Of a stretch of DNA of 42,095 bases, positions 1-42,095 are shown piece by piece. Position 1 is the first letter of the stretch; each line of letters starts with the position of its first letter. The notes under the pieces were generated by a model, which was not told the origin of the DNA, did not search any database, and saw only the letters and a program-made list of their open reading frames with translations. The stretch is from the IMG/VR virus record IMGVR_UViG_3300045988_011437, positions 1-42,095 of that record. One strand, written 5' to 3'. The translations under genes and the position numbers were made by a program. This stretch comes from a virus.

Positions 1-51
1 ATGCGGCATAGGTGCCCCGTAAGGGGAGACCACAGCGAGTGACGGGGACTT
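1..51. repeat. Terminal 51-bp direct repeat identical to 42045..42095 (circular contig overlap)
   Basis: Exact 51/51 identity between the two window ends, read directly. Unique genome length is 42044 bp. Confidence 0.95.
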
Positions 52-249
52 TCCCTGAAGCGCTAAAGCAGGGCAGGACTGCAATGCCGCCCAAACAATG
101 CGCTGGCAGACCGCTGTATGGGATGCGTCTCAAATAGTCTGCTTACTGCAAAGGATTTCGCCGTGGTGGACGCTATGTATGCTTGCGGGGCACATAGCTC
201 ACGGTGGGAGAATATTCAGGTGAGGCGAAAGCCGGGTACAGACGTGCCA

Positions 250-735
250 ATGACAAAGGCCAGTGGTGGGAGGCCGGTGCGTCAGACAAGGAAGGAAGTG
301 AGCAAAATGGCAAAGGTAGGATGCCCGAGAAAATACCAAAGCGTCAAGCAAATGCAGAAAGCCATTGACGCTTACTTTGAGAGCTGCAAGGGAGAACCTA
401 TTATTGGCGATGATGGACAGCCCATTATGGACAAATACGGCAACGTCATCCTGATAGGGCAGAAGCCGCCCACGATAACGGGGCTTGCGTTGGCGTTGGG
501 GTTTACGGGCAGACAAGCGCTACTTGACTATCAGGCGCGGCCTGAGTTTACGGACACGGTCACGCGCGCGAAGTCCATGTGCGAGGAATACGCGGAGGCG
601 CGGCTGTATGACCGTGACGGCGCGAACGGCGCAAAGTTCAGCTTGAGCTGCAATTTCGGGTGGCGCGAGAAAGCGCCGGAGACTGACCGGCAGGAGATCG
701 GCGTGGTGCTGATGCCGGAGGTCAGGGATGAGTAA
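250..735 (+). CDS. terS: Terminase small subunit
   Basis: ORF 118..735. The core PPTITGLALALGF...RAKSMCEEYAEARL...GAKFSLSCNFGW looks like the HTH plus oligomerisation core of small terminases. It is the first gene after the candidate late promoter and lies upstream of terL. The true start is probably internal: ATG 250, or ATG 307 preceded by GGAAGGAAG. Confidence 0.75.
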   Translation: MTKASGGRPVRQTRKEVSKMAKVGCPRKYQSVKQMQKAIDAYFESCKGEPIIGDDGQPIMDKYGNVILIGQKPPTITGLALALGFTGRQALLDYQARPEFTDTVTRAKSMCEEYAEARLYDRDGANGAKFSLSCNFGWREKAPETDRQEIGVVLMPEVRDE

Positions 736-761
736 AGCCACACTTTAAAAGGAGGCTTATT

Positions 762-1289
762 GTGGAGAATTGGAAAGTCATACATGGCACAGATGGTGCG
801 TTAGATGTAAGCGATGCGGGTCGAGTAAGGTCGAACCTGCGCGATGGGCGCATACTTAAGCAACAAAAAGACAGTAAGGGCTATTGCCGTGTCCGTGTAA
901 CCATTAACAGGCGGAAATTCTCTCTTAAAGTACATCGTGAAGTCGCAAAGGCGTTTTTGGATAATCCACAACATTTGCCGCAGGTAAACCACATTGACGG
1001 TAATAAGGAAAACAACTCGGCATCCAATTTGGAGTGGATAAGCAATGCTGACAACGCCCGGCATGCGATTAAAACAGGGCTGTGGAGCAATGTGTTCGCG
1101 GCGTCTGAAAAAACGAACAGCGCAAGAAAAACTCCGGTTGTTGCAGAAAACGAAACAACCGGGGAACGATTGTACTTCGATAGTGTGTCGGACGCAGAAA
1201 GATATTTTAACAGCAGGCACATCTCGGATGTGCTCAAGGGGAAAAGAGATCATGTCGCCGGTCATCGGTTTTATAGGGAGGTGATGTGA
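762..1289 (+). CDS. Free-standing HNH homing-type endonuclease (NUMOD4-like N-terminus plus HNH_3-like core)
   Basis: GTG start with AAAGGAGG RBS at 748..755. N-terminus WKVIHG..DVSDAGRVRS. HNH core is NHIDGNKENNSASNLEW..NARHA. The gene is inserted between terS and terL. Confidence 0.85.
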   Translation: MENWKVIHGTDGALDVSDAGRVRSNLRDGRILKQQKDSKGYCRVRVTINRRKFSLKVHREVAKAFLDNPQHLPQVNHIDGNKENNSASNLEWISNADNARHAIKTGLWSNVFAASEKTNSARKTPVVAENETTGERLYFDSVSDAERYFNSRHISDVLKGKRDHVAGHRFYREVM

Positions 1290-1290
1290 T

Positions 1291-1389
1291 ATGAATACAC
1301 CGAGTGTCGTTTGGCAGCCACAGGCCAGGCAAGCCGTCTTTATGGCAAGGCCGGAGTATGAAGCCCTTTATGGCGGGGCAGCAGGTTAG
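1291..1389 (+). CDS. terL: Terminase large subunit, N-terminal 32 codons ending in the first half of Walker A (frame-disrupted)
   Basis: ATG 1291 with RBS GGGAGGTG. It translates MNTPSVVWQPQARQAVFMARPEYEALYGGAAG and then TAG at 1387..1389. The continuation GGGKSDAL lies in another frame. Confidence 0.7.
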   Translation: MNTPSVVWQPQARQAVFMARPEYEALYGGAAG

Positions 1390-1433
1390 GCGGCGGCAAG
1401 AGCGACGCGCTGGTCATAGAGGCGCTGCGGCAG

Positions 1434-2744
1434 GTGCATATCCCCTGGTACAAGGCGCTGATCTTGCGAAAGACGTTCCCGCAGCTGCGGGAGCTGATCG
1501 ACAAGACGCTGAACTACTACCCGCGGGTATACCCCAAGGCCAGGTATAACGGCAGCAGCCACACATGGCGGTTTCCCTCCGGGGCGCAGATCGTGTTCGG
1601 CAGCATGAACCGGCCGCAAGACAAGATACAGTATCAGGGGCAGGCCTATGACTTTATCGCCTTTGACGAGCTGACGCACTTTACGCAGGAGGAATACGAG
1701 TATCTGAAATCCCGAAACCGGCCCAACGGGCCGGGGACGCGGGTGTATATGCGCTCCACGGCCAATCCCGGCGGCGTAGGCCACGGGTGGGTGAAGGAGC
1801 GCTTCATCACGGCGGCGGCGCCGATGCAGACCATCACGGAGGAGGCTGCGTGGTACACGCCGGACGGCAGGAAGCACATAGGGCAGCAGAAGCGGATCTT
1901 CGTGCCGTCCTCGGTATTTGACAACAAGATACTGATGGAAAACGACCCCATGTACGTCCAGCGGCTGGCCAGCATGCCGGAGGCGGAGCGGAACGCCCTG
2001 CTGTACGGCAATTGGGACAGCTTCGAGGGGCAGGTGTTCACGGAGTGGCGCAACGACAGCGAGCACTATATGGACCGGAAGAACACCCACGTGATCGCGC
2101 CGTTCCGGGTGCCGGAGGACTGGGTGATCTGGTGCGGACTGGACTGGGGCTATTCCCGGCCCTTTTCCGTGGGGTGGTACGCCGTGGACCGCAACAGGCG
2201 GATGTACCATATACGGGAGCTATATGGCTGCACGGGAACGCCTAACCGGGGCGTGATGTGGGAGCCAACAAAGGTGGCGCAGGAGATACGTAGGATCGAG
2301 GACGAGGACCCCAACCTGAAGGGGAAACAGATACACCGTGTGGGCGACCCGGCCATCTGGCAAAGCGACGGCACGGAGAGCGTTGGCGCGCTGATGGAGC
2401 GGCAGCGGGTGTACTTCGAGAAGGGTGACCACGCGCGGATCAACGGCAAGATGCAGGTGCACCACCGGCTGGCCTTTGACGAGGATGGAGTGCCCATGCT
2501 GTATGTGTTCAGCACCTGCAAGCATTTTATACGGACGGTGCCGAACCTGGTCTATGACCAGACGGACGTGGAGGACATCGACACCGACGGCGAGGACCAC
2601 ATCTACGACCAGCTGCGGTATGTGTGCATGCGCAACCCCATAGGGCCGCGGGAGGAATACAGGACGGTGGAGCGGCCGTATTCCCCGCTGGAGACAGAGG
2701 ACGAGTACAGGCCCAGCCGGTACGCATTTTATCAAGTGTATTAA
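1434..2744 (+). CDS. terL: Terminase large subunit, main body (frame open from 1362; GGGKS at 1389..1403)
   Basis: 436-aa ORF with ATPase and nuclease regions: ALILRKTFPQL, YDFIAFDELTHF (Walker B-like), STANPGG, and C-terminal DGEDHIYDQLRY. It sits between the HNH gene and portal. There is no start codon in this frame before GTG 1434. Confidence 0.9.
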   Translation: MHIPWYKALILRKTFPQLRELIDKTLNYYPRVYPKARYNGSSHTWRFPSGAQIVFGSMNRPQDKIQYQGQAYDFIAFDELTHFTQEEYEYLKSRNRPNGPGTRVYMRSTANPGGVGHGWVKERFITAAAPMQTITEEAAWYTPDGRKHIGQQKRIFVPSSVFDNKILMENDPMYVQRLASMPEAERNALLYGNWDSFEGQVFTEWRNDSEHYMDRKNTHVIAPFRVPEDWVIWCGLDWGYSRPFSVGWYAVDRNRRMYHIRELYGCTGTPNRGVMWEPTKVAQEIRRIEDEDPNLKGKQIHRVGDPAIWQSDGTESVGALMERQRVYFEKGDHARINGKMQVHHRLAFDEDGVPMLYVFSTCKHFIRTVPNLVYDQTDVEDIDTDGEDHIYDQLRYVCMRNPIGPREEYRTVERPYSPLETEDEYRPSRYAFYQVY

Positions 2745-2754
2745 GGAGGAGCGC

Positions 2755-4689
2755 ATGGAGAGATACGGTATCCCCGGCATCGTACCGGAGGAGCAGGACA
2801 TGGCGCCGGAGATGGCGGCCATGCTGCTGCAGCGGACAGAGCAGACGCCCACCATCACGGACCGGGACGTGGAGCGGGGCATCGACCTGCTGACGAAGTA
2901 CAAGGACGGCAAGAGCAACCTGGAAAACCGCATCGTCAACGACGAGCTGTGGTGGGAGCTGCGGCACTGGGAGGGCATCGGTCAGAGCAAGGCAAAGCGG
3001 GTGGACAAAAGCGGCAAGGAGGTCACGTCTACGCCGCCGGAGCCCAAGCCGTCCTCTGCGTGGCTGTTCAACACCATTCAGAACAAGCACGCCGACGCGA
3101 TGGACAACTACCCGGAGCCGGTGGTATTGCCCCGGGAGCGCAGCGACGAGCAGAGCGCCAAGACGCTGAGCCAGATATTGCCGGTGGTGCAGGAGTACAA
3201 CCACTTCGAGCAGGTGTACTCCGACAACTGGTGGGAGAAGCTGAAGCACGGCACGGCGGTGTACGGCATTTTCTGGGATCCGCAGAAGGACAACGGACTG
3301 GGCGACATCGAGATACGGGACATCGATCTGCTGAAGCTGTTTTGGGAGCCGGGCATCACGGACATCCAGAAGAGCCGGAACCTGTTTATCGTAGACCTGG
3401 TGGACAACGACCTGCTGGACAGCGAGTACCCGCAGCTGAAGGGCAAGCAGAAGGGCAAGGTCGTGGACGTGAAGGAGTACATCTACGACGACAACGTGGA
3501 CACCAGCGACAAGAGCGTGGTGGTGGACTGGTATTACAAGGTCAAGACGCCGGATGGCAGGACGGCGCTGCACTACATCAAATTCGTGGGCTCCACGCTG
3601 CTGTACGCCAGCGAGAACGACCCGGAGTACCGGGAGCGGGGCTTTTATGACCACGGTATGTATCCGGTGGTGCTGGACGTGATGTACCCGGAGAAGGGTA
3701 CCCCCATCGGCTTCGGCTATGTGGCCATCTGCAAGGACCCGCAGCTGTACATCGACAAGCTGAGCGCCAACATTCTGGAGAACGCCATGATGGCCACGAA
3801 AAAGCGTTTCTTTGTCAGCGACACCACGGCCATCAACGAGCAGGAGTTTTTGGACTGGAACCGGCCGCTGGTGCATGTGAACGGGCCGCTGGACGACGGG
3901 CGCATACAGGAGATCGTGACGCAGCCGCTTTCCGACATCTATGTGACTGTGGCGCAGATGAAGATCGAGGAGATGAAGGACACGGCGGCCAACCGTGATG
4001 TGAACTCCGGCGGTACCACCAACGTGACCGCGGCGGCGGCCATTGCAGCTTTGCAGGAGGCGGGCAACAAGGCCAGCCGTGACATGATCGCCGCCAGCTA
4101 TCGGGCGTATACGCAGATCAACACACTGTGCGTGGAGCTGATGCGGCAGTTTTACGACCTGAGCCGCAGCTTCCGCATTACAGGTGAGGGCAGCGAGTAC
4201 CAGTTTATCGACTTCGACAACACCGGCTTGCAGGACCAGGTGACCGGACTGGATACGATGGGCAATCCCATGTTCCGCCGGCCGGTGTTTGATTTGAAGA
4301 TCAAGGCGCAGAAGAAAAACCCCTTTAGCCGCATGGAGCAGAACGAGCGGGCCAAGGAGCTGTACGCAATGGGCTTTTTCGCGCCGGAGAACGCGCAGGC
4401 CAGTTTGATCGCGCTGGACATGATGGACTTTGAGGGCATACAGACGGTGAAGGAGAAGGTCATGCAGGGGCAAACGCTGCTGAACATGGTGATGCAGATG
4501 AGCCAGCAGTTGGCGGCGATCACCGGCGTTCTCATGCCCCAGGAGGAGACGCAGGCAGGCGGCGGCACCAATGCCGCAGAGAGCGGCGGAGGCGGCGGGA
4601 ACGGCCTTGCAAGCGGCATCATGGAGGCGCAGACGCCCATGACCGGGTACGGGCAGGCGCTTGCCAAGCGGAGCACACCCAGCGTATGA
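2755..4689 (+). CDS. Portal protein
   Basis: 644 aa, immediately downstream of terL with a GGAGG RBS. Size and position are typical. The acidic/Gly-rich C-terminal tail is common in portals. Confidence 0.8.
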   Translation: MERYGIPGIVPEEQDMAPEMAAMLLQRTEQTPTITDRDVERGIDLLTKYKDGKSNLENRIVNDELWWELRHWEGIGQSKAKRVDKSGKEVTSTPPEPKPSSAWLFNTIQNKHADAMDNYPEPVVLPRERSDEQSAKTLSQILPVVQEYNHFEQVYSDNWWEKLKHGTAVYGIFWDPQKDNGLGDIEIRDIDLLKLFWEPGITDIQKSRNLFIVDLVDNDLLDSEYPQLKGKQKGKVVDVKEYIYDDNVDTSDKSVVVDWYYKVKTPDGRTALHYIKFVGSTLLYASENDPEYRERGFYDHGMYPVVLDVMYPEKGTPIGFGYVAICKDPQLYIDKLSANILENAMMATKKRFFVSDTTAINEQEFLDWNRPLVHVNGPLDDGRIQEIVTQPLSDIYVTVAQMKIEEMKDTAANRDVNSGGTTNVTAAAAIAALQEAGNKASRDMIAASYRAYTQINTLCVELMRQFYDLSRSFRITGEGSEYQFIDFDNTGLQDQVTGLDTMGNPMFRRPVFDLKIKAQKKNPFSRMEQNERAKELYAMGFFAPENAQASLIALDMMDFEGIQTVKEKVMQGQTLLNMVMQMSQQLAAITGVLMPQEETQAGGGTNAAESGGGGGNGLASGIMEAQTPMTGYGQALAKRSTPSV

Positions 4690-4964
4690 CAGAGGTGACG
4701 ATGCACCGCGGGGACAGCTGCTCTGTCAGGTGCAGGGGACACGCCACGGGCGCACCGGACGTTTGTGCGGCGGTAAGCTGCCTCATGTACACGGCGGCGG
4801 GGTGGCTGCACAACACGCAGGAGGCGGAGCTGGTGTATGAAAAGCTGGACAGCGGGGATGCGTACCTGCGTTGGCACGGCGGGGAATGGCTGTACGACCT
4901 GCTGAAGATCGGCTTTTTGCAGCTGGAAAAAGCGGCGCCGAAAAAAATTTCTGTAAAATTTTGA
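4686..4964 (+). CDS. prp: Prp-family cysteine protease (ribosomal-processing protease homologue, DUF464-like)
   Basis: 92 aa with an ATGA overlap with portal. Motif GHATGAPDVCAAVSCL carries the His and Cys arranged as in Prp proteases. Confidence 0.8.
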   Translation: MTEVTMHRGDSCSVRCRGHATGAPDVCAAVSCLMYTAAGWLHNTQEAELVYEKLDSGDAYLRWHGGEWLYDLLKIGFLQLEKAAPKKISVKF

Positions 4965-4989
4965 AAATTCCACTTTTAAGTGGAAAAAT
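4961..4989 (+). promoter_or_regulatory. Candidate late promoter, copy A: TTGAAA-17 nt-AAAAAT with palindrome TTCCACTT-TT-AAGTGGAA in the spacer
   Basis: Read directly. The identical architecture recurs at 41899..41927. The -10 is weak because it lacks the first T, which suggests activator dependence. Confidence 0.45.
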
Positions 4990-5010
4990 CAGAAAAAGCA
5001 ATGGTACCGT

Positions 5011-5047
5011 GGGAGGTGCAGAGGCGAACTCTGTACCTCCCTTTTGT
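5011..5047 (+). terminator. Conserved 12-bp stem-loop plus T-tract (intrinsic terminator or antitermination target), copy A
   Basis: GGGAGGTGCAGA / loop GGCGAAC / TCTGTACCTCCC, then TTTTGTT. It starts 22 nt after the -10, the same spacing as the copy at 41949..41994. Confidence 0.55.
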
Positions 5048-5146
5048 TCCGGGCGGCGGGGCGGCGGTTATGAGACACCGCTTCGCCGCAGGAACGGGGA
5101 CGCCACACGGGAGCGACATGCCCGCGCATTATTAGGAGGACAAGAT

Positions 5147-6103
5147 ATGTACCTTTTTGACATGAGCCTTTGCCTGTTTGACGGCGAGGGCGGCGGGGCG
5201 GCAGCTCCCGCAGCACAGGGCGAGACACAAGCGAGCACTGGTACCACCCGCCAGGGCAAAACGGGCGCACTGAGCGACGTGAAGTACGGCAAACAGCCGG
5301 AGAGCGAAGCACAGACGGAGCAGCAGCCTGACGCCGGGGCTGAGGAGAAGGTGAAGGACGTGGAGACCGCGTCCGACGCGCTGGAGGCCAAGAAAAAGGC
5401 TTTCAGGGAGTTGATCAACGGGGAGTACAAGGACCTGTACACCCAGGAAACGCAGCGGATGATCGACCGGCGCTTTAAGGAGGCGCGGGAGAACGAGAAG
5501 CGGATGAAATCCTACCAGCCGGTGCTGGATACGCTGATGGAGCGTTACGGCATCGACGACGGGGACGCCGCGCGGCTGCTGGAGGCCGTGGACAACGACC
5601 ACGCCTACTGGAGCGAGGCCGCCGAGGAGGCGGGCATGAGCGAGGAGCAGTACAAGGAGTTCCGCCGGCTGAAGCGGGAGAACGCCGAGCTGCTGCGGAG
5701 CCAGCAGGAGCAGCAGCAAAACGAGTTTTTCCGGGCGCAGGGCGAGAAGTGGTACAAGGAGGCGGAGGCCATGAAGGGCAACCCCCTGTACCAGGGCTTC
5801 GACCTGATGCAGGAGCTGCAGAACCCGGAGTTTCTGAGCCTGCTGAAGGCCGGGACACCGGTGGAGCACGCCTACCGCGTGCTGCATTTCGACGAGCTGA
5901 TGGGCAGCGCGGTACAGGCCGCGGCCGCCAGCACGGAAAAGAAGGTGGCAGACTCCGTCCGCGCAAAGGGCAATCGTCCCAACGAAAACGGCACCAACTC
6001 CAACAGCGCGTTCGTAACAAAGACGGATCCCTCAAAGCTGACAAGGGCAGACTTTGAGGAGATCGAGCGGAGAGTGGCAAGAGGCGAACGCATTTCGTTC
6101 TGA
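5147..6103 (+). CDS. Scaffolding protein (putative)
   Basis: ATG 5147 with TAGGAGGA RBS. The 318-aa protein is E/K/Q-rich and predicted helical, and lies directly upstream of the major capsid gene. N-terminus MYLFDMSLCLFDGEGG carries the shared LxLFDG motif. Confidence 0.65.
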   Translation: MYLFDMSLCLFDGEGGGAAAPAAQGETQASTGTTRQGKTGALSDVKYGKQPESEAQTEQQPDAGAEEKVKDVETASDALEAKKKAFRELINGEYKDLYTQETQRMIDRRFKEARENEKRMKSYQPVLDTLMERYGIDDGDAARLLEAVDNDHAYWSEAAEEAGMSEEQYKEFRRLKRENAELLRSQQEQQQNEFFRAQGEKWYKEAEAMKGNPLYQGFDLMQELQNPEFLSLLKAGTPVEHAYRVLHFDELMGSAVQAAAASTEKKVADSVRAKGNRPNENGTNSNSAFVTKTDPSKLTRADFEEIERRVARGERISF

Positions 6104-6148
6104 TCTCTCACGGCTCCGCTGCGATATGCTGAAAGGAGCTATGAAACT

Positions 6149-7432
6149 ATGATGAATACCATTTGTGACCTGTACCTGATGCCGGTGGTGCTGAACCTGT
6201 TTGACGGCAACACCAACACCACCCTGGACGCCGGCTTGTCCGACGAGATGAAGACGTATTACTCTATGCGTCTTATCAATCTGGCCGAGCCGGAGCTTAT
6301 CCATGACCAGTTTGGCCAGAAGCATCCTATCCCCAAGAACAGCGGCAAGACCATCGAGTTCCGCAAGTACGACAGCCTGCCCAAGGCGCTGGTGCCCCTG
6401 ACCGAAGGTGTGACCCCCGCCGGCCAGAAGCTGAGCATGGGCGTCATCCGTGCGACCATCAAGCAGTACGGTGGTTACATCGAGCTGTCCGACATCCTGG
6501 AGCTGACCGCTATTGACAACAACCTGGTGCAGGCCACCCGCCTGCTGGCCTCTCAGGCCGGCCGTACCTCCGACACCATCACCCGCGAGGTGCTGGCAGG
6601 CGGCACCAACGTGGTGTATGCCGGCGGCGCCAAGGACAGAAGCGAGCTGGTGGGCGGCGACGCCACTGAGGCCAACAACAAGTATCTGAGCGTGGACGAC
6701 ATCCGCAAGGCCGTCCGTGCGCTGAAGGTCATGAACGCCCAGAAGATCAACGGCTACTTCGCGGGTATCATTCACCCCGATACCGCCTATGACCTGATGA
6801 GCGACAAGAAGTGGGTGGACGTGAAGACCTACTCCGACCCCGACGGTATCTATGAAGGCGAGATCGGCAAGATCGAGGGCGTCCGTTTCGTAGAGACCAC
6901 CGAGGCAAAGATCTTCCACGCCCCCGACCTGGTGATCGCCGACGGCAGCAACGCCGCTGTTCGTGACCTGACCGTCAAGAGCGCGTCCGGCAAGGTCATC
7001 ACCGTCACCGAGGCCCTGAGCACCAACCAGGCTGCCGCGCTGACCGGCCGCGAGATCCTGGTGGGCAGCGAGCTGATGGAGGTGGCGTCCGCGGCCGCAG
7101 GTGCTGCCGGTGCTGCGACCATCACCGTGAAGGACAGCCCCGCAACCACGCCTGCCGCGTCTACCGTGATCTATCCCGGTGAGGGCGGCGCAAAGGGCCG
7201 CGACGTGTATTCCACCCTGATCGTGGGCGCCGACGCATACGGCGTGACCGAGCTGGAGGGCGGCGGTCTGCAGCACATCGTGAAGCAGCTGGGCTCCTCC
7301 GGCACCGCTGACCCGCTGAACCAGCGCGCCACCGCCGGCTGGAAGCTGACCAAGGTGGCCGAGCGACTGGTGGAGCAGTACATGGTGCGTATCGAGTCCG
7401 CCTCTACCTTTGAGAGCGGCCTGATGAACTGA
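6149..7432 (+). CDS. Major capsid protein (HK97 fold, N4-gp56-like family)
   Basis: 427 aa. The region PKNSGKTIEFRKYDSLPKALVPLTEGVTPAGQKL...IKQYGGYIELSDILELTAID..TRLLASQAGRTSDTITRE resembles the N4-gp56 capsid family as I recall it. Position after scaffold fits. Confidence 0.85.
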   Translation: MMNTICDLYLMPVVLNLFDGNTNTTLDAGLSDEMKTYYSMRLINLAEPELIHDQFGQKHPIPKNSGKTIEFRKYDSLPKALVPLTEGVTPAGQKLSMGVIRATIKQYGGYIELSDILELTAIDNNLVQATRLLASQAGRTSDTITREVLAGGTNVVYAGGAKDRSELVGGDATEANNKYLSVDDIRKAVRALKVMNAQKINGYFAGIIHPDTAYDLMSDKKWVDVKTYSDPDGIYEGEIGKIEGVRFVETTEAKIFHAPDLVIADGSNAAVRDLTVKSASGKVITVTEALSTNQAAALTGREILVGSELMEVASAAAGAAGAATITVKDSPATTPAASTVIYPGEGGAKGRDVYSTLIVGADAYGVTELEGGGLQHIVKQLGSSGTADPLNQRATAGWKLTKVAERLVEQYMVRIESASTFESGLMN

Positions 7433-7439
7433 CACACAA

Positions 7440-7465
7440 GCGGAGGGGGCATCGTCCCCCTCCGC
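7440..7465 (+). other. Perfect 10-bp GC hairpin after the capsid gene, no T-tract (RNA-stabilising element or weak attenuator)
   Basis: GCGGAGGGGG / CATCGT / CCCCCTCCGC, read directly. Confidence 0.4.
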
Positions 7466-7488
7466 CCCGGACATGAGGAGTGATAAAC

Positions 7489-7875
7489 ATGGCAGAAAAG
7501 AAGCAGAGAACGCCTGAGGAAATGGAACAGGCATTGGCCGCGGCCAACGAGGCGCTGGAGCAGGCCAAGAAGGAGGCTGAGGACGCCAAGGAGGCCGCAA
7601 AGGCCGCCGAGGAGGTCATGCGTGGCATGTCTGTCAGAGAGGCGGACGACGGCATGGTCTCGTTCTACGCTTTCAAGGACGACGACAGATACAAGGACGA
7701 CATCGTGGTGGGGCTGAACGGCAAGGTGTACCGCATCCAGCGGGGCAAGCACGTCCGTATCCCGCGGCCGGTATACAACATCATCCGCCGGTCGATGGCC
7801 CAGGACGCGGCCACAGCGGAGATGCTGGAGGAAAAGGCCCGGGAGTATGAGGCGGTAAAGCAGCAGCTGAACTGA
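7489..7875 (+). CDS. Hypothetical head-associated protein (coiled-coil N-terminus)
   Basis: ATG 7489 lies 8 nt after GAGGAG. 128 aa. Position directly after the capsid gene. Confidence 0.6.
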   Translation: MAEKKQRTPEEMEQALAAANEALEQAKKEAEDAKEAAKAAEEVMRGMSVREADDGMVSFYAFKDDDRYKDDIVVGLNGKVYRIQRGKHVRIPRPVYNIIRRSMAQDAATAEMLEEKAREYEAVKQQLN

Positions 7876-7914
7876 CAACTGCATACCACCGCGAGACCCA
7901 AAAACGGCTGTGAC

Positions 7915-7969
7915 ACGGCGCAGCAAGCTGAGAAGGACGTTATCCTTCCTGCTTGCTGTGCCGTTTTTT
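7915..7969 (+). terminator. Strong intrinsic terminator (long compound hairpin plus T6)
   Basis: ACGGCGCAGCAAGC ... inner GAAGGA/TCCTTC ... GCTTGCTGTGCCGT, followed by TTTTTT. Confidence 0.75.
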
Positions 7970-7989
7970 CACGGCAGAAAGGAGCGGAC

Positions 7990-9090
7990 ATGACGAGGAC
8001 GATCCCTCTGAAAATCCAAAATGAGTATATCGCCGGGGACAAGGTGCTTATCGGCGCGGCTGGCAGCCACAACGACGTTGTGTTGCGGATGGAGTTCTCC
8101 CCGCTGTGGGAGGGGCTGACCAAGACGGTGCAGTTCCGGGACGCGTTGGGTGAAAAGACCATCGAAACGCTGCTGACGGCGGACCTGCTGGAGAAGAACA
8201 GCACCACGGTGTATATGGTCCCGGTACCCAACGGCGCAAAGAAATACGCCGGGGAGATGACGCTGGCCGTAAAGGGCGCGGCGGTATCCGGCGATAAGGA
8301 AACGCGGGCCACTACGGCGGTGCACGGCGCGTTCACCGTTGGCGAGAGCAAGTGGGACACCAGTGCGGAGACGGAGCAAGACGTGCCGCCCACGCAGGCC
8401 GAGCAGTTGCAGAGCCAGATCGACGCGGTTCTTGGCACGATAAACGGCGCGGCGGCATCGGCCAATGCGGCGGCGGCATCGGCCAATGCGGCGGCGGCAT
8501 CGGCGCAGAGCGCGGCGGAGAGCGCGGAGACCGCCACGGCGGCGGCCGGAAGCATAGGTAATGCCGTGACGGCGGCGGCTAAAAGCGCAGCGGCGGCAGC
8601 GGCCAGCGAAAAAAGCGCGGCGTACTGGGCCGGACAGGCACAGCAGGCCGCAGGCGGCGGCGTGGTGAGCTTCAACGGACGCGCAGGAAGCGTTGTACCA
8701 CAGGCGGGAGATTATGACAAGGGAATGGTCGGCCTGGGCAACGTGGACAACACCAGCGACCTTGCAAAGCCCATTTCCACGGCCACACAGACGGCATTGA
8801 ACGCCAAACAGGGCAGCATCATCAAGGGCTCTGTGACGCTGACGGTGGCGGGCTGGGTGGCGGACGGCGACGACTGGAAGCAGCCGGTGACCATTGCCGG
8901 CGGCGCAGCGGGAAAGCAAGTGGATCTGGAGGCGGACAAGACGGCCATCAAGCAGATGCTGGAGGACGGCACCAGCGCCCTGTACATCGCCAATGAAAAC
9001 GGGACGTTCACCGCCCATGCGGTGGGAGAGAAACCTACGGCGGCGCTGACGCTGCAGACCACCATGTACGACGTGAAGGGGGCGGTGTAA
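7990..9090 (+). CDS. Tail fibre / tail spike-like protein with Ala-rich repeat region
   Basis: 366 aa. Motif GLGNVDNTSDLAKPISTATQTAL is a motif I recognise from phage tail fibres. It has an Ala-rich coiled linker and follows the head genes. Confidence 0.6.
   Translation: MTRTIPLKIQNEYIAGDKVLIGAAGSHNDVVLRMEFSPLWEGLTKTVQFRDALGEKTIETLLTADLLEKNSTTVYMVPVPNGAKKYAGEMTLAVKGAAVSGDKETRATTAVHGAFTVGESKWDTSAETEQDVPPTQAEQLQSQIDAVLGTINGAAASANAAAASANAAAASAQSAAESAETATAAAGSIGNAVTAAAKSAAAAAASEKSAAYWAGQAQQAAGGGVVSFNGRAGSVVPQAGDYDKGMVGLGNVDNTSDLAKPISTATQTALNAKQGSIIKGSVTLTVAGWVADGDDWKQPVTIAGGAAGKQVDLEADKTAIKQMLEDGTSALYIANENGTFTAHAVGEKPTAALTLQTTMYDVKGAV
8449..8505 (+). repeat. 21-bp tandem repeat, about 2.7 copies, encoding AAASANA repeats
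   Basis: GCGGCGGCATCGGCCAATGCG occurs at 8449..8469 and 8470..8490, with a partial third copy. Confidence 0.85.
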
Positions 9091-9408
9091 ATGGATAACA
9101 GATTTGGGAGATACACCACGCCCACCCATACGTTCACAGTGCCGCTGGACACCAGCAAGATCACGCTGCTTAGCATTGCCTATGAGCAGCGGGGGGCTTT
9201 GGTGGTGGAAAAGCGGCTGGAGGACGCAGTGATGGGTGAGCAGACCATCTCGGTGCGCCTTACGGAGCAGGAGACGGCGCGGTTTGCGGCAAGGACGCCG
9301 GTACACATTCAGCTGCGCGTGGGCATGGGGAGCACGCGGCTGAACTCCGGCGTGATCACCGCCAGCGTAGACGACGTGCTGAGAGAGGGTGAACTGGATG
9401 GAGTGTAA
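9091..9408 (+). CDS. Hypothetical virion protein
   Basis: 105-aa ORF abutting the fibre gene stop, in the structural block. Confidence 0.55.
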   Translation: MDNRFGRYTTPTHTFTVPLDTSKITLLSIAYEQRGALVVEKRLEDAVMGEQTISVRLTEQETARFAARTPVHIQLRVGMGSTRLNSGVITASVDDVLREGELDGV

Positions 9409-9667
9409 CGTTCAGTTTCGCTCGGACAACTGTTTGTTCGGCACGGTGTTTGAAACGGACGACAGTTTTTTTACGGCGGACTTCGGCGTGATGACCGGGG
9501 TGACGCCGGAGCTGTACGACGGCGGCTATGAGCTGTGGCCGGCGCTTACGGACGAGACACTACAGACAAAGGACAGACTGATGGCAAACGACGTAATGCT
9601 GCACGCCATACCGCGGTACGTGGTAGATAACGCGGCGGGCGGCAGGACTATGACCATAGGAGGGTAA
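9398..9667 (+). CDS. Hypothetical virion protein
   Basis: ATG 9398 lies about 8 nt after GAGAGAGGG. It overlaps the previous gene by 11 nt. The ORF track starts at GTG 9389. Confidence 0.5.
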   Translation: MECNVQFRSDNCLFGTVFETDDSFFTADFGVMTGVTPELYDGGYELWPALTDETLQTKDRLMANDVMLHAIPRYVVDNAAGGRTMTIGG

Positions 9668-9671
9668 ACAC

Positions 9672-10259
9672 ATGCCTGAGACAAAGTACAATTCCAAGAT
9701 CGTATTTTACGGCGAGACACTTATGGACCTGACCGGGGACAACGTAACGGCGGATAAGCTGCTGGCCGGCACTACGGCCCACGACAAGACCGGCGCACCG
9801 GTGACCGGCACTTGTACCTTCGACGCGGACACAAAGGATGCCACCGCCACAGCGGCGGAGATCCTGACCGGGAAGACCGCCTATAAGAACGGACAGAAGG
9901 TGACCGGCACCATGCCCAACAAGGGTGCGGTGGCGCTGAAGGTGACGCAGAAAGGCATCCCGGTGAGCATCCCCGCAGGCTACCACGACGGCAGCGGCAC
10001 GGCGGGCATCGCCGACACGGAGGAGGCGAAGCTCATCGCCGGCAACATCAAGAGCGGCGTGGAGATCCTGGGCGTGACCGGCACCTACGCCGGTGAGCTG
10101 GTGAACGGCCAGAAAAAGACCGTGACACCGGCAAAGGCGCAGTTCTCCGTGCTGCCGGACGAGGGTTATGACCACCTGACCGAGGTGGTGGTGAACGGTG
10201 TGCCCATTGCCTACGCTGACAATCCTGCTGGCGGTCAGACCGTGACGATCGGAGCGTGA
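9672..10259 (+). CDS. Fibre-like structural protein (paralogous N-terminus with 10265..10972)
   Basis: N-terminus KIVFYGETLMDLT matches RVEFFGETLMDVT of the next gene. Repeats of the type AAEILTGKTAYKNGQKVTGT / IKSGVEILGVTGT are present. Confidence 0.55.
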   Translation: MPETKYNSKIVFYGETLMDLTGDNVTADKLLAGTTAHDKTGAPVTGTCTFDADTKDATATAAEILTGKTAYKNGQKVTGTMPNKGAVALKVTQKGIPVSIPAGYHDGSGTAGIADTEEAKLIAGNIKSGVEILGVTGTYAGELVNGQKKTVTPAKAQFSVLPDEGYDHLTEVVVNGVPIAYADNPAGGQTVTIGA

Positions 10260-10264
10260 TGTAA

Positions 10265-10972
10265 GTGGCGAACAGCCGGGTAGAGTTCTTCGGTGAGACC
10301 CTGATGGATGTCACTGACACGACGGCCACCCCGGCGAGTGTCACTGCGGGTAAGGTCTTCTATCAGGCGGACGGACAGCGGGCGGTGGGTACGGCAGCGT
10401 ACCAGCCGAAGGTCTTTGAGGAGATCGTGACGCTGACCACCACCTGGGAAGGGACCGGCCCCTACACGCAGACCGTGATGACCGGGCAGGACACTCATTA
10501 CCGGGTGGACGTGACGCCGACGCCGGAGCAGCTGGCGCAGATCGTGTCGGACGGCGTGACCATCATGCAGGCCAACAACGTGGACGGAAGCATCGTAGTC
10601 ACCTGCGTGGGCGCTGTGCCCAGCGTGGCGCTGGCCATGCGGCTGGTGTTCGTATATACGGAGAACGGCGCAAGCGAGCCGCCGGATCCTGCGGAGTACG
10701 AACCGAAGGTGATACTGATCTCCATTCCCCTGACTGCCACGTGGACGGAGGTGGACGGCAAGTATGAGCAGACCATCGTGGTGGGCGAAAATCCCAAGTA
10801 CATGTACGACCCGCAGCCCACTGTGGCGCAGATAGAGCAGCTGCAGGAGGACGGCGTACAGGCGATGGTGTTCGTGAACACAGACGGAACGGTAAAGGCC
10901 GTGTGTATAGGCGGTACGCCCTCCACGGCCATGACGATACAGGGTACAAAGACGATGGTGTACTCGAATTGA
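10265..10972 (+). CDS. Fibre-like structural protein with internal tandem domain duplication
   Basis: GTG start. There are two domains of about 85 aa, each beginning Y(Q/E)PKV. They share LT(T/A)TW...Y.QT...DGV..M...N.DG....C.G..PS.A and lie at about 10400..10660 and 10697..10950. Confidence 0.55.
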   Translation: MANSRVEFFGETLMDVTDTTATPASVTAGKVFYQADGQRAVGTAAYQPKVFEEIVTLTTTWEGTGPYTQTVMTGQDTHYRVDVTPTPEQLAQIVSDGVTIMQANNVDGSIVVTCVGAVPSVALAMRLVFVYTENGASEPPDPAEYEPKVILISIPLTATWTEVDGKYEQTIVVGENPKYMYDPQPTVAQIEQLQEDGVQAMVFVNTDGTVKAVCIGGTPSTAMTIQGTKTMVYSN

Positions 10973-10982
10973 GGAGGAAAAT

Positions 10983-11807
10983 ATGAGTTCAATTATCGGT
11001 AGGCCAATAATGGTAGGGGGTGCTGGCGGCTATAAAATGGCATTTGCCAGTCTGACACCACAATCCGGCGTGACTTATACAGACGGATTATCCAGCCTTA
11101 GACCAGCCGTTCTATCCCTTATGTCTGCGGCCATATCCAACAATAGAGATATTACCAGTGCGACCCTGACTGTATATGTGGATTATGGCGACATCCACCG
11201 TAAGATTGATGTGGGCGATCAGGTAACGATTGCACTGAATGGTGTCAATTACGCATTTGACGTGATTGGCTTTAACCATGATACGCTGACAACATCTACC
11301 GCGTATGGTGCTACCACCAAGACCGGCAAGGCTGGTATCACATTCCAGATGCATGACCTGTTTGCAACGACCTATGTGATGAACAGTTCTAACACAAACA
11401 GCGGCGGCTGGAAGAGTAGCGCTATGCGCACCTCGACGATGGCGACTATGAAGGGGTATCTGCCCGCAGCATGGCAGACAGCCATCAAGCCGGTCAATAA
11501 AGTTTCCGGCACTGGCGGCGGTTCTTCAAGCGGTACGGAAACAGTCTCCGACAGCTGCTTCCTGCTGGCCGAAATCGAAATCTTTGGTTCCACCACCTAT
11601 TCCGTTTCTGGAGAAGGAACGCAGTACGCATATTACAAGGCAGGCAACTCGAAGGTGAAGAACAAAGGTGGCTCCGCTAACGCCTGGTGGGAGCGTTCTC
11701 CTCGTTCTGGCAGCAGCTTTCGTTTCTGTAGTGTCAACAGCAACGGCGGCGCCGGCATTGGCGGCGCCGACGGCGGTTATGACGTCGCTTTCGGCTTCTG
11801 CGTCTAA
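10983..11807 (+). CDS. Putative receptor-binding protein (DUF6273-like C-terminal region)
   Basis: 274 aa. Motif ANAWWERSPRSGSSFRFCSVNSNG resembles the WWLRSP signature of DUF6273-type surface domains. The gene is visibly less GC-rich than its neighbours. Confidence 0.6.
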   Translation: MSSIIGRPIMVGGAGGYKMAFASLTPQSGVTYTDGLSSLRPAVLSLMSAAISNNRDITSATLTVYVDYGDIHRKIDVGDQVTIALNGVNYAFDVIGFNHDTLTTSTAYGATTKTGKAGITFQMHDLFATTYVMNSSNTNSGGWKSSAMRTSTMATMKGYLPAAWQTAIKPVNKVSGTGGGSSSGTETVSDSCFLLAEIEIFGSTTYSVSGEGTQYAYYKAGNSKVKNKGGSANAWWERSPRSGSSFRFCSVNSNGGAGIGGADGGYDVAFGFCV

Positions 11808-11904
11808 CAAAACAATTGAAAGAAAGGATGACTACACAATATCGTCCGCATGGGAGCCGGGTGCTACGGGCACGGAAAGCCTGTGGGCGGAAGTAACAGA
11901 GTAA

Positions 11905-11934
11905 AAAGGGTGCGGGGAGAATTACTCCCCCCGC
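11905..11934 (-). terminator. Putative terminator of the small minus-strand gene
   Basis: Minus strand reads GCGGGGGGAG TAATT CTCCCCGC (bulged stem), then ACCCTTTTTA. It overlaps the last codons of the gene. Confidence 0.45.
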
Positions 11935-12047
11935 TGGATGTAGGCTTCTTCGGCATCAAGCTGTGCCTGTTTGAGCGCAGCAACGGCCTTTTCAAGCTGG
12001 GCAATGGCGTCGGTGACGGCGTTAAACAGGGTGAAATACTCGGGCAT
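11922..12047 (-). CDS. Small helical protein (41 aa) antisense to the late operon
   Basis: ATG at 12047..12045 is preceded by a perfect AAAGGAGGTG RBS. Product is MPEYFTLFNAVTDAIAQLEKAVAALKQAQLDAEEAYIQRGE, followed by a hairpin and T-run. Confidence 0.5.
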   Translation of the reverse strand: MPEYFTLFNAVTDAIAQLEKAVAALKQAQLDAEEAYIQRGE

Positions 12048-12148
12048 GGGAACACCTCCTTTCTGCAAGCAGGATAGCATAGGTGGCGTGTCAGAAACGG
12101 TCGAAGGGTGTCGAGGGGCAAAAATAATTTGAGAGGAGAACGCGGCGA

Positions 12149-12457
12149 ATGGAACCGTGGGTACAGCAGATCGCCGTACCGCTGGCGGTAGCGGTGCTGA
12201 CAAGCAGCGGTTTGTGGGCACTGGTATCGAAGCGGGCGGACAAGAATAACGCAGAGCGGAAGATGCTGGTGGGGCTGGCGCATGACCGCATCATCCATCT
12301 GGGCATGGTGTACGTGACAAGGGGGTACATCACGCAGGACGAGTACGAAAACCTCAATGACTATCTGTACCAGCCGTATGAAAAGATGGGCGGCAACGGC
12401 AGCGCAAAACGGGTCATGGAGGAAGTAAGGAAGCTGCCCATCAAGAGAGAGGCGTAA
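12149..12457 (+). CDS. Single-pass membrane protein, first gene of the lysis cassette (holin-associated?)
   Basis: GAGAGGAG RBS. N-terminal TM segment IAVPLAVAVLTSSGLWALV. Adjacent to the holin and endolysin genes. Confidence 0.55.
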   Translation: MEPWVQQIAVPLAVAVLTSSGLWALVSKRADKNNAERKMLVGLAHDRIIHLGMVYVTRGYITQDEYENLNDYLYQPYEKMGGNGSAKRVMEEVRKLPIKREA

Positions 12458-12475
12458 AGCCGGAAAGGAAGAAAT

Positions 12476-12697
12476 ATGAAGCTGAACAACAAGACCTATG
12501 ACATCATCAAGTGGGTGGTTATGATCGTGCTGCCCGCCCTTAGTGCCCTGTACGTGGGACTGGGCGGCATCTGGGGCTGGCCGTACATCGAGCAGGTGGC
12601 GGGGACTATCTCCTGCATTACCGTGTTCCTTGGCGCGCTGCTGGGCATTTCCAGCGCCAGCTACAAGAAATCTACGCTGGATGAGGAGGCCATGTAA
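12476..12697 (+). CDS. Holin (two TM segments, Dp-1-type pattern)
   Basis: 73 aa. YDIIKWVVMIVLPALSALYVGLGGIWGWP plus a second TM segment ISCITVFLGALLGIS. The next gene starts immediately after the stop codon. Confidence 0.75.
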   Translation: MKLNNKTYDIIKWVVMIVLPALSALYVGLGGIWGWPYIEQVAGTISCITVFLGALLGISSASYKKSTLDEEAM

Positions 12698-13381
12698 ATG
12701 GCCGCCCCGAAAGTCTACCTGTCCCCGGCTATGCACATGGCAAACCCCTGTGTATATCCGCGCCCGGATGGGAAACAGTGCTATGAGGCACTGGAGAACA
12801 ACGAGTACATCGACATTCTGGAGCCGATCCTGAACCGCTGCGGCATTGCCACTAAGCGCGGGTACCGGCGCACCCCCATGAACGGCGACAACGGCGATGC
12901 CATCATGAAGCAGAACGTGAGGGAAAGCAACGCATGGGGCGCGGACGTGCATTACGTCAGCCACACCAACGCCATCAGCAACGGCGCGGAGCAGACACGG
13001 GTGAGCGGGTGCAACCCCATGTACTACACTTATTCCAGCAAGGGGAAGAAGTTGGGCGAGATCATGGTGAAATACCGCAAGCAGGTGTACCCCGGCAAGG
13101 TGACGCTGGTGCCAAACGCCAAGTGGTACGAGCTGCGGGTGCCGAACGCGGTGAGCTTTTACGAGGAACACGCTTTCCATGACAATCCCAACGACATCGG
13201 CTGGTGGCACGAGCACATGACAGAGGTGGCGGAGAGCGCCGCCAAGGGCCTGTGCGAGTGGTTCGGCATCCCGTATGTGGAGCCGGAGACACCGGAACAG
13301 CCGACCGTGACCGAAACGTACACCGTGAAGGTGACGCGGAGCGCGGACGGGAAAAGCGGCACGTGGGAGATCGTGAAGTGA
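12698..13381 (+). CDS. Endolysin, N-acetylmuramoyl-L-alanine amidase (Amidase_3-like)
   Basis: Motifs GADVHYVSHTNA and SFYEEHAFHDN are typical of zinc amidase_3 catalytic domains. It follows the holin. Confidence 0.85.
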   Translation: MAAPKVYLSPAMHMANPCVYPRPDGKQCYEALENNEYIDILEPILNRCGIATKRGYRRTPMNGDNGDAIMKQNVRESNAWGADVHYVSHTNAISNGAEQTRVSGCNPMYYTYSSKGKKLGEIMVKYRKQVYPGKVTLVPNAKWYELRVPNAVSFYEEHAFHDNPNDIGWWHEHMTEVAESAAKGLCEWFGIPYVEPETPEQPTVTETYTVKVTRSADGKSGTWEIVK

Positions 13382-13390
13382 GGTGAAGAC

Positions 13391-13741
13391 ATGACGGTTA
13401 CAGATACCATTTCGCAGGCGGACGAGCTGCGGCTGAACACCATAAGCGACGAGCAGAAAGCGGCGTGGGTGATGGGGCTGGACCAGCAGATTGGGGAGAG
13501 GATCGATATGGACTCCTACGTACACAGTTGGCCGGCGGGCGACGGGGAGCTGCTGCTCCCCGCGCCCTACGACCGGGTGTATGTGCTGTATCTGTGCAGC
13601 CAGATCGACTACTACAACAACGAAACGGCGCTGTATGGCAACGACAAGGCGGTGTATGACGAGGCGATGAGTGAGGCGATGGCGTGGTGGCGCCGGCAGC
13701 ACTGCCCGGACAACACCGGGAATGTGCAGGTGATGGGATGA
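13391..13741 (+). CDS. Head-tail connector/adaptor-like protein (putative)
   Basis: 116 aa. The pattern YVLYLCSQIDYYNNETALYGNDKAVYDEAMSEAMAWWRR resembles gp6-like connector proteins. Weak, by recollection only. Confidence 0.45.
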   Translation: MTVTDTISQADELRLNTISDEQKAAWVMGLDQQIGERIDMDSYVHSWPAGDGELLLPAPYDRVYVLYLCSQIDYYNNETALYGNDKAVYDEAMSEAMAWWRRQHCPDNTGNVQVMG

Positions 13742-15273
13742 GACTGGCAAGCCTGCCCTATTCCCTGAACCCCAACAAGGTGGAGATGGTGCAGATGCGA
13801 GGCATCAACTGGTCGGATGCCATACAGAACGGCGATTTGCGGGACAGCCTGAATTTGTCGGCCAGACGGTGGCCGTACATCACCACGCGGAAAGGAAGGT
13901 TGAAGCAGACCGGGTACAAGAATGTGACGGCGCTGACATCGTGGGACAAGCTGGTGGCGGTGCAGGGGACTTCCCTGTTGTACGACGGGCAGACGGTGGG
14001 CACGGTGACGGCGGGAAAGAAGCAGTTTGCCGTGGTGAATACCAAGATGGTGATATGGCCGGACAAGGTGTATCTGGACATCAAGGACCAGACCGTAAAG
14101 CCGCTGGCGGCGGAGATCACCGGCAGCAAGGCCACGTTTGCCACTAACAAAATAACCGTGAACGGCTGGGCGGACCTGACCACGAAGTTCAAAGCGGGCG
14201 ACGGCGTGACACTTTCCGGCTGCACATCCAAGACGGAGAACAACAAGGATTTTGTCATTAAGGCGGTCACCTCCAACACGATCACGGTGGCGGACAACAC
14301 ATTTACGGCGGTGAACGAGGCCAGCACCAGCATTAAGATCGAGCGAAAGATACCGGACCTGGACTACATATGCGAGAGCGAAAACCGGCTGTGGGGCTGC
14401 GACAACGACACGCAGACCATATACGCCAGCGCGCTGGGCGACCCCACGAATTTTTACGTGTATGAGGGACTATCCACAGACGCCTATACGCTGGCAGTGG
14501 GCACGGAGGGGAAATTCACCGGCTGCTGCAAGCTGAGCTCTTCGGTGCTGTTCTGGAAGGAGACAAAGCTGCACAAGATGCTGGGCAGCTATCCGGCGGA
14601 GTACGCCATGTACACCTACGAAATGGAGGGCTTGCAGGATGGATGTCAGAAAAGCCAGCAGGTGATCAACGACACGCTGTTCTATAAAGGCCCTCACGGG
14701 GTATACGCCTATTCCGGCGGCACGCCGGTGCTGATCAGCGACAACTTCGGCGAGAAGGAGTTTACCGATGCGGTAGCCGGCAACGACGGAGACAGCTACT
14801 ACCTGAGCGTGAAGGACGGCGCGGAGCACCGGTTAATGGTGTACGAGACCAAGACCGGGATATGGGTGCTGGAGGACGGCACGGAGGCGGTGGACTTTGC
14901 GCGGCTGGGCAAGAAGCTGTACATGCTGGCGGGCGGCGACGTGTACCTGCTGGATGGCGAGGACACGCCGCAGGCGCAGGAGTGGATGGCGCAGTTCGCC
15001 CCCATGTATGAGACCATCGACGGCAAGAAAGCGTATTCCAAGATACTGATGCGGCTGGAGCTGCCGAAGGGCAGCTACATGACGGCACAGATGCGCTGCG
15101 ACGGAAAGCCGTGGCAGACGTGCGGCAAGGTGGTGGGCAAGGAGCACAACGTGACCAGCCTGCGGCTTGCGGCCAACCGGTGCGACAAATTTGAGCTCAG
15201 GCTGGAGGGCAAGGGCCCGTGCACCATACTGGGCATATCGAGAGCGTTTATGGTGGGGAGTGATGTGAAATGA
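13738..15273 (+). CDS. Large virion protein (tail/nozzle-like, beta-rich)
   Basis: ATG 13738 overlaps the previous stop (ATGA). 511 aa. Function is inferred only from position. Confidence 0.55.
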   Translation: MRLASLPYSLNPNKVEMVQMRGINWSDAIQNGDLRDSLNLSARRWPYITTRKGRLKQTGYKNVTALTSWDKLVAVQGTSLLYDGQTVGTVTAGKKQFAVVNTKMVIWPDKVYLDIKDQTVKPLAAEITGSKATFATNKITVNGWADLTTKFKAGDGVTLSGCTSKTENNKDFVIKAVTSNTITVADNTFTAVNEASTSIKIERKIPDLDYICESENRLWGCDNDTQTIYASALGDPTNFYVYEGLSTDAYTLAVGTEGKFTGCCKLSSSVLFWKETKLHKMLGSYPAEYAMYTYEMEGLQDGCQKSQQVINDTLFYKGPHGVYAYSGGTPVLISDNFGEKEFTDAVAGNDGDSYYLSVKDGAEHRLMVYETKTGIWVLEDGTEAVDFARLGKKLYMLAGGDVYLLDGEDTPQAQEWMAQFAPMYETIDGKKAYSKILMRLELPKGSYMTAQMRCDGKPWQTCGKVVGKEHNVTSLRLAANRCDKFELRLEGKGPCTILGISRAFMVGSDVK

Positions 15274-15596
15274 TCGTTTTCCCGGAGAGCATAAACGAGC
15301 TGCCGAGGGAGAACCCGTCAGAGGCGCTGGACATAACGGAAAACTACATTAAGTACATGTGCCAGCGCATTGACTGGGCAATGGGCAACGTGACAAAGAA
15401 CGTCAGCAAGGCGGGCGTGTCCAACGCGGAGATGTACATTCTGCTGACGGCGCTGCAGAATACGGTATCCGCCCTGCAGAGCACGGTGAACAGCCAGGGG
15501 GCCAGCATATCGGCGCTGACGCAGAGCGTGACGATACTGGGCAACGACTACACGGCGCTGGAGCAGAGAGTGGCGGCGCTGGAAAACAAGACATAA
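15270..15596 (+). CDS. Hypothetical virion protein with C-terminal coiled coil
   Basis: ATGA overlap with the previous gene. Heptad-like LQNTVSALQSTVNSQGASISALTQSVTILGNDYTALEQRVAALE. Confidence 0.5.
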   Translation: MIVFPESINELPRENPSEALDITENYIKYMCQRIDWAMGNVTKNVSKAGVSNAEMYILLTALQNTVSALQSTVNSQGASISALTQSVTILGNDYTALEQRVAALENKT

Positions 15597-15607
15597 GGAG
15601 GATGCCT

Positions 15608-16522
15608 ATGGCTATACGGAAAAACAAAAAAGCGACGACCGGCAGTGTTATGGGCGCAGTAAGCGGACTATTCGGCGACCCGAATAACCGGAGCAACATG
15701 GCGGACGCCGTCGCCATGAAAAAGGCGGCAATTAAAAACAACGCGGTCAATGGCGCCCTGGCGGGCGCAATGGGCGGCGCTGTGGGCGGCGCACTGAACT
15801 ACGGGAACAGCGGCGGAAATTCCGGCGGTGGCTACACGCGGGTGGAAATGCCGGTAGATGTGGGCGCACTTCCCACCTTCAACAGCTCGTATCTGGATCA
15901 GCTGAATGCTTTGGCGCGGCAGCTGACCAGCATGAACTACGAGGACTGGACAAAGGGCAGCCAGTACCAGTCGCTGGCGGATCGGTATGGCAACAACGGA
16001 CGGATGAGCATGCAGGACGTATTGGGGCAGGTGGCCGCCCGCACCGGCGGCTTGGCCTCCAGCTATGCCACCACGGCGGCGCAGCAGCAGTACAACCAGT
16101 ACATGGCGCAGCTGGAGGAAGTGGCGCGGCAGATGTACTCACAGGAGCGCGGCGACATTATGGACACCGCCAATTTGTACCGCAATCTGGCAAACGACGA
16201 GTACGGCCGCTATCGGGACAGCCTGGCCGATTACAATGATCGTCTGGCGGCAGCACAGAGCGCGGCACGGAGCGCATACATCGGCAGCGGATACGCCGGC
16301 ACGACAAGCATTGACCGGCTGAAAAGCCGCAGCGGCAACGGTGGCTCCGGCGGCAGCGACAACGCAAGATACAGCAGCAGCACGGCACTGAACCTGGCCA
16401 CCAGCAACGCAAGGACCACCAGCGGGCAGATGATGGCGCTGGAGGCTATGTACGAAAACGGGAACATCACAAAGAAGCAGTACAGCGATCTGGTATACGC
16501 CGTGAAGAACCCGGGGAAATAA
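15608..16522 (+). CDS. Hypothetical Gly/Ala/Ser-rich protein (internal virion protein?)
   Basis: AAGGAGG at 15595..15601. ATG 15608 has better spacing than ATG 15602. Confidence 0.5.
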   Translation: MAIRKNKKATTGSVMGAVSGLFGDPNNRSNMADAVAMKKAAIKNNAVNGALAGAMGGAVGGALNYGNSGGNSGGGYTRVEMPVDVGALPTFNSSYLDQLNALARQLTSMNYEDWTKGSQYQSLADRYGNNGRMSMQDVLGQVAARTGGLASSYATTAAQQQYNQYMAQLEEVARQMYSQERGDIMDTANLYRNLANDEYGRYRDSLADYNDRLAAAQSAARSAYIGSGYAGTTSIDRLKSRSGNGGSGGSDNARYSSSTALNLATSNARTTSGQMMALEAMYENGNITKKQYSDLVYAVKNPGK

Positions 16523-16532
16523 GGAGGGCGCG

Positions 16533-19500
16533 ATGGGCTGGAAGCAGACATTTCAGAAGAAAATGAAAGCTGCGGGGATGGAAAACGACATCCCCGCAGC
16601 AAGCCGGACAAGCCGCAATGCAGACAGCGGCGGGTGGCAGGATAAGTTCCGCAGCAAAATGGAAGCTGCCGGCATGGGCGGCGATATTATCCGCACCGGC
16701 GGCAGAACGGCAGCGGATGTGGCGCCCAGCACCTATAAGCCGGACACGTCTATGCTGGTTACGCCGGGCGTGCCTGCGGGAAACGCAACAAGTGCGGCGG
16801 GGAAATATAACGTGGGCCAGGGCTTGGCAAAAGCCGGACAAATGGGCCTGACACAGATCGCCAAAGTGGGCAGCTCTGCCGGCGCATGGATAGAGAACCT
16901 GCTGGGTGATTTTGCCCGGGAGGGCTCCAACGGCTACTGGGACCCGGACACCAGCAACTGGCTTTTCAACCGCTGGAACCGGGCTATTGACGCGGAGGCG
17001 CAGGGGGTGCAGCAGCGGTACGCAGAAAACACGGCACGCGGCGGGAAAGCGGCGCAGGTTTTTGAAGACCTGGGTGCGGCGACGGTGGCGGCGGTGCCGC
17101 AAGCCATTGCGGCGCTGTTGACCGGCGGCGCCAGCACGGCGGCACAGGCAGGTGCACTGGCGGAAAACGCGGCGGCTTCCTCCGGGTTGGTCAACACCAT
17201 TTCCCGCAGTATGCGGGCAATGGTGAAAGATCCGAACTTCCAGCTCTCCTTTGCACAGGTATTTGGCCCCGGGTATGAGCAGGCAAAGGCGGACGGCGCG
17301 GACGATTTCCGCGCTTCCGTGTACGCCATCGGCAACGGACTGATGAACGCCGCCGTGGAAGTGGGCGGCGGTATCCAGACGCTGCCACGGGAATTGCAGA
17401 ACGGCGGCAGCGCATGGAAAGCATGGGTGGACACCATGCTGGACGAGGGCAAGGAGGAAGTGGTGCAGGGCGTGATCGAACGCGCCACGCAGAACGCCGT
17501 CTATGGACGGGACAACCCCCTTGTCGGTATCGGCAACGGCGCCATTTTTGACCCGGCGGCAGCGGCGGAGGAATTTGCCGGTGGCGCTGTGGTTGGCGGT
17601 ATCCTGGGCGGCGGGCAGGTGGGCGTGAACACCCTTGCCAACCGTTCGGCATACAACGCGGCCAGAGCGCAGTATGACCGGGACGTGCGGCAGAACACCG
17701 CGCCGGAGATGGACGGCAGGACGGCGGAAGCCGTGGAGGCGGTGACCCGGGGCGAGACGATCACCGGCAACCAGGCGGCAGCCATTGCACGGGACCCGGT
17801 GGCCGTGGAGACACTGGAGGCCAGCACCGGGGTAAAGCTGGACACGGAAAAGCCCATCAGCCAGCTCAAACGTGAAATTATCGCCCTTGCAAGCCGCGAG
17901 ACAGCGCAGGAGCAGACACAGCGCGCCCCGGCTATCCCCCAGACGCAGAAACGCGCACAGAAAGCCGTGGGCGGCTTTATGGAGGCGGGTCAGAGAGCGT
18001 ATCAGCAGGTGCGGGAGACAAGCGGCAGCGGCGCGGAGGTGTACGCAGGCTTTTCCGCCATGTACAACGCGGGATTGAACGGCGTTGAGGCGGAAAAGGC
18101 CAAGGGCAAGTACGCGGCGATGCTGACGCCGGAGCAGCAGTACACGGCGTACAACGCAGGGCTGGAGGACGCCAGGGCGCAGGTGGCACGGGAGAATGCG
18201 GACGTAGCATACGTGACCACCACGGCAGGAGCAGGTTTGGCGGACAATGCCTACAGCCGGTACATCATCGCCAAAGACAAGGGCGCGGCCTCGACGCTGA
18301 ACACTATCGGAAAGAAGCTGGGCGTGCGTATCGAGTTCGTGGACAGCATTATGGATGGGCAGGCCAACGGCCAGTACATCAGGGAGAAAAACCTGATCCA
18401 GATCGCGGCGGACAGCACGAACCCCATCTATGAGGTGGCGGGGCACGAGGTCACCCACCGGATGCAGGACCTATCCCCCGACGAGTACCGGGCGTTCCGG
18501 AAGGCGGCGATAGAGTACCGCATGCGGGAGAACGGCGCGGACACGGAAACGGAGGTCGTGCAGCGGTACATGGAGGCGGCAGAGAGAGCCGGCATAACGC
18601 TGACGCAGGACGAGGTGATGGACGAGATCGCCGCAGACTTTGCGGGGCGGATGATCGAGGACACGGATCTGTTCGCGCGGTTTGCCAAGGACAACCGCAC
18701 GGCGGCGCAGAAGCTGTTGGACGGGCTGAAGGAATTTATTGCCAAAGTCAAGGCTATGTTCACCGGCAAGGCAAGAGACAACGCGGCGATGGATGCCTAC
18801 GGCAAGACCTTCGGAGAGCTGGAGGACATTGCGCAGAAGTGGCAGGCGGCTTTTGACGCGGCGGAGCGGCAGGCGGAGAAAACAAAAACCGCCGCCGGTG
18901 AGGGAAGCGGTGCAAAGTATCAGATCAAGCAGTTCCCCAATGGCATGAAATACGTTCAGGCGGACAGACAAGTGTTATTTGGCAACGACCCCAAGGCGTG
19001 GAGTGAACAGCTGGAAAACTATATCAACGGCAAAATCCGCAATCACGAGGATGTTCGCCTGATTGCCGAGGACGGCGATGTTCTGCTCCTGACAAGTAAA
19101 TCTGCCGGGAAGCTGAGTAGCATTTACGACAACAATGGTCGAACGATGGATGAAAAAGCATTTGAACGTAAAGCAAATGCGGCTGCTCACATCGACGAAC
19201 TCATTAAAGTTTCTGAGCGCGGAGGAAAGACTGTCCTTGACTTTGGCGGGCGTCACGGTGACATGGCAAAAGACGGCTGGAACTATCGAACGGCGTATTT
19301 CATGGATTTTGATGGAAAGTATTATCGAACGCGCATTTCCGTTGCGCTGGGTAAGGATGGGAGCATTGTCTACAATATCGGGGAAATGCAAGAAAGAAGC
19401 ACTCCCCAAATTAACGGCTCTTCCGGAAACTCCGGCGCTCAGCGGGGGAATGCTTCTGCTAATAGTATACCCACCGAGGGCGGAAATGTCAAGCCGAAGT

Positions 19501-22500
19501 TTTCGCTGAAGGCTTACTCGGAGGCGGAGAAAAAAGATCATGTAAAATCCGCAAAGGAATTTTTCGGCAAGACGTACAGCTGGAACGAGACCGGGTACAT
19601 CACCACGGACGGCACAAAGCTGGACTTTTCCGGCAGGCATGATGGCGGTCCCGGCGGCTACCGCACTGTGGACCACCGTGACATCCGCGATGCGCTGGGG
19701 CTTGACTACGGCGGCGAAGATTACAGCGGCGCAATGGTGCAGTTTATGAGCGAGGGCAATATCCGCATCAGCCCGGAAAGCGGCGGCATCAATCTGTCGG
19801 TCATGCCCACAAAGGCGCAGCTGGACACGCTGGCTGACTTTATCAGTAAAAACCGCGGCGAGGTGATACTGGATCTGGACGACACCAACGGAAACACCGT
19901 GTCCAGCACGGAATATCCGAAGGGAACGCACAGCAGCAAGGTCATCAACGACATAAGGGCGTACTTTGAGAACGGAACGGTGCCGCAGGCATCTGAGCTG
20001 AGCCAGTTCCGGTATCAGCTGCGGAGTACGGCGGACATTGAACAGGAGGTGCGGGACCTGAAACGGGAGCGCACGGTACTGTCCAGCCGCAACCGCGCAT
20101 TGGAACAGCGGGTGCAGGAGCTGAAGGGCGAAATGCGTATCAGTAAGGAGCCGTCCGTAGTGCTGCGGGACGTGAAAAAACTGGGGCGCGAGACCATACG
20201 CAAGTACGGCAGCGACGTGAAATACGGAGACATTCAGGCCGACATGGAGGCGCTGGGCAAGGCTGTGATGAAGAAAGACGTGAGCATGGCCGACCTGATG
20301 CCCTACGCCAGAAACGCGGCGACGGCCATCGTGGACAACACGACGGAGCTGACGGAGCACGGCGCGGAGCTGCTGGAGATCAAAGACTACCTGAAGCGGC
20401 AGAAGATCCTTTTCAACGGGGAGATGGACCACTACAACGAGTTCCGCAAGCGGTACATGGGAACGCTGAAGCTGAACAAGTCGGAGGGCTTGCCGGTGGA
20501 CACCATGTACGAGGAAATGACGGAGATGTTCGGCGAGGGCTATTTCCCCAGCGACGTGTATACCGAGGCGGACAAGCTGCAGCAGATCGCGGATGTGCTG
20601 GACAGCATGGACAGCATTTATGAAAACCCCTTTGACAGCTACCGTGACGCAGCCATTCAGGAGATCGCCAACGACATCATTGACGGCATGATCTCTGACC
20701 AGGTGCGGCAGAAGAAGACCTTTGCCGACCGGCGGGAGCTGGAGAAGCAGGAGGCCGTGGGACGGGTGCGTGAAATGCTGACAAAGGAGCGGGAAAAGCG
20801 CCGGGACATGGTGAAGCGGATGCGCCGGGAGTACAGCGAGAAGACCCAGAAGGGCCGGGAGAAGCGGTACGCCGCGGAGATGCGTGCAAAGATCGCCAGA
20901 CACACGGGGCCTTTGTCCGAAAAGCTGCTGCGACCCACGGACAAAAAGCACATTCCGGAGGAGCTGCGCGTGGTGGTGGCCGATCTGCTGCGGAACATCA
21001 ACCTGGAGAGCGCATACAGCTACGACGAGAACGGACGGCTGCGGAAAAACGCCGGCGGCGACCCGACCCGACGGACGCAGGAGGCCGTAAAGCTGAAAAA
21101 GGCATACGAGGACATCATTGCCCGTGAGGCGAACATGGTGGTGGACCCCGATTTGCTTGACAGCGGCGGTCTGCTGGACAGCCTGGCGGCGCTGGGCGGA
21201 AAGCGTATCGCCGACATGAACGTGACGGAGCTGGAGACCGTATGGAATGCGGTGCGGGCCATCGAGGCCACGCTGACCAGCTACGACCGGACGCTGGCGA
21301 ACCAGAAGTACGCACGGACCAGCGAGTGGGCGGACAGCCTTATGATGGGCAGTATGAGCCGGAAGCGGCGGAACCGGAAGATCTCACTGGATATGGCGGA
21401 CCCGTATACGTTCTTCTCCGCCTACGGCGACGGCGGCATGCAGGTATACCGGACGCTGCGGAACGCGCAGGACCGGGAGCATGTGATGCTGACGGAGCTG
21501 CGGGACGCGGCTAAAAAGTTCCTGGATGCGGACGTGTACAAAAACCGCTTTGAACGGCACACGTTCACCACAAGCCGGGGCGTGGAGCTGACGCTGACCA
21601 ACGAGCAGATCATGAACCTGTACAACCTGGCAAAGCGCGGTGAGCAGGCCATGAACCACCTGATGGTGGGCGGCATCGTGCAGCCGGAGATCGAGCGGGA
21701 CGGCAAGCTGAAAGCCATCCCCCGCGGGACGGAGAACATCCTGCTGACGCTGGAGGACGTCAGGGCCATCACCTCCGTGCTGACACCGGAGCAGATCAAG
21801 GTGGCGGACGGATTGCAGAAGCTGGCCAGCACGAAGCTGGCGGAGTGGGGCAACGAGGCCAGCATGGCGGTGTACGGCTACCGCAAGTTCATGGAAACGC
21901 ATTACTGGCCCATCAAGACGGCGAAGGAGGCCACGGCATCCAGCGTGGAGAAGGGACCGGACATCGCCAGAGAGATCAAGAATATGGGCAGCGCAAAGGC
22001 CCTGACGCCAAACGCCAGCAACGCGCTGGACATCGGCGGCGTGTATGACGTGTTCGCGCAGAACGCCAGCGACATGATCAAGTACGCCACGCTGCTGGCC
22101 CCGATGGAGGACATCAACCGGCTGTACAACTACCGGTACCGGGACAGCATGGGCAACCTGACCGGGAAGAACGTGCGGCAGGTGCTGTCCGGCGTGTACG
22201 GCGACGCGGCGCAAAGCTACTGGCGAAACCTGATGCGGGATGTGCAGAACGGCATGGTGAAGAACGCCAGCGCCACCACAAGGGCCGTGGAGCGCATCGT
22301 GGGCAACACAAAAGGCGCCGCGGTGGGGGCGAACCTGCGCGTGGTCATCCAGCAGCCCACGGCGTACTTCCGGGCGGCGGTGGTGCTGGACCCGGAGAAC
22401 ATGGCGAAGGGCCTGGGCAACGGCGTGACCAAAGGCAACGGATGGGACAAGGCACGAAAGTGGGCGCCCATTGCGGGCATCAAGGACACGTCCGGCTTTG

Positions 22501-23642
22501 ACCAGGGCAGCCGGTACACCATCGCACGGGAGGTATACGGCACGGACGGCGGCTTTATGGAGTGGCTGAGCGACAAGAGTATGTCACTGGCCGGGAAAGC
22601 CGATGCGATGACGTGGGGCAAGATCTGGAACGCCTGCGAGTGGCAGGTGGCGGCGGACACGAACCTGGAGGTTGGCAGCGATGCCTACTATCAGCAGGTG
22701 GCGGAGGTGTTTACGGACGTGATCGACCAGACGCAGGTGGTGGACGGCATCATGCAGCGGACGCAGATCATGCGGGACAGCGACGCGCTGACGCGGCAGG
22801 CCACGTCTTTTATGGGTGAGCCGCTGAAAAGCCTGAATATCCTGATGCGGTCCTACGATGCATGGGTGTATGAAACGAACCCGCAGAAGCGCAGCAAGGC
22901 GCTGAAGCAGCTAAAGCGGGCCGTGGGCGCTTTGCTGGTGACGGACGTGGTGAACGCATTGGCACAGTCCATCGTGGACGGCCTGCGGGACGACGACAAG
23001 GATAAGAAGTACTGGGAGCGCGTTCTGGAAGCCTTTACCGGCATTACAGGGGAGGAAAAGAACTTTAGCGAGGCTGTCAAGAACATCACGCTGCAGGGCA
23101 ATGTGAAGGGCAACATCACGCTGGTAGGCCGTATCCCCTACGCCAAAGACATTATCTCCATTCTGCAGGGCTACACCGTAGACCGCATGGATGCCGGAGC
23201 GGTGGACGACATCGTAAGGGCCACCAAGTCCATGATCTCCAGCGCCAACGGACAGGGCAAAAAAACGGCGGCGTACAACGTCAAGCAGTTCCTGACCGTG
23301 GTCAGCAAAATCTTTGGCGTCAGCGTGGCGAACCTGGGACGGGATACCTGGGCCATTGCCAGAAGTATTGCCAGCGAGACCGGAAATGTGCGGCTGATGT
23401 TCGAGATGGAAAAGGCCATCTACCGCATGGACAAGAGCGCCGGGAACCGGAAAACGTGGTGCGAGCTGCTGTACCGGGCGCAGAAAGAAAGGGACACCGA
23501 AACGGCGCGTCTGATCTACAGGGAGATGCTGGCGCACGGCTATGAGGAGGCGGACGTGCGGCAGGGCGTGGAGGCCATTATGAAGCAGGAGCAGGGCGTA
23601 AACTCTGTGAAAGAACTGAGAAACCGGTGGATGGCACCGTAA
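16533..23642 (+). CDS. Giant 2369-aa virion-associated multidomain protein with HExxH zincin motif (polyvalent / ejected-protein candidate)
   Basis: Uninterrupted 7.1-kb ORF with a GGAGGG RBS. HEVTH lies at 18444..18458 in the context PIYEVAGHEVTHRMQD. A lower-GC segment at about 19000..19560 encodes a compact basic domain. Long coiled-coil stretches are present. No tape-measure gene occurs elsewhere in the genome. Confidence 0.8.
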   Translation: MGWKQTFQKKMKAAGMENDIPAASRTSRNADSGGWQDKFRSKMEAAGMGGDIIRTGGRTAADVAPSTYKPDTSMLVTPGVPAGNATSAAGKYNVGQGLAKAGQMGLTQIAKVGSSAGAWIENLLGDFAREGSNGYWDPDTSNWLFNRWNRAIDAEAQGVQQRYAENTARGGKAAQVFEDLGAATVAAVPQAIAALLTGGASTAAQAGALAENAAASSGLVNTISRSMRAMVKDPNFQLSFAQVFGPGYEQAKADGADDFRASVYAIGNGLMNAAVEVGGGIQTLPRELQNGGSAWKAWVDTMLDEGKEEVVQGVIERATQNAVYGRDNPLVGIGNGAIFDPAAAAEEFAGGAVVGGILGGGQVGVNTLANRSAYNAARAQYDRDVRQNTAPEMDGRTAEAVEAVTRGETITGNQAAAIARDPVAVETLEASTGVKLDTEKPISQLKREIIALASRETAQEQTQRAPAIPQTQKRAQKAVGGFMEAGQRAYQQVRETSGSGAEVYAGFSAMYNAGLNGVEAEKAKGKYAAMLTPEQQYTAYNAGLEDARAQVARENADVAYVTTTAGAGLADNAYSRYIIAKDKGAASTLNTIGKKLGVRIEFVDSIMDGQANGQYIREKNLIQIAADSTNPIYEVAGHEVTHRMQDLSPDEYRAFRKAAIEYRMRENGADTETEVVQRYMEAAERAGITLTQDEVMDEIAADFAGRMIEDTDLFARFAKDNRTAAQKLLDGLKEFIAKVKAMFTGKARDNAAMDAYGKTFGELEDIAQKWQAAFDAAERQAEKTKTAAGEGSGAKYQIKQFPNGMKYVQADRQVLFGNDPKAWSEQLENYINGKIRNHEDVRLIAEDGDVLLLTSKSAGKLSSIYDNNGRTMDEKAFERKANAAAHIDELIKVSERGGKTVLDFGGRHGDMAKDGWNYRTAYFMDFDGKYYRTRISVALGKDGSIVYNIGEMQERSTPQINGSSGNSGAQRGNASANSIPTEGGNVKPKFSLKAYSEAEKKDHVKSAKEFFGKTYSWNETGYITTDGTKLDFSGRHDGGPGGYRTVDHRDIRDALGLDYGGEDYSGAMVQFMSEGNIRISPESGGINLSVMPTKAQLDTLADFISKNRGEVILDLDDTNGNTVSSTEYPKGTHSSKVINDIRAYFENGTVPQASELSQFRYQLRSTADIEQEVRDLKRERTVLSSRNRALEQRVQELKGEMRISKEPSVVLRDVKKLGRETIRKYGSDVKYGDIQADMEALGKAVMKKDVSMADLMPYARNAATAIVDNTTELTEHGAELLEIKDYLKRQKILFNGEMDHYNEFRKRYMGTLKLNKSEGLPVDTMYEEMTEMFGEGYFPSDVYTEADKLQQIADVLDSMDSIYENPFDSYRDAAIQEIANDIIDGMISDQVRQKKTFADRRELEKQEAVGRVREMLTKEREKRRDMVKRMRREYSEKTQKGREKRYAAEMRAKIARHTGPLSEKLLRPTDKKHIPEELRVVVADLLRNINLESAYSYDENGRLRKNAGGDPTRRTQEAVKLKKAYEDIIAREANMVVDPDLLDSGGLLDSLAALGGKRIADMNVTELETVWNAVRAIEATLTSYDRTLANQKYARTSEWADSLMMGSMSRKRRNRKISLDMADPYTFFSAYGDGGMQVYRTLRNAQDREHVMLTELRDAAKKFLDADVYKNRFERHTFTTSRGVELTLTNEQIMNLYNLAKRGEQAMNHLMVGGIVQPEIERDGKLKAIPRGTENILLTLEDVRAITSVLTPEQIKVADGLQKLASTKLAEWGNEASMAVYGYRKFMETHYWPIKTAKEATASSVEKGPDIAREIKNMGSAKALTPNASNALDIGGVYDVFAQNASDMIKYATLLAPMEDINRLYNYRYRDSMGNLTGKNVRQVLSGVYGDAAQSYWRNLMRDVQNGMVKNASATTRAVERIVGNTKGAAVGANLRVVIQQPTAYFRAAVVLDPENMAKGLGNGVTKGNGWDKARKWAPIAGIKDTSGFDQGSRYTIAREVYGTDGGFMEWLSDKSMSLAGKADAMTWGKIWNACEWQVAADTNLEVGSDAYYQQVAEVFTDVIDQTQVVDGIMQRTQIMRDSDALTRQATSFMGEPLKSLNILMRSYDAWVYETNPQKRSKALKQLKRAVGALLVTDVVNALAQSIVDGLRDDDKDKKYWERVLEAFTGITGEEKNFSEAVKNITLQGNVKGNITLVGRIPYAKDIISILQGYTVDRMDAGAVDDIVRATKSMISSANGQGKKTAAYNVKQFLTVVSKIFGVSVANLGRDTWAIARSIASETGNVRLMFEMEKAIYRMDKSAGNRKTWCELLYRAQKERDTETARLIYREMLAHGYEEADVRQGVEAIMKQEQGVNSVKELRNRWMAP

Positions 23643-23729
23643 AACAAAGAAAGGAGCAACGGGCGATAGGCGCAACCATCCTATGGCACCATCCCGCCGC
23701 AAGGCGGTCCGCAGGCCTGCGTAAGCAGG

Positions 23730-23981
23730 ATGAACCAGCAGCACAGGGAAATCCGCGCCATGCTGAAGGGCATGGCACCCAAAAGGGCTATCGCATGGAT
23801 CCAATCTTTTGAGTTACCACAAGAGGAAGCCCAGTGTATCGCGGAGTGCGATGTGCGGCGTCGCAGCTGCGTGGAGCAGGCATTTTGCATGAACGTGTCT
23901 GTGGACGTGGTAAAACGATGCCGGCGAAGGGCATACCGGAAAATTGCAGACGGGCTGAACGCAGAAAAAAGCCACACCTGA
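23730..23981 (+). CDS. Small sigma-70 region-4-like HTH protein (candidate late-gene regulator)
   Basis: 83 aa. LPQEEAQCIAECDVRRRSCVEQAFCMNVSVDVVKRCRRRAYRKIADGL fits the region-4 HTH pattern (L..e...i.......s..eiA..l.vS..tVk....rA..Kl). Confidence 0.55.
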   Translation: MNQQHREIRAMLKGMAPKRAIAWIQSFELPQEEAQCIAECDVRRRSCVEQAFCMNVSVDVVKRCRRRAYRKIADGLNAEKSHT

Positions 23982-23997
23982 AAAGGTGTGGCTTTTT
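23966..23997 (+). terminator. Strong intrinsic terminator ending the late operon
   Basis: AAAAAGCCACACC TGAAAA GGTGTGGCTTTTT. The stop codon of the preceding gene sits in the loop. Confidence 0.85.
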
Positions 23998-24099
23998 ATT
24001 TGCCGCCGAAAGGGGGACGGCGGCGTGTGTTGGGGGGGATAGCCTGATTATACGGCGAAATAAGTAAAAACGCAATAGAGACGCGCTGATTTTTAACGC

Positions 24100-24132
24100 G
24101 CACTTATCAGCCACTTTATCGCCACTTTGAAA
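24100..24132 (+). repeat. Three helically phased CACTT(T) direct repeats upstream of the cargo block
   Basis: gCACTTATCAG CCACTTTATCG CCACTTTGAAA, with 11-bp spacing. CCACTT is also the half-site of the palindrome in the duplicated late cassette. Confidence 0.4.
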
Positions 24133-24175
24133 TGGGCATATCCCTGTATGCTTACAGTAAAGAGAGGTGGTCGTG

Positions 24176-24559
24176 ATGTTTGTGCGCTATAACCCAAACC
24201 CGGCGGGTAAAAACGTGGGGGATTGCCCGGTTAGGGCCATCTGCAAGGCCACGGGGCAGGGATGGCATGAGACGTATGTGCAGCTGTGTATGCAGGGGCT
24301 GGCTTTGGCGGATATGCCCAGTGCCAACAATGTATGGGGCGCGTATCTGAAAAAACTGGGATTTAGGCGGCATATTATCCCGGAGGATTACCCGGACAGC
24401 TATTCCGTGGGTGACTTCGCAAGGGAACACCCGCGTGGTACATATCTTCTGGCGCTGGCGTCCCACGTGGTGTGCGTGATAGACGGAGACTGGCATGACA
24501 CGTGGGACTCCGGGGCCGAAACACCTTTGTACTTTTGGGAAAGGACGGATGAGGAATGA
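24176..24559 (+). CDS. Hypothetical protein with Cys...His...Asp pattern (possible papain-like fold)
   Basis: ATG 24176 follows GAGAGGTGG. YNPNPAGKNVGDCPVRAI ... ASHVVCVIDGDWHDTWDSG. The ordered conserved-looking C, H and D residues are the only functional hint. Confidence 0.55.
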   Translation: MFVRYNPNPAGKNVGDCPVRAICKATGQGWHETYVQLCMQGLALADMPSANNVWGAYLKKLGFRRHIIPEDYPDSYSVGDFAREHPRGTYLLALASHVVCVIDGDWHDTWDSGAETPLYFWERTDEE

Positions 24560-24978
24560 ACTATCCCTATTACGGAAACCCCTATATGCCGCCGATGCCG
24601 GACAACCTCGGCCAGCTCAGGCAGCAGCAGATGATGCCCCAGCAGATGCCGCAGATGCAGAACCCTATACCGCAGAGCGGCGTGCAGTGGGTATCGGGCG
24701 AACAGGAAGCCAGGAGCTGGATGGTGGCACCCAACGCGGCGGTGGCCCTTTGGGACAGCACGGCGCCCACGGTGTACCTGAAGCAGGCCGATGCCAGCGG
24801 CAAGCCGACGCTGAAGGTATACGACCTTGTGGAGCGGCTTGCAAACGCGCCTGAAGCAAAAAAGGACCCAGGGGCGGAATATGTGACCCGGGCGGAGCTG
24901 GACAAGCTGGCGGCCATTGTGGCCGAAATGAAGGCCAAGAAGAAGCGCAAGGTGGAGGAGGAAGAGGACGATGAGTAA
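24556..24978 (+). CDS. Hypothetical protein, P/Q/M-rich N-terminus, acidic/basic tail
   Basis: ATGA overlap with the previous gene. 140 aa. Confidence 0.55.
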   Translation: MNYPYYGNPYMPPMPDNLGQLRQQQMMPQQMPQMQNPIPQSGVQWVSGEQEARSWMVAPNAAVALWDSTAPTVYLKQADASGKPTLKVYDLVERLANAPEAKKDPGAEYVTRAELDKLAAIVAEMKAKKKRKVEEEEDDE

Positions 24979-25180
24979 TCCGTTTTATCAAGCGATGGGC
25001 GGGAACGTGAACCCGCTGGGGAATTTTGGACAGCTGGTGCAGAAGTTCCAGCAGTTCAAAACGAGCTTTCAGGGCGACCCGAAAGCAGAGGTAGAGAAGA
25101 TGCTGCAGAGCGGCGCACTGACGCAGGAGCAGCTGAACCGGGCACAGGCGATGGCGCGGCAATTCCAAAACCTTTTGTGA
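24971..25180 (+). CDS. Small Q-rich helical protein
   Basis: 8-nt overlap with the previous gene. 69 aa. Confidence 0.5.
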   Translation: MSNPFYQAMGGNVNPLGNFGQLVQKFQQFKTSFQGDPKAEVEKMLQSGALTQEQLNRAQAMARQFQNLL

Positions 25181-25237
25181 TCAATATCGTGGCCACGATT
25201 TGATGAAATACATCTTTATCCGAAAGGAGTGACGACA

Positions 25238-25918
25238 ATGGCAATTACTGACGGCGGTCCCACCATGACAATGCCTGTGGCCCCTACCGGCATGATGGGC
25301 GGCGGCTTCGGCGGCGAAAACGGATGGTGGGTCATCCTGTTTATCATCCTGCTGTTCGGCTGGGGTCGTAACGGCTACGGCAACAACAACGGCGGTGTGG
25401 TGGACGGTTATGTGCTGACCTCCGATTTCGCCAGCGTTGAGCGCAAGCTGGACGCGGTGAATAACGGCATCTGCGACTCCACGTTTGCCCTGAACAACGC
25501 TATCAATGGAGGCTTTGCTACGGCAGAGCTGTCCCGCGCAAACCAGCAGGCGGCGCTGATGCAGCAGCTCAACGCCATGCAGATGCAGTCTCAGGAGTGC
25601 TGCTGCGAGAACCGGGCGGCTATCGCCCAGGTGCGGTACGACATGGCGACGCAGGCCTGCGACACACGCAACACCGTGCAGACGGCGGCCCGGGACATCG
25701 TGGAGAACGCGAACGCCAATTCCCGTGCGATTTTGGACTTCCTGACGCAGAGCAAGCTGCAGGATCTTCAGAGCGCCAATCAGGAGCTGCGCCTGCAGGC
25801 TTCTCAGGCTGCGCAGAACAACTACCTGATTTCCCAGCTGCGCCCCACGCCCATTCCCAGTTACCCGTCCTGCAACCCGTGGGCAAGCGGCAGTTATACC
25901 GGCTGCTGCGGCTGCTGA
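25238..25918 (+). CDS. Membrane protein with Gly-rich N-terminus, one TM segment, Q/N-rich coiled region and Cys clusters (CCC, C-terminal CCGC)
   Basis: AAAGGAG RBS lies 8 nt before ATG 25238; the ORF track starts at GTG 25229. TM segment WWVILFIILLFGW. Confidence 0.55.
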   Translation: MAITDGGPTMTMPVAPTGMMGGGFGGENGWWVILFIILLFGWGRNGYGNNNGGVVDGYVLTSDFASVERKLDAVNNGICDSTFALNNAINGGFATAELSRANQQAALMQQLNAMQMQSQECCCENRAAIAQVRYDMATQACDTRNTVQTAARDIVENANANSRAILDFLTQSKLQDLQSANQELRLQASQAAQNNYLISQLRPTPIPSYPSCNPWASGSYTGCCGC

Positions 25919-25985
25919 CAACTGCATAGCACCAGCTGTTCGGAATTTCCGAACTGTTCAGCCCCATGCTGATACTGACACCAAC

Positions 25986-26017
25986 GCGGCGGGGCAATAG
26001 CTCCGCCGCTGTATTTT
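25986..26017 (+). terminator. Internal hairpin plus T-rich tail inside the cargo block (attenuator?)
   Basis: GCGGCGGGG CAATAG CTCCGCCGC (one G-T pair), then TGTATTTT. Confidence 0.4.
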
Positions 26018-26033
26018 GAAAGGAGTGATTATT

Positions 26034-26456
26034 TTGGCCGAGTTTACCAACGCCAATATCGTGACTGTGGCCGCAGGGCAGAATGTGCCTCTGACGGAAA
26101 CCGCGGTCAACAGCAAACCGTGCATCGTACACCGTGAGGGTGCCGGGGTGGTGACGCTGCGTGGACTGACGAACCAGTGCAGAGCACTGTACAAAGTCAC
26201 TTACGGCGGCAACATCGCCATTCCCACCGGCGGCGCCGTGGGAGCCATCACCGCTGCGCTGGCCGTCAATGGCGAGGCGCTGACCAGCGCCACAGCGACG
26301 GTGACGCCAGCTGCCGTGGAAAACTATTTCAATATCTATGTTTCCGCACAGGTGTGCGTGCCGAAGGGCTGCTGCCTGACGGTCGCCATGAAGAACACCA
26401 GTACGCAGGCGGTCAGCTTTGCCAACAGCAATCTGACCGTTGAGAGAATTGCGTGA
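26034..26456 (+). CDS. BclA-C-terminal-domain-like / C1q-TNF-like jelly-roll protein (putative)
   Basis: TTG 26034 lies 8 nt after AGGAG. The beta-rich pattern (...VTLRG...ALYKVTYGGNIA...LAVNGEAL...NSNLTVERIA) parallels the BclA C-terminal domain layout, which ends ...ASIIIEKVA. By recollection only. Confidence 0.45.
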   Translation: MAEFTNANIVTVAAGQNVPLTETAVNSKPCIVHREGAGVVTLRGLTNQCRALYKVTYGGNIAIPTGGAVGAITAALAVNGEALTSATATVTPAAVENYFNIYVSAQVCVPKGCCLTVAMKNTSTQAVSFANSNLTVERIA

Positions 26457-26469
26457 GAGGAGGGACGAC

Positions 26470-26889
26470 ATGAACATGAAGGAACTTTTCGGCATCCGCG
26501 AGATGCTGTGTGACGAGCTTTCCGAGTATGCCGGCAAGCAGGAGATGGGCACCGGGGAGCTGGACGTGATCCACAAGTTAACGGCCTCTATCAAGAACAT
26601 TGATAAGATCGCCATGTTTGAGAGCGGCGGGTACAGCCGTGACGACGGGTATTCCCGCGAGGATGGGTATTCCCGCGGCGGCGACTGGGATGCAAGCATC
26701 CGGGGTACGTATGGGCGCGGCAGCTCGTACCGGCGCAAGAGAGACTCTATGGGCCGGTATAGCCGCGATGACGGGTATTCACGCGATGGGCATGCCAAAG
26801 ATGTGATCGAGCGCATGATGCAGGATACCGATGATCCCAACGTGAAAGAGGCACTGCGGCAGTGCATGCACGTGGTGGAGAAGGGCTGA
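26470..26889 (+). CDS. Hypothetical protein with GYSR(D/E)D repeats between helical ends
   Basis: ATG 26470 lies 6 nt after GGAGGG. It contains GGYSRDDGYSREDGYSRGG ... GRYSRDDGYSRDG. Confidence 0.55.
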   Translation: MNMKELFGIREMLCDELSEYAGKQEMGTGELDVIHKLTASIKNIDKIAMFESGGYSRDDGYSREDGYSRGGDWDASIRGTYGRGSSYRRKRDSMGRYSRDDGYSRDGHAKDVIERMMQDTDDPNVKEALRQCMHVVEKG

Positions 26890-26938
26890 CGTTGCTAACA
26901 CGTAGCTAACAAAGCGGAAAACGGGCAAAAACAAAAAA

Positions 26939-26968
26939 CCTCGGAACCCTTGTGGTTCCGAGGTTTTT
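26939..26968. terminator. Bidirectional intrinsic terminator (A-run / 10-bp stem / T-run)
   Basis: AAAAAA CCTCGGAACC CTTGT GGTTCCGAGG TTTTT. Confidence 0.8.
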
Positions 26969-26969
26969 C

Positions 26970-27014
26970 TGGTGCGCGGTACAGGACTCGAACCTGTGAC
27001 CCCATGCACGTCAA
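26970..27014 (-). other. attP core: 3' portion of a tRNA gene (anticodon loop to CCA)
   Basis: The reverse complement reads TTGACGT GCATG GGGTC ACAGG TTCGAGT CCTGT ACCGCGC A CCA. This gives a canonical T-arm, acceptor 3' strand and CCA, with a loop compatible with anticodon GAC (Val). No D-arm or 5' acceptor strand is present. It lies about 100 bp from the integrase gene. Confidence 0.75.
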
Positions 27015-27112
27015 TTATGGTGCACAAATATTTGCAACTATTTATGAGGTCTTAGGCGAATTTTTGCGGTTGTTTTACATGAAACTGTGACGTAAATCCT
27101 CGTGAAGCTTTT

Positions 27113-28216
27113 TCAGGTCTTTTCGGTTACTGACAAATTACTAACACTCTCCACTGCTGATATGAGTTTTTCGGTGTCGGCGTGGACGTAGATGTTGGCG
27201 GTGGTAGAGAAGTCGGCGTGGCCGAGTATCTTTTGCAGCACGTCCGGCTGGATGCCGGCGTTACGCGCCCAGGTGGCGTAGGTATGACGGGTGGCGTGGG
27301 GCGTGTGCTTTGGGATGCCGAGCTTTTCCAGCAGAGGGTAAAAGTCACGTTTGCGGTAATTGGCGGGGATGCGCTGCCCGTCGTAGCCGGACAAGAGCAG
27401 ATCGCCGTCGGCACGACCGGCAAAGTAGGCAAAATACTTTCTGCCCTCCGGGCGGATGGGGATGACGCGGTTTTTTCCGGCTTCCGTCTTTTCGCCACCG
27501 ATCACATACGTCTCGTGGTAGTCTGCAAGCGGCAAGGAAAACAATTCTCCGATACGCATACCGGTGTAGATCAGCATGAGGGCGATTTTGGCGGCGTCGG
27601 AGCCGTCTTTTTCCAATAGCGCGATCTCGTCATCTGTAAAGATGGCTTTTTCTTTTTTTACCTGCTGGGGCAGCTTGACGTATTTGGCAAAGTCAGTGGT
27701 GGCGATCTCTTCCCGGACAGCCCAGCGGGACATCTGCGTCATAAGCTGCTTGTATTTGGACAGGGTGGAGTTGGACTTTGCCATGTTGCTGTCGATGATC
27801 GCCTGAAAATCCTTTGTGCGAAGGTCGCGGAATTTCCGGGGATACAGACTGGTGCAGACCTTATAGGCCTGGTTGTAGGACTCTATTCCCTGCGGACCTA
27901 TTTCACGGAAGTGTTCTGCTTTCCATTCCGCAAACACCTCAGAGAACGTCATGTTGAATTTTTCTTCGATTGGTTTGCCGGAGAGCTTTTCCAGCGCGGC
28001 CAGTGCGTCGGTCTTGCGTTCGTAGTAGCCGATGATCACATGATTTTTGGCGGCAGCCCAGGGGCGTGTACGGCGACCTGAGAGCTTGTAAACCGTGCCG
28101 GCACCGTTGGGGCGCTTCAGGGCTTTGCGGGTTTCTTTGACCTGCTTTTTGCCGCAGATATGACAGTAAACGGCGCCGGGGACAAGCTCGACGCCGCATT
28201 TTATACAGGTGGACAT
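27113..28216 (-). CDS. int: Tyrosine integrase with N-terminal zinc ribbon
   Basis: 367 aa. N-terminus CIKCGVELVPGAVYCHICG. Catalytic region is TGMRIGEL ... HATRHTYATWARNAG ... LGHADFSTTANIYVH. Confidence 0.9.
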   Translation of the reverse strand: MSTCIKCGVELVPGAVYCHICGKKQVKETRKALKRPNGAGTVYKLSGRRTRPWAAAKNHVIIGYYERKTDALAALEKLSGKPIEEKFNMTFSEVFAEWKAEHFREIGPQGIESYNQAYKVCTSLYPRKFRDLRTKDFQAIIDSNMAKSNSTLSKYKQLMTQMSRWAVREEIATTDFAKYVKLPQQVKKEKAIFTDDEIALLEKDGSDAAKIALMLIYTGMRIGELFSLPLADYHETYVIGGEKTEAGKNRVIPIRPEGRKYFAYFAGRADGDLLLSGYDGQRIPANYRKRDFYPLLEKLGIPKHTPHATRHTYATWARNAGIQPDVLQKILGHADFSTTANIYVHADTEKLISAVESVSNLSVTEKT

Positions 28217-28238
28217 AGGGATACCTCACAAAAGAATA

Positions 28239-28282
28239 ACAAGAAACTTGTGAATTACGTCTATTGAAAACAAGAAACTTGT
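28239..28282. promoter_or_regulatory. Two copies of the 13-bp palindrome ACAAGAAACTTGT, 31 bp apart, in the integrase upstream region
   Basis: Copies at 28239..28251 and 28270..28282, read directly. The upstream copy lies inside the spacer of a possible minus-strand promoter TTGTAC-17-TTCAAT. Confidence 0.5.
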
Positions 28283-28324
28283 CATGTACAATGTCTGTGT
28301 AAAATAGAACAAATGTTTTATACG

Positions 28325-28894
28325 TTAAGGCCTGGCGTGTGGGTCCTTTGTGTAACGCAGGGCCACGATAAAAACGGCGGCAAAAATGCCGATGCCGACG
28401 GCAAGCAGCAAAAAGACGATCCATGCGAATATGCTGGCCTCTCCGCCCTGAATAAGCCCCTGGTTGGGCACACGGTAGTCAAAGAAGATATAGCCCACGA
28501 TAACCGCCAAAAATATGGCACACACAAGCATGAGGCCGTAAATGGCAAATTGGGTGATCCGCGTTTTTTTGCGCTGGTAATCAATGGTTTTCGCCATCTG
28601 CTCCATGCTGCCCTCAAGACGGGCAATCTCCAGCTCGTTATGGTGGTCGTGCTGCAGCTGGGCCATCTGATCCTCCGGGGGCAGCATTTCTATGATGCCG
28701 AAATACCGGTCCAGGGACACGCCGAGAACGGCGCAGATGGCGCCGGCATTATAGACGTTGGGCGCCTTGGATTTGGTAGCAAAAAAGTTCCCGATGGTGG
28801 ATATTGAAATTCCGGTTTCGTCTGCCAGGTCCTGAATGGTGATATTCTGGCGGTCCCTTGCTTCGCGACACAATTCCTTTAACGTATCTTCCAT
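28325..28894 (-). CDS. Membrane-anchored XRE-family HTH protein
   Basis: N-terminal HTH ITIQDLADETGISISTIGNFF. Two C-terminal TM segments: FAIYGLMLVCAIFLAVIVGYIFF and IFAWIVFLLLAVGIGIFAAVFIV. Confidence 0.7.
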   Translation of the reverse strand: MEDTLKELCREARDRQNITIQDLADETGISISTIGNFFATKSKAPNVYNAGAICAVLGVSLDRYFGIIEMLPPEDQMAQLQHDHHNELEIARLEGSMEQMAKTIDYQRKKTRITQFAIYGLMLVCAIFLAVIVGYIFFDYRVPNQGLIQGGEASIFAWIVFLLLAVGIGIFAAVFIVALRYTKDPHARP

Positions 28895-28906
28895 TTTTCC
28901 CCTCTT

Positions 28907-28973
28907 TTCCCCTTTTTGGCGGTCAATTATCCTAATTCTGTTGCGAGAAAACAGCGGTTTCCCCTTTTTGGCG
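28907..28973. repeat. Perfect 15-bp direct repeat TTCCCCTTTTTGGCG x2, 52 bp apart, upstream of the membrane HTH gene
   Basis: Copies at 28907..28921 and 28959..28973, read directly. Confidence 0.5.
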
Positions 28974-29086
28974 TTGACAGACCCAACTTAAAACTGCTAC
29001 GGTAAAGCCGCAGCAGACAGGCGTGATGGTTGGCGTGGCTGCTGCAAGTCCCCGCCGCCGTTGCGGAGGCGGCGGGGACGGCTGAA

Positions 29087-29317
29087 CTAAGGTTTGCATA
29101 CAGAGCAGGCGGTGTAACCGCTGGCAATGGCTTTGGACAGAGATATTTCGTAGCAACTGTCTTTTAGGTAGCGGCAAGACCAGCGGTGGTACTTCCCCCC
29201 TGTTTCTGTGATATAAACGGTTTTGCTGTCAGCTTTTTCTTGTGTTGTAGTTGTGTCTGAGCATGCGGTTAAAAACAGCATGGACGCAGCCATGACAGAG
29301 CAAATAAAACGTTTCAT
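29087..29317 (-). CDS. Small lipoprotein with C-terminal Cys/His motif
   Basis: Lipobox LFLTAC. C-terminus GGKYHRWSCRYL...AIASGYTACSVCKP loosely resembles Ada-type zinc-binding motifs. Confidence 0.65.
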   Translation of the reverse strand: MKRFICSVMAASMLFLTACSDTTTTQEKADSKTVYITETGGKYHRWSCRYLKDSCYEISLSKAIASGYTACSVCKP

Positions 29318-29721
29318 TTTTTCTCTCCCCAGTTGCTTCCATAAAACTTACGTTCACGTTTCTTTTTTACGCCGTCCACTATGGTGAAAACGACCATCCA
29401 AATAAGAAGAAGCCCCAAACCACATATAATAACTAAACCAAAAATATCACCGGCGGATAAATGCTTTTCCACGGGTGCCTCATCGTCTGCGTATGTGGTT
29501 GTTGGCGGAGGATCAGAAGCAAGGCCGTTGTCGACAAGCGCATCATGGTAGCCGTCATAGTACCCATCATCGTACCCATCCATAAGCCCGTTGTCGTATG
29601 CACTTTCCATATCATCCTTGTCGTAATAACAGCCCGGCAAAAACAAAGAGATTGATATAGAAAGCACAATGATGGGAATAGCGTGAGTTAATTTCGTAAA
29701 AATACGCCCCCTTTCTGGCAC
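29314..29721 (-). CDS. Lipoprotein / membrane protein (D/Y/G-rich ectodomain, C-terminal TM segment)
   Basis: GTG start. Lipobox LFLPGC. C-terminal TM segment IFGLVIICGLGLLLIWMVVFTIV. A TTGCAA-16-TATAAT promoter-like element sits at 29751..29724 on the minus strand, so the exact start is uncertain. Confidence 0.6.
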   Translation of the reverse strand: MPERGRIFTKLTHAIPIIVLSISISLFLPGCYYDKDDMESAYDNGLMDGYDDGYYDGYHDALVDNGLASDPPPTTTYADDEAPVEKHLSAGDIFGLVIICGLGLLLIWMVVFTIVDGVKKKRERKFYGSNWGEKK

Positions 29722-29886
29722 CTATTATATAACTTGGTGAAGAAATTGCAATGGTAAGGCGGGGATTTTAGTACAACTAAATAAAACATGGGATAGAAAT
29801 TGGACGATTTGACGAAGGAATGAGGGAGAAAATGGACAGAGAGTTGATGGACCGGTTTGTTCAGCTGGGGGAGGCGGAGAAAGACA

Positions 29887-30312
29887 TTATTCTTGCGGCG
29901 GCAAAAGCCCTTTTATCTGGAGGAGAAGCATCTCCTTCTGCTCCGGCGTAAGGCGGGACAGCAAAGACAGCATTTCAAGATCGCGCTCATCGGTAACGGT
30001 GGGCGCGGTTTCTTCCGTTTTTTTAGGTCTTTTCATCTTATCTAAAAAATTGGTTGCATTTAACAAGCCGTTATCTCTTGCGGTTAATTCTAAAATACTT
30101 GGGAAATATTTAGGATCTATTAGTAATTCATCAGTTGTTATATTTAGCGCGGAGGCTATTTTTAATAATCGGTCAATGGGGATTTTCTCGGTTTTGCCTG
30201 ATCCGTACCGTTGTAATGTTGCGGGGCTAATGCCTGTTGCTTGCGAAAGATCATTATAATTCATATTGGCAAAAAACATAGCCCGCCTTATATTTTCACT
30301 GATATATGACAT
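29887..30312 (-). CDS. CI-like repressor (XRE HTH)
   Basis: ATG 30312 lies 6 nt after AAAGGTG. HTH region is NYNDLSQATGISPATLQRYGSGK. It is divergent from the cro-like gene. Confidence 0.8.
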   Translation of the reverse strand: MSYISENIRRAMFFANMNYNDLSQATGISPATLQRYGSGKTEKIPIDRLLKIASALNITTDELLIDPKYFPSILELTARDNGLLNATNFLDKMKRPKKTEETAPTVTDERDLEMLSLLSRLTPEQKEMLLLQIKGLLPPQE

Positions 30313-30337
30313 ATAGTTCACACCTTTCTTACGCATT

Positions 30338-30366
30338 ATTAAAGCAAAACAAATTTAATGTGTCAA
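30338..30366 (-). promoter_or_regulatory. Candidate repressor promoter TTGACA-17-TTTAAT
   Basis: Minus-strand TTGACA at 30366..30361 and TTTAAT at 30343..30338. Both lie upstream of the RBS of the repressor gene. Confidence 0.5.
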
Positions 30367-30420
30367 CCTCAAAATTGATGTATGCTATAAAATTATTATT
30401 AAAAAATATCAAAAATAATA

Positions 30421-30449
30421 TTGACAAAGTTTTAATTGAGTTTTATAAT
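30421..30449 (+). promoter_or_regulatory. Early rightward promoter, perfect consensus TTGACA-17-TATAAT
   Basis: TTGACA at 30421..30426 and TATAAT at 30444..30449, read directly. The cro-like gene starts 42 nt downstream. Confidence 0.75.
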
Positions 30450-30490
30450 CGAATTATCTTAAAAATGATTTTGAAAGGAGGGCAGTATAC

Positions 30491-30697
30491 ATGGTTGACA
30501 GCAAGAAGCTGCGCGGCAAAATTGCAGAGGCTGGCATGACAAAGACGAAGTTTGCGCGTTGTATTGGAATGACATACAATTCTCTGGCATCTAAAATGAA
30601 CGGGGATAGTCCGTTTAAAGTAAGTGAGGCATCTGAAATAGCGGTGCTGCTTAATTTGACCAATGAAGAGATTGTTTCTATTTTTTTTGCTCGATGA
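30491..30697 (+). CDS. Cro-like HTH regulator
   Basis: 68 aa with GAAAGGAGGG RBS. HTH region is MTKTKFARCIGMTYNSLASKMNG. Confidence 0.75.
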   Translation: MVDSKKLRGKIAEAGMTKTKFARCIGMTYNSLASKMNGDSPFKVSEASEIAVLLNLTNEEIVSIFFAR

Positions 30698-30764
30698 AAA
30701 TCAAAAATGATTTATGTAATCAAAAATGAAGCTACGATAAGCGGCTGAAGATGGAGGGAAAGAA

Positions 30765-30974
30765 ATGAGCAGGATCGTTACATTGACGCCGCAGGACGCG
30801 ACGCTGTACCTGCGGGAGCGTGGGCTGGGCATGACGACAGACACACTGCGGCAGGGCATCAAGCAGGGGGTGTACCCCTTCGGGCTGGTGATCGAGCTGG
30901 ACAAGAGCCCAGTGTATCAGATCTTCAAGAAGCAGCTGGACGCATGGATCGCGGAGAGGACGGTGGAGGAATGA
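30765..30974 (+). CDS. Excisionase-like / MerR-type small DNA-binding protein
   Basis: 69 aa. LTPQDATLYLRERGLGMTTDTLRQGIKQG. Confidence 0.55.
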   Translation: MSRIVTLTPQDATLYLRERGLGMTTDTLRQGIKQGVYPFGLVIELDKSPVYQIFKKQLDAWIAERTVEE

Positions 30975-31060
30975 GTTGGTTTGCATGGACGCTGGCGTTT
31001 ATCGGCGCGGCGTGGCTTAGCTGGGCTATCGTCAAGGGCGTGGAGGCGCTGGGGCGATGA
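30971..31060 (+). CDS. Possible 29-aa membrane peptide
   Basis: MSWFAWTLAFIGAAWLSWAIVKGVEALGR, with ATGA overlaps at both ends. RBS spacing is poor. Confidence 0.3.
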   Translation: MSWFAWTLAFIGAAWLSWAIVKGVEALGR

Positions 31061-31545
31061 GAGAGCGGAACAGGCGGGCGCGGGAATACTCCCAGCTATG
31101 CCGCACCAGACGATGGTGCAAGCGTATGTGGGTTGTGGCAATCGTTTTGTGGGTGATGCTGCTGGTGCTGGTGGCGTGGTGCCTGACGCTGCCGCCGGTG
31201 CAGGAGGACGTGGTGCAGTCACCGCCCACGGCGGAGATCGCGGAGCCGGAGGCGGAGAACGTGCTGGTATGCGACATCACCGGGTACTGCGCGTGCTGCA
31301 CGCCCTACGCCCACATGAACCAGCGGGACGGCAAGGTGCTGACGGCCTCCGGCCTGTGGGTGGACATCGGCGAGGCCGTGGCGGTAGACCCGGACGTTAT
31401 CCCGCTGGGCAGCACCGTGACGCTGGGCGGCAAGACTTACATCGCAGCCGATACCGGTGTGTACGGATACACGGTGGACGTGCTGATGAGCCACGAGGAC
31501 GCGGCGCAGGCCGGTGTGGTGAAAGCGCTGGTGAAGTGGGAATGA
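31057..31545 (+). CDS. Membrane-anchored 3D-domain protein (MltA/RlpA-like double-psi barrel, peptidoglycan-active)
   Basis: TM segment WVVAIVLWVMLLVLVAWCL. The stretch ITGYCACCT...GKVLTASG...AVAVDPDVIPLGSTV.LGGKTYIAADTG....YTVDVL matches the 3D-domain pattern. Confidence 0.7.
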   Translation: MRERNRRAREYSQLCRTRRWCKRMWVVAIVLWVMLLVLVAWCLTLPPVQEDVVQSPPTAEIAEPEAENVLVCDITGYCACCTPYAHMNQRDGKVLTASGLWVDIGEAVAVDPDVIPLGSTVTLGGKTYIAADTGVYGYTVDVLMSHEDAAQAGVVKALVKWE

Positions 31546-31763
31546 TCGGACTGGTGAACCGGACGGCTCCGCCCTGCAAGGGCTGCCAGCGCAGACACGC
31601 GATGTGCCACGGGGAGTGCGAGGACTACAAAGCGTTCCGGCGGGACGTTGAGGCCGACAAGGCGAAACGCTACGCATCGTACAGCGAGGGTGATTTTTAC
31701 AGCATGAACAGCGCAAGGCGCGAGAACGCCAAAAAGGCGATAAGAAAGAGGGATGGAAGATGA
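31542..31763 (+). CDS. Small Cys-rich protein
   Basis: ATGA overlap. PPCKGCQRRHAMCHGECEDY. Confidence 0.5.
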   Translation: MIGLVNRTAPPCKGCQRRHAMCHGECEDYKAFRRDVEADKAKRYASYSEGDFYSMNSARRENAKKAIRKRDGR

Positions 31764-32278
31764 ACCGACTGAAGGAACGGCGGCTGGAGCTGGGGCTGAC
31801 GCAGGAGGCGGTCAGCGGCATTCTGAAGCTGGCAGACCCCCGGATGGACGTGAGCATGGTGAGCCGGTTTGAAAACGGCGTGTGCCTGCCCACGGAGGAA
31901 GTCACCGAGGCGCTGGAGGCGGCGCTGTGGGCCAGCAGGGCGTATCTGTTCGGCGAGGACGAGAAAGCCGAATTGCCCATGCGGACGGCGGAGACGGAGC
32001 GGGTCGCCGGTCTGATCCCCAAGGGACGCAGGAACGCCATCAGCCGGGAAGACCTGGCGGCGGCGCTGCACACCACCGACCGGAAGATGCGAAAGGCGGT
32101 TGCCGAGGCAAAGACGCAGGGCGTGATGATCTGCAACGACGGGGACGGGTACTACCAGAGCGACGAGCTGAGCGACCTGTGGCGGCAATACAGGCGGGAG
32201 ACGGCGCGGGCTAAGTCTATCCTCAAGGCGCGAAAGCCTATGCGGGACGTGCTGAAAGCGGCGGGGAGGCCGGTATGA
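31760..32278 (+). CDS. XRE-HTH protein with winged-helix-like C-terminal domain
   Basis: LKERRLELGLTQEAVSGIL...VSRFENG. ATGA overlap with the previous gene. Confidence 0.65.
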   Translation: MNRLKERRLELGLTQEAVSGILKLADPRMDVSMVSRFENGVCLPTEEVTEALEAALWASRAYLFGEDEKAELPMRTAETERVAGLIPKGRRNAISREDLAAALHTTDRKMRKAVAEAKTQGVMICNDGDGYYQSDELSDLWRQYRRETARAKSILKARKPMRDVLKAAGRPV

Positions 32279-32472
32279 TGCGAGTTAAAAAGAAAAGATG
32301 GGAGCGCAGAGACACCGGCGTTTTGTACATCTGCGATGATTGCGGTGCGGAGTTTGAAGACCCGGCCATGTGTACCTACAAAAATTACCCGGACGGCGAG
32401 TTCGGTGAGGAAATGACAGAATACCAATGCCCGTATTGCGGCAGTGAGTATGTGGGAAAGGCGGAAGAATAA
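32275..32472 (+). CDS. Zinc-ribbon protein
   Basis: CDDCG ... CPYCG. 65 aa, with overlapping start and stop codons. Confidence 0.55.
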   Translation: MMRVKKKRWERRDTGVLYICDDCGAEFEDPAMCTYKNYPDGEFGEEMTEYQCPYCGSEYVGKAEE

Positions 32473-33116
32473 TGCTGAAATCTTTTGACGAGTTGATACA
32501 GGTGGATGTAAAGCCGTTTTGCGATTTACGCGACGCAAAGGACGAGAAGGGTAATGTTATCAAGGTCCCTTATTTGAGCTGGGCAAAGTGCGCCAAGTTG
32601 CTCCACGAAAACGGAGCATCCAGCGTGTGGTATGCCCCTCGGAGGTGCCCGGAAACGAATACATACCTGTGGCCGCAGGCCAAAATTACTACCAGCAAAG
32701 GAAGGATTACAGAATGCTGGTTTGTGTCTGTTGAAATCCACATTGACGATTTGGAGTTTTCCTACGACATGCCCCTGTTGAACGGGTCCCTTGTGGTATA
32801 TGAGGATACGCTGAACCAACTTCGCATAAACAACGCGCTGGCGAGAGCTTTTGTTAAGGGCGTTGCCGTTCGCACCGGACTTGGGTTTGACCTTTGGGCA
32901 GAAGGTGACGGAGACGATGGTGAGGACGATTTGAGCCGTCACAGTATCTTTGCCATAAAGGAGAGACTGGAAAGGCTAATCACCATGAAAGAACGAAACG
33001 GGCTTGACCACAACGACCTGCTTCGGGGACTTGGGATCAACGAAAAACAGCTTGTGCAGTTGATGGGCTATTTTGCAAAGCTGGACGCGCTTGAAAAGGC
33101 TGTGAGTAAGCTATGA
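32472..33116 (+). CDS. Rad52-like single-strand annealing protein (DUF1071/Sak-like)
   Basis: VPYLSWAKCAKLL ... NALARAFVKGVAVRTGLGFDLWAEGD and an acidic tail. Adjacent to the exonuclease gene. Confidence 0.7.
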   Translation: MLKSFDELIQVDVKPFCDLRDAKDEKGNVIKVPYLSWAKCAKLLHENGASSVWYAPRRCPETNTYLWPQAKITTSKGRITECWFVSVEIHIDDLEFSYDMPLLNGSLVVYEDTLNQLRINNALARAFVKGVAVRTGLGFDLWAEGDGDDGEDDLSRHSIFAIKERLERLITMKERNGLDHNDLLRGLGINEKQLVQLMGYFAKLDALEKAVSKL

Positions 33117-33697
33117 TACGAAACCACGACAGAAGCGGTTGGTTTGGCGCAAGCGACACCGCCACCATCATGGGGAACTGGAATACAGATACATTCCGCA
33201 GATGGTGGCTGGTGAAGCTGGGTGTTAGAAAAGACAGGTTTGTCACACCGTCAATGCAATGCGGAACGGCTTACGAGCACAAGATACTTGATGCGCTGCA
33301 TGTAAAGACACGAGACAGGCAGATACGCATTCGTTCGCTACGTTTGCGCGTGAACTATGACGGGGAAAGCAGACAACTCATTACCGAAGTGAAAACGCAT
33401 AGCAAACCTGTATTCAAAGTTACGAAAGCGTATTGGCAGCAGTGCCAGGTGGAGATGTTTGCCAGCGGATGCGGGTTGTTCCGAAAGAGAAAGTTTTGCA
33501 GGATTGTGGCATACCGCGTTACAGAAGACGAATTGTTTAATTTTTTTCTGCCAATAGACGAAAACAGGTTGACACAGCACAAGGTTGATTATGACGCGGA
33601 TTGGGTCGAGGGGTGTTACCTACCTCGTCTTAGGTATTTGGCAAAATGCCTACGAACAGGGCATTGCCCGCAGGAGGAAGAATTATGCAGCAGGTGA
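33113..33697 (+). CDS. YqaJ-like recombination exonuclease
   Basis: GASDTATIMG ... GTAYEHKIL ... YDGESRQLITEVKTH ... QCQVEM, a PD-(D/E)xK pattern. Confidence 0.8.
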   Translation: MIRNHDRSGWFGASDTATIMGNWNTDTFRRWWLVKLGVRKDRFVTPSMQCGTAYEHKILDALHVKTRDRQIRIRSLRLRVNYDGESRQLITEVKTHSKPVFKVTKAYWQQCQVEMFASGCGLFRKRKFCRIVAYRVTEDELFNFFLPIDENRLTQHKVDYDADWVEGCYLPRLRYLAKCLRTGHCPQEEELCSR

Positions 33698-34224
33698 CAG
33701 TCGATGGCGCACGGTGGCAGCAGGACAGTGATGGCGCGTGGCTGGCGCTGCGTGTGAAGTCGCCGCAGACCGCGATGGACGTGTGCGACGCGCTGAAGCC
33801 TGGCAAGGAGTACAACGTGACCATCAAGGGCAAAGGCCGGAGCCTGGATGCCAATGCCTATTGCTGGGTGTTGCTGGACAGGCTGGCGGCACACTACGGC
33901 ATCTCCAAGCAAGAGGTGTACCGGCAGGAGATACGGAACATCGGAGGCGTGAGCGAGGTGCTGTGCCTGCGGGAAAAGGCGGCGGATGCGTTTTGTAAGG
34001 GCTGGGAGCGTAACGGCATCGGCTGGATGGCCGACAAGGGCGCAAGCAAGCTAAAGGGCTGCGTGAACGTGACAGTATGGTACGGAAGCAGCACCTACGA
34101 CACGGAGCAGATGTCGCGCCTGATAGATGCCGTCGTGGAGGATTGTAAGGCGGTAGGTATTGAGACGATGACGCCGGAAGAGCTGGACGCGCTGGTGAAC
34201 CGGTGGGGAGAGGTGAGCGTATGA
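33685..34224 (+). CDS. NinB/Orf-like recombination mediator
   Basis: ATG 33685 follows CAGGAGGAAG. GRSLDANAYCWVLLDRLA parallels lambda NinB NRSLDQNRKLWACLGDV. Confidence 0.65.
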   Translation: MQQVTVDGARWQQDSDGAWLALRVKSPQTAMDVCDALKPGKEYNVTIKGKGRSLDANAYCWVLLDRLAAHYGISKQEVYRQEIRNIGGVSEVLCLREKAADAFCKGWERNGIGWMADKGASKLKGCVNVTVWYGSSTYDTEQMSRLIDAVVEDCKAVGIETMTPEELDALVNRWGEVSV

Positions 34225-34436
34225 ACAAGCTGCACATACAGCCCTGCTGGACGTGCAAGAAGTGCTACGGCGACTGTAGCTGGTCGAGGAAAGGCCCGGA
34301 GCCGGTGCCAGGATGGGACGCTACGCCTACGGTGAAGAAAAAAGGAGGCCGCAAGGCGGGTATCATGCGCAGCTACGCCATTCACAGCTGCCCGGAATAT
34401 GAGTGGGACGGGACGGAGGAAGCGCATGGAGAGTAA
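34221..34436 (+). CDS. Small Cys-rich protein
   Basis: ATGA overlap. CWTCKKCYGDCSW. Confidence 0.45.
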   Translation: MNKLHIQPCWTCKKCYGDCSWSRKGPEPVPGWDATPTVKKKGGRKAGIMRSYAIHSCPEYEWDGTEEAHGE

Positions 34437-34707
34437 GAGATGCTTTTTGTGCGGGGCGACCGGCGGGACGGATCCGCTGGATCGCCACCACATATTCCCC
34501 GGCACGGCAAACCGGAAGAAAAGTGAGAAGTACGGCCTGGTGGTGTATCTGTGCCATAACCGGTGCCACATCTTCGGCAGGCGTGCCGTACACAACAACG
34601 CAACGACCATGAAGCAGCTGCAGCGGTACGGACAGCTCAAGGCCATGCAGGAACAGGGATGGACGGAAGAGGACTTCCGGCGAGAATTCGGAAAAAGTTA
34701 CTTATAA
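34426..34707 (+). CDS. Zinc-finger / HNH-like small nuclease-type protein
   Basis: GGAGGAAG RBS. CFLCG...DRHHIFPG.ANRKKSEKYGLVVYLCHNRCH. Confidence 0.5.
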   Translation: MESKRCFLCGATGGTDPLDRHHIFPGTANRKKSEKYGLVVYLCHNRCHIFGRRAVHNNATTMKQLQRYGQLKAMQEQGWTEEDFRREFGKSYL

Positions 34708-34718
34708 GGAGATTTGAT

Positions 34719-35129
34719 ATGCTGAACAAGATTTTCATTATGGGTCGGTTGACCCGCGATCCGGAGTTGCGCAGGACACAGAACGGCACCGCCGTTGCCA
34801 GTTTTGCCCTGGCGGTAGACCGGGACTTTAAGAACGCAGACGGGACCAAGGACACGGACTTCATCGACATTGTGGCGTGGCGCGGTACGGCGGAGTTTGC
34901 TTCCAGGTATTTCACCAAAGGCCGCATGGCGGTGGTGGAGGGCCGGCTGCAAATGCGTGACTGGCAGGACAAGAACGGCAACAACCGCAGAAGCGCCGAG
35001 ATCGTGGCGGACAATATGTATTTTGGCGACAGCTGGAAGGACACGGACGCGAAGGTCACGTTTCCTCGGACGGGCGGCAATAGCCAGTCCGTGGAGATGG
35101 ACGAGGATGACAGCGATCTGCCTTTCTAA
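34719..35129 (+). CDS. ssb: Single-stranded DNA-binding protein
   Basis: MLNKIFIMGRLTRDPELRRTQNGTAVASFALAV ... acidic tail DEDDSDLPF. Confidence 0.9.
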   Translation: MLNKIFIMGRLTRDPELRRTQNGTAVASFALAVDRDFKNADGTKDTDFIDIVAWRGTAEFASRYFTKGRMAVVEGRLQMRDWQDKNGNNRRSAEIVADNMYFGDSWKDTDAKVTFPRTGGNSQSVEMDEDDSDLPF

Positions 35130-35142
35130 GGGGGTGACGTGA

Positions 35143-35457
35143 ATGGGCAAGATGCAGGAAGAGATCAAGGCGCTGCGTAGGCAGAACACGCATTTGCAGA
35201 ACGTGGTACAGCGGCAGCGGGAACGGCTGGCGGAGGCGGACGAGGCTATTAAAGCCTTTAGTGACATGGTAGACGCTCACTACGCCGCCTGCGCCGTACA
35301 GTTTGGCGAAAAGCGCGAGGACTGCGGCGTGCTGTGGGGCTATCACCTGGAGATACCCGCGACGCTGGTGGCAAAAGGCCTGACGGACTACACCGTACAG
35401 GTGGCGTTGGACAAGGAGCGCGGCGTTTACGTCATCGGGGCGATGAAGAAGGAGTGA
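35143..35457 (+). CDS. Hypothetical coiled-coil protein
   Basis: 104-aa ORF in the early operon. Confidence 0.5.
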   Translation: MGKMQEEIKALRRQNTHLQNVVQRQRERLAEADEAIKAFSDMVDAHYAACAVQFGEKREDCGVLWGYHLEIPATLVAKGLTDYTVQVALDKERGVYVIGAMKKE

Positions 35458-35463
35458 GGCGGT

Positions 35464-35700
35464 GTGAAGCGCAAACAATTCACGTTTTACAGCTCCTACT
35501 GGGATGCGATACAGCCTCTCCCCAAAAAGCAGCAGGCGGAGATTCTTCTGGCGATCTGCGACTATGCGCTGAACGAAACGGAGCCGTCCAGCAGTCTCTC
35601 CCCCGCCGCCAGTGTCGCGTTTAATTTGATTCGCCCCACACTGGACAGCGGCAGAAATAAAGCCGCCAACCGCCAGAACAAATCAGAATCAAACGGATAA
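35464..35700 (+). CDS. Hypothetical protein (replisome-organiser-associated N-terminal-like domain?)
   Basis: GTG start 10 nt after AAGGAG. FTFYSSYWDAIQPLPKKQQAEILLAICDYAL. The 3' end runs into the iteron array. Confidence 0.5.
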   Translation: MKRKQFTFYSSYWDAIQPLPKKQQAEILLAICDYALNETEPSSSLSPAASVAFNLIRPTLDSGRNKAANRQNKSESNG

Positions 35701-35733
35701 CAAACGGATAACAAACGCGCAACAAAGGCGCAA
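35690..35733. repeat. Four tandem 11-bp repeats (iteron-like)
   Basis: CAAACGGATAA CAAACGGATAA CAAACGCGCAA CAAAGGCGCAA, read directly. Confidence 0.7.
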
Positions 35734-35787
35734 GGAGAAAGAGGGGGAGAAAGAGAGAGAGTAAGAGGGAGAGGGAGAGTAAGAGAA
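35734..35787. repeat. 54-nt polypurine tract with GAGAGTAAGAG x2
   Basis: Only two pyrimidines occur on the plus strand across the tract. It is followed by the AT-rich ATGTTATATATTA. Confidence 0.7.
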
Positions 35788-35839
35788 CGAATGTTATATA
35801 TTACGGCGGCGGGAGTATGTACTACCGGAGGAGGAAGAA

Positions 35840-36205
35840 ATGGACAGAAGCGAAGTCGAGAAGCTTTTTACCCTGTTTTCGCAGTTCTGGCCGAACAAGC
35901 AGGTCACGGCAAAAATGAAGCTGGCGTGGGAGATCGCTTTAGAGCCTTACAGCTACGCGGACGTAAGAGCCGCCGCCGTCGCCTATGCCAGACGCAATAA
36001 ATTTTTTCCCGATGTGGCGGATATCACGATGGGCATTGAGCCGCAGGAGGAGCAGGCGCAGGAAGAACAGGCACAGGATACGATGGAGCGTTTTGCTTGG
36101 ATGCGGGACTACATCAACAAGGAACACAAGTGGGGACGTATCTCCCGCTATGCAAGGGAACACGGGATGACGTGGCAGGAGGCCAAGGAGGCGCTGGATG
36201 GATAA
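35840..36205 (+). CDS. G39P-like replicative helicase loader/inhibitor
   Basis: FSQFWPNKQVTAKMKLAWEIALEPYSYADVRAAAVAYARRNKFFPDVADI parallels the SPP1 G39P N-terminal domain (AYP.F...W.e.L.d.dy......skFPPsiAEI). Confidence 0.65.
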   Translation: MDRSEVEKLFTLFSQFWPNKQVTAKMKLAWEIALEPYSYADVRAAAVAYARRNKFFPDVADITMGIEPQEEQAQEEQAQDTMERFAWMRDYINKEHKWGRISRYAREHGMTWQEAKEALDG

Positions 36206-36410
36206 AGGCATCTGGCGCGTGGCCAGAGCGCGGCTGTGCGTGACCTGTTTGCAGGAGATGGCGGAGGATTACATCATCGAGCCAGCGTTCCACGGCTGGG
36301 CGCAGGGCGTGTGCCAGCGCTGCGGAAAAGCGCAGAAAATGACGACGGTCAAGCGCTACACCATGAGTAGGCGCGGACTGGAGAAAAGAGGGTTGTTGGA
36401 TGAACAGTGA
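36198..36410 (+). CDS. Small Cys-containing protein
   Basis: 70-aa ORF overlapping both neighbours. CVTC ... CQRCG. Confidence 0.45.
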   Translation: MDKGIWRVARARLCVTCLQEMAEDYIIEPAFHGWAQGVCQRCGKAQKMTTVKRYTMSRRGLEKRGLLDEQ

Positions 36411-36843
36411 GGATCTGATGCGGCTGGGGCCTGCGGCACAGAAGCAGGTCATGGAGAAGATGCAGAAGCAGGGGAAGTACAAGGCACAGAAGACGCGGCG
36501 CGGCAAGCTGACCTTTGACAGCAAGAAGGAGGCGGAGCGCTACGATGCGCTGATGCTGCTGCAAAAGGCCGGGGAGATACGGGGCCTCAAATTACAGGTG
36601 CGGTACTGCTTGCAAGAGGCGTACATAACGTTTGAGGGCGACCCGGTGAAAAGTATCGACTACATCGCGGACTTCGTTTACGAGCGCAGAACGGCTCCTG
36701 ACAGCTACGGCCAGCGGTACTGGTTGCCGGTGGTGGAGGACGTGAAGGGGTATAAAGATCCGAGTAGCGCTGCGTATAGGGTGTTTTCCATGAAAGCAAA
36801 GCTGTTCCGCAGTAGGTACGGGTTTGCCATCCGGGAGGTGTGA
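36400..36843 (+). CDS. DUF1064-family protein (putative endonuclease/resolvase)
   Basis: FDSKKEAERYDALMLLQKAGEIRGLKLQ ... YIADFVY ... VEDVKG...YRVFSMKAKLF. Confidence 0.7.
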   Translation: MNSEDLMRLGPAAQKQVMEKMQKQGKYKAQKTRRGKLTFDSKKEAERYDALMLLQKAGEIRGLKLQVRYCLQEAYITFEGDPVKSIDYIADFVYERRTAPDSYGQRYWLPVVEDVKGYKDPSSAAYRVFSMKAKLFRSRYGFAIREV

Positions 36844-36844
36844 C

Positions 36845-37918
36845 GTGGAGCGCACAAACCAGCCGCTGACGAATGAGGCGGCAAGGAAACTGATGGCGCT
36901 GGACGTACAGGACAAGGAGATACTGACCTACGAAAAGCTGGACGAGTGGTACACCGCATGGGGCGGACAGTGCTACGTCAGCTTCTCCGGCGGAAAGGAC
37001 AGCACGGTGCTGGCGTATCTGGCGGCTCGGTACCTGTCAAGCTTCAGGACACCGCCCTGGGAGCTAAATCTGGTGTTTGTGAACACGGGGCTGGAGTACC
37101 CGGAGATACAGAAGTTCGTCAATGAGTACGCCGACTGGCTGCGGAGGGAGTTCCCCCGCGTGACCGTAAACCTTCACCGTACGCGGCCGAAGATGAACAT
37201 CTGGCAGGTGGTGACGAAGTACGGGTACAGCATCATCGGCAAAGATGTAGCGCACCGGATAGAAACCGCGCGGCGTTCACCAGATAGCCGAAGCATGAAG
37301 CTATTGCGTGGGGAAGTCTTACGCGCCGATGGGGAAAAGAGTATGTACAACTGTGAAAAGTGGGAGTATTTGCTTTCGGCTCCATTTCTCATATCAGACA
37401 GGTGCTGTGAAATTATGAAAAAGTCCCCGTCAAAGAGCTATGAGCACCGAGCGAATGTCAAACCCACGACGGCAACAATGGCAGAGGAAAGTCTGCTGCG
37501 TATGCAAAAATGGCGCGAAACCGGCTGCAACGCTTTTGAGGGAAGGCGTCCATTATCTAAGCCCATGAGTTTCTGGATGGAGCAGGATGTGCTGCGGTTC
37601 ATTGTAGACCACCAACTCCCCTACGCCAGCGTGTACGGCGACATCGTGGCCAGCGACGGCGAGAACGACTACGATGCGACGCTGATCGACTGCAAGCTGC
37701 ACTGCACGGGATGCCAGAGGACGGGGTGTATGTTCTGCGGCTTTGGGGCACATCTCGAAAAGGGCGAAAACCGATTTCAGCACATGAGGCGCACGCACCC
37801 GAAGCACTACCAGTTCTGCATCGGCGGTGGGGCGTTCGACACGGATGGGCTGTGGAAACCCACGAAAGACGGTCTTGGCTATGCGCGGGTGCTGGACTAC
37901 ATAGGAGTGAGGTATTGA
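36845..37918 (+). CDS. PP-loop ATP-pyrophosphatase / PAPS-reductase-family protein with C-terminal Cys cluster
   Basis: GTG 36845 follows GGGAGGTG. PP-loop is SFSGGKDSTVLAYL. C-terminal cluster is CKLHCTGCQRTGCMFCGFG. Confidence 0.8.
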   Translation: MERTNQPLTNEAARKLMALDVQDKEILTYEKLDEWYTAWGGQCYVSFSGGKDSTVLAYLAARYLSSFRTPPWELNLVFVNTGLEYPEIQKFVNEYADWLRREFPRVTVNLHRTRPKMNIWQVVTKYGYSIIGKDVAHRIETARRSPDSRSMKLLRGEVLRADGEKSMYNCEKWEYLLSAPFLISDRCCEIMKKSPSKSYEHRANVKPTTATMAEESLLRMQKWRETGCNAFEGRRPLSKPMSFWMEQDVLRFIVDHQLPYASVYGDIVASDGENDYDATLIDCKLHCTGCQRTGCMFCGFGAHLEKGENRFQHMRRTHPKHYQFCIGGGAFDTDGLWKPTKDGLGYARVLDYIGVRY

Positions 37919-37919
37919 T

Positions 37920-38195
37920 ATGGGCAAGCAGCATTTGAGCAGGGACGACCGCATCTTTATGCGTGGCAAGCTGCAAGGCACACGGGAGAACATGGACATG
38001 GTGGCAATGGTGCTGATGGACAAATGCGGCTGGCACGTCCAAGAGGAGACAGCGGACAGCCGGGACACGCAGAGCATCGCGTATCTGTACGAGTGCCTGG
38101 AGAAACTGGCGGAGGAGATCAACGAGGGCCGCATCAAGCGCAAGCACATCAAGGACGTGCTGAAGGACGAGTGCGGCGTGGTGTTTGGAGATTGA
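37920..38195 (+). CDS. Hypothetical protein
   Basis: 91-aa ORF between the PP-loop enzyme and methyltransferase genes. Confidence 0.5.
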   Translation: MGKQHLSRDDRIFMRGKLQGTRENMDMVAMVLMDKCGWHVQEETADSRDTQSIAYLYECLEKLAEEINEGRIKRKHIKDVLKDECGVVFGD

Positions 38196-38196
38196 T

Positions 38197-38895
38197 ATGA
38201 AAGTTTTGGAGTTATTTGCCGGGACACGGAGCATTGGCAAAGCGTTTGAAGCGCGTGGGCACGAAGTGTTTTCCATCGAATGGGACAAGCGGTTTGAAAA
38301 CATCGACTTGTACGCAGATATTATGACTGTTACAGCCGCTGACATTATCCGGGAGTTTGGCAGACCGGACGTGATATGGGCCAGTCCGGATTGCGCAACG
38401 TTTTCCATCGCGGCGATAAGCCACCACCGGCGCAAAAACGAAGAAACAGGGAACCTTGACCCTGTAAGCGAGTATGCGAAGTTCTGCGACAAGGTAGACC
38501 AGCACGTTCTTCGGTTGATCTTGGCGTTGTCACCCGTGTATTGGTTTATCGAGAACCCGAGGGGAGGCATGCGGAAGATGACGTGGATGCAGGGCTTGCC
38601 GCGGTATACGGTCACGTACTGCCAGTACGGAGATACGCGAATGAAGCCGACGGACATCTGGACAAACCATCCTGATCCGCAGTTTAAGCCGATTTGCAAA
38701 AACGGTGATCCATGCCACGAAAGAAGCCCAAGAGGGGCAACCATCAGGGAGGCAAAGCAAATGGGTATCATCCTTCCCCGTGGTGGAACAAGTGCGCAGA
38801 AGAACAGTATGGAAAGGTCAAAGATCCCTACCGCCCTGTGCGAACACATCGTGGACATTTGCGAAGGTGGCATGATGACGTGCGAGCTGGGATAA
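38197..38895 (+). CDS. DNA (cytosine-5)-methyltransferase-like
   Basis: Motif I is LELFAGTRSIG. The motif IV-like catalytic Cys is WASPDCATFS and the motif VI-like element is FIENPRG. Confidence 0.7.
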   Translation: MKVLELFAGTRSIGKAFEARGHEVFSIEWDKRFENIDLYADIMTVTAADIIREFGRPDVIWASPDCATFSIAAISHHRRKNEETGNLDPVSEYAKFCDKVDQHVLRLILALSPVYWFIENPRGGMRKMTWMQGLPRYTVTYCQYGDTRMKPTDIWTNHPDPQFKPICKNGDPCHERSPRGATIREAKQMGIILPRGGTSAQKNSMERSKIPTALCEHIVDICEGGMMTCELG

Positions 38896-38906
38896 GGAGG
38901 AACGAC

Positions 38907-39398
38907 ATGACAAGAGACGAGATCGTGACCGCGCTGCGGTGCTGCGCGGGAGACAGTTGCGAAGGATGCCCATATGATGAAATTTTTGCCGTAGAAGACG
39001 CGAAATGTATCGGGGAAACGACGGGCTACGCCGCTGACCTGATTGAGAACCAGCAGCGGCACATCGAGGCACTGATGAAAGCCAACGACAGCCTGAAGGA
39101 CGCCATTGCACGGCGGGATAAGCAGATAGAGGACATGAAGCAGGGCATGGCACAGCTGGCAAAGGCTGTGGCGGTGAAGGAGGAAAACAATGGAACGACT
39201 GACACAGCCTACGAGGACACGGGGCTGACGCCGGGAGACATCAAGGAATTGCTTGACATGGCTGCGTCGAAAACAAACAGGGTTTTGCGGCTTAAAGAAG
39301 AATTACACACCATAAAGAACGAGCTATGCCAATACTGCGGGAAGTACAAACACGCACACGATGGCGCCTGTGACGGGTGCAGATGGAGGGAAATGTGA
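38907..39398 (+). CDS. Cys-rich coiled-coil protein
   Basis: AAGGAGG RBS. CCAGDSCEGCPYD ... CQYCGKYKHAHDGACDGC. Confidence 0.5.
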   Translation: MTRDEIVTALRCCAGDSCEGCPYDEIFAVEDAKCIGETTGYAADLIENQQRHIEALMKANDSLKDAIARRDKQIEDMKQGMAQLAKAVAVKEENNGTTDTAYEDTGLTPGDIKELLDMAASKTNRVLRLKEELHTIKNELCQYCGKYKHAHDGACDGCRWREM

Positions 39399-39748
39399 TG
39401 GATGCTATTAAGTTTGTAAAGGAATATCTGCGTATGTGCGGCAAATTTTCTGGCTGTGAGGAATGTCCTGCATTTATGACTGACTTTTGCACGGTAAATG
39501 TGGAGGAGCAATCGCAGGAAACAGCGGGAGAAGTGGTGAGGGTCGTCGAGGAGTGGTCTGCTGCACACCCGTGCAAGACACGGCAGAGCGTGTTTTTGGA
39601 GCAGTATCCTCAGGCTGATATTGATAACACCGGGCTTTTGATCCTGTGCCCTAAGCGTATTTCTGCGGATATACGGGTTACCGCCGATTGTTTGCGCCAG
39701 GGGTGCTCCGATTGTCGCCGCGAGTTCTGGATGCAGGAGGTGGAGTGA
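39398..39748 (+). CDS. Cys-rich hypothetical protein
   Basis: ATG 39398 overlaps the preceding stop. CGKFSGCEECP ... CSDCRREFW. Confidence 0.5.
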   Translation: MDAIKFVKEYLRMCGKFSGCEECPAFMTDFCTVNVEEQSQETAGEVVRVVEEWSAAHPCKTRQSVFLEQYPQADIDNTGLLILCPKRISADIRVTADCLRQGCSDCRREFWMQEVE

Positions 39749-39927
39749 TGGCTGACCTGAAACCGTGCCCGTTCTGTGGCGGTGACCGAATAGAAATCTA
39801 TGATTTAGGTCATCAAGAAACACCATGTTGGTTTGTTACTTGCAATAATTGTGGCGCTGAAATATCAGGTTTTTGGCAAGAAAGTGGAGCAATCGAAGCA
39901 TGGAATAGGAGGGCTGACAATGGCTGA
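39748..39927 (+). CDS. lar: Lar-family restriction alleviation protein
   Basis: MADLKPCPFCGG......VTCNNCGAE....ESGAIEAWNRR matches the Lar-family signature. Confidence 0.8.
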   Translation: MADLKPCPFCGGDRIEIYDLGHQETPCWFVTCNNCGAEISGFWQESGAIEAWNRRADNG

Positions 39928-40171
39928 ATACATTGATAAAAACGCCACCGTTGGCATTTTGGAGGCCATGAGCAGAAGCGCCGACTGTGAGTGCATTAAA
40001 AAACGTCTTGAAAAGGCAGCAAAACGAGTAAGCGCAATCCCCACCGCTGATGTTACCCCGGTGGTGCGCTGCAAGGACTGCTATCAATCAGTGGTGATCG
40101 GAAATGTCCTGCACTGCACCTATTGGAGAAAGAACACGGACGAAAACGGATATTGCCACGAGGGAGGATAA
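39920..40171 (+). CDS. Cys-motif protein, member 1 of the VVRCKDC paralogue set
   Basis: MAEYIDK ... TPVVRCKDCYQS ... NGYCHEGG. Confidence 0.5.
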   Translation: MAEYIDKNATVGILEAMSRSADCECIKKRLEKAAKRVSAIPTADVTPVVRCKDCYQSVVIGNVLHCTYWRKNTDENGYCHEGG

Positions 40172-40175
40172 GCCA

Positions 40176-40262
40176 ATGGCTGAATACATTGATGGTCACC
40201 CTTTTAACGACAGGCTTAATTACTGCCCCAACTGCGGTGCGAAAATGGACGGTGTGGAATGA
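40176..40262 (+). CDS. Possible 28-aa zinc-ribbon peptide sharing the MAEYID start with the previous gene
   Basis: The 20-nt CAATGGCTGAATACATTGAT is repeated at 39918 and 40174. Product is MAEYIDGHPFNDRLNYCPNCGAKMDGVE, with an ATGA overlap with the next gene. Confidence 0.25.
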   Translation: MAEYIDGHPFNDRLNYCPNCGAKMDGVE

Positions 40263-40549
40263 AAATCTACAAAAAGCCGTGGGTGACGCGGGAAAGCTAC
40301 TTTGTGAAAACTGGCGCTGCAAAGTCAGCAGAGATGGAGGGGGCGAAATCCAGCGGCTATTCTATCGATTTTTGGGACGGTAAGTGGGTCGTCCGTAAGA
40401 CAGCCTATTATAACAAGTCTCTATCTGAAATGCCTGTTGTTTGCGAAAACAGATGCAGTTTGCAGGCGCGAATTGACAAGGCGATTGTGGACACGGTTCT
40501 TGGGTTTGTGGAGCTGGCGAAGATGGACGGAGGTGACGATCGTGTATAA
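40259..40549 (+). CDS. Hypothetical protein
   Basis: 96-aa ORF in an operon-like tight array. Confidence 0.5.
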   Translation: MKIYKKPWVTRESYFVKTGAAKSAEMEGAKSSGYSIDFWDGKWVVRKTAYYNKSLSEMPVVCENRCSLQARIDKAIVDTVLGFVELAKMDGGDDRV

Positions 40550-40895
40550 TTTGCGAAACGAACTTATGCACTATACGAATGACCTTTCAGACGGCGCGGA
40601 TCTGAAAGCGGAAGCCGTTGCAGTCATCGAACAAATCGCGCAGTACATGACAAAAGAAGCGCTGCTTCACCACAGCAGACCGCTTGCACTTGCGTATCTC
40701 GCATTGACAGAGGAGGTCGATGCCGTGCCGGTGGTACGGTGCAAGGGCTGCAAGCACTATCGCAACTACCCAAACGGTTTGTGTTACCTACATACGGAGC
40801 CAAAGACAAATGCCCGCGGGTATTCCGGCGAGGCGGTGTGTGTAGAGCCGGATGATTTCTGCTCCTACGGCGAGAGAAAGAAGGGCGCGGAGTAA
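40542..40895 (+). CDS. Cys-motif protein, member 2 (VVRCKGCKHY ... FCSYGERK)
   Basis: GTG 40542 lies 6 nt after GGAGGTG. Confidence 0.5.
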   Translation: MYNLRNELMHYTNDLSDGADLKAEAVAVIEQIAQYMTKEALLHHSRPLALAYLALTEEVDAVPVVRCKGCKHYRNYPNGLCYLHTEPKTNARGYSGEAVCVEPDDFCSYGERKKGAE

Positions 40896-41095
40896 TGTTC
40901 TGTTGGATATTCACCCGCGCTGCACAAATGGAGGGCCACGAATTTACAGACGATGTAGCATACTGCTTCTGCTGGACAAAGAAACAGGCTATTAAGAGGT
41001 TCGGCCAGCTGTACGACGATGTAAAACCATTCGAGGTTGATAAGGTGGTGTTTGACCCATTCAGGCGGCTGCCGGTCGTGGTCACGGATTATTGA
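40895..41095 (+). CDS. Hypothetical protein
   Basis: 66-aa ORF whose start overlaps the previous stop. Confidence 0.45.
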   Translation: MFCWIFTRAAQMEGHEFTDDVAYCFCWTKKQAIKRFGQLYDDVKPFEVDKVVFDPFRRLPVVVTDY

Positions 41096-41109
41096 GGAGG
41101 TACGGAGCG

Positions 41110-41484
41110 ATGGCGGAGATCACGCTGAAATACGCAGAGGGATATGAGGTACGCTGCCCGCTGTGCGGTACGCCGGAAAGCCAAAGCCCGGTACGCTATC
41201 CGGACGCGCAGAAGCCGGGGGAGAGATGGATAACGTGCAGCAAGTGCGGCATATCATACAAGTCGCTAGTGTGGCAAGCGGCGGGAGGCGGAGTTAAAGG
41301 CAATGCGCGGACGTTGGACGCGGTAGAGGTGGTGCGGTGCAAGGACTGCAAGCATTACGATCTGGGCGTATGCCTGAAAATTTACTCGGACGGCAACGTA
41401 CACTCAGTGGCATGGCAGAAGCGCAAGCCGGAGGACTTCTGTTCCTACGGTGAACGAAAGGACGGAGCCAATGCAGAAGGGTGA
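41110..41484 (+). CDS. Cys-motif protein, member 3 (N-terminal zinc ribbon plus VVRCKDCKHY ... FCSYGERK)
   Basis: ATG 41110 follows GAGGAGG. CPLCG ... CSKCG. Confidence 0.5.
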   Translation: MAEITLKYAEGYEVRCPLCGTPESQSPVRYPDAQKPGERWITCSKCGISYKSLVWQAAGGGVKGNARTLDAVEVVRCKDCKHYDLGVCLKIYSDGNVHSVAWQKRKPEDFCSYGERKDGANAEG

Positions 41485-41665
41485 TATCGTGCGTGCGCGG
41501 TTTCTGACGATGCCGGAGCCGTTCCCCGGTGCCGGGGCGACAAAGGACAATCTGTCCCCTGTGCGCAAGGCGACGGTGGTGTATGTGCATCCGAAGGGGC
41601 GGTACATCGTGGCGGAGTGCGGCGGGGTGCGGGAGACGTTCTTCCCGGAGGAGGTGCTGACATGA
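41471..41665 (+). CDS. Hypothetical small protein
   Basis: 64-aa ORF overlapping both neighbours. Confidence 0.45.
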   Translation: MQKGDIVRARFLTMPEPFPGAGATKDNLSPVRKATVVYVHPKGRYIVAECGGVRETFFPEEVLT

Positions 41666-41895
41666 GCGAATTCCCGGAACGGCTGAGAAAGCTGCGGGAG
41701 AGAAAGAGGCTGAAGCGGTATGTGCTGTCGGAGCGCTGTGGGCTGAATTCAGATGCTATACGCCGGTACGAGCTGGGGACGGCGAAGCCGACGATGGATG
41801 CGCTGAAGAGTATAGCGGATGAATTCGGCGTGTCGGTGGACTATCTGATGGGCAGGACGGACTATCCCTGCGTGGTAGATGTTGCCGAAAAATAA
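41662..41895 (+). CDS. XRE-family HTH protein, last early gene directly upstream of the late cassette
   Basis: FPERLRKLRERKRLKRYVLSERCGLNSDAIRRYELG..KPTMDALKSIADEFGVSVDYLMGR. Confidence 0.7.
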   Translation: MSEFPERLRKLRERKRLKRYVLSERCGLNSDAIRRYELGTAKPTMDALKSIADEFGVSVDYLMGRTDYPCVVDVAEK

Positions 41896-41898
41896 TTT

Positions 41899-41927
41899 TT
41901 GAAAATTCCACTTAAAAGTGGAAAAAT
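41899..41927 (+). promoter_or_regulatory. Candidate late promoter, copy B: TTGAAA-17 nt-AAAAAT with palindrome TTCCACTT-AA-AAGTGGAA
   Basis: Same sequence and spacing as 4961..4989, except that the central dinucleotide of the palindrome is inverted. Confidence 0.45.
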
Positions 41928-41948
41928 TGAAAAAACGCACTTTATCAT

Positions 41949-41994
41949 GGGAGATGCAGGGGCGAACTCTGCATCTCCATTCTTTTTCTTTTCC
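41949..41994 (+). terminator. Conserved stem-loop plus T-tract, copy B
   Basis: GGAGATGCAG / GGGCGAACT / CTGCATCTCC, then ATTCTTTTTCTTTT. It starts 22 nt after the -10, as in copy A. Confidence 0.55.
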
Positions 41995-42044
41995 CCCTTC
42001 TTTACCTGATGGGCGGGGCTTCGGCTCCGCCCGGAGGGAGCAAT

Positions 42045-42095
42045 ATGCGGCATAGGTGCCCCGTAAGGGGAGACCACAGCGAGTGACGGGGACTT
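42045..42095. repeat. Terminal 51-bp direct repeat identical to 1..51
   Basis: Exact identity, read directly. Confidence 0.95.

What the first reader, a model, noticed from the sequence alone, without database searches (positions are those of the whole stretch)
1366..1436. terL frame is broken exactly inside the Walker A motif; a 5-nt Gly-to-Gly hop over TAG would restore it
What the sequence shows:
- ATG 1291 (RBS GGGAGGTG) opens ...PEYEALYGGAAG and stops at TAG 1387..1389.
- The rest of terL is in the frame of 1434..2744. That frame is open from 1362 and reads L-GGGKSDALVIEALRQ-V-HIPWYKALILRKT, but has no ATG, GTG or TTG before GTG 1434.
- The P-loop is therefore split between two frames, and the ORF-track version of TerL has no P-loop at all.

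Possible recoding:
- The DNA is GCA GGT TAG GCG GCG GCA. The Gly codon GGT (1384..1386) is followed directly by a stop.
- A synonymous Gly codon GGC (1389..1391) lies 5 nt downstream in the needed frame.
- Re-pairing there gives YGGAAGGGKSDAL, which fits [AG]xxxxGK[ST].
- A -1 slip (GGT then TTA) would give AAGLGGGKS, which also fits.
- Short hops over stop codons between matching codons have been described in E. coli.

Alternatives are a 2-nt (TA) insertion or assembly error, or an inactivated terminase in a defective prophage.
Basis: partly seen in the sequence, partly recalled or inferred. Interest (0 to 1): 0.62.

Follow-up and report, generated by a model that had tools for sequence, protein, structure and literature searches.

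The report
Five-base ribosome hop in terminase
This gut phage's essential DNA-packaging gene carries five extra bases, including a stop codon, inside its ATP-binding motif; over 100 related phage genomes keep the same insert under selection, so ribosomes most likely hop over it, and it came in with a selfish nuclease gene.

Summary
terL starts at ATG 1291, stops at TAG 1387-1389 inside the Walker A codons, and continues in the frame of 1389-2744.

One detail differs. Intact relatives show the window has 5 extra bases, not 2. Only a +5 hop from GGT 1384-1386 to GGC 1389-1391 gives their exact P-loop, YGGAAGGGKS.

It is not an error or a dead gene:
- The same GGT-TAG-GC site is in 103 other viral contigs and 6 MAG contigs.
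- Their TerL is only 63-95% identical to this one.
- Each side varies at third codon positions in its own frame, and the roughly 450-codon downstream frame stays open.
- One insert-bearing lineage has 1757 protein variants and no intact relative closer than 81%.

The window's nearest intact relative (97% DNA identity) lacks both the insert and the HNH gene at 762-1289. Both lie in one cassette (735 to about 1400) that recombines between phages.

All 10 loci with this HNH family next to terL have interrupted P-loop DNA. None of about 170 intact loci has the HNH.

Best reading: a stop-hop that tolerates a target-site disruption spread by a homing endonuclease, a miniature of T4 gene 60/MobA. This scan had already noted the same site on other DNA.

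The parts
118..735 (+). terS, the small terminase subunit (GP3_package family). Its last 7 nt before the stop overlap the relic of the ancestral terL start.
   Evidence: Pfam PF16677, E 1.9e-21. Window 195-734 aligns with the terS of the intact relative L002 at 94%.
728..734 (+). ATGAGTA, the relic of the first 7 nt of the ancestral terL. It marks the left junction of the inserted cassette.
   Evidence: Window and L002 are identical up to ...GGGATGAGTA and then diverge. In L002 this ATG is the terL start (MSSVVW...).
735..1302 (+). A 568-nt segment absent from the closest intact relatives. It carries the HNH gene and a new RBS and start for terL.
   Evidence: BLAST of L002 and L003 against the window: 1-539 matches 195-734, and 539 onward matches 1303 onward. 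Alignment A1.
762..1289 (+). Free-standing HNH endonuclease of the homing type (NUMOD4 + HNH_3 + I-HmuI-like NUMOD), 175 aa, GTG start.
   Evidence: Pfam NUMOD4 47.2 bits, HNH_3 31.3 bits, I-HmuI_NUMOD-like 21.4 bits (below its cut-off). Orthologues of 51-63% identity sit in the same place in L011, L314 and L319-L324.
1276..1283 (+). Shine-Dalgarno sequence GGGAGGTG for terL, inside the 3' end of the HNH gene.
   Evidence: Sequence. The same 28 nt (1263-1290) are kept in L007, which has no HNH gene.
1291..1386 (+). terL part 1: 32 codons, MNTPSVVWQPQARQAVFMARPEYEALYGGAAG, ending in the first half of Walker A.
   Evidence: dN/dS is 0-0.11 in this frame between insert-bearing lineages. Third-position periodicity is in this frame.
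1303..1400 (+). Replaced, diverged copy of the terL 5' end that travels with the cassette. It is the counterpart of the HomR segment of the T4 MobA element.
   Evidence: Identity to L002 is 77.5% over 1303-1386, 92% over 1392-1440 and 97% beyond. The same segment is nearly identical to L007 and L009, whose remaining terL is only 75% and 88.6% identical.
1384..1386 (+). Proposed take-off codon GGT (Gly).
   Evidence: GGT in 103 of 103 contigs although the pattern allowed GGN. 47 of 47 distinct site sequences. GGC in the MAG contig L317.
1387..1389 (+). TAG stop codon directly after the take-off codon. Its G is the first base of the landing codon.
   Evidence: TA is invariant in 47 of 47. Host MAGs encode RF1, so UAG is a genuine stop.
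1387..1391 (+). The 5 extra nucleotides relative to intact relatives. Placement is ambiguous: GGTTA 1384-1388, GTTAG, TTAGG or TAGGC 1387-1391 all fit.
   Evidence: Alignment A1 with L002, L003 and L004 shows a 5-column gap.
1389..1391 (+). Proposed landing codon GGC (Gly). It is the first GGN triplet 3' of the take-off codon.
   Evidence: GGC in 101 and GGT in 2 of 103 contigs, although the pattern allowed GGN. The next two Gly codons vary among GGC, GGG, GGT and GGA.
1392..2744 (+). terL part 2: GGKSDALVIEALRQ... to the stop. It holds the rest of Walker A, the ATPase and the nuclease domain.
   Evidence: The joined product matches Pfam Terminase_6N (2e-12) and Terminase_3 (1.9e-07). It is 99% identical to the intact 480-aa P0001. 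dN/dS is 0.04-0.2.

Best explanation
**What it is.** terL is encoded in two frames, separated by a 5-nt insert placed between Gly codons of the Walker A motif.

**Proposed decoding (inferred).**
- The ribosome translates from ATG 1291 to GGU 1384-1386 and meets UAG in the A site.
- Peptidyl-tRNA-Gly, the GGY-reading isoacceptor, unpairs from GGU.
- The mRNA slips 5 nt and the tRNA re-pairs with GGC 1389-1391.
- Decoding resumes at GGC 1392. The product is a 482-aa TerL with the canonical P-loop YGGAAGGGKS.
- Ribosomes that terminate instead release a 32-aa peptide.

**Origin.**
- Shown by comparison: the insert belongs to a mobile cassette (window 735 to about 1400). The cassette comprises an I-HmuI-like HNH endonuclease gene, a new RBS, a diverged copy of the terL 5' end, and the insert.
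- Shown by comparison: the cassette replaced the start of an ancestral, uninterrupted terL and recombines between diverged phages.
- Inferred: the HNH enzyme cuts or nicks uninterrupted P-loop DNA of competing phages. The insert destroys that target in the carrier. This would be the logic of T4 gene 60 and MobA in miniature.
- Shown by comparison: lineages that later lost the HNH gene keep the insert.
For: **1. Exact restoration.** All 204 intact homologues read GG[AS]AGGGK[ST], and the close ones read EALYGGAAGGGKSDAL. Only the +5 hop gives this.

**2. Conservation.**
- 103 viral contigs and 6 MAG contigs carry GGY-TAG-GY at this site. TerL there is 63-95% identical to the window's.
- 52 distinct full-length joined proteins were recovered.
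- The take-off third base and TA never vary, and the landing codon is always GGY. Flanking GCN and GGN codons vary in 9-25 of 47 distinct sequences.

**3. Selection.**
- Third-position periodicity switches frame exactly at the site.
- dN/dS is 0-0.11 upstream and 0.04-0.2 downstream.

**4. Fixation.** The main lineage's miscalled protein cluster has 1757 members. Every N-terminus read that reaches the P-loop shows the interrupted (landing-frame) form. The nearest intact protein among 5.8 billion is 81% identical.

**5. No alternative start.** The landing frame upstream has stops in the window, L009, L007, L011, L178 and L103.

**6. Cassette.** L002 and L003 (97% identity) lack both the HNH gene and the insert. 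The junctions are mapped. The insert-bearing 5' segment is shared with phages whose remaining terL is 75-90% identical. The insert state falls in 7 clades of the TerL tree.

**7. HNH link.**
- All 10 contigs with this HNH family next to terL have interrupted P-loop DNA. They are the window, L014, L011, L314 and L319-L324.
- The inserts lie at different codons and have different lengths: 5, 5+5, 6 and 10 nt. Nearly all have a stop after the take-off codon and a synonymous landing codon.
- None of 107 intact loci from one search, none of 65 from another, and none of the 5 intact relatives L002-L006 carries the HNH.

**8. Precedent.** Synthetic stop-hops in E. coli, and gene 60 with MobA (PMC5009743; 10.1101/2022.08.31.505936).
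Against: - There is no direct evidence of the product. No reads, RNA, ribosome-profiling or peptide data were available.
- Short stop-hops in E. coli constructs are inefficient, as far as I recall (about 1% or less in ordinary contexts).
- No stimulatory RNA structure was detected.
- Hosts have RF1, so termination competes with the hop.
- Most insert-bearing phages have no HNH gene nearby. Only the window, L014, L011 and L314 do among the window-type sites. Present-day self-protection therefore cannot explain why they keep the insert.
- Two related interruptions lack a matching landing codon: GCC TGA GTT in L323, and GGC TGAGC AAG in L320, L399, L409 and L410. A simple matched-codon hop does not cover every case.
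- The HNH cleavage site is unknown.
Confidence: 0.7

Rival explanations
1. A -1 ribosomal frameshift at GGU_UAG. After Gly the ribosome slips back one base, reads UUA (Leu) and continues. The product is TerL with AAGLGGGKS, two residues longer in the P-loop.
For: It reaches the same frame, and a stop in the A site favours shifting.
Against: - There is no slippery sequence. The base before GGT is A or C in all 47 distinct sites, so tRNA-Gly would have to re-pair with AGG or CGG.
- None of 204 intact homologues has the two extra residues.
- It does not explain why the landing codon is held to GGY.
- It does not explain why independent inserts elsewhere in the P-loop all place a synonymous codon at +5, +6 or +10.
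- In the double-gap genes (L321) it would add four residues and lose the first Walker position.
Confidence: 0.1
2. The insert is kept mainly as a translational throttle or sensor. It would keep TerL scarce, or tie its synthesis to RF1 activity or growth state, rather than protect against a homing endonuclease. The HNH association would be only how the insert spread.
For: - Most insert-bearing phages have no HNH gene yet keep the insert. The main lineage shows no revertant among 1757 variants.
- A regulatory role has been proposed for the bypass candidates in the phage Hau3 terminase (PMC10732093).
Against: - Interruption and HNH adjacency coincide in 10 of 10 cases. The inserts differ in position and length, as expected for target disruption and not for a tuned regulator.
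- Most relatives manage without any insert.
- The two ideas do not exclude each other.
Confidence: 0.2
3. Dead gene or artefact. The 5 nt would be an assembly or sequencing error, or an inactivating mutation in a defective prophage whose packaging is supplied in trans.
For: The record is a metagenome assembly of a temperate phage (integrase at 27113-28216). Reads could not be inspected.
Against: - The identical site occurs in at least 15 IMG datasets, in ENA and Logan assemblies and in NCBI MAGs.
- The downstream frame stays open for about 450 codons in 85 complete copies across up to 37% protein divergence.
- dN/dS is well below 1 on both sides.
- The record is classed as complete with terminal repeats.
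Confidence: 0.03
4. Two-piece or re-initiated TerL. The downstream part would be translated on its own, from a start in the landing frame or from GTG 1434, and would work without the N-terminal 32 residues or together with them as a separate peptide.
For: In the main lineage gene callers find an ATG in the landing frame upstream (476-aa P0121, MEAAAQAG...RRRSRLGGGKSD).
Against: - In the window the landing frame is closed by TGA 1359-1361 and has no start before GTG 1434, which lies after the P-loop.
- Stops also occur in L009, L007, L011, L178 and L103. 12 of 37 distinct sequences have no usable start.
- The out-of-frame N-termini are not conserved (P0121 against P0122). The ATG-frame peptide is conserved.
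Confidence: 0.03

Closest known systems
Phage T4 gene 60 translational bypass carried by the MobA HNH homing-endonuclease element (10.1101/2022.08.31.505936; PMC5009743)
   Same: - The take-off codon is Gly, is followed directly by UAG, and is matched by a Gly landing codon.
- The interrupted gene is essential.
- The insert is part of a mobile element made of an HNH gene, a diverged replacement copy of the target gene segment (77.5% identity here, 67-81% for HomR) and the coding gap. The element ends at or just after the landing codon.
- Close relatives lack the whole element.
- Some lineages lost the endonuclease but kept the gap.
   Different: - The gap is 5 nt instead of 50.
- No take-off hairpin was detected here.
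- The gene is terL, not topoisomerase, and it is not split into two genes.
- The hosts are gut Oscillospiraceae, not Gammaproteobacteria.
- The HNH is NUMOD4/I-HmuI-like, and homology to MobA was not shown.
- The hop, its efficiency and any nascent-peptide signal are untested.
Synthetic 'stop-hops' and +5/+6 hops in E. coli constructs (Weiss et al. 1987, as reviewed in PMC5009743)
   Same: Matched codons flank a stop codon. Peptidyl-tRNA re-pairs a few nucleotides downstream. The distance is +5 here, and +6 and +10 in related loci.
   Different: Those are engineered sequences with low efficiency. The 2016 review states that no natural in-frame stop-hops are known. Here the site is natural, lies in an essential gene and is conserved in more than 100 genomes.
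Candidate UUA-triggered bypass of 10-nt (7-nt) inserts in Streptomyces phage Hau3 and prophage terminase genes (PMC10732093)
   Same: Short frame-breaking inserts in a phage large terminase gene at highly conserved protein positions. The argument is the same: frameshifting would add residues, so bypass is favoured.
   Different: - Those inserts start with a rare sense codon (UUA), not a stop.
- They are found in 3 of 100 genes.
- They are proposed to be regulatory, sensing host tRNA.
- No homing endonuclease link was reported.
- The hosts and the TerL family are different.
Byp elements of Magnusiomyces capitatus mitochondria (cited in 10.1101/2022.08.31.505936)
   Same: Many short mobile inserts in essential genes that are tolerated through translational bypass.
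   Different: They are 27-55 nt long, occur in mitochondria, spread like GC-cluster elements, and have no endonuclease partner.

Membership tests
Programmed translational bypassing / hopping (gene 60 type) | Take-off and landing codons are cognate to the same peptidyl-tRNA. | tested here: met
   GGT 1384-1386 and GGC 1389-1391. GGY/GGY in all 103 viral contigs and 6 MAG contigs.
Programmed translational bypassing / hopping (gene 60 type) | A slow-to-decode codon (stop) lies in the A site at take-off. | tested here: met
   TAG 1387-1389 is invariant. Host MAGs encode RF1.
Programmed translational bypassing / hopping (gene 60 type) | Stimulatory mRNA structure at the take-off site or in the gap. 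| tested here: not met
   Folding z-scores are -0.57, +1.88 and -1.19 against shuffles. A 5-nt gap cannot hold a hairpin.
Programmed translational bypassing / hopping (gene 60 type) | One polypeptide is made from the two frames, with the junction as predicted. | not testable with these tools
   Needs expression and mass spectrometry.
Programmed translational bypassing / hopping (gene 60 type) | Both ORF parts are under purifying selection, and the site is conserved among relatives. | tested here: met
-1 programmed ribosomal frameshift | Slippery heptamer X XXY YYZ, or at least a P-site codon that can re-pair in the -1 frame. | tested here: not met
   The sequence is GCA GGT TAG or GCC GGT TAG. 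The -1 codon AGG or CGG is not cognate for tRNA-Gly.
Large terminase subunit (Pfam Terminase_6N / Terminase_3) | Match to the family model above the curated cut-off. | tested here: met
   Terminase_6N scores 47.7 bits (cut-off 22) and Terminase_3 scores 31.3 bits (cut-off 23.2) for the joined product.
Large terminase subunit (Pfam Terminase_6N / Terminase_3) | Intact Walker A in one reading frame. | tested here: not met
   The motif is split between two frames at 1386/1389. It is restored only by the +5 hop.
Free-standing HNH homing endonuclease (I-HmuI / NUMOD type) | HNH catalytic domain plus NUMOD DNA-binding modules. | tested here: met
   NUMOD4 scores 47.2 bits and HNH_3 scores 31.3 bits, both above cut-off. 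I-HmuI_NUMOD-like scores 21.4 bits, below its cut-off of 27.
Free-standing HNH homing endonuclease (I-HmuI / NUMOD type) | Presence/absence polymorphism between close relatives, with a co-converted flank. | tested here: met
   Absent from L002 and L003 (97% identity). The flank 1303-1386 is only 77.5% identical to L002 and is shared with distant phages.
Free-standing HNH homing endonuclease (I-HmuI / NUMOD type) | Cleaves or nicks the allele that lacks the element, near the insertion site, and spares its own allele. | not testable with these tools
   Only the association is shown: 10 of 10 HNH-adjacent terL genes are interrupted, and none of about 170 intact loci has the HNH.

The most novel reading that the evidence does not exclude
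The window's site would be one member of a whole class of mini coding gaps. The class includes gaps of 5, 6 and 10 nt, sometimes two per P-loop, each a stop codon plus a copy of the preceding codon. I-HmuI-like HNH homing cassettes would create or spread them in the Walker A DNA of phage terminase genes. Short-range ribosome hopping would then be a common natural anti-homing immunity device in gut and rumen phages, not a laboratory curiosity.
Probability: 0.5. Interest if true: 0.9.

Novelty: new variant of a known kind. Interest (0 to 1): 0.8.

Why it matters
- **Rarity.** Programmed bypassing is accepted for very few natural genes: T4 gene 60 and its homologues, and yeast mitochondrial byps. 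Short stop-hops are known only from synthetic constructs. A natural, conserved 5-nt hop in an essential gene of abundant gut phages would give the field a second, much simpler and very diverse system.
- **Material for mechanism.** There are hundreds of natural variants of take-off context, landing codon and gap length to compare.
- **Evolution.** The case links recoding to the conflict between homing endonucleases and their targets.
- **Annotation.** These terL genes are currently called as hypothetical or truncated proteins, such as the 476-aa P0121 cluster of 1757 sequences. Such phages could also be misjudged as defective.

Tried and rejected
- **TAG read as a sense codon.** The ATG frame still ends at TAG 1417-1419 after 9 more codons, so the frame is not restored.
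- **Phage-encoded special tRNA.** ARAGORN finds no tRNA in the window.
- **Hosts lacking RF1.** prfA is present above the cut-off in the three MAGs that hold such prophage contigs.
- **Stimulatory RNA structure.** Folding is no better than shuffles.
- **Solved TerL relative, to check P-loop spacing.** There is no PDB sequence hit at E <= 0.01.
- **Annotated phage isolate with the site.** Only 8 unannotated 'Bacteriophage sp.' faecal records matched, at 65-70% identity.
- **Start in the landing frame.** It is not conserved.
- **GGTTAGGC as a repeated motif in the window.** There are 2 matches against 1.0 expected, so it is not a dispersed element.
- **Stop-codon usage of the phage.** My crude ORF set was contaminated by antisense ORFs, so I drew no conclusion.
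- **Literature.** No paper holds terminase + Walker A + homing endonuclease + frameshift together.
Full report
**1. The observation**

The window is a complete IMG/VR virus record of 42,095 bp with direct terminal repeats. It belongs to a temperate tailed phage. Identified genes are:
- terS at 118-735;
- a P22-like portal at 2755-4689;
- the major head protein at 6149-7432;
- an integrase on the minus strand at 27113-28216.

- ATG 1291 is preceded by GGGAGGTG.
- It opens MNTPSVVWQPQARQAVFMARPEYEALYGGAAG and ends at TAG 1387-1389.
- The frame starting at 1389 reads GGGKSDALVIEALRQVHIPWYK... to 2744.
- That frame is closed upstream by TGA 1359-1361. Its first possible start is GTG 1434, which lies beyond the P-loop.
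- Joined by the proposed hop, the product matches Terminase_6N and Terminase_3.

**2. Size of the lesion**

The joined protein has thousands of homologues. The closest, P0001, is an uninterrupted 480-aa TerL that is 99% identical. All close relatives read EALYGGAAGGGKSDAL.

The DNA of P0001 (L002, L003) reads TAT GGC GGC GCG GCC GGC GGC GGG AAG. The window reads TAT GGC GGG GCA GCA GGT TAG GCG GCG GCA AG. The window therefore has 5 extra bases, not 2.

The three possible decodings give different products:

| Decoding | Product | Compared with relatives |
|---|---|---|
| +5 hop (GGT 1384 to GGC 1389, next codon 1392) | AAGGGKS | identical |
| TA deletion or +2 shift | AAGGGGKS | one extra residue |
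| -1 shift | AAGLGGGKS | two extra residues |

**3. Real and functional, not an error or a pseudogene**

I searched IMG/VR with a pattern that left the third base of the take-off and landing codons free. It returned 103 contigs. All are this terL site. Upstream they read ...[EALY/ECLF]GGAAG then TAG, and the frame 5 nt on stays open for about 450 codons.
- The take-off codon is GGT in 103 of 103.
- The landing codon is GGC in 101 and GGT in 2.

The GTDB genome collection gave 6 more copies and one chance hit that is not terL. The copies are in MAGs of Oscillibacter, Ca. Flemingiibacterium, Oscillospiraceae and other Clostridia. One copy has take-off GGC.

The joined proteins comprise 52 distinct full-length sequences. 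They are 63-95% identical to the window's.

Among 47 distinct 185-nt site sequences:
- variation is concentrated at third codon positions in the ATG frame upstream of the site;
- downstream it is concentrated at third positions of the +5 frame;
- GGT and TA never vary, while the adjacent GCN and GGN codons vary in 9-25 sequences.

dN/dS is 0-0.11 for the 26 codons before the site. It is 0.04-0.2 for the downstream part.

The largest lineage is miscalled by gene finders as a 476-aa protein starting in the wrong frame (P0121). Its 90% cluster has 1757 member sequences. Every N-terminus read that reaches the P-loop shows the interrupted (landing-frame) form. The nearest uninterrupted protein in the 5.8-billion-protein collection is only 81% identical. 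The insert is therefore fixed in that lineage. It is not a minority variant or an artefact.

A separate start in the landing frame cannot be the general solution. That frame contains stops upstream in the window, L009, L007, L011, L178 and L103.

**4. The cassette**

L002 and L003 are 96.8% identical to the window over 1303-7000. In them terS overlaps terL directly. They have neither the HNH gene nor the 5 nt.

*Left junction.* The sequences are identical up to ...GGGATGAGTA (window 734). This includes the first 7 nt of the ancestral terL.

*Right junction.* It is gradual:

| Window segment | Identity to L002 |
|---|---|
| 1303-1386 | 77.5% |
| 1392-1440 | 92% |
| beyond 1440 | 97% |

The diverged 5' segment is almost identical to that of L007 and L009. 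Their remaining terL is only 75% and 88.6% identical to the window's. L007 even keeps the last 28 nt of the HNH gene without the gene itself.

On a tree of the post-P-loop part of TerL (204 intact and 49 insert-bearing sequences), the insert state falls into 7 separate clades.

From these comparisons I conclude that the insert travels by recombination, together with a replacement copy of the terL 5' end and, in some phages, the HNH gene. This is the architecture described for the MobA element of T4-like phages: an HNH gene, a diverged HomR segment of 67-81% identity, and a bypass cassette ending at the landing codon (10.1101/2022.08.31.505936).

**5. Link to the HNH gene**

The 175-aa protein at 762-1289 has NUMOD4 and HNH_3 domains and a weak I-HmuI NUMOD-like match. 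It is dispensable, because the nearest relatives lack it. It is not of the short packaging-accessory HNH type.

Orthologues of 51-63% identity lie between terS and terL in two groups of phages:
- L011, L314 and L014, which carry window-type sites;
- L319-L324, whose TerL is only about 43% identical to the window's.

Every one of the second group also has interrupted P-loop DNA, but the interruptions differ:

| Locus | Interruption |
|---|---|
| L324 (= L015) | GGC TA GGC, one codon further 3' than in the window |
| L321 | GCA TA GCC and GGT TA GGC, two gaps in one P-loop |
| L322 | GGT TAGTTAG GGC, a +10 hop |
| L319 | GCC TGA GCA, in frame, +6 |
| L320 | GCA TA GCC, plus GGC TGAGC AAG |
| L323 | GCC TGA GTT |

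A retrieval by TerL similarity gave 75 scorable loci:
- 10 were interrupted, and 3 of these have the HNH.
- 65 were intact, and none has the HNH.
- Further interruption types appeared in L403, L408, L409, L410, L399 and L477.

None of 107 intact loci from the window's own family carries the HNH. A third TerL family (L306 group) has GGT TA GGT and no HNH nearby.

In total, all 10 HNH-adjacent terL genes are interrupted, and none of about 170 intact ones has the HNH. The sampling is not random and the loci are related. I therefore treat this as a strong association, not as a calibrated P value.

The inserts lie at different codons and have different lengths, yet share one design: a stop codon directly after a codon, and a synonymous codon a few bases on. 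That points to repeated selection for inserts that both disrupt the DNA site and can be hopped.

**6. Mechanism**

*Shown by sequence comparison:*
- There are two frames, both under selection.
- GGY-UAG-GY is invariant.
- Only the +5 re-pairing restores the family P-loop exactly.

*Inferred:*
- Peptidyl-tRNA-Gly, the GGY reader, detaches when UAG occupies the A site and re-pairs with the first GGY triplet downstream.
- In L322 the first Gly triplet after take-off is GGG at +9, in the wrong frame. The GGC at +10 is the right one. This fits a GGY-specific tRNA.

*Not found:*
- any stimulatory RNA structure;
- any phage tRNA;
- any absence of RF1 in the hosts.

Efficiency is unknown. Short hops are inefficient in E. 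coli constructs. A packaging ATPase may not be needed in large amounts, and the G-rich codons upstream could act as an internal Shine-Dalgarno sequence. That last point is speculation.

Two related interruptions have no fully matching landing codon: L323, and the GGC TGAGC AAG gap. They remain unexplained.

**7. Comparison with what is known**

The closest system is T4 gene 60 with MobA. It has the same take-off logic (Gly codon plus UAG) and the same kind of mobile element. Its gap is 50 nt with a hairpin, and it lies in a different gene.

The decoding event itself resembles the synthetic +5 and +6 stop-hops reviewed in PMC5009743.

Candidate bypass of 10-nt UUA-led inserts has been proposed for the terminase of Streptomyces phage Hau3 (PMC10732093). 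That precedent concerns the same gene class, but with another trigger and no endonuclease link.

My library searches found no description of stop-containing mini-gaps in terL P-loops.

This scan's own notes already record the same GGT-TAG site on another genome. They also record 6-, 7- and 42/43-nt gaps in terL P-loops beside HNH genes. I used those notes as leads and re-derived the evidence here.

This window adds three things:
- a clean occupied-versus-empty pair that maps the cassette;
- the count of carriers;
- the set of differently interrupted P-loops beside orthologous HNH genes.

**8. Verdict**

My confidence is:
- about 0.9 that this is a genuine, selected recoding site;
- about 0.7 that the decoding is the +5 hop and the cassette origin is as described;
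- about 0.55 that the insert's role is protection from the HNH enzyme.

Noticed in passing
L321:2939-4396: The TerL of this HNH-bearing, doubly interrupted locus is about 50 aa longer than its relatives. After ...DLDTDGEDH it continues CLRGDTQVLTDEGYKDIQSLVG..., which looks like the start of a Hint/intein domain inserted in the nuclease region. That would be a third kind of selfish insertion in the same gene.
   Followed up: no
L323:1950-2000 (same contig as L401): There is an in-frame GCC TGA GTT CGT in the P-loop, with no synonymous landing codon after the stop. The downstream 435-codon frame is intact. The decoding is unexplained. It could be readthrough with two extra residues, a mismatched hop, or a recent defect.
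   Followed up: partly
L320:3120-3150; also L399, L409, L410: A second gap, GGC TGAGC AAG, is conserved in several lineages. The +5 triplet is AGC, which pairs with tRNA-Gly at only two of three positions. A perfect codon match is therefore not universal.
   Followed up: partly
L306, L308, L309, L310 (site near L306:4628): A third, unrelated-looking TerL family (ILYGGAAGG|GKSHLMRV...) has GGT TA GGT one codon further 3' than in the window. No HNH gene lies nearby, and a terS-like gene sits directly upstream.
   Followed up: partly
window 16533-23642 (+): A single 2369-aa ORF matches phrog_22978 (unknown function, E 1.6e-291). It follows an internal-virion-protein homologue at 13684-15273. It is probably a giant ejection or tail-associated protein of this podovirus-like phage.
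   Followed up: no
window 36824-37918 (+): A PAPS-reductase-like protein (phrog_424) lies in the early/replication region.
   Followed up: no
protein cluster of P0121: Public gene calls for the main insert-bearing lineage start in the wrong frame (MEAAAQAG...RRRSRLGGGKSD) or after the P-loop, and the three members that carry any name are labelled 'hypothetical protein' (most have none). This is a systematic mis-annotation of 1757 terL sequences.
   Followed up: yes

What the first reader, a model, noticed from the sequence alone, without database searches (positions are those of the whole stretch)
4961..5147. Duplicated promoter-palindrome-hairpin cassette, copy inside the head-gene block, with compensatory base changes
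The 182-bp gap between prp and the scaffold gene is not a plain spacer.

Sequence, in order:
- TTGAAA (4961..4966), which overlaps the prp stop codon.
- A 17-nt spacer made almost entirely of the inverted repeat TTCCACTT-TT-AAGTGGAA.
- AAAAAT (4984..4989).
- Exactly 22 nt later, a 12-bp stem-loop (5011..5041) followed by TTTTGTT.

The same architecture, with identical spacings, recurs at 41899..41994 ahead of terS. Between the copies, the stem changes G6:C to A:T and a G-T wobble becomes G-C. The loop core GGCGAAC is unchanged, so the pairing appears to be under selection.

A palindrome between the -35 and -10 followed by an immediate terminator resembles the lambda PR'/QBE/tR' layout. I infer activator- or antiterminator-dependent late transcription that is re-initiated or boosted ahead of the scaffold and capsid genes.

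A second weakly conserved block, GGGGA-N2-CCACA-N2/3-GAG-N-GAC, lies at 5096..5117 and at 23..43.
Basis: partly seen in the sequence, partly recalled or inferred. Interest (0 to 1): 0.72.

Follow-up and report, generated by a model that had tools for sequence, protein, structure and literature searches.

The report
Duplicated regulator-dependent phage late promoter cassette
The repeated element is real and is most likely a phage late-gene promoter, switched on by a small DNA-binding protein encoded beside one copy and nested inside a terminator that blocks incoming transcription; this is a variation on a known way phages time head-gene expression, not a lambda-style antitermination switch.

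Summary
A ~95-nt cassette occurs twice in a circular temperate-phage genome: 4955-5048 (between Prp and the scaffold gene) and 41893-41990 (between a 77-aa XRE-family gene and terS).

Comparison with more than 250 related loci moves the promoter. It is a TAnnnT-type hexamer (5005-5010 TACCGT with a TG extension; 41943-41948 TATCAT). It lies 19-20 nt after the 18-bp palindrome and 0-2 nt before the hairpin.

This places the palindrome at about -40.5, a class II activator position. It places the start site inside the 5' arm of the hairpin. Late transcripts would then lack the full terminator stem, while transcripts arriving from upstream are stopped.

XRE homologues (down to about 69% identity in fetched loci) always sit directly upstream of such a palindrome. 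The palindrome changes symmetrically (TTCCAC to TTCCCC) in diverged lineages. Lineages with another regulator lack it.

Both facts argue against a lambda Q-like mechanism.

Verdict: an XRE-type variant of the Ltr-style late activator and promoter module, duplicated ahead of scaffold and capsid. No experiment supports this yet.

The parts
41662..41895 (+). 77-aa XRE-family (HTH_3) gene. It is the last gene of the rightward early cluster and the candidate late-promoter regulator.
   Evidence: Pfam HTH_3 E 2e-10; PHROG transcriptional regulator. No RinA or ArpU match. Homologues of 69-100% identity in fetched loci always end 4-23 nt before a cognate palindrome upstream of terS.
41887..41905 (+). 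A/T-rich, A-tract block upstream of the palindrome (UP-like, about -68 to -50).
   Evidence: Sequence. Conserved in both copies and in relatives. The UP-element function is inferred.
41906..41923 (.). Perfect 18-bp palindrome TTCCACTT-AA-AAGTGGAA, the proposed operator for an XRE dimer. Its centre lies about -40.5 from the predicted start.
   Evidence: only two sites in the window; 83 of 84 hairpin-anchored instances keep it exactly. A symmetric change to TTCCCC/GGGGAA occurs in diverged XRE lineages.
41943..41948 (+). Proposed real -10 hexamer TATCAT of the terS late promoter. Predicted start at about 41954-41956.
   Evidence: T51, A52 and T56 are invariant in alignment A2. The tool lists TGGAAA-18-TATCAT as promoter-like. 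The same position holds a -10-like hexamer in all lineages.
41950..41990 (+). 12-bp hairpin (41950-41978) plus T-rich run. Intrinsic terminator for the early operon; its 5' arm contains the predicted late start site.
   Evidence: -22.8 kcal/mol, z -6.8. It is the only strong + strand terminator-like site between the ~30.4-kb early promoters and the window end. G-U wobbles favour + strand RNA.
4941..4967 (+).
4968..4985 (.). Second copy of the palindrome, TTCCACTT-TT-AAGTGGAA.
   Evidence: Found at this site only in phages that carry the XRE gene.
5002..5010 (+). Proposed extended -10, TGG-TACCGT, of the scaffold/capsid late promoter. Predicted start at about 5016-5018.
5011..5048 (+). 13-bp hairpin (5011-5041) plus TTTTGTT. 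Terminator for the terS-to-prp unit, spanning the predicted start of the next unit.
   Evidence: -26.8 kcal/mol, z -6.4. RNA starting at 5017 keeps only a 7-bp stem (-9 kcal/mol), 6 nt away from the U-run. It is the only strong + strand terminator-like site in 1-20000.
4984..4989 (+). Probably just the A-rich right flank of the operator.
   Evidence: Listed as promoter-like with TG. Its last T is lost in several lineages.
5096..5117 (+). Function unknown.
   Evidence: The scaffold-leader version CACGGGAGCGAYATGCCCGCG is conserved in 58 related loci. Similarity between the two leaders is weak.
4686..4964 (+). Prp-family cysteine protease gene, the last gene of late unit 1.
   Evidence: Pfam Peptidase_Prp.
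5147..6103 (+). Scaffold-position gene, the first gene of late unit 2. It is followed by the major capsid gene at 6149-7432.
   Evidence: Position and RBS; capsid Pfam hits.
118..735 (+). terS (GP3_package), the first gene of late unit 1.

Best explanation
Each cassette is an activator-dependent late promoter nested in an intrinsic terminator.

**Proposed mechanism (inferred; no step tested by experiment)**
1. The small XRE-family protein is made as the last product of the early operon.
2. It binds as a dimer to the 18-bp palindrome, whose centre lies about 40.5 bp upstream of the start site and overlaps the -35 region. This is the position from which lambda CI activates PRM (my own knowledge).
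3. It recruits the host sigma-A polymerase to a promoter that has only a -10 element: TATCAT before terS, TGnTACCGT before the scaffold gene.
4. The GC-rich hairpin begins 0-1 nt after that -10, so transcription starts about 6 nt inside its 5' arm.
5. Polymerases arriving from upstream (the early operon at copy 2, the terS-to-prp unit at copy 1) transcribe the whole hairpin and terminate.
6. Polymerases that start at the late promoter make only the inner 7 bp and read on.

**Consequence**
The copy before the scaffold gene splits the late region into two units under the same regulator. One is a low-demand packaging/portal unit. The other is a high-demand scaffold/capsid/tail unit.

**What is shown**
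The conserved geometry and the co-occurrence of regulator and site.
For: **1. The conserved -10**
- T51, A52 and T56 of alignment A2 are invariant across 30 variants, in an otherwise divergent stretch.
- In eight cassettes from six or more XRE lineages the order is the same: palindrome, 19-20 nt, nAnnnT hexamer, 0-2 nt, hairpin. The hairpins belong to about five unrelated sequence types.
- In 69 of 69 TTCCCC-type instances the hexamer lies exactly 19 nt after the palindrome.
- Hexamers matching TATAAT at 4 of 6 positions or fewer all carry a TG extension. Those matching at 5 of 6 or more never do. That is 8 vs 6 sequence types, Fisher p = 3e-4.

**2. Sister lineages**
- Type B: a different small HTH gene, the palindrome GTTGCA-N8-TGCAAC at the same distance, TGATAACGT abutting the same hairpin, and no TTGAAA/AAAAAT.
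- Type C: both genomic sites share another motif, followed after 18-19 nt by TATGCT or TATGAT.

**3. Link between regulator and site**
- XRE is present in 87 of 89 type A loci, 0 of 35 type B and 0 of 16 type C.
- The scaffold-site palindrome occurs only with XRE: 17 vs 2 in type A loci, against 0 vs 19 in other loci, Fisher p = 1e-8. The loci are not phylogenetically independent.
- Both half-sites change symmetrically in diverged XRE lineages.
- In each fetched locus with 66-84% identity whose downstream DNA is held, the XRE homologue is the last gene before terS or the terminase. The head modules downstream are unrelated.

**4. The terminator**
- It is strong as + strand RNA, and the wobble pairs are G-U on the + strand.
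- RNA starting at the predicted site keeps only a -9 to -10 kcal/mol stem, separated from the U-run.

**5. Precedent**
In staphylococcal and enterococcal phages the order is regulator gene, binding repeats immediately after it, a terminator, then the terS promoter. Only the part of the spacer next to the regulator gene is swapped between phages (PMC3753634).
Against: - There are no transcript data. The start site is inferred from consensus geometry.
It is kept in most lineages, so a second promoter is not excluded.
- Regulator and terS-site palindrome are physically adjacent, so their co-occurrence could partly reflect linkage.
- Two XRE phages carry the non-palindrome element at the scaffold site.
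- Activation rather than repression rests on position and logic only.
Confidence: 0.66

Rival explanations
1. A sigma-A promoter TTGAAA-17-TGnAAAAAT carries the palindrome in its spacer as a loading site. Its transcripts (start about 4996 and 41934) end at the hairpin as a ~52-nt RNA. They read through only if a phage factor (the XRE protein or another) makes the polymerase terminator-resistant, as lambda Q does at PR'/tR'. In this reading the conserved TAnnnT hexamer at about +10 to +15 would be the sigma-dependent pause signal needed for loading.
For: - Both hexamers with 17-nt spacing and a TG are present in both copies.
- The order promoter, palindrome, -10-like hexamer, terminator resembles lambdoid late promoters (my own knowledge of lambda and phage 82).
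- The layout is kept in most XRE lineages.
Against: - The essential last T of this -10 is lost (AAAAAC or AAAACG) in the L004/L116 scaffold-type copies, in the GACAAT and AACAAT lineages, and in L356. The -35 G is lost in L332.
- L356 has a perfect TATAAT at the other position and no terminator. L336 and L337 have the terminator before the operator.
- Type B has no such promoter but keeps the same hairpin.
- The model does not explain why about five unrelated hairpin types all start 0-2 nt after the conserved hexamer.
- A perfect palindrome suggests a symmetric dimer, unlike known Q sites.
- A 77-aa protein that is little more than an HTH domain is an unlikely processive antiterminator. No Q-, N- or NusG-like gene was found.
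Confidence: 0.1
2. Both promoters work, and the XRE protein is a switch. Without it, the upstream promoter fires and yields only a short terminated RNA. When bound, the protein occludes that promoter (its site lies in the spacer) and activates the downstream one, whose transcripts escape the terminator.
For: Both promoter-like arrangements score 9 of 12 at copy 2. Both are retained in many lineages. The geometry allows one site to do both jobs.
Against: The upstream promoter is dispensable in several lineages. No function is evident for the short RNA, and it matches no Rfam family.
Confidence: 0.12
3. The XRE protein is a repressor that sits on an otherwise constitutive late promoter, or the palindrome is bound by another phage or host protein.
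For: Most small XRE proteins are repressors. The best NCBIfam match, below its cut-off, is the RstR repressor family.
Against: - The gene overlaps the preceding early gene by 4 nt and lies at the end of the lytic early operon. That is where late activators sit.
- The promoters lack a -35 element.
- Another XRE gene of the phage (31760-32278) is shared at about 97% identity by lineages with and without the palindrome, so it is not the specific partner.
- The palindrome occurs nowhere in the immunity region.
Confidence: 0.07

Closest known systems
Ltr-type late activators of Gram-positive temperate phages (RinA, ArpU, LtrC, DUF1492) and their terS promoters (PMC3753634, PMC3152322)
   Same: - A small regulator gene is the last gene of the early cluster, directly upstream of terS.
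- The binding site lies immediately after the regulator's stop codon.
- A terminator isolates early from late transcription.
- Each regulator and its cognate site are swapped together between phages, while the rest of the spacer stays the same.
   Different: - The protein is an XRE/HTH_3 protein of 67-84 aa, not one of the four Ltr families.
- The site is one perfect palindrome, not direct repeats.
- The terminator is nested over the start site rather than lying upstream of the promoter.
- A second copy lies inside the late region, whereas Ltr phages are reported to use a single late promoter.
Lambda CI at PRM (class II activation by a Cro/C1-type HTH dimer)
   Same: A dimeric HTH protein of the same fold class sits on a dyad site centred about 41-42 bp upstream of the start, next to a weak or absent -35 (my own knowledge; geometry).
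   Different: The biological role differs (late genes, not repressor maintenance). There is a single operator, not three cooperative ones. Contact with sigma is untested.
Phage P1 Lpa and its 11 late promoters (PMC10695390)
   Same: The late promoters have a -10 and a conserved inverted repeat as the activator site. They are scattered at several places in the late region. The lpa gene lies just upstream of the packaging genes.
   Different: In P1 the repeat lies between the -35 and -10 positions (about -22, from my own knowledge). Here the comparative data place it at about -40. The proteins are unrelated, and the host is Gram-negative.
Lambda Q / PR' / QBE / tR'
   Different: The terminator is absent or placed upstream in related lineages. 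The site is palindromic. No Q-like protein is present.

Membership tests
Ltr superfamily late activator module | Regulator gene is the last gene of the early cluster, immediately upstream of terS | tested here: met
   XRE at 41662-41895, terS at 118-735 of the circular genome. The same synteny holds for homologues in front of four different terminase/portal types.
Ltr superfamily late activator module | Protein belongs to the RinA, ArpU, LtrC or DUF1492 sequence families | tested here: not met
   Only HTH_3, HTH_31 and HTH_19 in Pfam. NCBIfam gives only sub-threshold XRE-type hits.
Ltr superfamily late activator module | Specific binding site immediately distal to the regulator gene, swapped together with the regulator | tested here: met
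   The palindrome starts 11 nt after the stop codon. Type B phages replace the gene and the site together and keep the downstream spacer. Binding itself was not tested.
Ltr superfamily late activator module | Regulator is necessary and sufficient to activate terS transcription | not testable with these tools
   Needs reporter or knockout experiments.
Lambda Q-type antitermination (PR'/QBE/tR') | Functional promoter whose transcripts include the whole downstream terminator | tested here: not met
This is comparative inference, not a transcript map.
Lambda Q-type antitermination (PR'/QBE/tR') | Terminator downstream of the late start site is a constant part of the system | tested here: not met
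   L356 has no terminator. L336 and L337 have it upstream of the operator.
Lambda Q-type antitermination (PR'/QBE/tR') | Q-family (or other known) antiterminator protein is encoded | tested here: not met
   Pfam, PHROG and NCBIfam scans of the regulatory and early ORFs that were examined found none. Many of these ORFs have no annotation.
Intrinsic (factor-independent) terminator | Stable GC-rich hairpin directly followed by a U-run on the transcribed strand | tested here: met
   -26.8 and -22.8 kcal/mol, followed by TTTTGTT and ATTCTTTTT. The + strand is more stable than the - strand.
Known RNA families (Rfam 15) | Match at the gathering score | tested here: not met
   No hit in the whole window. 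Only sub-threshold noise in the two cassettes.

The most novel reading that the evidence does not exclude
A 77-aa XRE protein acts as a minimal Q-like antiterminator. It loads at a palindrome in the spacer of a constitutive promoter, while sigma pauses the polymerase on the conserved TAnnnT hexamer. The polymerase then reads through the terminator about 50 nt from the start. This would be a lambdoid late switch built from an unrelated and much smaller protein, in abundant Gram-positive gut phages.
Probability: 0.08. Interest if true: 0.75.

Novelty: new variant of a known kind. Interest (0 to 1): 0.42.

Why it matters
- The phage is very common in human gut metagenomes: 8000 capsid homologues were scored, and the best 120 are 99-100% identical.
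- Its relatives in species-representative genomes are mostly Clostridia, Oscillospiraceae and Faecalibacterium. Late-gene control is essentially unstudied for phages of these hosts.
- If the model holds, it adds an XRE-type family to the known late activators.
- It gives a sequence rule for finding late promoters in these phages: XRE gene, palindrome, 19 nt, then a -10.
- It describes a compact design in which a promoter is insulated by a terminator whose 5' arm contains the start site. That design could be reused as a genetic part.
- It also explains how one head-gene family separates low-copy packaging genes from high-copy scaffold and capsid genes.

Tried and rejected
- **Rfam and tRNA scans.** Nothing at gathering score and no tRNA. 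Relaxed scans of the two cassettes gave only sub-threshold noise, for example RT-3 at 21.6 bits against a cut-off of 40.5.
- **INPHARED phage records.** No useful relative.
- **Capsid protein search.** Saturated by near-identical sequences, so it gave no diversity.
- **Covariance model of the cassette.** Searched over 80 related prophage loci. Only L116 carries the element, so it is lineage-restricted and gives almost no covariation.
- **GC hairpin GGGCGGGGCTTCGGCTCCGCCC as an anchor for new lineages.** It returned mostly unrelated phages in which the same sequence is an ordinary terminator.
- **Host identification through encoding contigs.** Only metagenome scaffolds were returned.
- **The hairpin loop as a boxB-like GNRA pentaloop for an N-type protein.** Dropped because the loop varies, including at its first base.
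- **A promoter downstream of the hairpin.** No candidate in either copy.
- **The other XRE genes as the palindrome binder.** 31760-32278 is shared by lineages with and without the palindrome. The immunity-region genes lie outside the fetched loci and remain untested.
It gives only a weak sigma-region-4-like hit and could not be linked to the cassette.
Full report
**1. The observation**

The window is a complete, circularly closed temperate-phage genome. Bases 1-51 repeat at 42045-42095 (D17).

Its gene order:
- terS at 118-735
- an HNH/NUMOD4 endonuclease gene
- terL
- a P22-type portal gene
- prp at 4686-4964
- a scaffold-position gene at 5147-6103
- the major capsid gene at 6149-7432
- further structural and tail genes, with lysis genes by position
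- an integrase and repressors on the minus strand
- a rightward early cluster that ends with a 77-aa XRE-family gene at 41662-41895

The motif TTGAAAATTCCACTTNNAAGTGGAAAAAT occurs exactly twice, at 4961 and 41899, with none expected by chance. The repeat extends over about 95 nt at 77% identity, from an A/T-rich block to the T-run after a hairpin. The hairpins fold at -26.8 and -22.8 kcal/mol, with z about -6.5. The description is therefore correct. The small corrections are listed in the observation check.

**2. How widespread the cassette is**

Scanning IMG/VR for the palindrome gave more than 115 stretches. Most are close relatives. Many carry two copies 4.5-4.8 kb apart, at the same two genomic positions.

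When instances are anchored on the hairpin instead, 83 of 84 have the exact palindrome upstream.

Among 80 related prophages from species-representative genomes (capsid identity 40-79%; Clostridia, Oscillospiraceae, Faecalibacterium), only L116 carries the cassette. The element therefore belongs to one phage lineage. Within that lineage there is essentially one compensatory change in the stem.

**3. Where the promoter is**

(a) In the 13 nt before the hairpin, the two copies differ at 8 positions. T, A and the final T of a hexamer are nevertheless invariant in all 30 variants. The hexamer is TATCAT at 41943-41948 and TACCGT, preceded by TG, at 5002-5010.

(b) XRE homologues of 84-69% identity were fetched with their surroundings. 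They lie in front of terS genes of unrelated head modules. Each is followed by:
- the palindrome (TTCCAC-type or TTCCCC-type)
- 19-20 nt of unrelated sequence
- a -10-like hexamer (GACAAT, TAGAAT or TACAAT)
- after 0-2 nt, a hairpin that is not homologous to the one in the window

A scan for the TTCCCC-type palindrome found 73 stretches. In 69 of 69 related instances the hexamer lies 19 nt after the palindrome. In all 63 interpretable cases a homologue of the same XRE family ends a few nucleotides before it.

Weak hexamers (4 of 6 matches to TATAAT or fewer) always carry a TG extension. Strong ones never do.

- The last T of AAAAAT becomes C or G in the L004/L116 scaffold-type copies, in the GACAAT and AACAAT lineages, and in L356.
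- The G of TTGAAA is lost in L332.

With the conserved hexamer as the -10, the start site falls at about 5017 and 41955. That is 6-7 nt inside the 5' arm of the hairpin. The palindrome is then centred at -40.5.

**4. Sister lineages**

*Type B* (35 viral contigs):
- The XRE gene is replaced by another small HTH gene (sigma-region-4/HTH_23-like).
- The TTCCAC palindrome is replaced by GTTGCA-N8-TGCAAC at the same distance.
- The -10 is TGATAACGT, abutting the same hairpin.
- The stem changes A to G at two positions, giving G-U pairs that are tolerated only in + strand RNA.

*Type C*:
- It has neither palindrome.
- Its terS site and its scaffold site share a different 30-nt motif (AATAAAAAWATTTTTCGTTTKAGGGGTGCG).
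- TATGCT or TATGAT follows after 18-19 nt.

Two independent lineages thus place a matched pair of elements at the same two positions. This is what a pair of co-regulated late promoters would look like.

*More distant relatives of the head module* also have a transcriptional boundary in the prp-scaffold gap. There, a terminator is followed by a -10-like sequence (L122, L123, L127).

**5. Regulator and site**

- The late XRE gene is present in 87 of 89 type A loci and in none of 51 type B or C loci.
- The scaffold-site palindrome lies 5 kb from the gene. It is found only in XRE phages: 17 of 17 loci that span both sites.
- The alternative scaffold element S2 occurs with type A (2 loci), type B (1) and type C (18).
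- The half-sites change symmetrically (A to C on the left, T to G on the right) in diverged XRE lineages.
- Another XRE gene of the phage (31760-32278) is shared by palindrome-positive and palindrome-negative lineages, so it is not the specific partner.

**6. The terminator**

- Between the strong early promoter near 30.4 kb and the end of the genome, the hairpin at 41950 is the only strong + strand terminator-like site.
- In the first 20 kb, the hairpin at 5011 is the only one.
- RNA that begins at the predicted late start retains a 7-bp stem (-9 to -10 kcal/mol), 6 nt away from the U-run. It should not terminate.
- The constant 0-2 nt between the -10 and about five unrelated hairpin types is what this nested design requires. 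A promoter-proximal attenuator would not require it.
- In L336 and L337 the terminator lies before the operator. In L356 there is none, and the -10 is a perfect TATAAT.

**7. Mechanism**

[quoted passage not shown] It binds the palindrome at -40.5 and activates a promoter that lacks a -35 element. The hairpin stops incoming transcription but not late transcription.

Copy 1 makes scaffold, capsid and downstream genes a second unit under the same regulator.

What is shown is geometry, conservation and co-occurrence. Binding, activation and the start sites are inferred.

Rivals:
It can reinterpret the conserved hexamer as a sigma-dependent pause signal. It fails on the lineages that lack its promoter or the terminator.
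- A two-promoter switch.
- A repressor role for the XRE protein.

**8. Comparison with known systems**

The logic matches the Ltr paradigm of staphylococcal and enterococcal phages: a regulator gene, a site immediately after it, a terminator, then the terS promoter, with regulator and site swapped as a module (PMC3753634).

It also resembles phage P1, where Lpa acts on an inverted repeat at 11 late promoters and the lpa gene lies next to the packaging genes (PMC10695390).

The protein is not a member of the Ltr families. The site is a single palindrome. The terminator is nested over the start. There is a second internal copy. I therefore class this as a new variant of a known kind.

**9. The second block**

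The scaffold-leader sequence CACGGGAGCGAYATGCCCGCG is conserved in all relatives of this head module, including those without the cassette. Its resemblance to the terS leader in the window is weak. I could assign no function to it. It is not part of the duplicated unit, which ends at the T-run.

Noticed in passing
window 1290-1440 (terL start), with 762-1289: terL is split over two reading frames. 1290-1388 encodes MNTPSVVWQPQ...YGGAAG and then a stop. The Walker A motif GGGKS follows in another frame (ORF 1434-2744). Compared with a relative that has an intact 480-aa TerL and no HNH gene (L266), the window and L267 both carry the HNH/NUMOD4 gene and a 5-nt insertion just before Walker A.
   Followed up: partly
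window 5147-5190 and 6149-6210: The N-termini of the scaffold protein (…SLCLFDG) and the capsid protein (…VLNLFDG) share LxLFDG. Relatives show LNLQLFA-like motifs at the same place. This fits cleavage by the phage Prp protease.
   Followed up: no
L333 3646-3721, L336 2846-2919; tRNA-like stretches in L241, L250, L260, L331 and L196: Relatives carry a tRNA gene (Thr or Gln, called by ARAGORN) or a tRNA-like sequence that ARAGORN does not call, in the long leader between the late promoter and terS. The window has lost it: ATGCGGCATAGG at 1-12 looks like the joined flanks.
   Followed up: partly
window 42011-42032: The hairpin GGGCGGGGCTTCGGCTCCGCCC (UUCG loop) in the terS leader occurs verbatim in more than 50 unrelated viral contigs from many environments. 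There it usually lies right after a stop codon and before a T-run. In the window no T-run follows it.
   Followed up: partly
window 39833-40171, 40437-40895, 41092-41484: Three paralogous Cys-rich ORFs share a VVRCKDCK motif (DNA repeat family D8) just upstream of the XRE gene. They match no family.
   Followed up: no
window 23730-23981: An 83-aa ORF between the tail and lysis genes gives a weak sigma-factor-region-4-like hit (phrog_3512, E 9e-5). An ORF of the same length sits at the same position in relatives L266, L268 and L269; homology was not checked. Speculatively, it could control the lysis genes.
   Followed up: partly
L241-L265 (both sites), e.g. L247 3469 and 7885: A sister lineage uses a different shared motif (AATAAAAAWATTTTTCGTTTKAGGGGTGCG, then 18-19 nt, then TATGMT) at the terS and scaffold sites. 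No regulator gene is adjacent, and its recognition factor is unknown.
   Followed up: partly
window 1-42 (= 42045-42086): A 13-codon ORF (MRHRCPVRGDHSE) with a strong GGAGGGAG ribosome-binding site lies in the terS leader. This may be chance.
   Followed up: no
L338 2501-3216: The 45%-identity homologues of the XRE protein are chromosomal. Three tandem paralogues lie next to a Tex-like gene, which is not a phage late-gene context.
   Followed up: no

Follow-up and report, generated by a model that had tools for sequence, protein, structure and literature searches.

A giant polyvalent protein with cassettes exchanged at a junction pentapeptide in a gut phage

One gene of a phage that apparently lacks the genes of a long tail encodes a protein of more than two thousand residues, which raises the question of what kind of protein this is and where it may act. 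The window (the whole stretch of DNA that was analysed, positions 1 to 42,095 of IMG/VR record IMGVR_UViG_3300045988_011437) comes from an uncultured gut phage. With direct terminal repeats and CheckV 100%, the virus genome is complete at 42,095 bases, so the share of the genome taken by the giant gene can be given as 16.9%, in agreement with the 2369-aa ORF of about one sixth of the genome that a preliminary description had pointed out at 16533..23642. The gene and its parts are as follows.

13684..16522, + strand: three upstream genes (529, 108 and 306 aa) travelling with the giant gene
16522..16527, + strand: ribosome-binding site AGGAGG, overlapping the stop of the gene just upstream
16533..23642, + strand: giant polyvalent protein gene (ATG at 16533, stop at 23640..23642; 2369 aa, 261 kDa, 2 Cys)
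16539..16676, + strand: duplicated peptide W(K/Q)..F..KM.AAGM, WKQTFQKKMKAAGM (aa 3-16) and WQDKFRSKMEAAGM (aa 35-48)
17070..17636, + strand: conserved N-terminal core (aa 180-368), in which two Gly/Ala-rich hydrophobic segments enclose an acidic block
17973..18914, + strand: gluzincin-type metallopeptidase region (aa 481-794), with HEVTH at 18444-18458 and the third ligand Glu698 at 18624-18626
18915..18929, + strand: junction motif 1, KYQIK (aa 795-799)
18915..19496, + strand: cassette M1 (aa 795-988), LPD3-like, GC 0.495, GC3 0.54, pI 8.7
19497..19511, + strand: junction motif 2, KFSLK (aa 989-993); DNA identity to sibling L003 ends at 19513
19497..20009, + strand: cassette M2 (aa 989-1159), an unnamed alpha/beta domain with invariant LDFS..R..DHR..F..G.IR
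20010..20024, + strand: junction motif 3, RYQLR (aa 1160-1164); sibling identity resumes at 20010-20015
20010..23639, + strand: conserved C-terminal module (aa 1160-2369), an all-helical 'chassis' that is most conserved at ~aa 1560-2320

A polyvalent protein with constant ends

Searches of the whole protein against Pfam, NCBIfam and PDB sequences returned nothing usable, and when alignments of the C-terminal module, protease, M1, M2 and N-terminal core were compared as profiles with the PDB, the best E-value was 0.007 and no match made biological sense. A profile match was obtained to PHROG 22978 (function unknown; E=1.6e-291), in which aa 1162-2353 correspond to positions 2041-3237 of 3513, and the whole lineage is uncultured, its matches in the phage collection being limited to faecal fragments without annotation and the portal of one Bacillus phage (24% identity). 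The architecture consists of a constant N-terminal part (a hydrophobic core and a gluzincin), a variable array of cassettes and a constant helical C-terminal module of 1,200 aa. Several conflict-related domains (the zincin, the LPD3-like M1, and M2) are thus found in one chain, and the gene is located among late/virion genes. Since siblings with 97-99% identical flanks carry ART-PolyVal (E-values from 2e-10 to 9.5e-24) or PBECR5 (4.9e-56), all above the Pfam cut-offs, in the slot of M2, the giant protein groups with polyvalent proteins; by the definition of Iyer et al. 2017 it counts among those of phage type, as a well-resolved example of a kind already known. The placement among polyvalent proteins in the preliminary description therefore stands, but the label 'MuF-type' does not apply because the MuF N-terminal domain is absent, with no match to Phage_Mu_F from the whole giant protein or from pieces of it.

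Within the constant N-terminal part, both copies of the duplicated peptide, which had been noticed before, are kept in members of the lineage (L058 and L065) whose C-terminal module is only ~54-57% identical, and this peptide is possibly a packaging or targeting signal. The N-terminal core has no Pfam or PDB match. Its alignment (A13) contains 17 invariant columns, with FAGGA.VGG.L nearly invariant, an acidic block that includes EVGGGIQ..LP and DEGKEEV.QG, and hydrophobic segments at aa 180-205 and aa 345-368 where hydropathy peaks; we regard it as a candidate membrane-inserting element.

The zincin-type site proposed from HEVTH could be substantiated. This is the sole HExxH in the giant protein, it is followed by a downstream Glu as third zinc ligand, as in gluzincins, and across 32 sequences (22-98% identity) H638, E639, H642 and E698 never vary. 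HExxH is present in 97 of the 115 50%-representatives that carry the protease domain; 17 of the other 18 could be aligned and all 17 read HExxxH, and the idea that the 18 are inactive domains was therefore rejected. The AF2 model of the protease (pLDDT ~80-89) comprises a helix, a three-stranded sheet, the HExxH helix and the Glu helix, the order of elements in a zincin fold. A Foldseek search of the PDB with the three-domain model (aa 481-1159) gave no significant match (best E=0.23), and weak, non-significant hits to CdiA-CT and Pur-alpha were set aside. No match to MPTase-PolyVal or other Pfam peptidase families was obtained from the giant protein, nor anything significant from a PDB profile search with the protease alignment; the 32 relatives gave only weak Pfam matches (DUF6782 2.4e-4, eCIS_core 1.5e-3 and Peptidase_M64 2.7e-3, below the gathering cut-off).

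At the other end of the chain, the C-terminal module (~1,200 aa) is common to 4,280 clusters at 50% identity (E<=1e-3) and invariably forms the C-terminal end of proteins 1,500-4,300 aa long. The module is absent from Pfam and has no match in the PDB by sequence or fold (Foldseek best E=0.59), and a comparison of its AF2 model (pLDDT 74.6) with BFVD retrieved C-terminal pieces of viral proteins named PolyVal ART, MuF-C or LPD. Long helices and a large C-terminal region had been expected, and helices of 31, 60 and 44 residues appear in the AF2 model. The family is confined to gut Clostridia, with prophage copies mainly in Oscillospiraceae. Candidate lysogens with a relative of the giant protein include Oscillospiraceae bacterium CM710M_45 (L156), Flavonifractor sp. 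An100 (L172) and Butyrivibrio proteoclasticus P6B7 (L202).

Cassette exchange at the junction pentapeptide

M1 is compositionally foreign (GC3 of 0.54 vs 0.75-0.90 in the rest of the giant gene) and terminates in a Ser/Gly/Asn-rich linker. A low-GC insert of basic character had been recognised here before and both properties hold, but its limits are corrected from ~19000..19560 to 18915..19496, and its interpretation as a toxin- or nuclease-like module was not supported, no toxin or nuclease fold or family having been recovered. The sub-threshold match of M1 to LPD3 (PF18798) covers model positions 4-114 of 114 with 20.5 bits (E=5.9e-4), below the 27-bit cut-off, and 3 of 15 relatives match LPD3 at E<=0.01 (best 5e-5); on these profile scores we call M1 LPD3-like only. 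The M1 region of the AF2 model is of low confidence. The function of LPD3 itself is not known. M2 is modelled at AF2 pLDDT 85-98 and has no Pfam or PDB match; the R, D and H of its invariant motif are R1044, D1047 and H1048. It also occurs in the giant protein of a marine Rhodobacteraceae phage, and it is 77% identical between phages whose proteases are 35% and whose C-terminal modules are ~42% identical.

Comparison of close relatives reveals that siblings 95-99% identical in the flanks differ in their cassette, which may be ART-PolyVal, PBECR5 or none, and MuF_C, LPD3-like and second HExxH domains are found as further cassettes of the family. Among 143 proteins with C-terminal modules >=95% identical, there are 18 cassette-architecture patterns, or about a dozen if patterns that differ slightly in length are counted as one. 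The breakpoints coincide precisely with a pentapeptide, [KR][FY][QS][ILV][KR]: the DNA ceases to match the siblings at 19508-19513 and matches them again from 20010-20015. From one nearly identical phage to the next, cassettes are thus acquired, lost or substituted precisely at this junction peptide, and a silent cassette reservoir in the style of polymorphic-toxin loci was not found elsewhere in the genome. Near-identical phages that differ only in their cassettes amount to a natural experiment.

The giant protein contains the pentapeptide exactly three times (aa 795, 989 and 1160), only at module borders, where 0.045 occurrences would be expected and none of 2000 shuffles reaches three. Across 142 representatives there are 1.16 copies per protein against 0.13 expected (~9-fold enrichment), with a family consensus of ..NPDIRFSLK and a median spacing of 219 aa. 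Because the 157 distinct junctions are encoded by 100 different 15-mers, in which all synonymous codons are used, the pentapeptide is conserved as a peptide and not as DNA. Disordered linkers directly precede it and at least seven unrelated module types, a coiled coil among them, follow it, a position that suits a processing signal. In addition, the protease domain precedes 157 of 158 motifs. Of 115 protease-bearing proteins, 80 contain the motif, vs 6 of 27 that lack the protease (odds ratio 8, p=1.3e-5, uncorrected for relatedness), an association that could come from shared ancestry. We found no phage paper on such a junction peptide.

A tentative proposal, to which we give well under even chances, is that the pentapeptide could be the address code of a dsDNA-phage 'polyprotein', with the gluzincin cutting each copy after ejection, that the freed R/K-F-S-L-K ends may dock on the host sliding clamp, and that the C-terminal module might represent a fold, so far undescribed, that serves storage in the capsid and exit from it in phages infecting monoderm Clostridia. 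A cassette between two copies would then be freed automatically as an effector, which would account for swaps exactly at the pentapeptide. With comparable and likewise limited probability, the pentapeptide may instead be a docking peptide, or a mere tolerated in-frame joint at which entire cassettes recombine together with their linkers, and the zincin may target host proteins or the cell wall. Docking is conceivable because the family consensus RFSLK is identical to an APIM variant binding the bacterial sliding clamp; RFSLK peptides, over-expressed or cell-penetrating, bind the beta-clamp (KD <50 uM) and stop the growth of E. coli (PMC7261172). A protease acting as an effector is also allowed by Iyer et al. 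(PMC5512222), and a wall-degrading role has been proposed for the metallopeptidase of phi24B (bioRxiv 10.64898/2026.04.10.717836). The same alternative would fit the many family members that lack the pentapeptide (56 of 142 representatives, including 35 of 115 protease-bearing proteins). However, the placement of the motifs after linkers, ahead of unrelated modules and almost always downstream of the protease speaks against it, and two of the three motifs here (KYQIK and RYQLR) have Q at position 3, which is outside the APIM consensus.

If the junction peptide is a protease site, it would explain how disparate effectors are released. As a rule for where cassettes start, it would then also offer an easy route to borders and new effector domains (e.g., M2) in thousands of unannotated giant proteins, and if it is not cleaved, the giant protein would still be a clean, ordinary example of the polyvalent class.

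Probable late synthesis, packaging and ejection

The giant gene belongs to a late operon and is coupled to its upstream genes via the ribosome-binding site, downstream of the terminase, a P22-type portal, capsid and fibre-like genes and a 529-aa protein assigned to phrog_511 'internal virion protein' (E=2.3e-56). Among the 133 relatives with enough flank, the 529-aa protein is encoded upstream of the giant gene on the same strand in 120 and the 306-aa protein upstream of it in 105; Rhodobacteraceae phage LS06-2018-MD07 has the identical gene order. A fused portal-giant ORF (L051 and L052), considered as a Rosetta-stone sign of association with the portal, is better read as a ~14 kb deletion that removed capsid and tail genes.

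We consider it fairly probable that one polypeptide brings several modules with conflict-related roles into the host as infection begins, being made late, packaged, ejected and cleaved by its zincin at the junctions. Polyvalent proteins are regarded as the weapons of a phage that arrive in the host first. By analogy with other giant virion proteins, the protein is probably injected together with the DNA; packaging and ejection are inferred from gene position and analogues, and self-cleavage at the pentapeptide is a proposal. Under this scheme, the protein would be made late and stored inside the capsid, its constant parts serving packaging and passage, and would leave with the DNA through the portal and short tail, while the Gly/Ala-rich segments may help membrane crossing or residence. 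The zincin would then cleave within the junction peptides, with the bond from K/R to F/Y as the most plausible site, and the released cassettes (M1 and M2 here, ART or BECR RNases in siblings) could hit host defence or machinery before phage genes are expressed. Turnover of the cassette set would be maintained by diversifying selection that hosts and rival elements impose.

A structural role outside the cytoplasm, as a tail or tape-measure-like part (needle, core or wall-penetrating device) whose enzymes act on the envelope, appears unlikely. The giant gene is indeed the last in the structural block, after fibre-like genes, its product is long and helical and, like many tape-measure proteins, has Gly/Ala-rich segments, and some BFVD relatives are auto-labelled Sipho- or Myoviridae. 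Against this, the sibling cassettes are of cytoplasm-acting types (NAD-dependent ART and BECR RNases), the portal is of P22 type, a peptidoglycan hydrolase module was not found, and neither the giant protein nor its neighbours match a tape-measure family in Pfam, PHROG or NCBIfam, or a tube or sheath family. The reported absence of tail-tube, sheath and tape-measure genes holds for the ~20 late ORFs scanned, with 0 such families among them, where the P22-type portal and the 'internal virion protein' family were matched; homology of the whole protein to tape-measure proteins, named beforehand as a refuting observation, was not found. Still less probable is an unpackaged, late cytoplasmic multi-enzyme for purposes such as superinfection exclusion or conditioning of progeny DNA: polyvalent proteins may also target rival elements (PMC5512222), but the tight linkage and translational coupling to virion genes in >100 diverged relatives and the detection of analogous giant proteins in virions argue otherwise, and a soluble enzyme would hardly be expected to have 2 Cys in 2369 residues and to conserve a frame of 1,200 aa that is not enzymatic. 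Our preferred reading remains that of a packaged and ejected protein.

Comparison with known systems

The ejection proteins of T7 (gp14-gp15-gp16) and P22 (gp7-gp20-gp16) are mostly helical; they are stored within the capsid and build a conduit once ejected. As in those phages, a co-linear run of late genes ends here in the largest, whereas no sequence or fold match to their products was found (Foldseek vs the PDB, best E=0.59), and the inferred host, a monoderm member of Oscillospiraceae, has no periplasm to span. To our knowledge, almost no polyvalent protein has been studied outside phages of E. coli. The MuF toxin fusions (SPP1 gp7/Mu gp30) combine a head-internal carrier with exchangeable C-terminal toxin cassettes, and cassettes of MuF_C type occur in relatives of the present protein; unlike in MuF fusions, the cargo here is internal and the constant frame C-terminal, which is the opposite polarity, and the MuF N-terminal domain is missing.

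The virion RNA polymerase of N4 (gp50, 3,500 aa) enters the capsid and is later ejected; it has an HExxH region of zincin-like type and needs its C-terminal part for encapsidation (PMC5512222, where P1 DdrB is discussed as well). The giant protein resembles gp50 in size and in having an HExxH region, but it lacks the polymerase module, with no polymerase family matched, and the reading as a virion RNA polymerase was rejected for this reason. Homology to the protease and encapsidation (C-terminal 1,052 aa) regions of the N4 enzyme was also rejected (hhalign probability 0.7% and 0.2%), and neither a portal nor an N4-type anchor domain is present in the giant protein.

In phi24B, a temperate short-tailed phage, gp47 is a giant polyvalent protein of 2,811 aa with LPD5, LPD1, LPD38 and a MuF-C metallopeptidase, which is abundant in virions by proteomics, invisible in the reconstruction and proposed to be an encapsidated ejection protein (bioRxiv 10.64898/2026.04.10.717836). 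The present protein is likewise giant and polyvalent, in a lineage known from sequence alone, but its domain set is different and the host of phi24B is Gram-negative; tblastn of the whole giant protein against 50,697 phage records revealed no similarity to Stx phages.

The closest framework is that of Iyer, Burroughs, Anand, de Souza and Aravind (2017), who described phage-type polyvalent proteins with a zincin hub, including an HExxxH variant, and proposed self-processing (PMC5512222). None of the Pfam families that stem from that study is matched by the C-terminal module, the N-terminal core or M2, and the text of the paper names no linker or junction signal, whereas a pentapeptide marks the cassette borders here. 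In common with the proteins of that set, the giant protein, whose gene stands among late virion genes, unites many conflict-related domains in a single chain, its family displays mosaic architectures, and ART-PolyVal, PBECR, MuF_C and LPD3-like domains are among the cassettes of the family.

Organization and constant parts of the giant protein

The giant gene takes up 16.9% of this virus genome, which is complete at 42,095 bases and carries terminal repeats. A strong AGGAGG lies seven bases upstream of its start and overlaps the stop of the preceding gene. The coding region and its module borders are as follows.

ATG 16533 to stop 23640..23642, + strand: giant protein, 2369 codons open
aa 795: junction motif KYQIK, first residue of cassette M1 (aa 795-988)
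aa 989 (19497-19511): junction motif KFSLK, first residue of cassette M2 (aa 989-1159)
aa 1160: junction motif RYQLR, start of the C part

All the features listed in the preliminary description were recovered. The duplicated peptide W(K/Q)..F..KM.AAGM is located at aa 3-16 and aa 35-48, and a lineage with a C-terminal module of just ~54-57% identity retains both copies. Behind them, the N-terminal core (aa 180-368) has a conserved acidic block flanked by two Gly/Ala-rich hydrophobic segments. The protein has a single HExxH (HEVTH at 18444..18458), and the long helices are present as predictions. Cysteine accounts for 2 of the 2369 residues (0.08%), versus 0.79% across 11 further late proteins of this phage.

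Judged by residues and topology only, aa 481-794 appears to be a gluzincin of the polyvalent-protein type. H638, E639, H642, and E698 are invariant in 32 sequences with 22-98% identity, and the zincin site is intact and conserved. HExxH is found in 97 of 115 representatives with this domain; 17 of the other 18 were aligned, all with HExxxH, a variant described by Iyer et al. (PMC5512222). The model (pLDDT ~80-89) places a helix first, then a three-stranded sheet, then the HExxH helix, and last the Glu helix; the region matched no Pfam family at threshold and nothing in Foldseek searches.

The C part matches PHROG 22978. It also matches 4,280 clusters (50% identity level), where it invariably forms the C-terminal end of proteins of 1,500-4,300 aa. 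Its AF2 model is all-helical (pLDDT 74.6, pTM 0.59). Sequence and fold searches found no PDB match, and hhalign indicated that it is unrelated to the C-terminal region of N4 vRNAP. In BFVD it matches fragments from the C-terminal ends of numerous viral polyvalent proteins, down to ~10% identity. One of them, matching weakly (E=1.5e-8, TM 0.23), is a protein of Tenacibaculum phage Gundel_1 annotated as structural; the morphology of this phage is podoviral by TEM. Within this module, window positions 20751-20930 encode a predicted single 60-residue helix in which Lys, Arg, and Glu are extremely abundant (..KEREKRRDMVKRMRREYSEKTQKGREKRYAAEMRAKIARH..).

Cassette exchange at a conserved junction peptide

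Proteins that are 97-99% identical at both ends vary in length from 2198 to 2734 aa, and their alignment reveals two constant regions, an N part (aa 1-794) and a C part (from aa 1160), with the cassettes lying between. Siblings differ from the window protein at two places.

M2 slot: ART-PolyVal; ART plus M2; a 525-aa block with PBECR5; or nothing
Upstream of M1: an additional inserted 233-aa module

The 143 proteins with C-part identity of 95% or more show 18 cassette-architecture patterns, about a dozen after small length variants were merged. DNA identity between the window and its siblings ends at 19508-19513 and restarts at 20010-20015. Phages in which the protease region is only 35% and the C part ~42% identical carry an M2 of 77% identity, and M1 corresponds to a compositionally foreign stretch, whose exact limits are 18915..19496 (GC 0.495; GC3 0.54 vs 0.75-0.90 across the remaining gene). 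The limits of DNA identity, the excess identity of M2, and the deviant GC of M1 together demonstrate lateral cassette traffic.

The earlier suggestion that the low-GC insert is a toxin or nuclease found no support, because the domain it resembles, LPD3, has no assigned function; this match is full-length and sub-threshold (20.5 bits), with 3 of 15 relatives also matching, and the M1 structure model is of low confidence. For M2, the alpha/beta model is confident (pLDDT 85-98); LDFS, R..DH, and F..G.IR are invariant, and no Pfam or PDB entry matched.

The pattern [KR][FY][QS][ILV][KR] occurs at every module border of the giant protein. It is present exactly three times, compared with 0.045 expected, and three copies were reached in 0 of 2000 shuffles. 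In 142 family representatives (mutually <=50% identical) it occurs 1.16 times per protein versus 0.13 expected, with the consensus ..NPDIRFSLK and a median spacing of 219 aa. At the DNA level, 100 different 15-mers specify the 157 distinct junctions, and every synonymous Ser, Leu, and Arg codon is used, so it is the peptide that is conserved and not a DNA recombination site. The motif stands ahead of at least seven unrelated kinds of module, one of them the coiled coil with which the C part starts, and thus does not belong to any one fold. These comparisons show a modular build with cassette exchange at a peptide-level junction.

Linkers before the motif are disordered in the AlphaFold model, and 157 of 158 motif copies occur after the protease domain in the chain. 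The motif is present in 80 of 115 proteins with the protease versus 6 of 27 without it (odds ratio 8, p=1.3e-5, uncorrected for shared ancestry). The giant protein might process itself at the junctions, although we consider cleavage at the motif a tentative and somewhat doubtful proposal. We found no description of the junction peptide in the phage literature, and Iyer et al. (PMC5512222) mention neither linkers nor a processing site. The one notable hit concerns the consensus RFSLK, letter-for-letter the same as a synthetic peptide, an APIM variant, which binds the bacterial beta-clamp and whose over-expression blocks E. coli growth (PMC7261172); we regard this match as a coincidence of some interest.

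At another locus used for comparison, L080:5557-13641, residues 835-1088 of the ORF (module c14) form a second HExxH cassette (YATHEITHVMKQ) unrelated to the constant protease. It lies between junction motifs, matches eCIS_core weakly (E=7.8e-4), and in some relatives occurs alongside the constant protease.

Genomic context and comparison with known systems

Gene order links the giant gene to virion genes, which lie upstream on the same strand.

Terminase; P22-type portal; scaffold-like gene; capsid gene (phrog_1357); fibre-like genes
Holin-like gene; endolysin; 529-aa phrog_511 'internal virion protein' homologue; two small genes

The phrog_511 gene precedes the giant gene in 120 of 133 relatives, and a 306-aa gene does so in 105 of 133. 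Family searches of about 20 late ORFs matched no tape-measure, tube, or sheath family, from which a short-tailed virion may reasonably be deduced. The holin-like gene (phrog_4105) and endolysin (phrog_435), together at window 12149-13381, sit midway through the structural block and do not close the late operon; they are flanked by fibre-like genes and the phrog_511/giant-protein module.

Queries with the portal, phrog_511, and giant protein identified no cultured relatives among 50,697 phage records; the matches were unannotated human faecal fragments, one Bacillus phage portal (24% identity), and one Rhodobacteraceae phage (cassette M2 only). Prophage copies of the family reside in genomes of Oscillospiraceae (Oscillibacter, Flavonifractor, Evtepia), other Clostridia, and a few Lachnospiraceae. 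M2 is also found, at 35% identity, in a giant protein annotated 'methyltransferase' that a marine Rhodobacteraceae phage encodes behind an 'internal virion protein' gene. In this phage (LS06-2018-MD07, OP947163.1) the gene order matches (internal virion protein, hypothetical protein, giant protein), and the gene so annotated spans the record origin. Two IMG/VR contigs (L051:6836-14086 and L052:6836-14086) carry terL followed by one ORF in which aa 30-420 of the portal are fused in frame to the part of the giant protein that begins at ~aa 757; a natural fusion was considered, but capsid and tail genes are absent, and these are probably deletion derivatives of ~14 kb instead.

The giant protein very probably belongs to the polyvalent class, a kind of protein already known (PMC5512222), and its delivery by the virion appears fairly likely. 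That it would be packaged in the capsid and then ejected is suggested by where its gene lies, by translational coupling, by the scarcity of Cys, and by the analogues phi24B gp47, N4 vRNAP, and P1 DdrB; the cassettes may act against the host or host defence. To this known class it adds a sharply defined junction code with population-level cassette turnover, as well as the C-terminal frame and M2, both of them widespread and uncharacterised modules.

Follow-up and report, generated by a model that had tools for sequence, protein, structure and literature searches.

The window, the whole 42,095-nt stretch of viral DNA analysed here, carries six genes on one strand, g1 to g6, between the terminator of the late operon and a bidirectional terminator that adjoins attP (Table 1). 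The first-pass annotation had delimited the same block, and the open reading frames, ribosome-binding sites, homologues and a terminator scan confirm both the genes and the boundaries; the gene starts were refined from the ribosome-binding sites and homologues. The functional unit, however, also includes sig, an 83-aa regulator gene upstream of the first terminator. The six ORFs are real and far beyond chance, as judged from the 7089 database relatives of g5 and the at least 7973 of g4. The six proteins have no match in Pfam, NCBIfam, PADLOC or PDB sequences, and g1–g5, with g6 excepted, clearly match PHROG families of unknown function. As annotated before, no structural, lysis or replication function is recognizable, and neither PHROGs nor Pfam reveals homology to a morphogenesis family. 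Direct reading of g1, g2, g3, g5 and g6 shows no visible signal peptide. The gene overlaps bear out the translational coupling of g1–g3 proposed earlier.

Table 1. Features of the sig–g6 locus and its flanks (positions in the window).
Feature	Position	Strand	Remarks
sig	23730..23981	+	83 aa; sigma-70 region 4 only, helix-turn-helix
Intrinsic terminator, late-operon end	23966..23997	+	sig stop codon inside loop
Second hairpin	24002-24024		after late-operon terminator
Three direct repeats	24100..24128	+	11-bp spacing; proposed sig operator
Repeat 1	24100-24106		GCACTTA
Repeat 2	24111-24117		CCACTTT
Repeat 3	24122-24128		CCACTTT
-10-like hexamer	24147..24152	+	TATGCT, TG before it; 18 nt past last repeat; read from sequence
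g1 ribosome-binding site	24162-24170		GAGAGGTGG
g1	24176-24559	+	127 aa
g2	24556-24978	+	140 aa; start overlaps g1 stop by 4 nt
g3	24971-25180	+	69 aa; 8-nt overlap with g2
g4	25238-25918	+	226 aa; ATG behind GAAAGGAG
Structured intergenic element	25919..26017	+	three hairpins, conserved
H1 hairpin	25936-25956
H2 hairpin	25958-25972
H3 terminator-like hairpin	25986-26009		T-run to 26017; terminator scan
g5	26034-26456	+	140 aa; TTG start behind GAAAGGAG; ribosome-binding site from 26018
g6	26470-26889	+	139 aa
Bidirectional terminator	26933..26968		16-bp stem, T-runs on either side; scored on both strands
attP core	26970..27014	-	3' 45 nt of tRNA-Val(gac)
Tyrosine integrase	27113..28216	-	Pfam Phage_integrase 7e-20; PHROG 1 at 5e-51

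The right junction of an integrated prophage (L024), where ARAGORN places tRNA-Val at 11733-11808, has exactly the same 131 nt as the window at 26884-27014, and the attP region matches many gut phage contigs at >90%. In integrated prophages g6 is the last phage gene and is followed by the tRNA-Val and then by host genes; these right junctions verify the prophage-end location suggested earlier. The terminator at 26933-26968 closes both the cassette and the convergent integrase gene, which is context outside the module.

The window copy of sig matches Pfam Sigma70_r4 weakly (E 0.023), its relatives match Sigma70_r4_2 down to 1.3e-9, and PHROG 3512, annotated 'sigma factor', is found at 9e-5. The terminator scan detects no terminator-like site between the giant gene and sig. 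Across lineages sig is the last cistron, behind endolysin or internal-virion genes, and its immediate neighbour encodes an endolysin (at least five catalytic families) or a giant polyvalent protein; in Butyrivibrio phage Ceridwen it overlaps a preceding small gene whose protein has a hydrophobic segment. The two hairpins behind sig fold together with −44.2 kcal/mol (z = −6.9). The other lineages inspected also have a terminator at this place, which in Ceridwen is part of the annotation. Neither the regulator gene nor the activator-type promoter ahead of g1 had been noticed in the first-pass annotation.

In this promoter, the proximal of three direct repeats lies where a −35 box would be expected. 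The repeats score 17/21, which is matched in 5 of 1000 shuffles, and the repeat pair occurs only at this site in the window. Most other lineages carry a triple repeat at the same place, with a spacing of 10–12 bp (mostly 11 bp) and a different sequence (TGACCA, GGGCAG, GCAGAAT, GACCTTT) that co-varies with the sig helix-turn-helix. A TATnaT-like element lies at the position of TATGCT in the other lineages inspected, and transcription would start behind this hexamer. We propose that sig is the dedicated activator of the cassette, encoded by the last cistron of the late operon. It would act like MotA/AsiA at the T4 middle promoters or the RinA, ArpU and Alt-type late activators, which are small phage DNA-binding proteins whose sites replace the −35 box and which serve a defined gene set. 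In contrast to these activators, sig consists of sigma region 4 only, its gene closes the late operon instead of preceding the terminase genes, and its putative operator is found at a single site of the genome, ahead of the cassette.

Co-occurrence across genomes, named as a check in the first-pass annotation, is strong and reciprocal between sig and g1–g6. Essentially all 80 IMG/VR loci found with g4 have the strict order sig>g1>g2>g3>g4>g5>g6, with sig present in most of them, and a search that started from sig recovered cassette genes in 63 of the 64 loci with enough downstream sequence. The gene order is the same around a g5 relative with just 36% identity. Dulem virus 33, a siphovirus that encodes a tape-measure protein, keeps it too, as do Ceridwen and a prophage from cultured Vescimonas fastidiosa. 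The first sixteen related loci to be compared do not share the window's genes for portal, major capsid, terminase and the giant protein; the same cassette stands beside unrelated sipho-type and podo-like virion modules and unrelated endolysin modules. Many relatives also have small genes (g0, g4.5 and g7) that are absent from the window's version. Sig and g1–g6 thus very probably form a conserved sig-regulated module, self-contained and horizontally mobile, at the late-operon end of many tailed phages of gut Clostridia; thousands of unrelated phages carry it. With sig the genes are a strictly ordered module and not a loose cargo set.

g1 belongs to PHROG 3754, and its C17, H97 and D108 are invariant in 50 homologues. 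In the AF2 model (pLDDT 95) a helix begins at the Cys, and consecutive strands carry the His at their start and the Asp at their end, the placement and order of the clan CA peptidases Josephin, AvrPphB and staphopain. The top fold matches, which are to these enzymes, are all weak (Josephin-2, prob 0.96 and E 0.04; TM 0.37–0.46 and E ≥0.04 overall), and compared with papain-fold peptidases g1 is much smaller and belongs to no Pfam or MEROPS-type family. The papain-like hydrolase considered possible earlier agrees with the invariant triad and with these weak fold matches, and we predict that g1 is a papain-fold cysteine peptidase or isopeptidase.

Members of the g1 family also stand alone in the early regions of Bacillus (Tsamsa-like), Geobacillus (GBK2) and Lak phages: the Tsamsa homologue adjoins an ocr-like anti-restriction gene, and that of GBK2 precedes RecE/RecT. 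Since g1 relatives work alone elsewhere, the cassette may combine separate activities rather than build one structure. In many lineages g0 overlaps the start of g1 and contains, by reading, a UBA-like LxxxGF(T)xxxAxDI motif. These neighbours, together with the deubiquitinase and then the effector protease as best fold matches, would fit an island for host takeover, counter-defence or superinfection exclusion, in which g1 cleaves a host protein or a ubiquitin-like conjugate while the membrane protein g4 and its partners block an incoming phage or the abortive-infection response of the host. We consider this improbable, as PADLOC has no match for any protein, which also leaves the defence role raised earlier without support. 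Moreover, counter-defence genes are normally early, whereas the module comes after the lysis genes; exclusion genes are normally single and near the repressor; and the co-linearity of seven genes with translational coupling suggests one machine.

The remaining non-membrane proteins apart from g5 are of low complexity, and the P/Q/M-rich g2, Q-rich g3 and GYSR(D/E)D repeats of g6 described earlier were all seen. In the alignment, g2 has a P/Q/M-rich N-terminus, a conserved, beta-rich-looking central domain (~55 aa), a helix that is probably amphipathic, and a charged tail; it matches PHROG 21718 at 4e-30 and nothing in Pfam or the PDB, and it also occurs in the Clostridium perfringens phages CPD1 and 17DYC. 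The Q/N/M-rich g3 is probably helical, matches PHROG 22984 at 5e-21 and is co-linear in all loci. g6 has an R/Y/S/D/G-rich low-complexity region (GYSRDD repeats, RRDSMGRYSR) between N- and C-terminal segments that the alignment suggests are helical; it has zero matches in Pfam and the PDB and only a weak one in PHROG (28802), and it is co-linear in nearly all loci.

In g4 (PHROG 16490 at 3e-34) an acidic N-tail is followed by a hydrophobic segment between Gly residues (WWVILFIILLFGW), a region that is probably helical or coiled-coil, and a C-terminal tail rich in Cys and Gly; the Gly-rich N-terminus, hydrophobic segment, CCC and CCGC of the earlier description are all present. The CCC in the helical region and the C-terminal C-G-x-C are invariant in the alignment. 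Its hydrophobic peak is the strongest of the six proteins (KD 2.05; g1 peaks at 1.88), which is consistent with g4 being probably a membrane-anchored, Cys-rich, helical protein; because few charges flank the segment, the topology is ambiguous. A longer g4 ORF starting with GTG at 25229 was rejected; the start differs from that in databases. The family reaches Clostridium perfringens phages and crAss-like phages of Bacteroidota, and in the crAss-like cr53_1 the homologue lies amid structural and lysis genes, after a holin gene and a LysB-like gene.

This setting, and the endolysin gene that directly precedes the module in most lineages, could point to a lysis accessory, with g4 as a membrane-disrupting or fusion-type protein resembling a spanin or holin partner and the other products tuning or completing envelope breakdown. 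i-spanins likewise combine an N-terminal membrane segment, a helical region and conserved Cys. We regard this as very unlikely. Clostridia hosts are monoderm and need no spanin, no lipobox-bearing partner was seen, and the holin and amidase genes of the window (12476-13381) lie 10 kb of virion genes away from the module; a TNF-like knob, a peptidase and three low-complexity proteins are without precedent in lysis cassettes.

Between g4 and g5, the internal hairpin noted earlier (25986..26017) is real and conserved, and it is the last of three in a structured element that matches no Rfam family. Among 29 distinct sequences, other complementary stems take the place of the H1 stems, a G-C pair of H2 is replaced by A-U in 10, and H3 keeps its stem paired throughout, its sole changes being G-C to G-U at three positions.

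Of the six proteins, g5 shows the highest conservation (median identity 77%), and its relatives form 567 clusters at 50% identity; it matches PHROG 20016 at 4e-54 and nothing in Pfam. The best Foldseek matches of the AF2 model (pLDDT 97) in the PDB are the F-BclA C-terminal domain (9h38; E 1e-6, TM 0.72), BclA (1wck/3tyj), ExsFA (7r1m) and BxpB (8d02), which agrees with the BclA (C1q/TNF-like) parallel drawn earlier. The model thus indicates a stand-alone TNF/C1q-like jelly roll with the fold of these Bacillus cereus-group exosporium proteins (E 1e-6 to 2e-5, TM 0.68–0.74). Like ExsFA and BxpB, g5 is a lone domain (~140–170 aa) without a signal peptide. Compared with the exosporium knobs, the sequence identity is 10–14%, the collagen-like stalk and N-terminal targeting region of BclA are missing (best 150 of 567 clusters), the gene is phage-encoded, and it belongs to a fixed module of seven genes for which exosporium loci offer no counterpart. 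The BFVD matches (TM 0.8–0.9) are stand-alone proteins of 130–145 aa from sipho-, podo- and myo-type gut phages.

TNF/C1q-like knobs also occur at the tips of phage fibres and spikes (the phi812 central spike, the A-1(L) short fibre, Klebsiella phage fibres), so the products could be accessory virion components for any morphotype: g5 as a detachable receptor- or glycan-binding knob, g4 as a stalk or an ejected membrane-inserting protein, g1 as a maturation protease, and g2 and g3 as chaperones, whose Met/Gln-rich sequences could keep g4's hydrophobic segment covered. The position of the cassette on the late strand behind the virion genes and the cr53_1 setting are in line with such a role. We nevertheless judge it quite unlikely, given that the cassette accompanies unrelated virion modules, that BFVD relatives of g5 bear names of all three morphotypes, that a preceding terminator and a dedicated regulator set the cassette apart as a transcription unit, that PHROGs and Pfam show no morphogenesis-family homology, and that the conservation of g5 is unlike that of receptor-binding tips.

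A reading in line with the first-pass annotation is lysogenic-conversion cargo: the prophage would express the cassette, perhaps within the mother cell during sporulation, and the products would decorate the host cell or spore surface as an exosporium-like layer of the g5 knob, the Cys-rich g4 and a CotG-like repeat protein, g6. The place beside attR, the own promoter and terminators, the exosporium fold of g5, the yabP/divIC-type sporulation-locus genes in the host flank of the prophage, and the five non-membrane proteins, which lack signal peptides as mother-cell-made coat proteins do, all speak for it; phage-encoded factors reportedly alter sporulation in Bacillus anthracis. This reading is weakened by Ceridwen, which carries the complete cassette without an integrase, has been seen to grow only lytically and infects Butyrivibrio fibrisolvens, a species described as non-sporulating. 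The g4 family in crAss-like phages of non-sporulating Bacteroidota, the activator proposed in the last late-operon cistron, and the zero sequence similarity to any coat or exosporium family also argue against it. We therefore find lysogenic cargo unlikely and a spore-specific role not supported; the genes, location, co-occurrence and g5 fold of the earlier interpretation hold, its lysogen and spore-surface roles are weakened, and its defence role is unsupported.

We favour, with a little less than even confidence, a sig-regulated, late-lytic module that builds one assembly. Sig would be the final protein made from the late (lysis) operon. It would bind the three repeats, with the proximal repeat standing in for the −35 box, and turn on the cassette, whose products would thus arise at a very late stage of the lytic cycle and be absent in the lysogen. 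The three-hairpin element ending in a terminator would meter read-through into g5–g6. The products would be cytoplasmic or membrane-anchored: g4 as a membrane-anchored Cys-rich helical stalk, g5 as a trimeric BclA/ExsF-like knob, g2, g3 and g6 as low-complexity assembly or chaperone proteins, and g1 as a papain-fold peptidase for processing or cross-linking one of the components. The outcome would be a phage-made fibril or coat on the membrane, deployed at or after lysis. From the last-cistron position of sig, the terminator, the phased repeats and the −10-like box we infer activator-dependent, very late lytic expression, for which the chances appear even; a fibril or coat, read from sequence and models, is a possibility that we hold with considerable doubt. 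Against this picture, TNF-like knobs are also common as phage tail-fibre tips, the conserved leader of ~85 nt may contain a promoter of sig's own, which could permit expression in lysogens, and Firmicutes prophages classically have their lysogenic-conversion genes in the endolysin–attR interval.

The module shares this place, with the final late or lysis gene on one side and attR on the other, with induction-coupled accessory genes of temperate phages: Stx in lambdoid phages and, after the lysin gene of Firmicutes prophages, the immune-evasion cluster, PVL and streptococcal toxins; like them it has its own terminators and is plausibly coupled to late transcription and release by lysis. Where Stx/PVL-type loci have one or two effector genes, the module has a dedicated activator and seven to nine genes inherited together, none of whose products is toxin-like or secreted-effector-like, and a phage that lacks an integrase carries it as well.

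The sigma-70-region-4-like gene sig and the six same-strand genes downstream of it (g1-g6, the cassette) make up a conserved and mobile module that regulates itself and lies where the late operon ends. All six ORFs that the first-pass annotation had described as a cargo block beside attP are present as described, and the translational coupling proposed for g1 to g3 is evident from overlaps of 4 nt (g1/g2) and 8 nt (g2/g3). Start codons were set from ribosome-binding sites and database homologues, and those of g4, g5 and g6 were refined. The terminators said to bound and divide the block are real: the late-operon terminator has a z of -6.9, and the internal hairpin and the bidirectional terminator were recovered in the terminator scan. 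The placement at the prophage end next to attP is correct, because in integrated prophages no phage gene follows g6, and tRNA-Val and host genes come next. With its own promoter and terminator at the prophage end, the cassette has the layout of a moron. A recent foreign import was considered and dropped, since its GC content of ~57-59% resembles that of the remaining genome.

The window (42 kb, GC ~57%) contains a complete temperate phage. Neither a tape-measure protein nor a sheath was found in it, and its virion module looks podovirus-like. PHROG terminase profiles align with the large terminase ORF only from ~position 190-300 on, and an HNH endonuclease gene directly precedes this ORF; an intron or homing element may interrupt the terminase, or the gene may be split. 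Relatives of the giant protein (2439-2734 aa; loci L024-L027) contain ART-PolyVal, LPD3 and PBECR5 domains, which are marks of polyvalent proteins, and its length and domain content differ even among near-identical prophages.

Features of the window phage and of the sig-cassette module
Feature	Position	Strand
Small terminase, HNH endonuclease gene, large terminase, portal (in that order)	HNH gene 762-1289; large terminase ORF 1434-2744	+
Major head protein, fibre-like proteins (3' of portal)		+
Holin	12476-12697	+
Amidase	12698-13381	+
Internal-virion-protein genes, then 2369-aa giant protein	giant protein 16533-23642	+
Conserved leader of sig	23643-23729	
sig (83 aa)	23730-23981	
Late-operon terminator	23966-23997	
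Direct repeats GCACTTA, CCACTTT, CCACTTT	24100-24128	
TATnaT-like element TATGCT	24147-24152	
g1	24176-24559	
g2	24556-24978	
g3	24971-25180	
g4 (ATG start, 226 aa)	25238-25918	
g4-g5 spacer (99 nt)	25919-26017	
Internal hairpin (followed by T-run)	25986-26009	
g5 (TTG start, 140 aa)	26034-26456	
g6 (ATG start)	26470-26889	
Bidirectional terminator	26933-26968	
3' 45 nt of tRNA-Val(gac)	26970-27014	
Tyrosine integrase	27113-28216	-
CI-like repressor		-

The co-occurrence of the six genes, on which the claim of a distinct system depended, is clearly conserved. A scan of IMG/VR with g4 yielded at least 558 relatives, and in the 80 loci kept from it the order sig, g1, g2, g3, g4, g5, g6 has essentially no exceptions; the same order is found around a g5 relative of just 36% identity. 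Colinearity of the cassette extends to uncultured human-gut phages, Oscillospiraceae/Clostridiales metagenome-assembled genomes and Dulem virus 33, which is a siphovirus from lemur gut that encodes a tape-measure protein. None of the first 16 related loci compared shares the portal, capsid, terminase or giant protein of the window. Every cassette gene is also present in the Butyrivibrio phage Ceridwen, with an HNH endonuclease inserted 5' of g6. Ceridwen is a siphovirus without an integrase, for which only lytic growth was observed (PMC7372960). It does, however, retain XRE and antirepressor genes. In the cultured human-gut isolate Vescimonas fastidiosa MM35, a prophage has the cassette 3' of holin and amidase genes. 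Median identities to the window are 77% (g5), 71% (g2), 70% (g4), 61% (g3), 60% (g1) and 47% (g6); an initial impression of 'extreme' g5 conservation was dropped, g5 being the best conserved but only moderately so. Identity is mosaic, with 95% for g5 but 51% for g4 in one locus. Since the module is transferred as a unit among phages with differing particles and endolysins, it must confer a general benefit.

The g1-g6 proteins have no significant sequence match in Pfam, NCBIfam, PADLOC or the PDB. Extending the Pfam, NCBIfam and PADLOC searches to 49 diverse homologues gave nothing significant except Sigma70_r4 for sig, and PDB sequence and profile searches with g1, g2, g4, g5 and g6 found no match. 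Five of the six proteins have strong PHROG matches (3754, 21718, 22984, 16490 and 20016), all labelled 'unknown function', and g6 has one, weak match. Literature searches on DUF7841, phage-encoded BclA/exosporium genes, Clostridium perfringens phage virion proteomics and Vescimonas sporulation yielded nothing bearing on the cassette. The families are large, with 7089 relatives of g5 at E <=1e-3 (567 clusters at 50% identity) and at least 7973 of g4. With thousands of relatives, the module is among the most widespread conserved unannotated gene blocks in temperate phages of human-gut Oscillospiraceae, and it extends to lemur and rumen phages.

sig lies 5' of the cassette in most loci, and a scan started from sig encountered cassette genes in 63 of the 64 loci with sufficient downstream sequence. 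The region 4 helix-turn-helix is recognized in three relatives (Sigma70_r4_2, 1.3e-9; Sigma70_r4, 8.7e-6) and in the window copy at an E-value of 0.023 for Sigma70_r4; the alignment displays an LPxxE...S...VxRxRRRAYxKIA pattern. No region 2 or 3 match was found in sig proteins across the relatives (73-98 aa). Because region 2, which binds the -10 box and core RNA polymerase, is absent, sig is classed not as a sigma factor but as a putative region-4-like DNA-binding regulator. The late operon has sig as its last cistron. The ORF directly 5' of it encodes an endolysin in 57 non-redundant loci, drawn from at least five catalytic families, and the giant protein, as in the window, in 14 loci; in Ceridwen, sig overlaps a small preceding gene whose product has a hydrophobic segment.

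In the lineages inspected, a terminator 3' of sig is followed by three direct repeats, mostly with 11-bp spacing, and then, ~18 nt on, by a TATnaT-like element. The repeat sequence varies by lineage (CACTTT, TGACCA, GGGCAG, GCAGAAT or GACCTTT), in step with the sequence of the recognition helix of sig. The score of the window triple repeat is reached in 5 of 1000 shuffles, and the window repeat pair has no second occurrence in the genome. A role of sig as a general late activator was dropped, as its putative operator is found solely upstream of g1. We infer that sig would be a dedicated activator whose proximal site takes the place of a -35 box. Because sig comes last in the late operon and the terminator blocks read-through, the cassette would be switched on at the very end of the lytic cycle. 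Upstream of sig, an ~85-nt leader is conserved at the same position in the loci compared (L003-L107), with a YGCAAGYC motif 15-20 nt 5' of the ATG in the lineages inspected. The window sig ATG has no clear ribosome-binding site beside it, and a 12-codon mini-ORF in the window leader (MAPSRRKAVRRPA) stops 7 nt short of the ATG.

A second, putative regulatory element lies in the g4-g5 spacer, where three hairpins are conserved across 29 distinct sequences whose flanking proteins are down to ~50% identical. The stem of H1 is retained although the sequences are entirely different, and H2 has a G-C to A-U swap in 10 of the 29 sequences. The stem of H3, the terminator, is paired in 29/29, with changes from G-C to G-U only, at three positions. 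The ribosome-binding site of g5 starts one base 3' of the T-run, so g5-g6 must arise by read-through. An Rfam search of 23600-27200 found no credible family for the intergenic elements. The spacer may act as an attenuator, mark a recombination joint or do both, and could serve as an antitermination target. The activator, triple operator, terminator and attenuator-like element together constitute a clear and testable regulatory design.

The suggestion that g1 is a papain-like hydrolase holds for its ordered catalytic set, while the fold match is weak. C17, H97 and D108 do not vary in sets of 41 and 50 homologues and follow the papain-like (clan CA) order. In the g1 model (pLDDT 95) they are placed as in papain-fold enzymes, and the order of secondary structure fits this fold, in which a Cys at a helix N-terminus packs against the beta sheet that bears the His. 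The top three Foldseek matches (Josephin-2, AvrPphB and staphopain) are all papain-fold proteins, at E 0.04-0.6 and TM 0.37-0.46. The g1 family also occurs as a solitary gene in early regions of Tsamsa-like Bacillus phages (beside an ocr-like gene), Geobacillus GBK2 and Lak megaphages. Counter-defence or exclusion is a rival role for the module; no PADLOC defence model matches any of the seven proteins below E 0.01.

g5 is modeled as an all-beta, TNF-like jelly roll (AF2 pLDDT 97). Its best PDB fold matches are the F-BclA C-terminal domain, BclA and ExsFA/BxpB (9h38, 1wck, 3tyj, 7r1m and 8d02 at E 1e-6 to 2e-5, TM ~0.7), followed by EDA, 4-1BBL and C1q; phage spike and fibre knobs are also among the matches. 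The proposed likeness to BclA is upheld at the level of the fold, but g5 has no collagen stalk and does not belong to the curated sequence families. No BclA C-terminal or C1q model was matched in Pfam and NCBIfam at E up to 1, and a sequence search of the PDB found nothing for g5. The model begins directly with the first beta strand. In the best 150 of 567 clusters, the family consists of short stand-alone proteins (72-196 aa; full-length ~140 aa) in which a BclA-type N-terminal targeting region and collagen-like GXX repeats are absent; as the longest has 196 aa, there is no space for a collagen-like stalk. The nearest BFVD entries are stand-alone 130-145-aa proteins of sipho-, podo- and myo-type gut phages. 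A role of g5 as a tail-fibre tip is given low confidence because the cassette does not depend on the virion type; a universal virion accessory is among the rivals for the module. In g5 the module has a BclA/ExsF-type knob of confident structure that occurs away from any spore setting.

g4 begins with a short acidic tail and has a hydrophobic segment flanked by Gly and a long region that is probably helical and contains an invariant CCC. It also has a conserved SQxAQ...RPxPxPxY stretch and a Cys/Gly tail. No other cassette protein shows a signal peptide. Members of the g4 family also occur in Clostridium perfringens phages, in which g2, an ORF the size of g3, an HNH gene, g4 and a small beta protein distinct from g5 lie downstream of lysis genes, and in crAss-like phages, whose g4 homologue adjoins genes for a holin, a LysB-like protein and a DUF7841 protein. 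Only g4 and g2 are shared with the C. perfringens phage CPD1, and only g4 with crAss-like cr53_1; by profile comparison, the small beta-rich proteins 3' of g4 in both phages are unrelated to g5. The DUF7841 protein directly 5' of the cr53_1 g4 homologue (gp67; L022 4015-4650) has an R/G/Y/D-rich tail resembling the g6 repeat region, and the two may for this reason be functional analogues.

If the module were a lysis accessory, g4 might act as an i-spanin: its hydrophobic segment and frequent site 3' of an endolysin gene fit, and from its sequence it is probably helical. In the window the cassette lies 10 kb from the holin and amidase genes, and no lipobox-bearing ORF is visible in or beside it in the window sequences read. 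A spanin pair requires an outer-membrane lipoprotein partner (o-spanin) and a diderm host; the cassette hosts are Oscillospiraceae and Lachnospiraceae, which are monoderm. Lysogenic conversion or spore-surface modification, the latter raised in the first-pass annotation, is a further rival. Ceridwen and the crAss-like g4 homologues weaken the spore-specific form, and yabP/divIC-type genes in the Oscillospiraceae host flank remain in its favor.

Given strict co-inheritance, translational coupling, the predicted placement of every part in cytoplasm or membrane and the use of TNF-like knobs as fibril tips, we tentatively favor a single assembly. A membrane-anchored g4 stalk would carry the g5 knob, the low-complexity proteins would help to assemble it and g1 would process it, at or just ahead of lysis. 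A bolder and rather improbable proposal is a 'very late' regulon, with its own activator after the lysis genes, that builds an exosporium-like, cysteine-rich fibrillar coat. Membrane-anchored g4 stalks, BclA/ExsF-fold g5 knobs, low-complexity matrix proteins and a papain-fold maturase would form this coat on membranes, lysis debris or released particles. In concept, such a coat would have more in common with baculoviruses and their very late occlusion programme than with anything known in tailed phages. If real, the coat could protect progeny, aggregate them or promote adhesion within the gut, and would represent a previously undescribed class of phage function. The folds of the parts (papain-like, TNF-like and sigma region 4) are known, as is the niche between lysis genes and att as a home of accessory genes. 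No described system matches the module, and there is a minority chance that it is categorically new. Its function is directly addressable in two culturable systems that have the module, Ceridwen (grown on Butyrivibrio fibrisolvens DSM 3071) and the Vescimonas fastidiosa MM35 prophage. A gap in gut-phage biology would be filled by any of the candidate answers, be it a surface or coat made late, a virion accessory of universal use, or a new device for exclusion or counter-defence.

The g2, g3 and g6 proteins are largely of low complexity, with short conserved segments. Many relatives contain additional small unannotated genes (g0, g4.5 and g7), for which Pfam and PHROG scans gave no match. The window lacks g0 (~40 aa, LxxxGFTxxMAxDI), which in most lineages overlaps the start of g1. 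g7 (~110-120 aa, GDSDF...DELM...) lies 3' of g6 in many lineages, the window excepted, and is represented by L006 10821-11189, L017 21711-22037 and 47 other distinct sequences. In V. fastidiosa MM35 (NZ_AP023416 ~250000-254600; L110), g2-g6 and g7 are all annotated as 'hypothetical protein'. HNH-type homing endonuclease genes are found within the cassette (L001 20861-21412, L017 20518-21312, L020 3044-3667 and L087 7124-7789). Their insertion points vary by phage among the g3/g4, g4/g5 and g5/g6 junctions, which suggests that mobile endonucleases often target the cassette.
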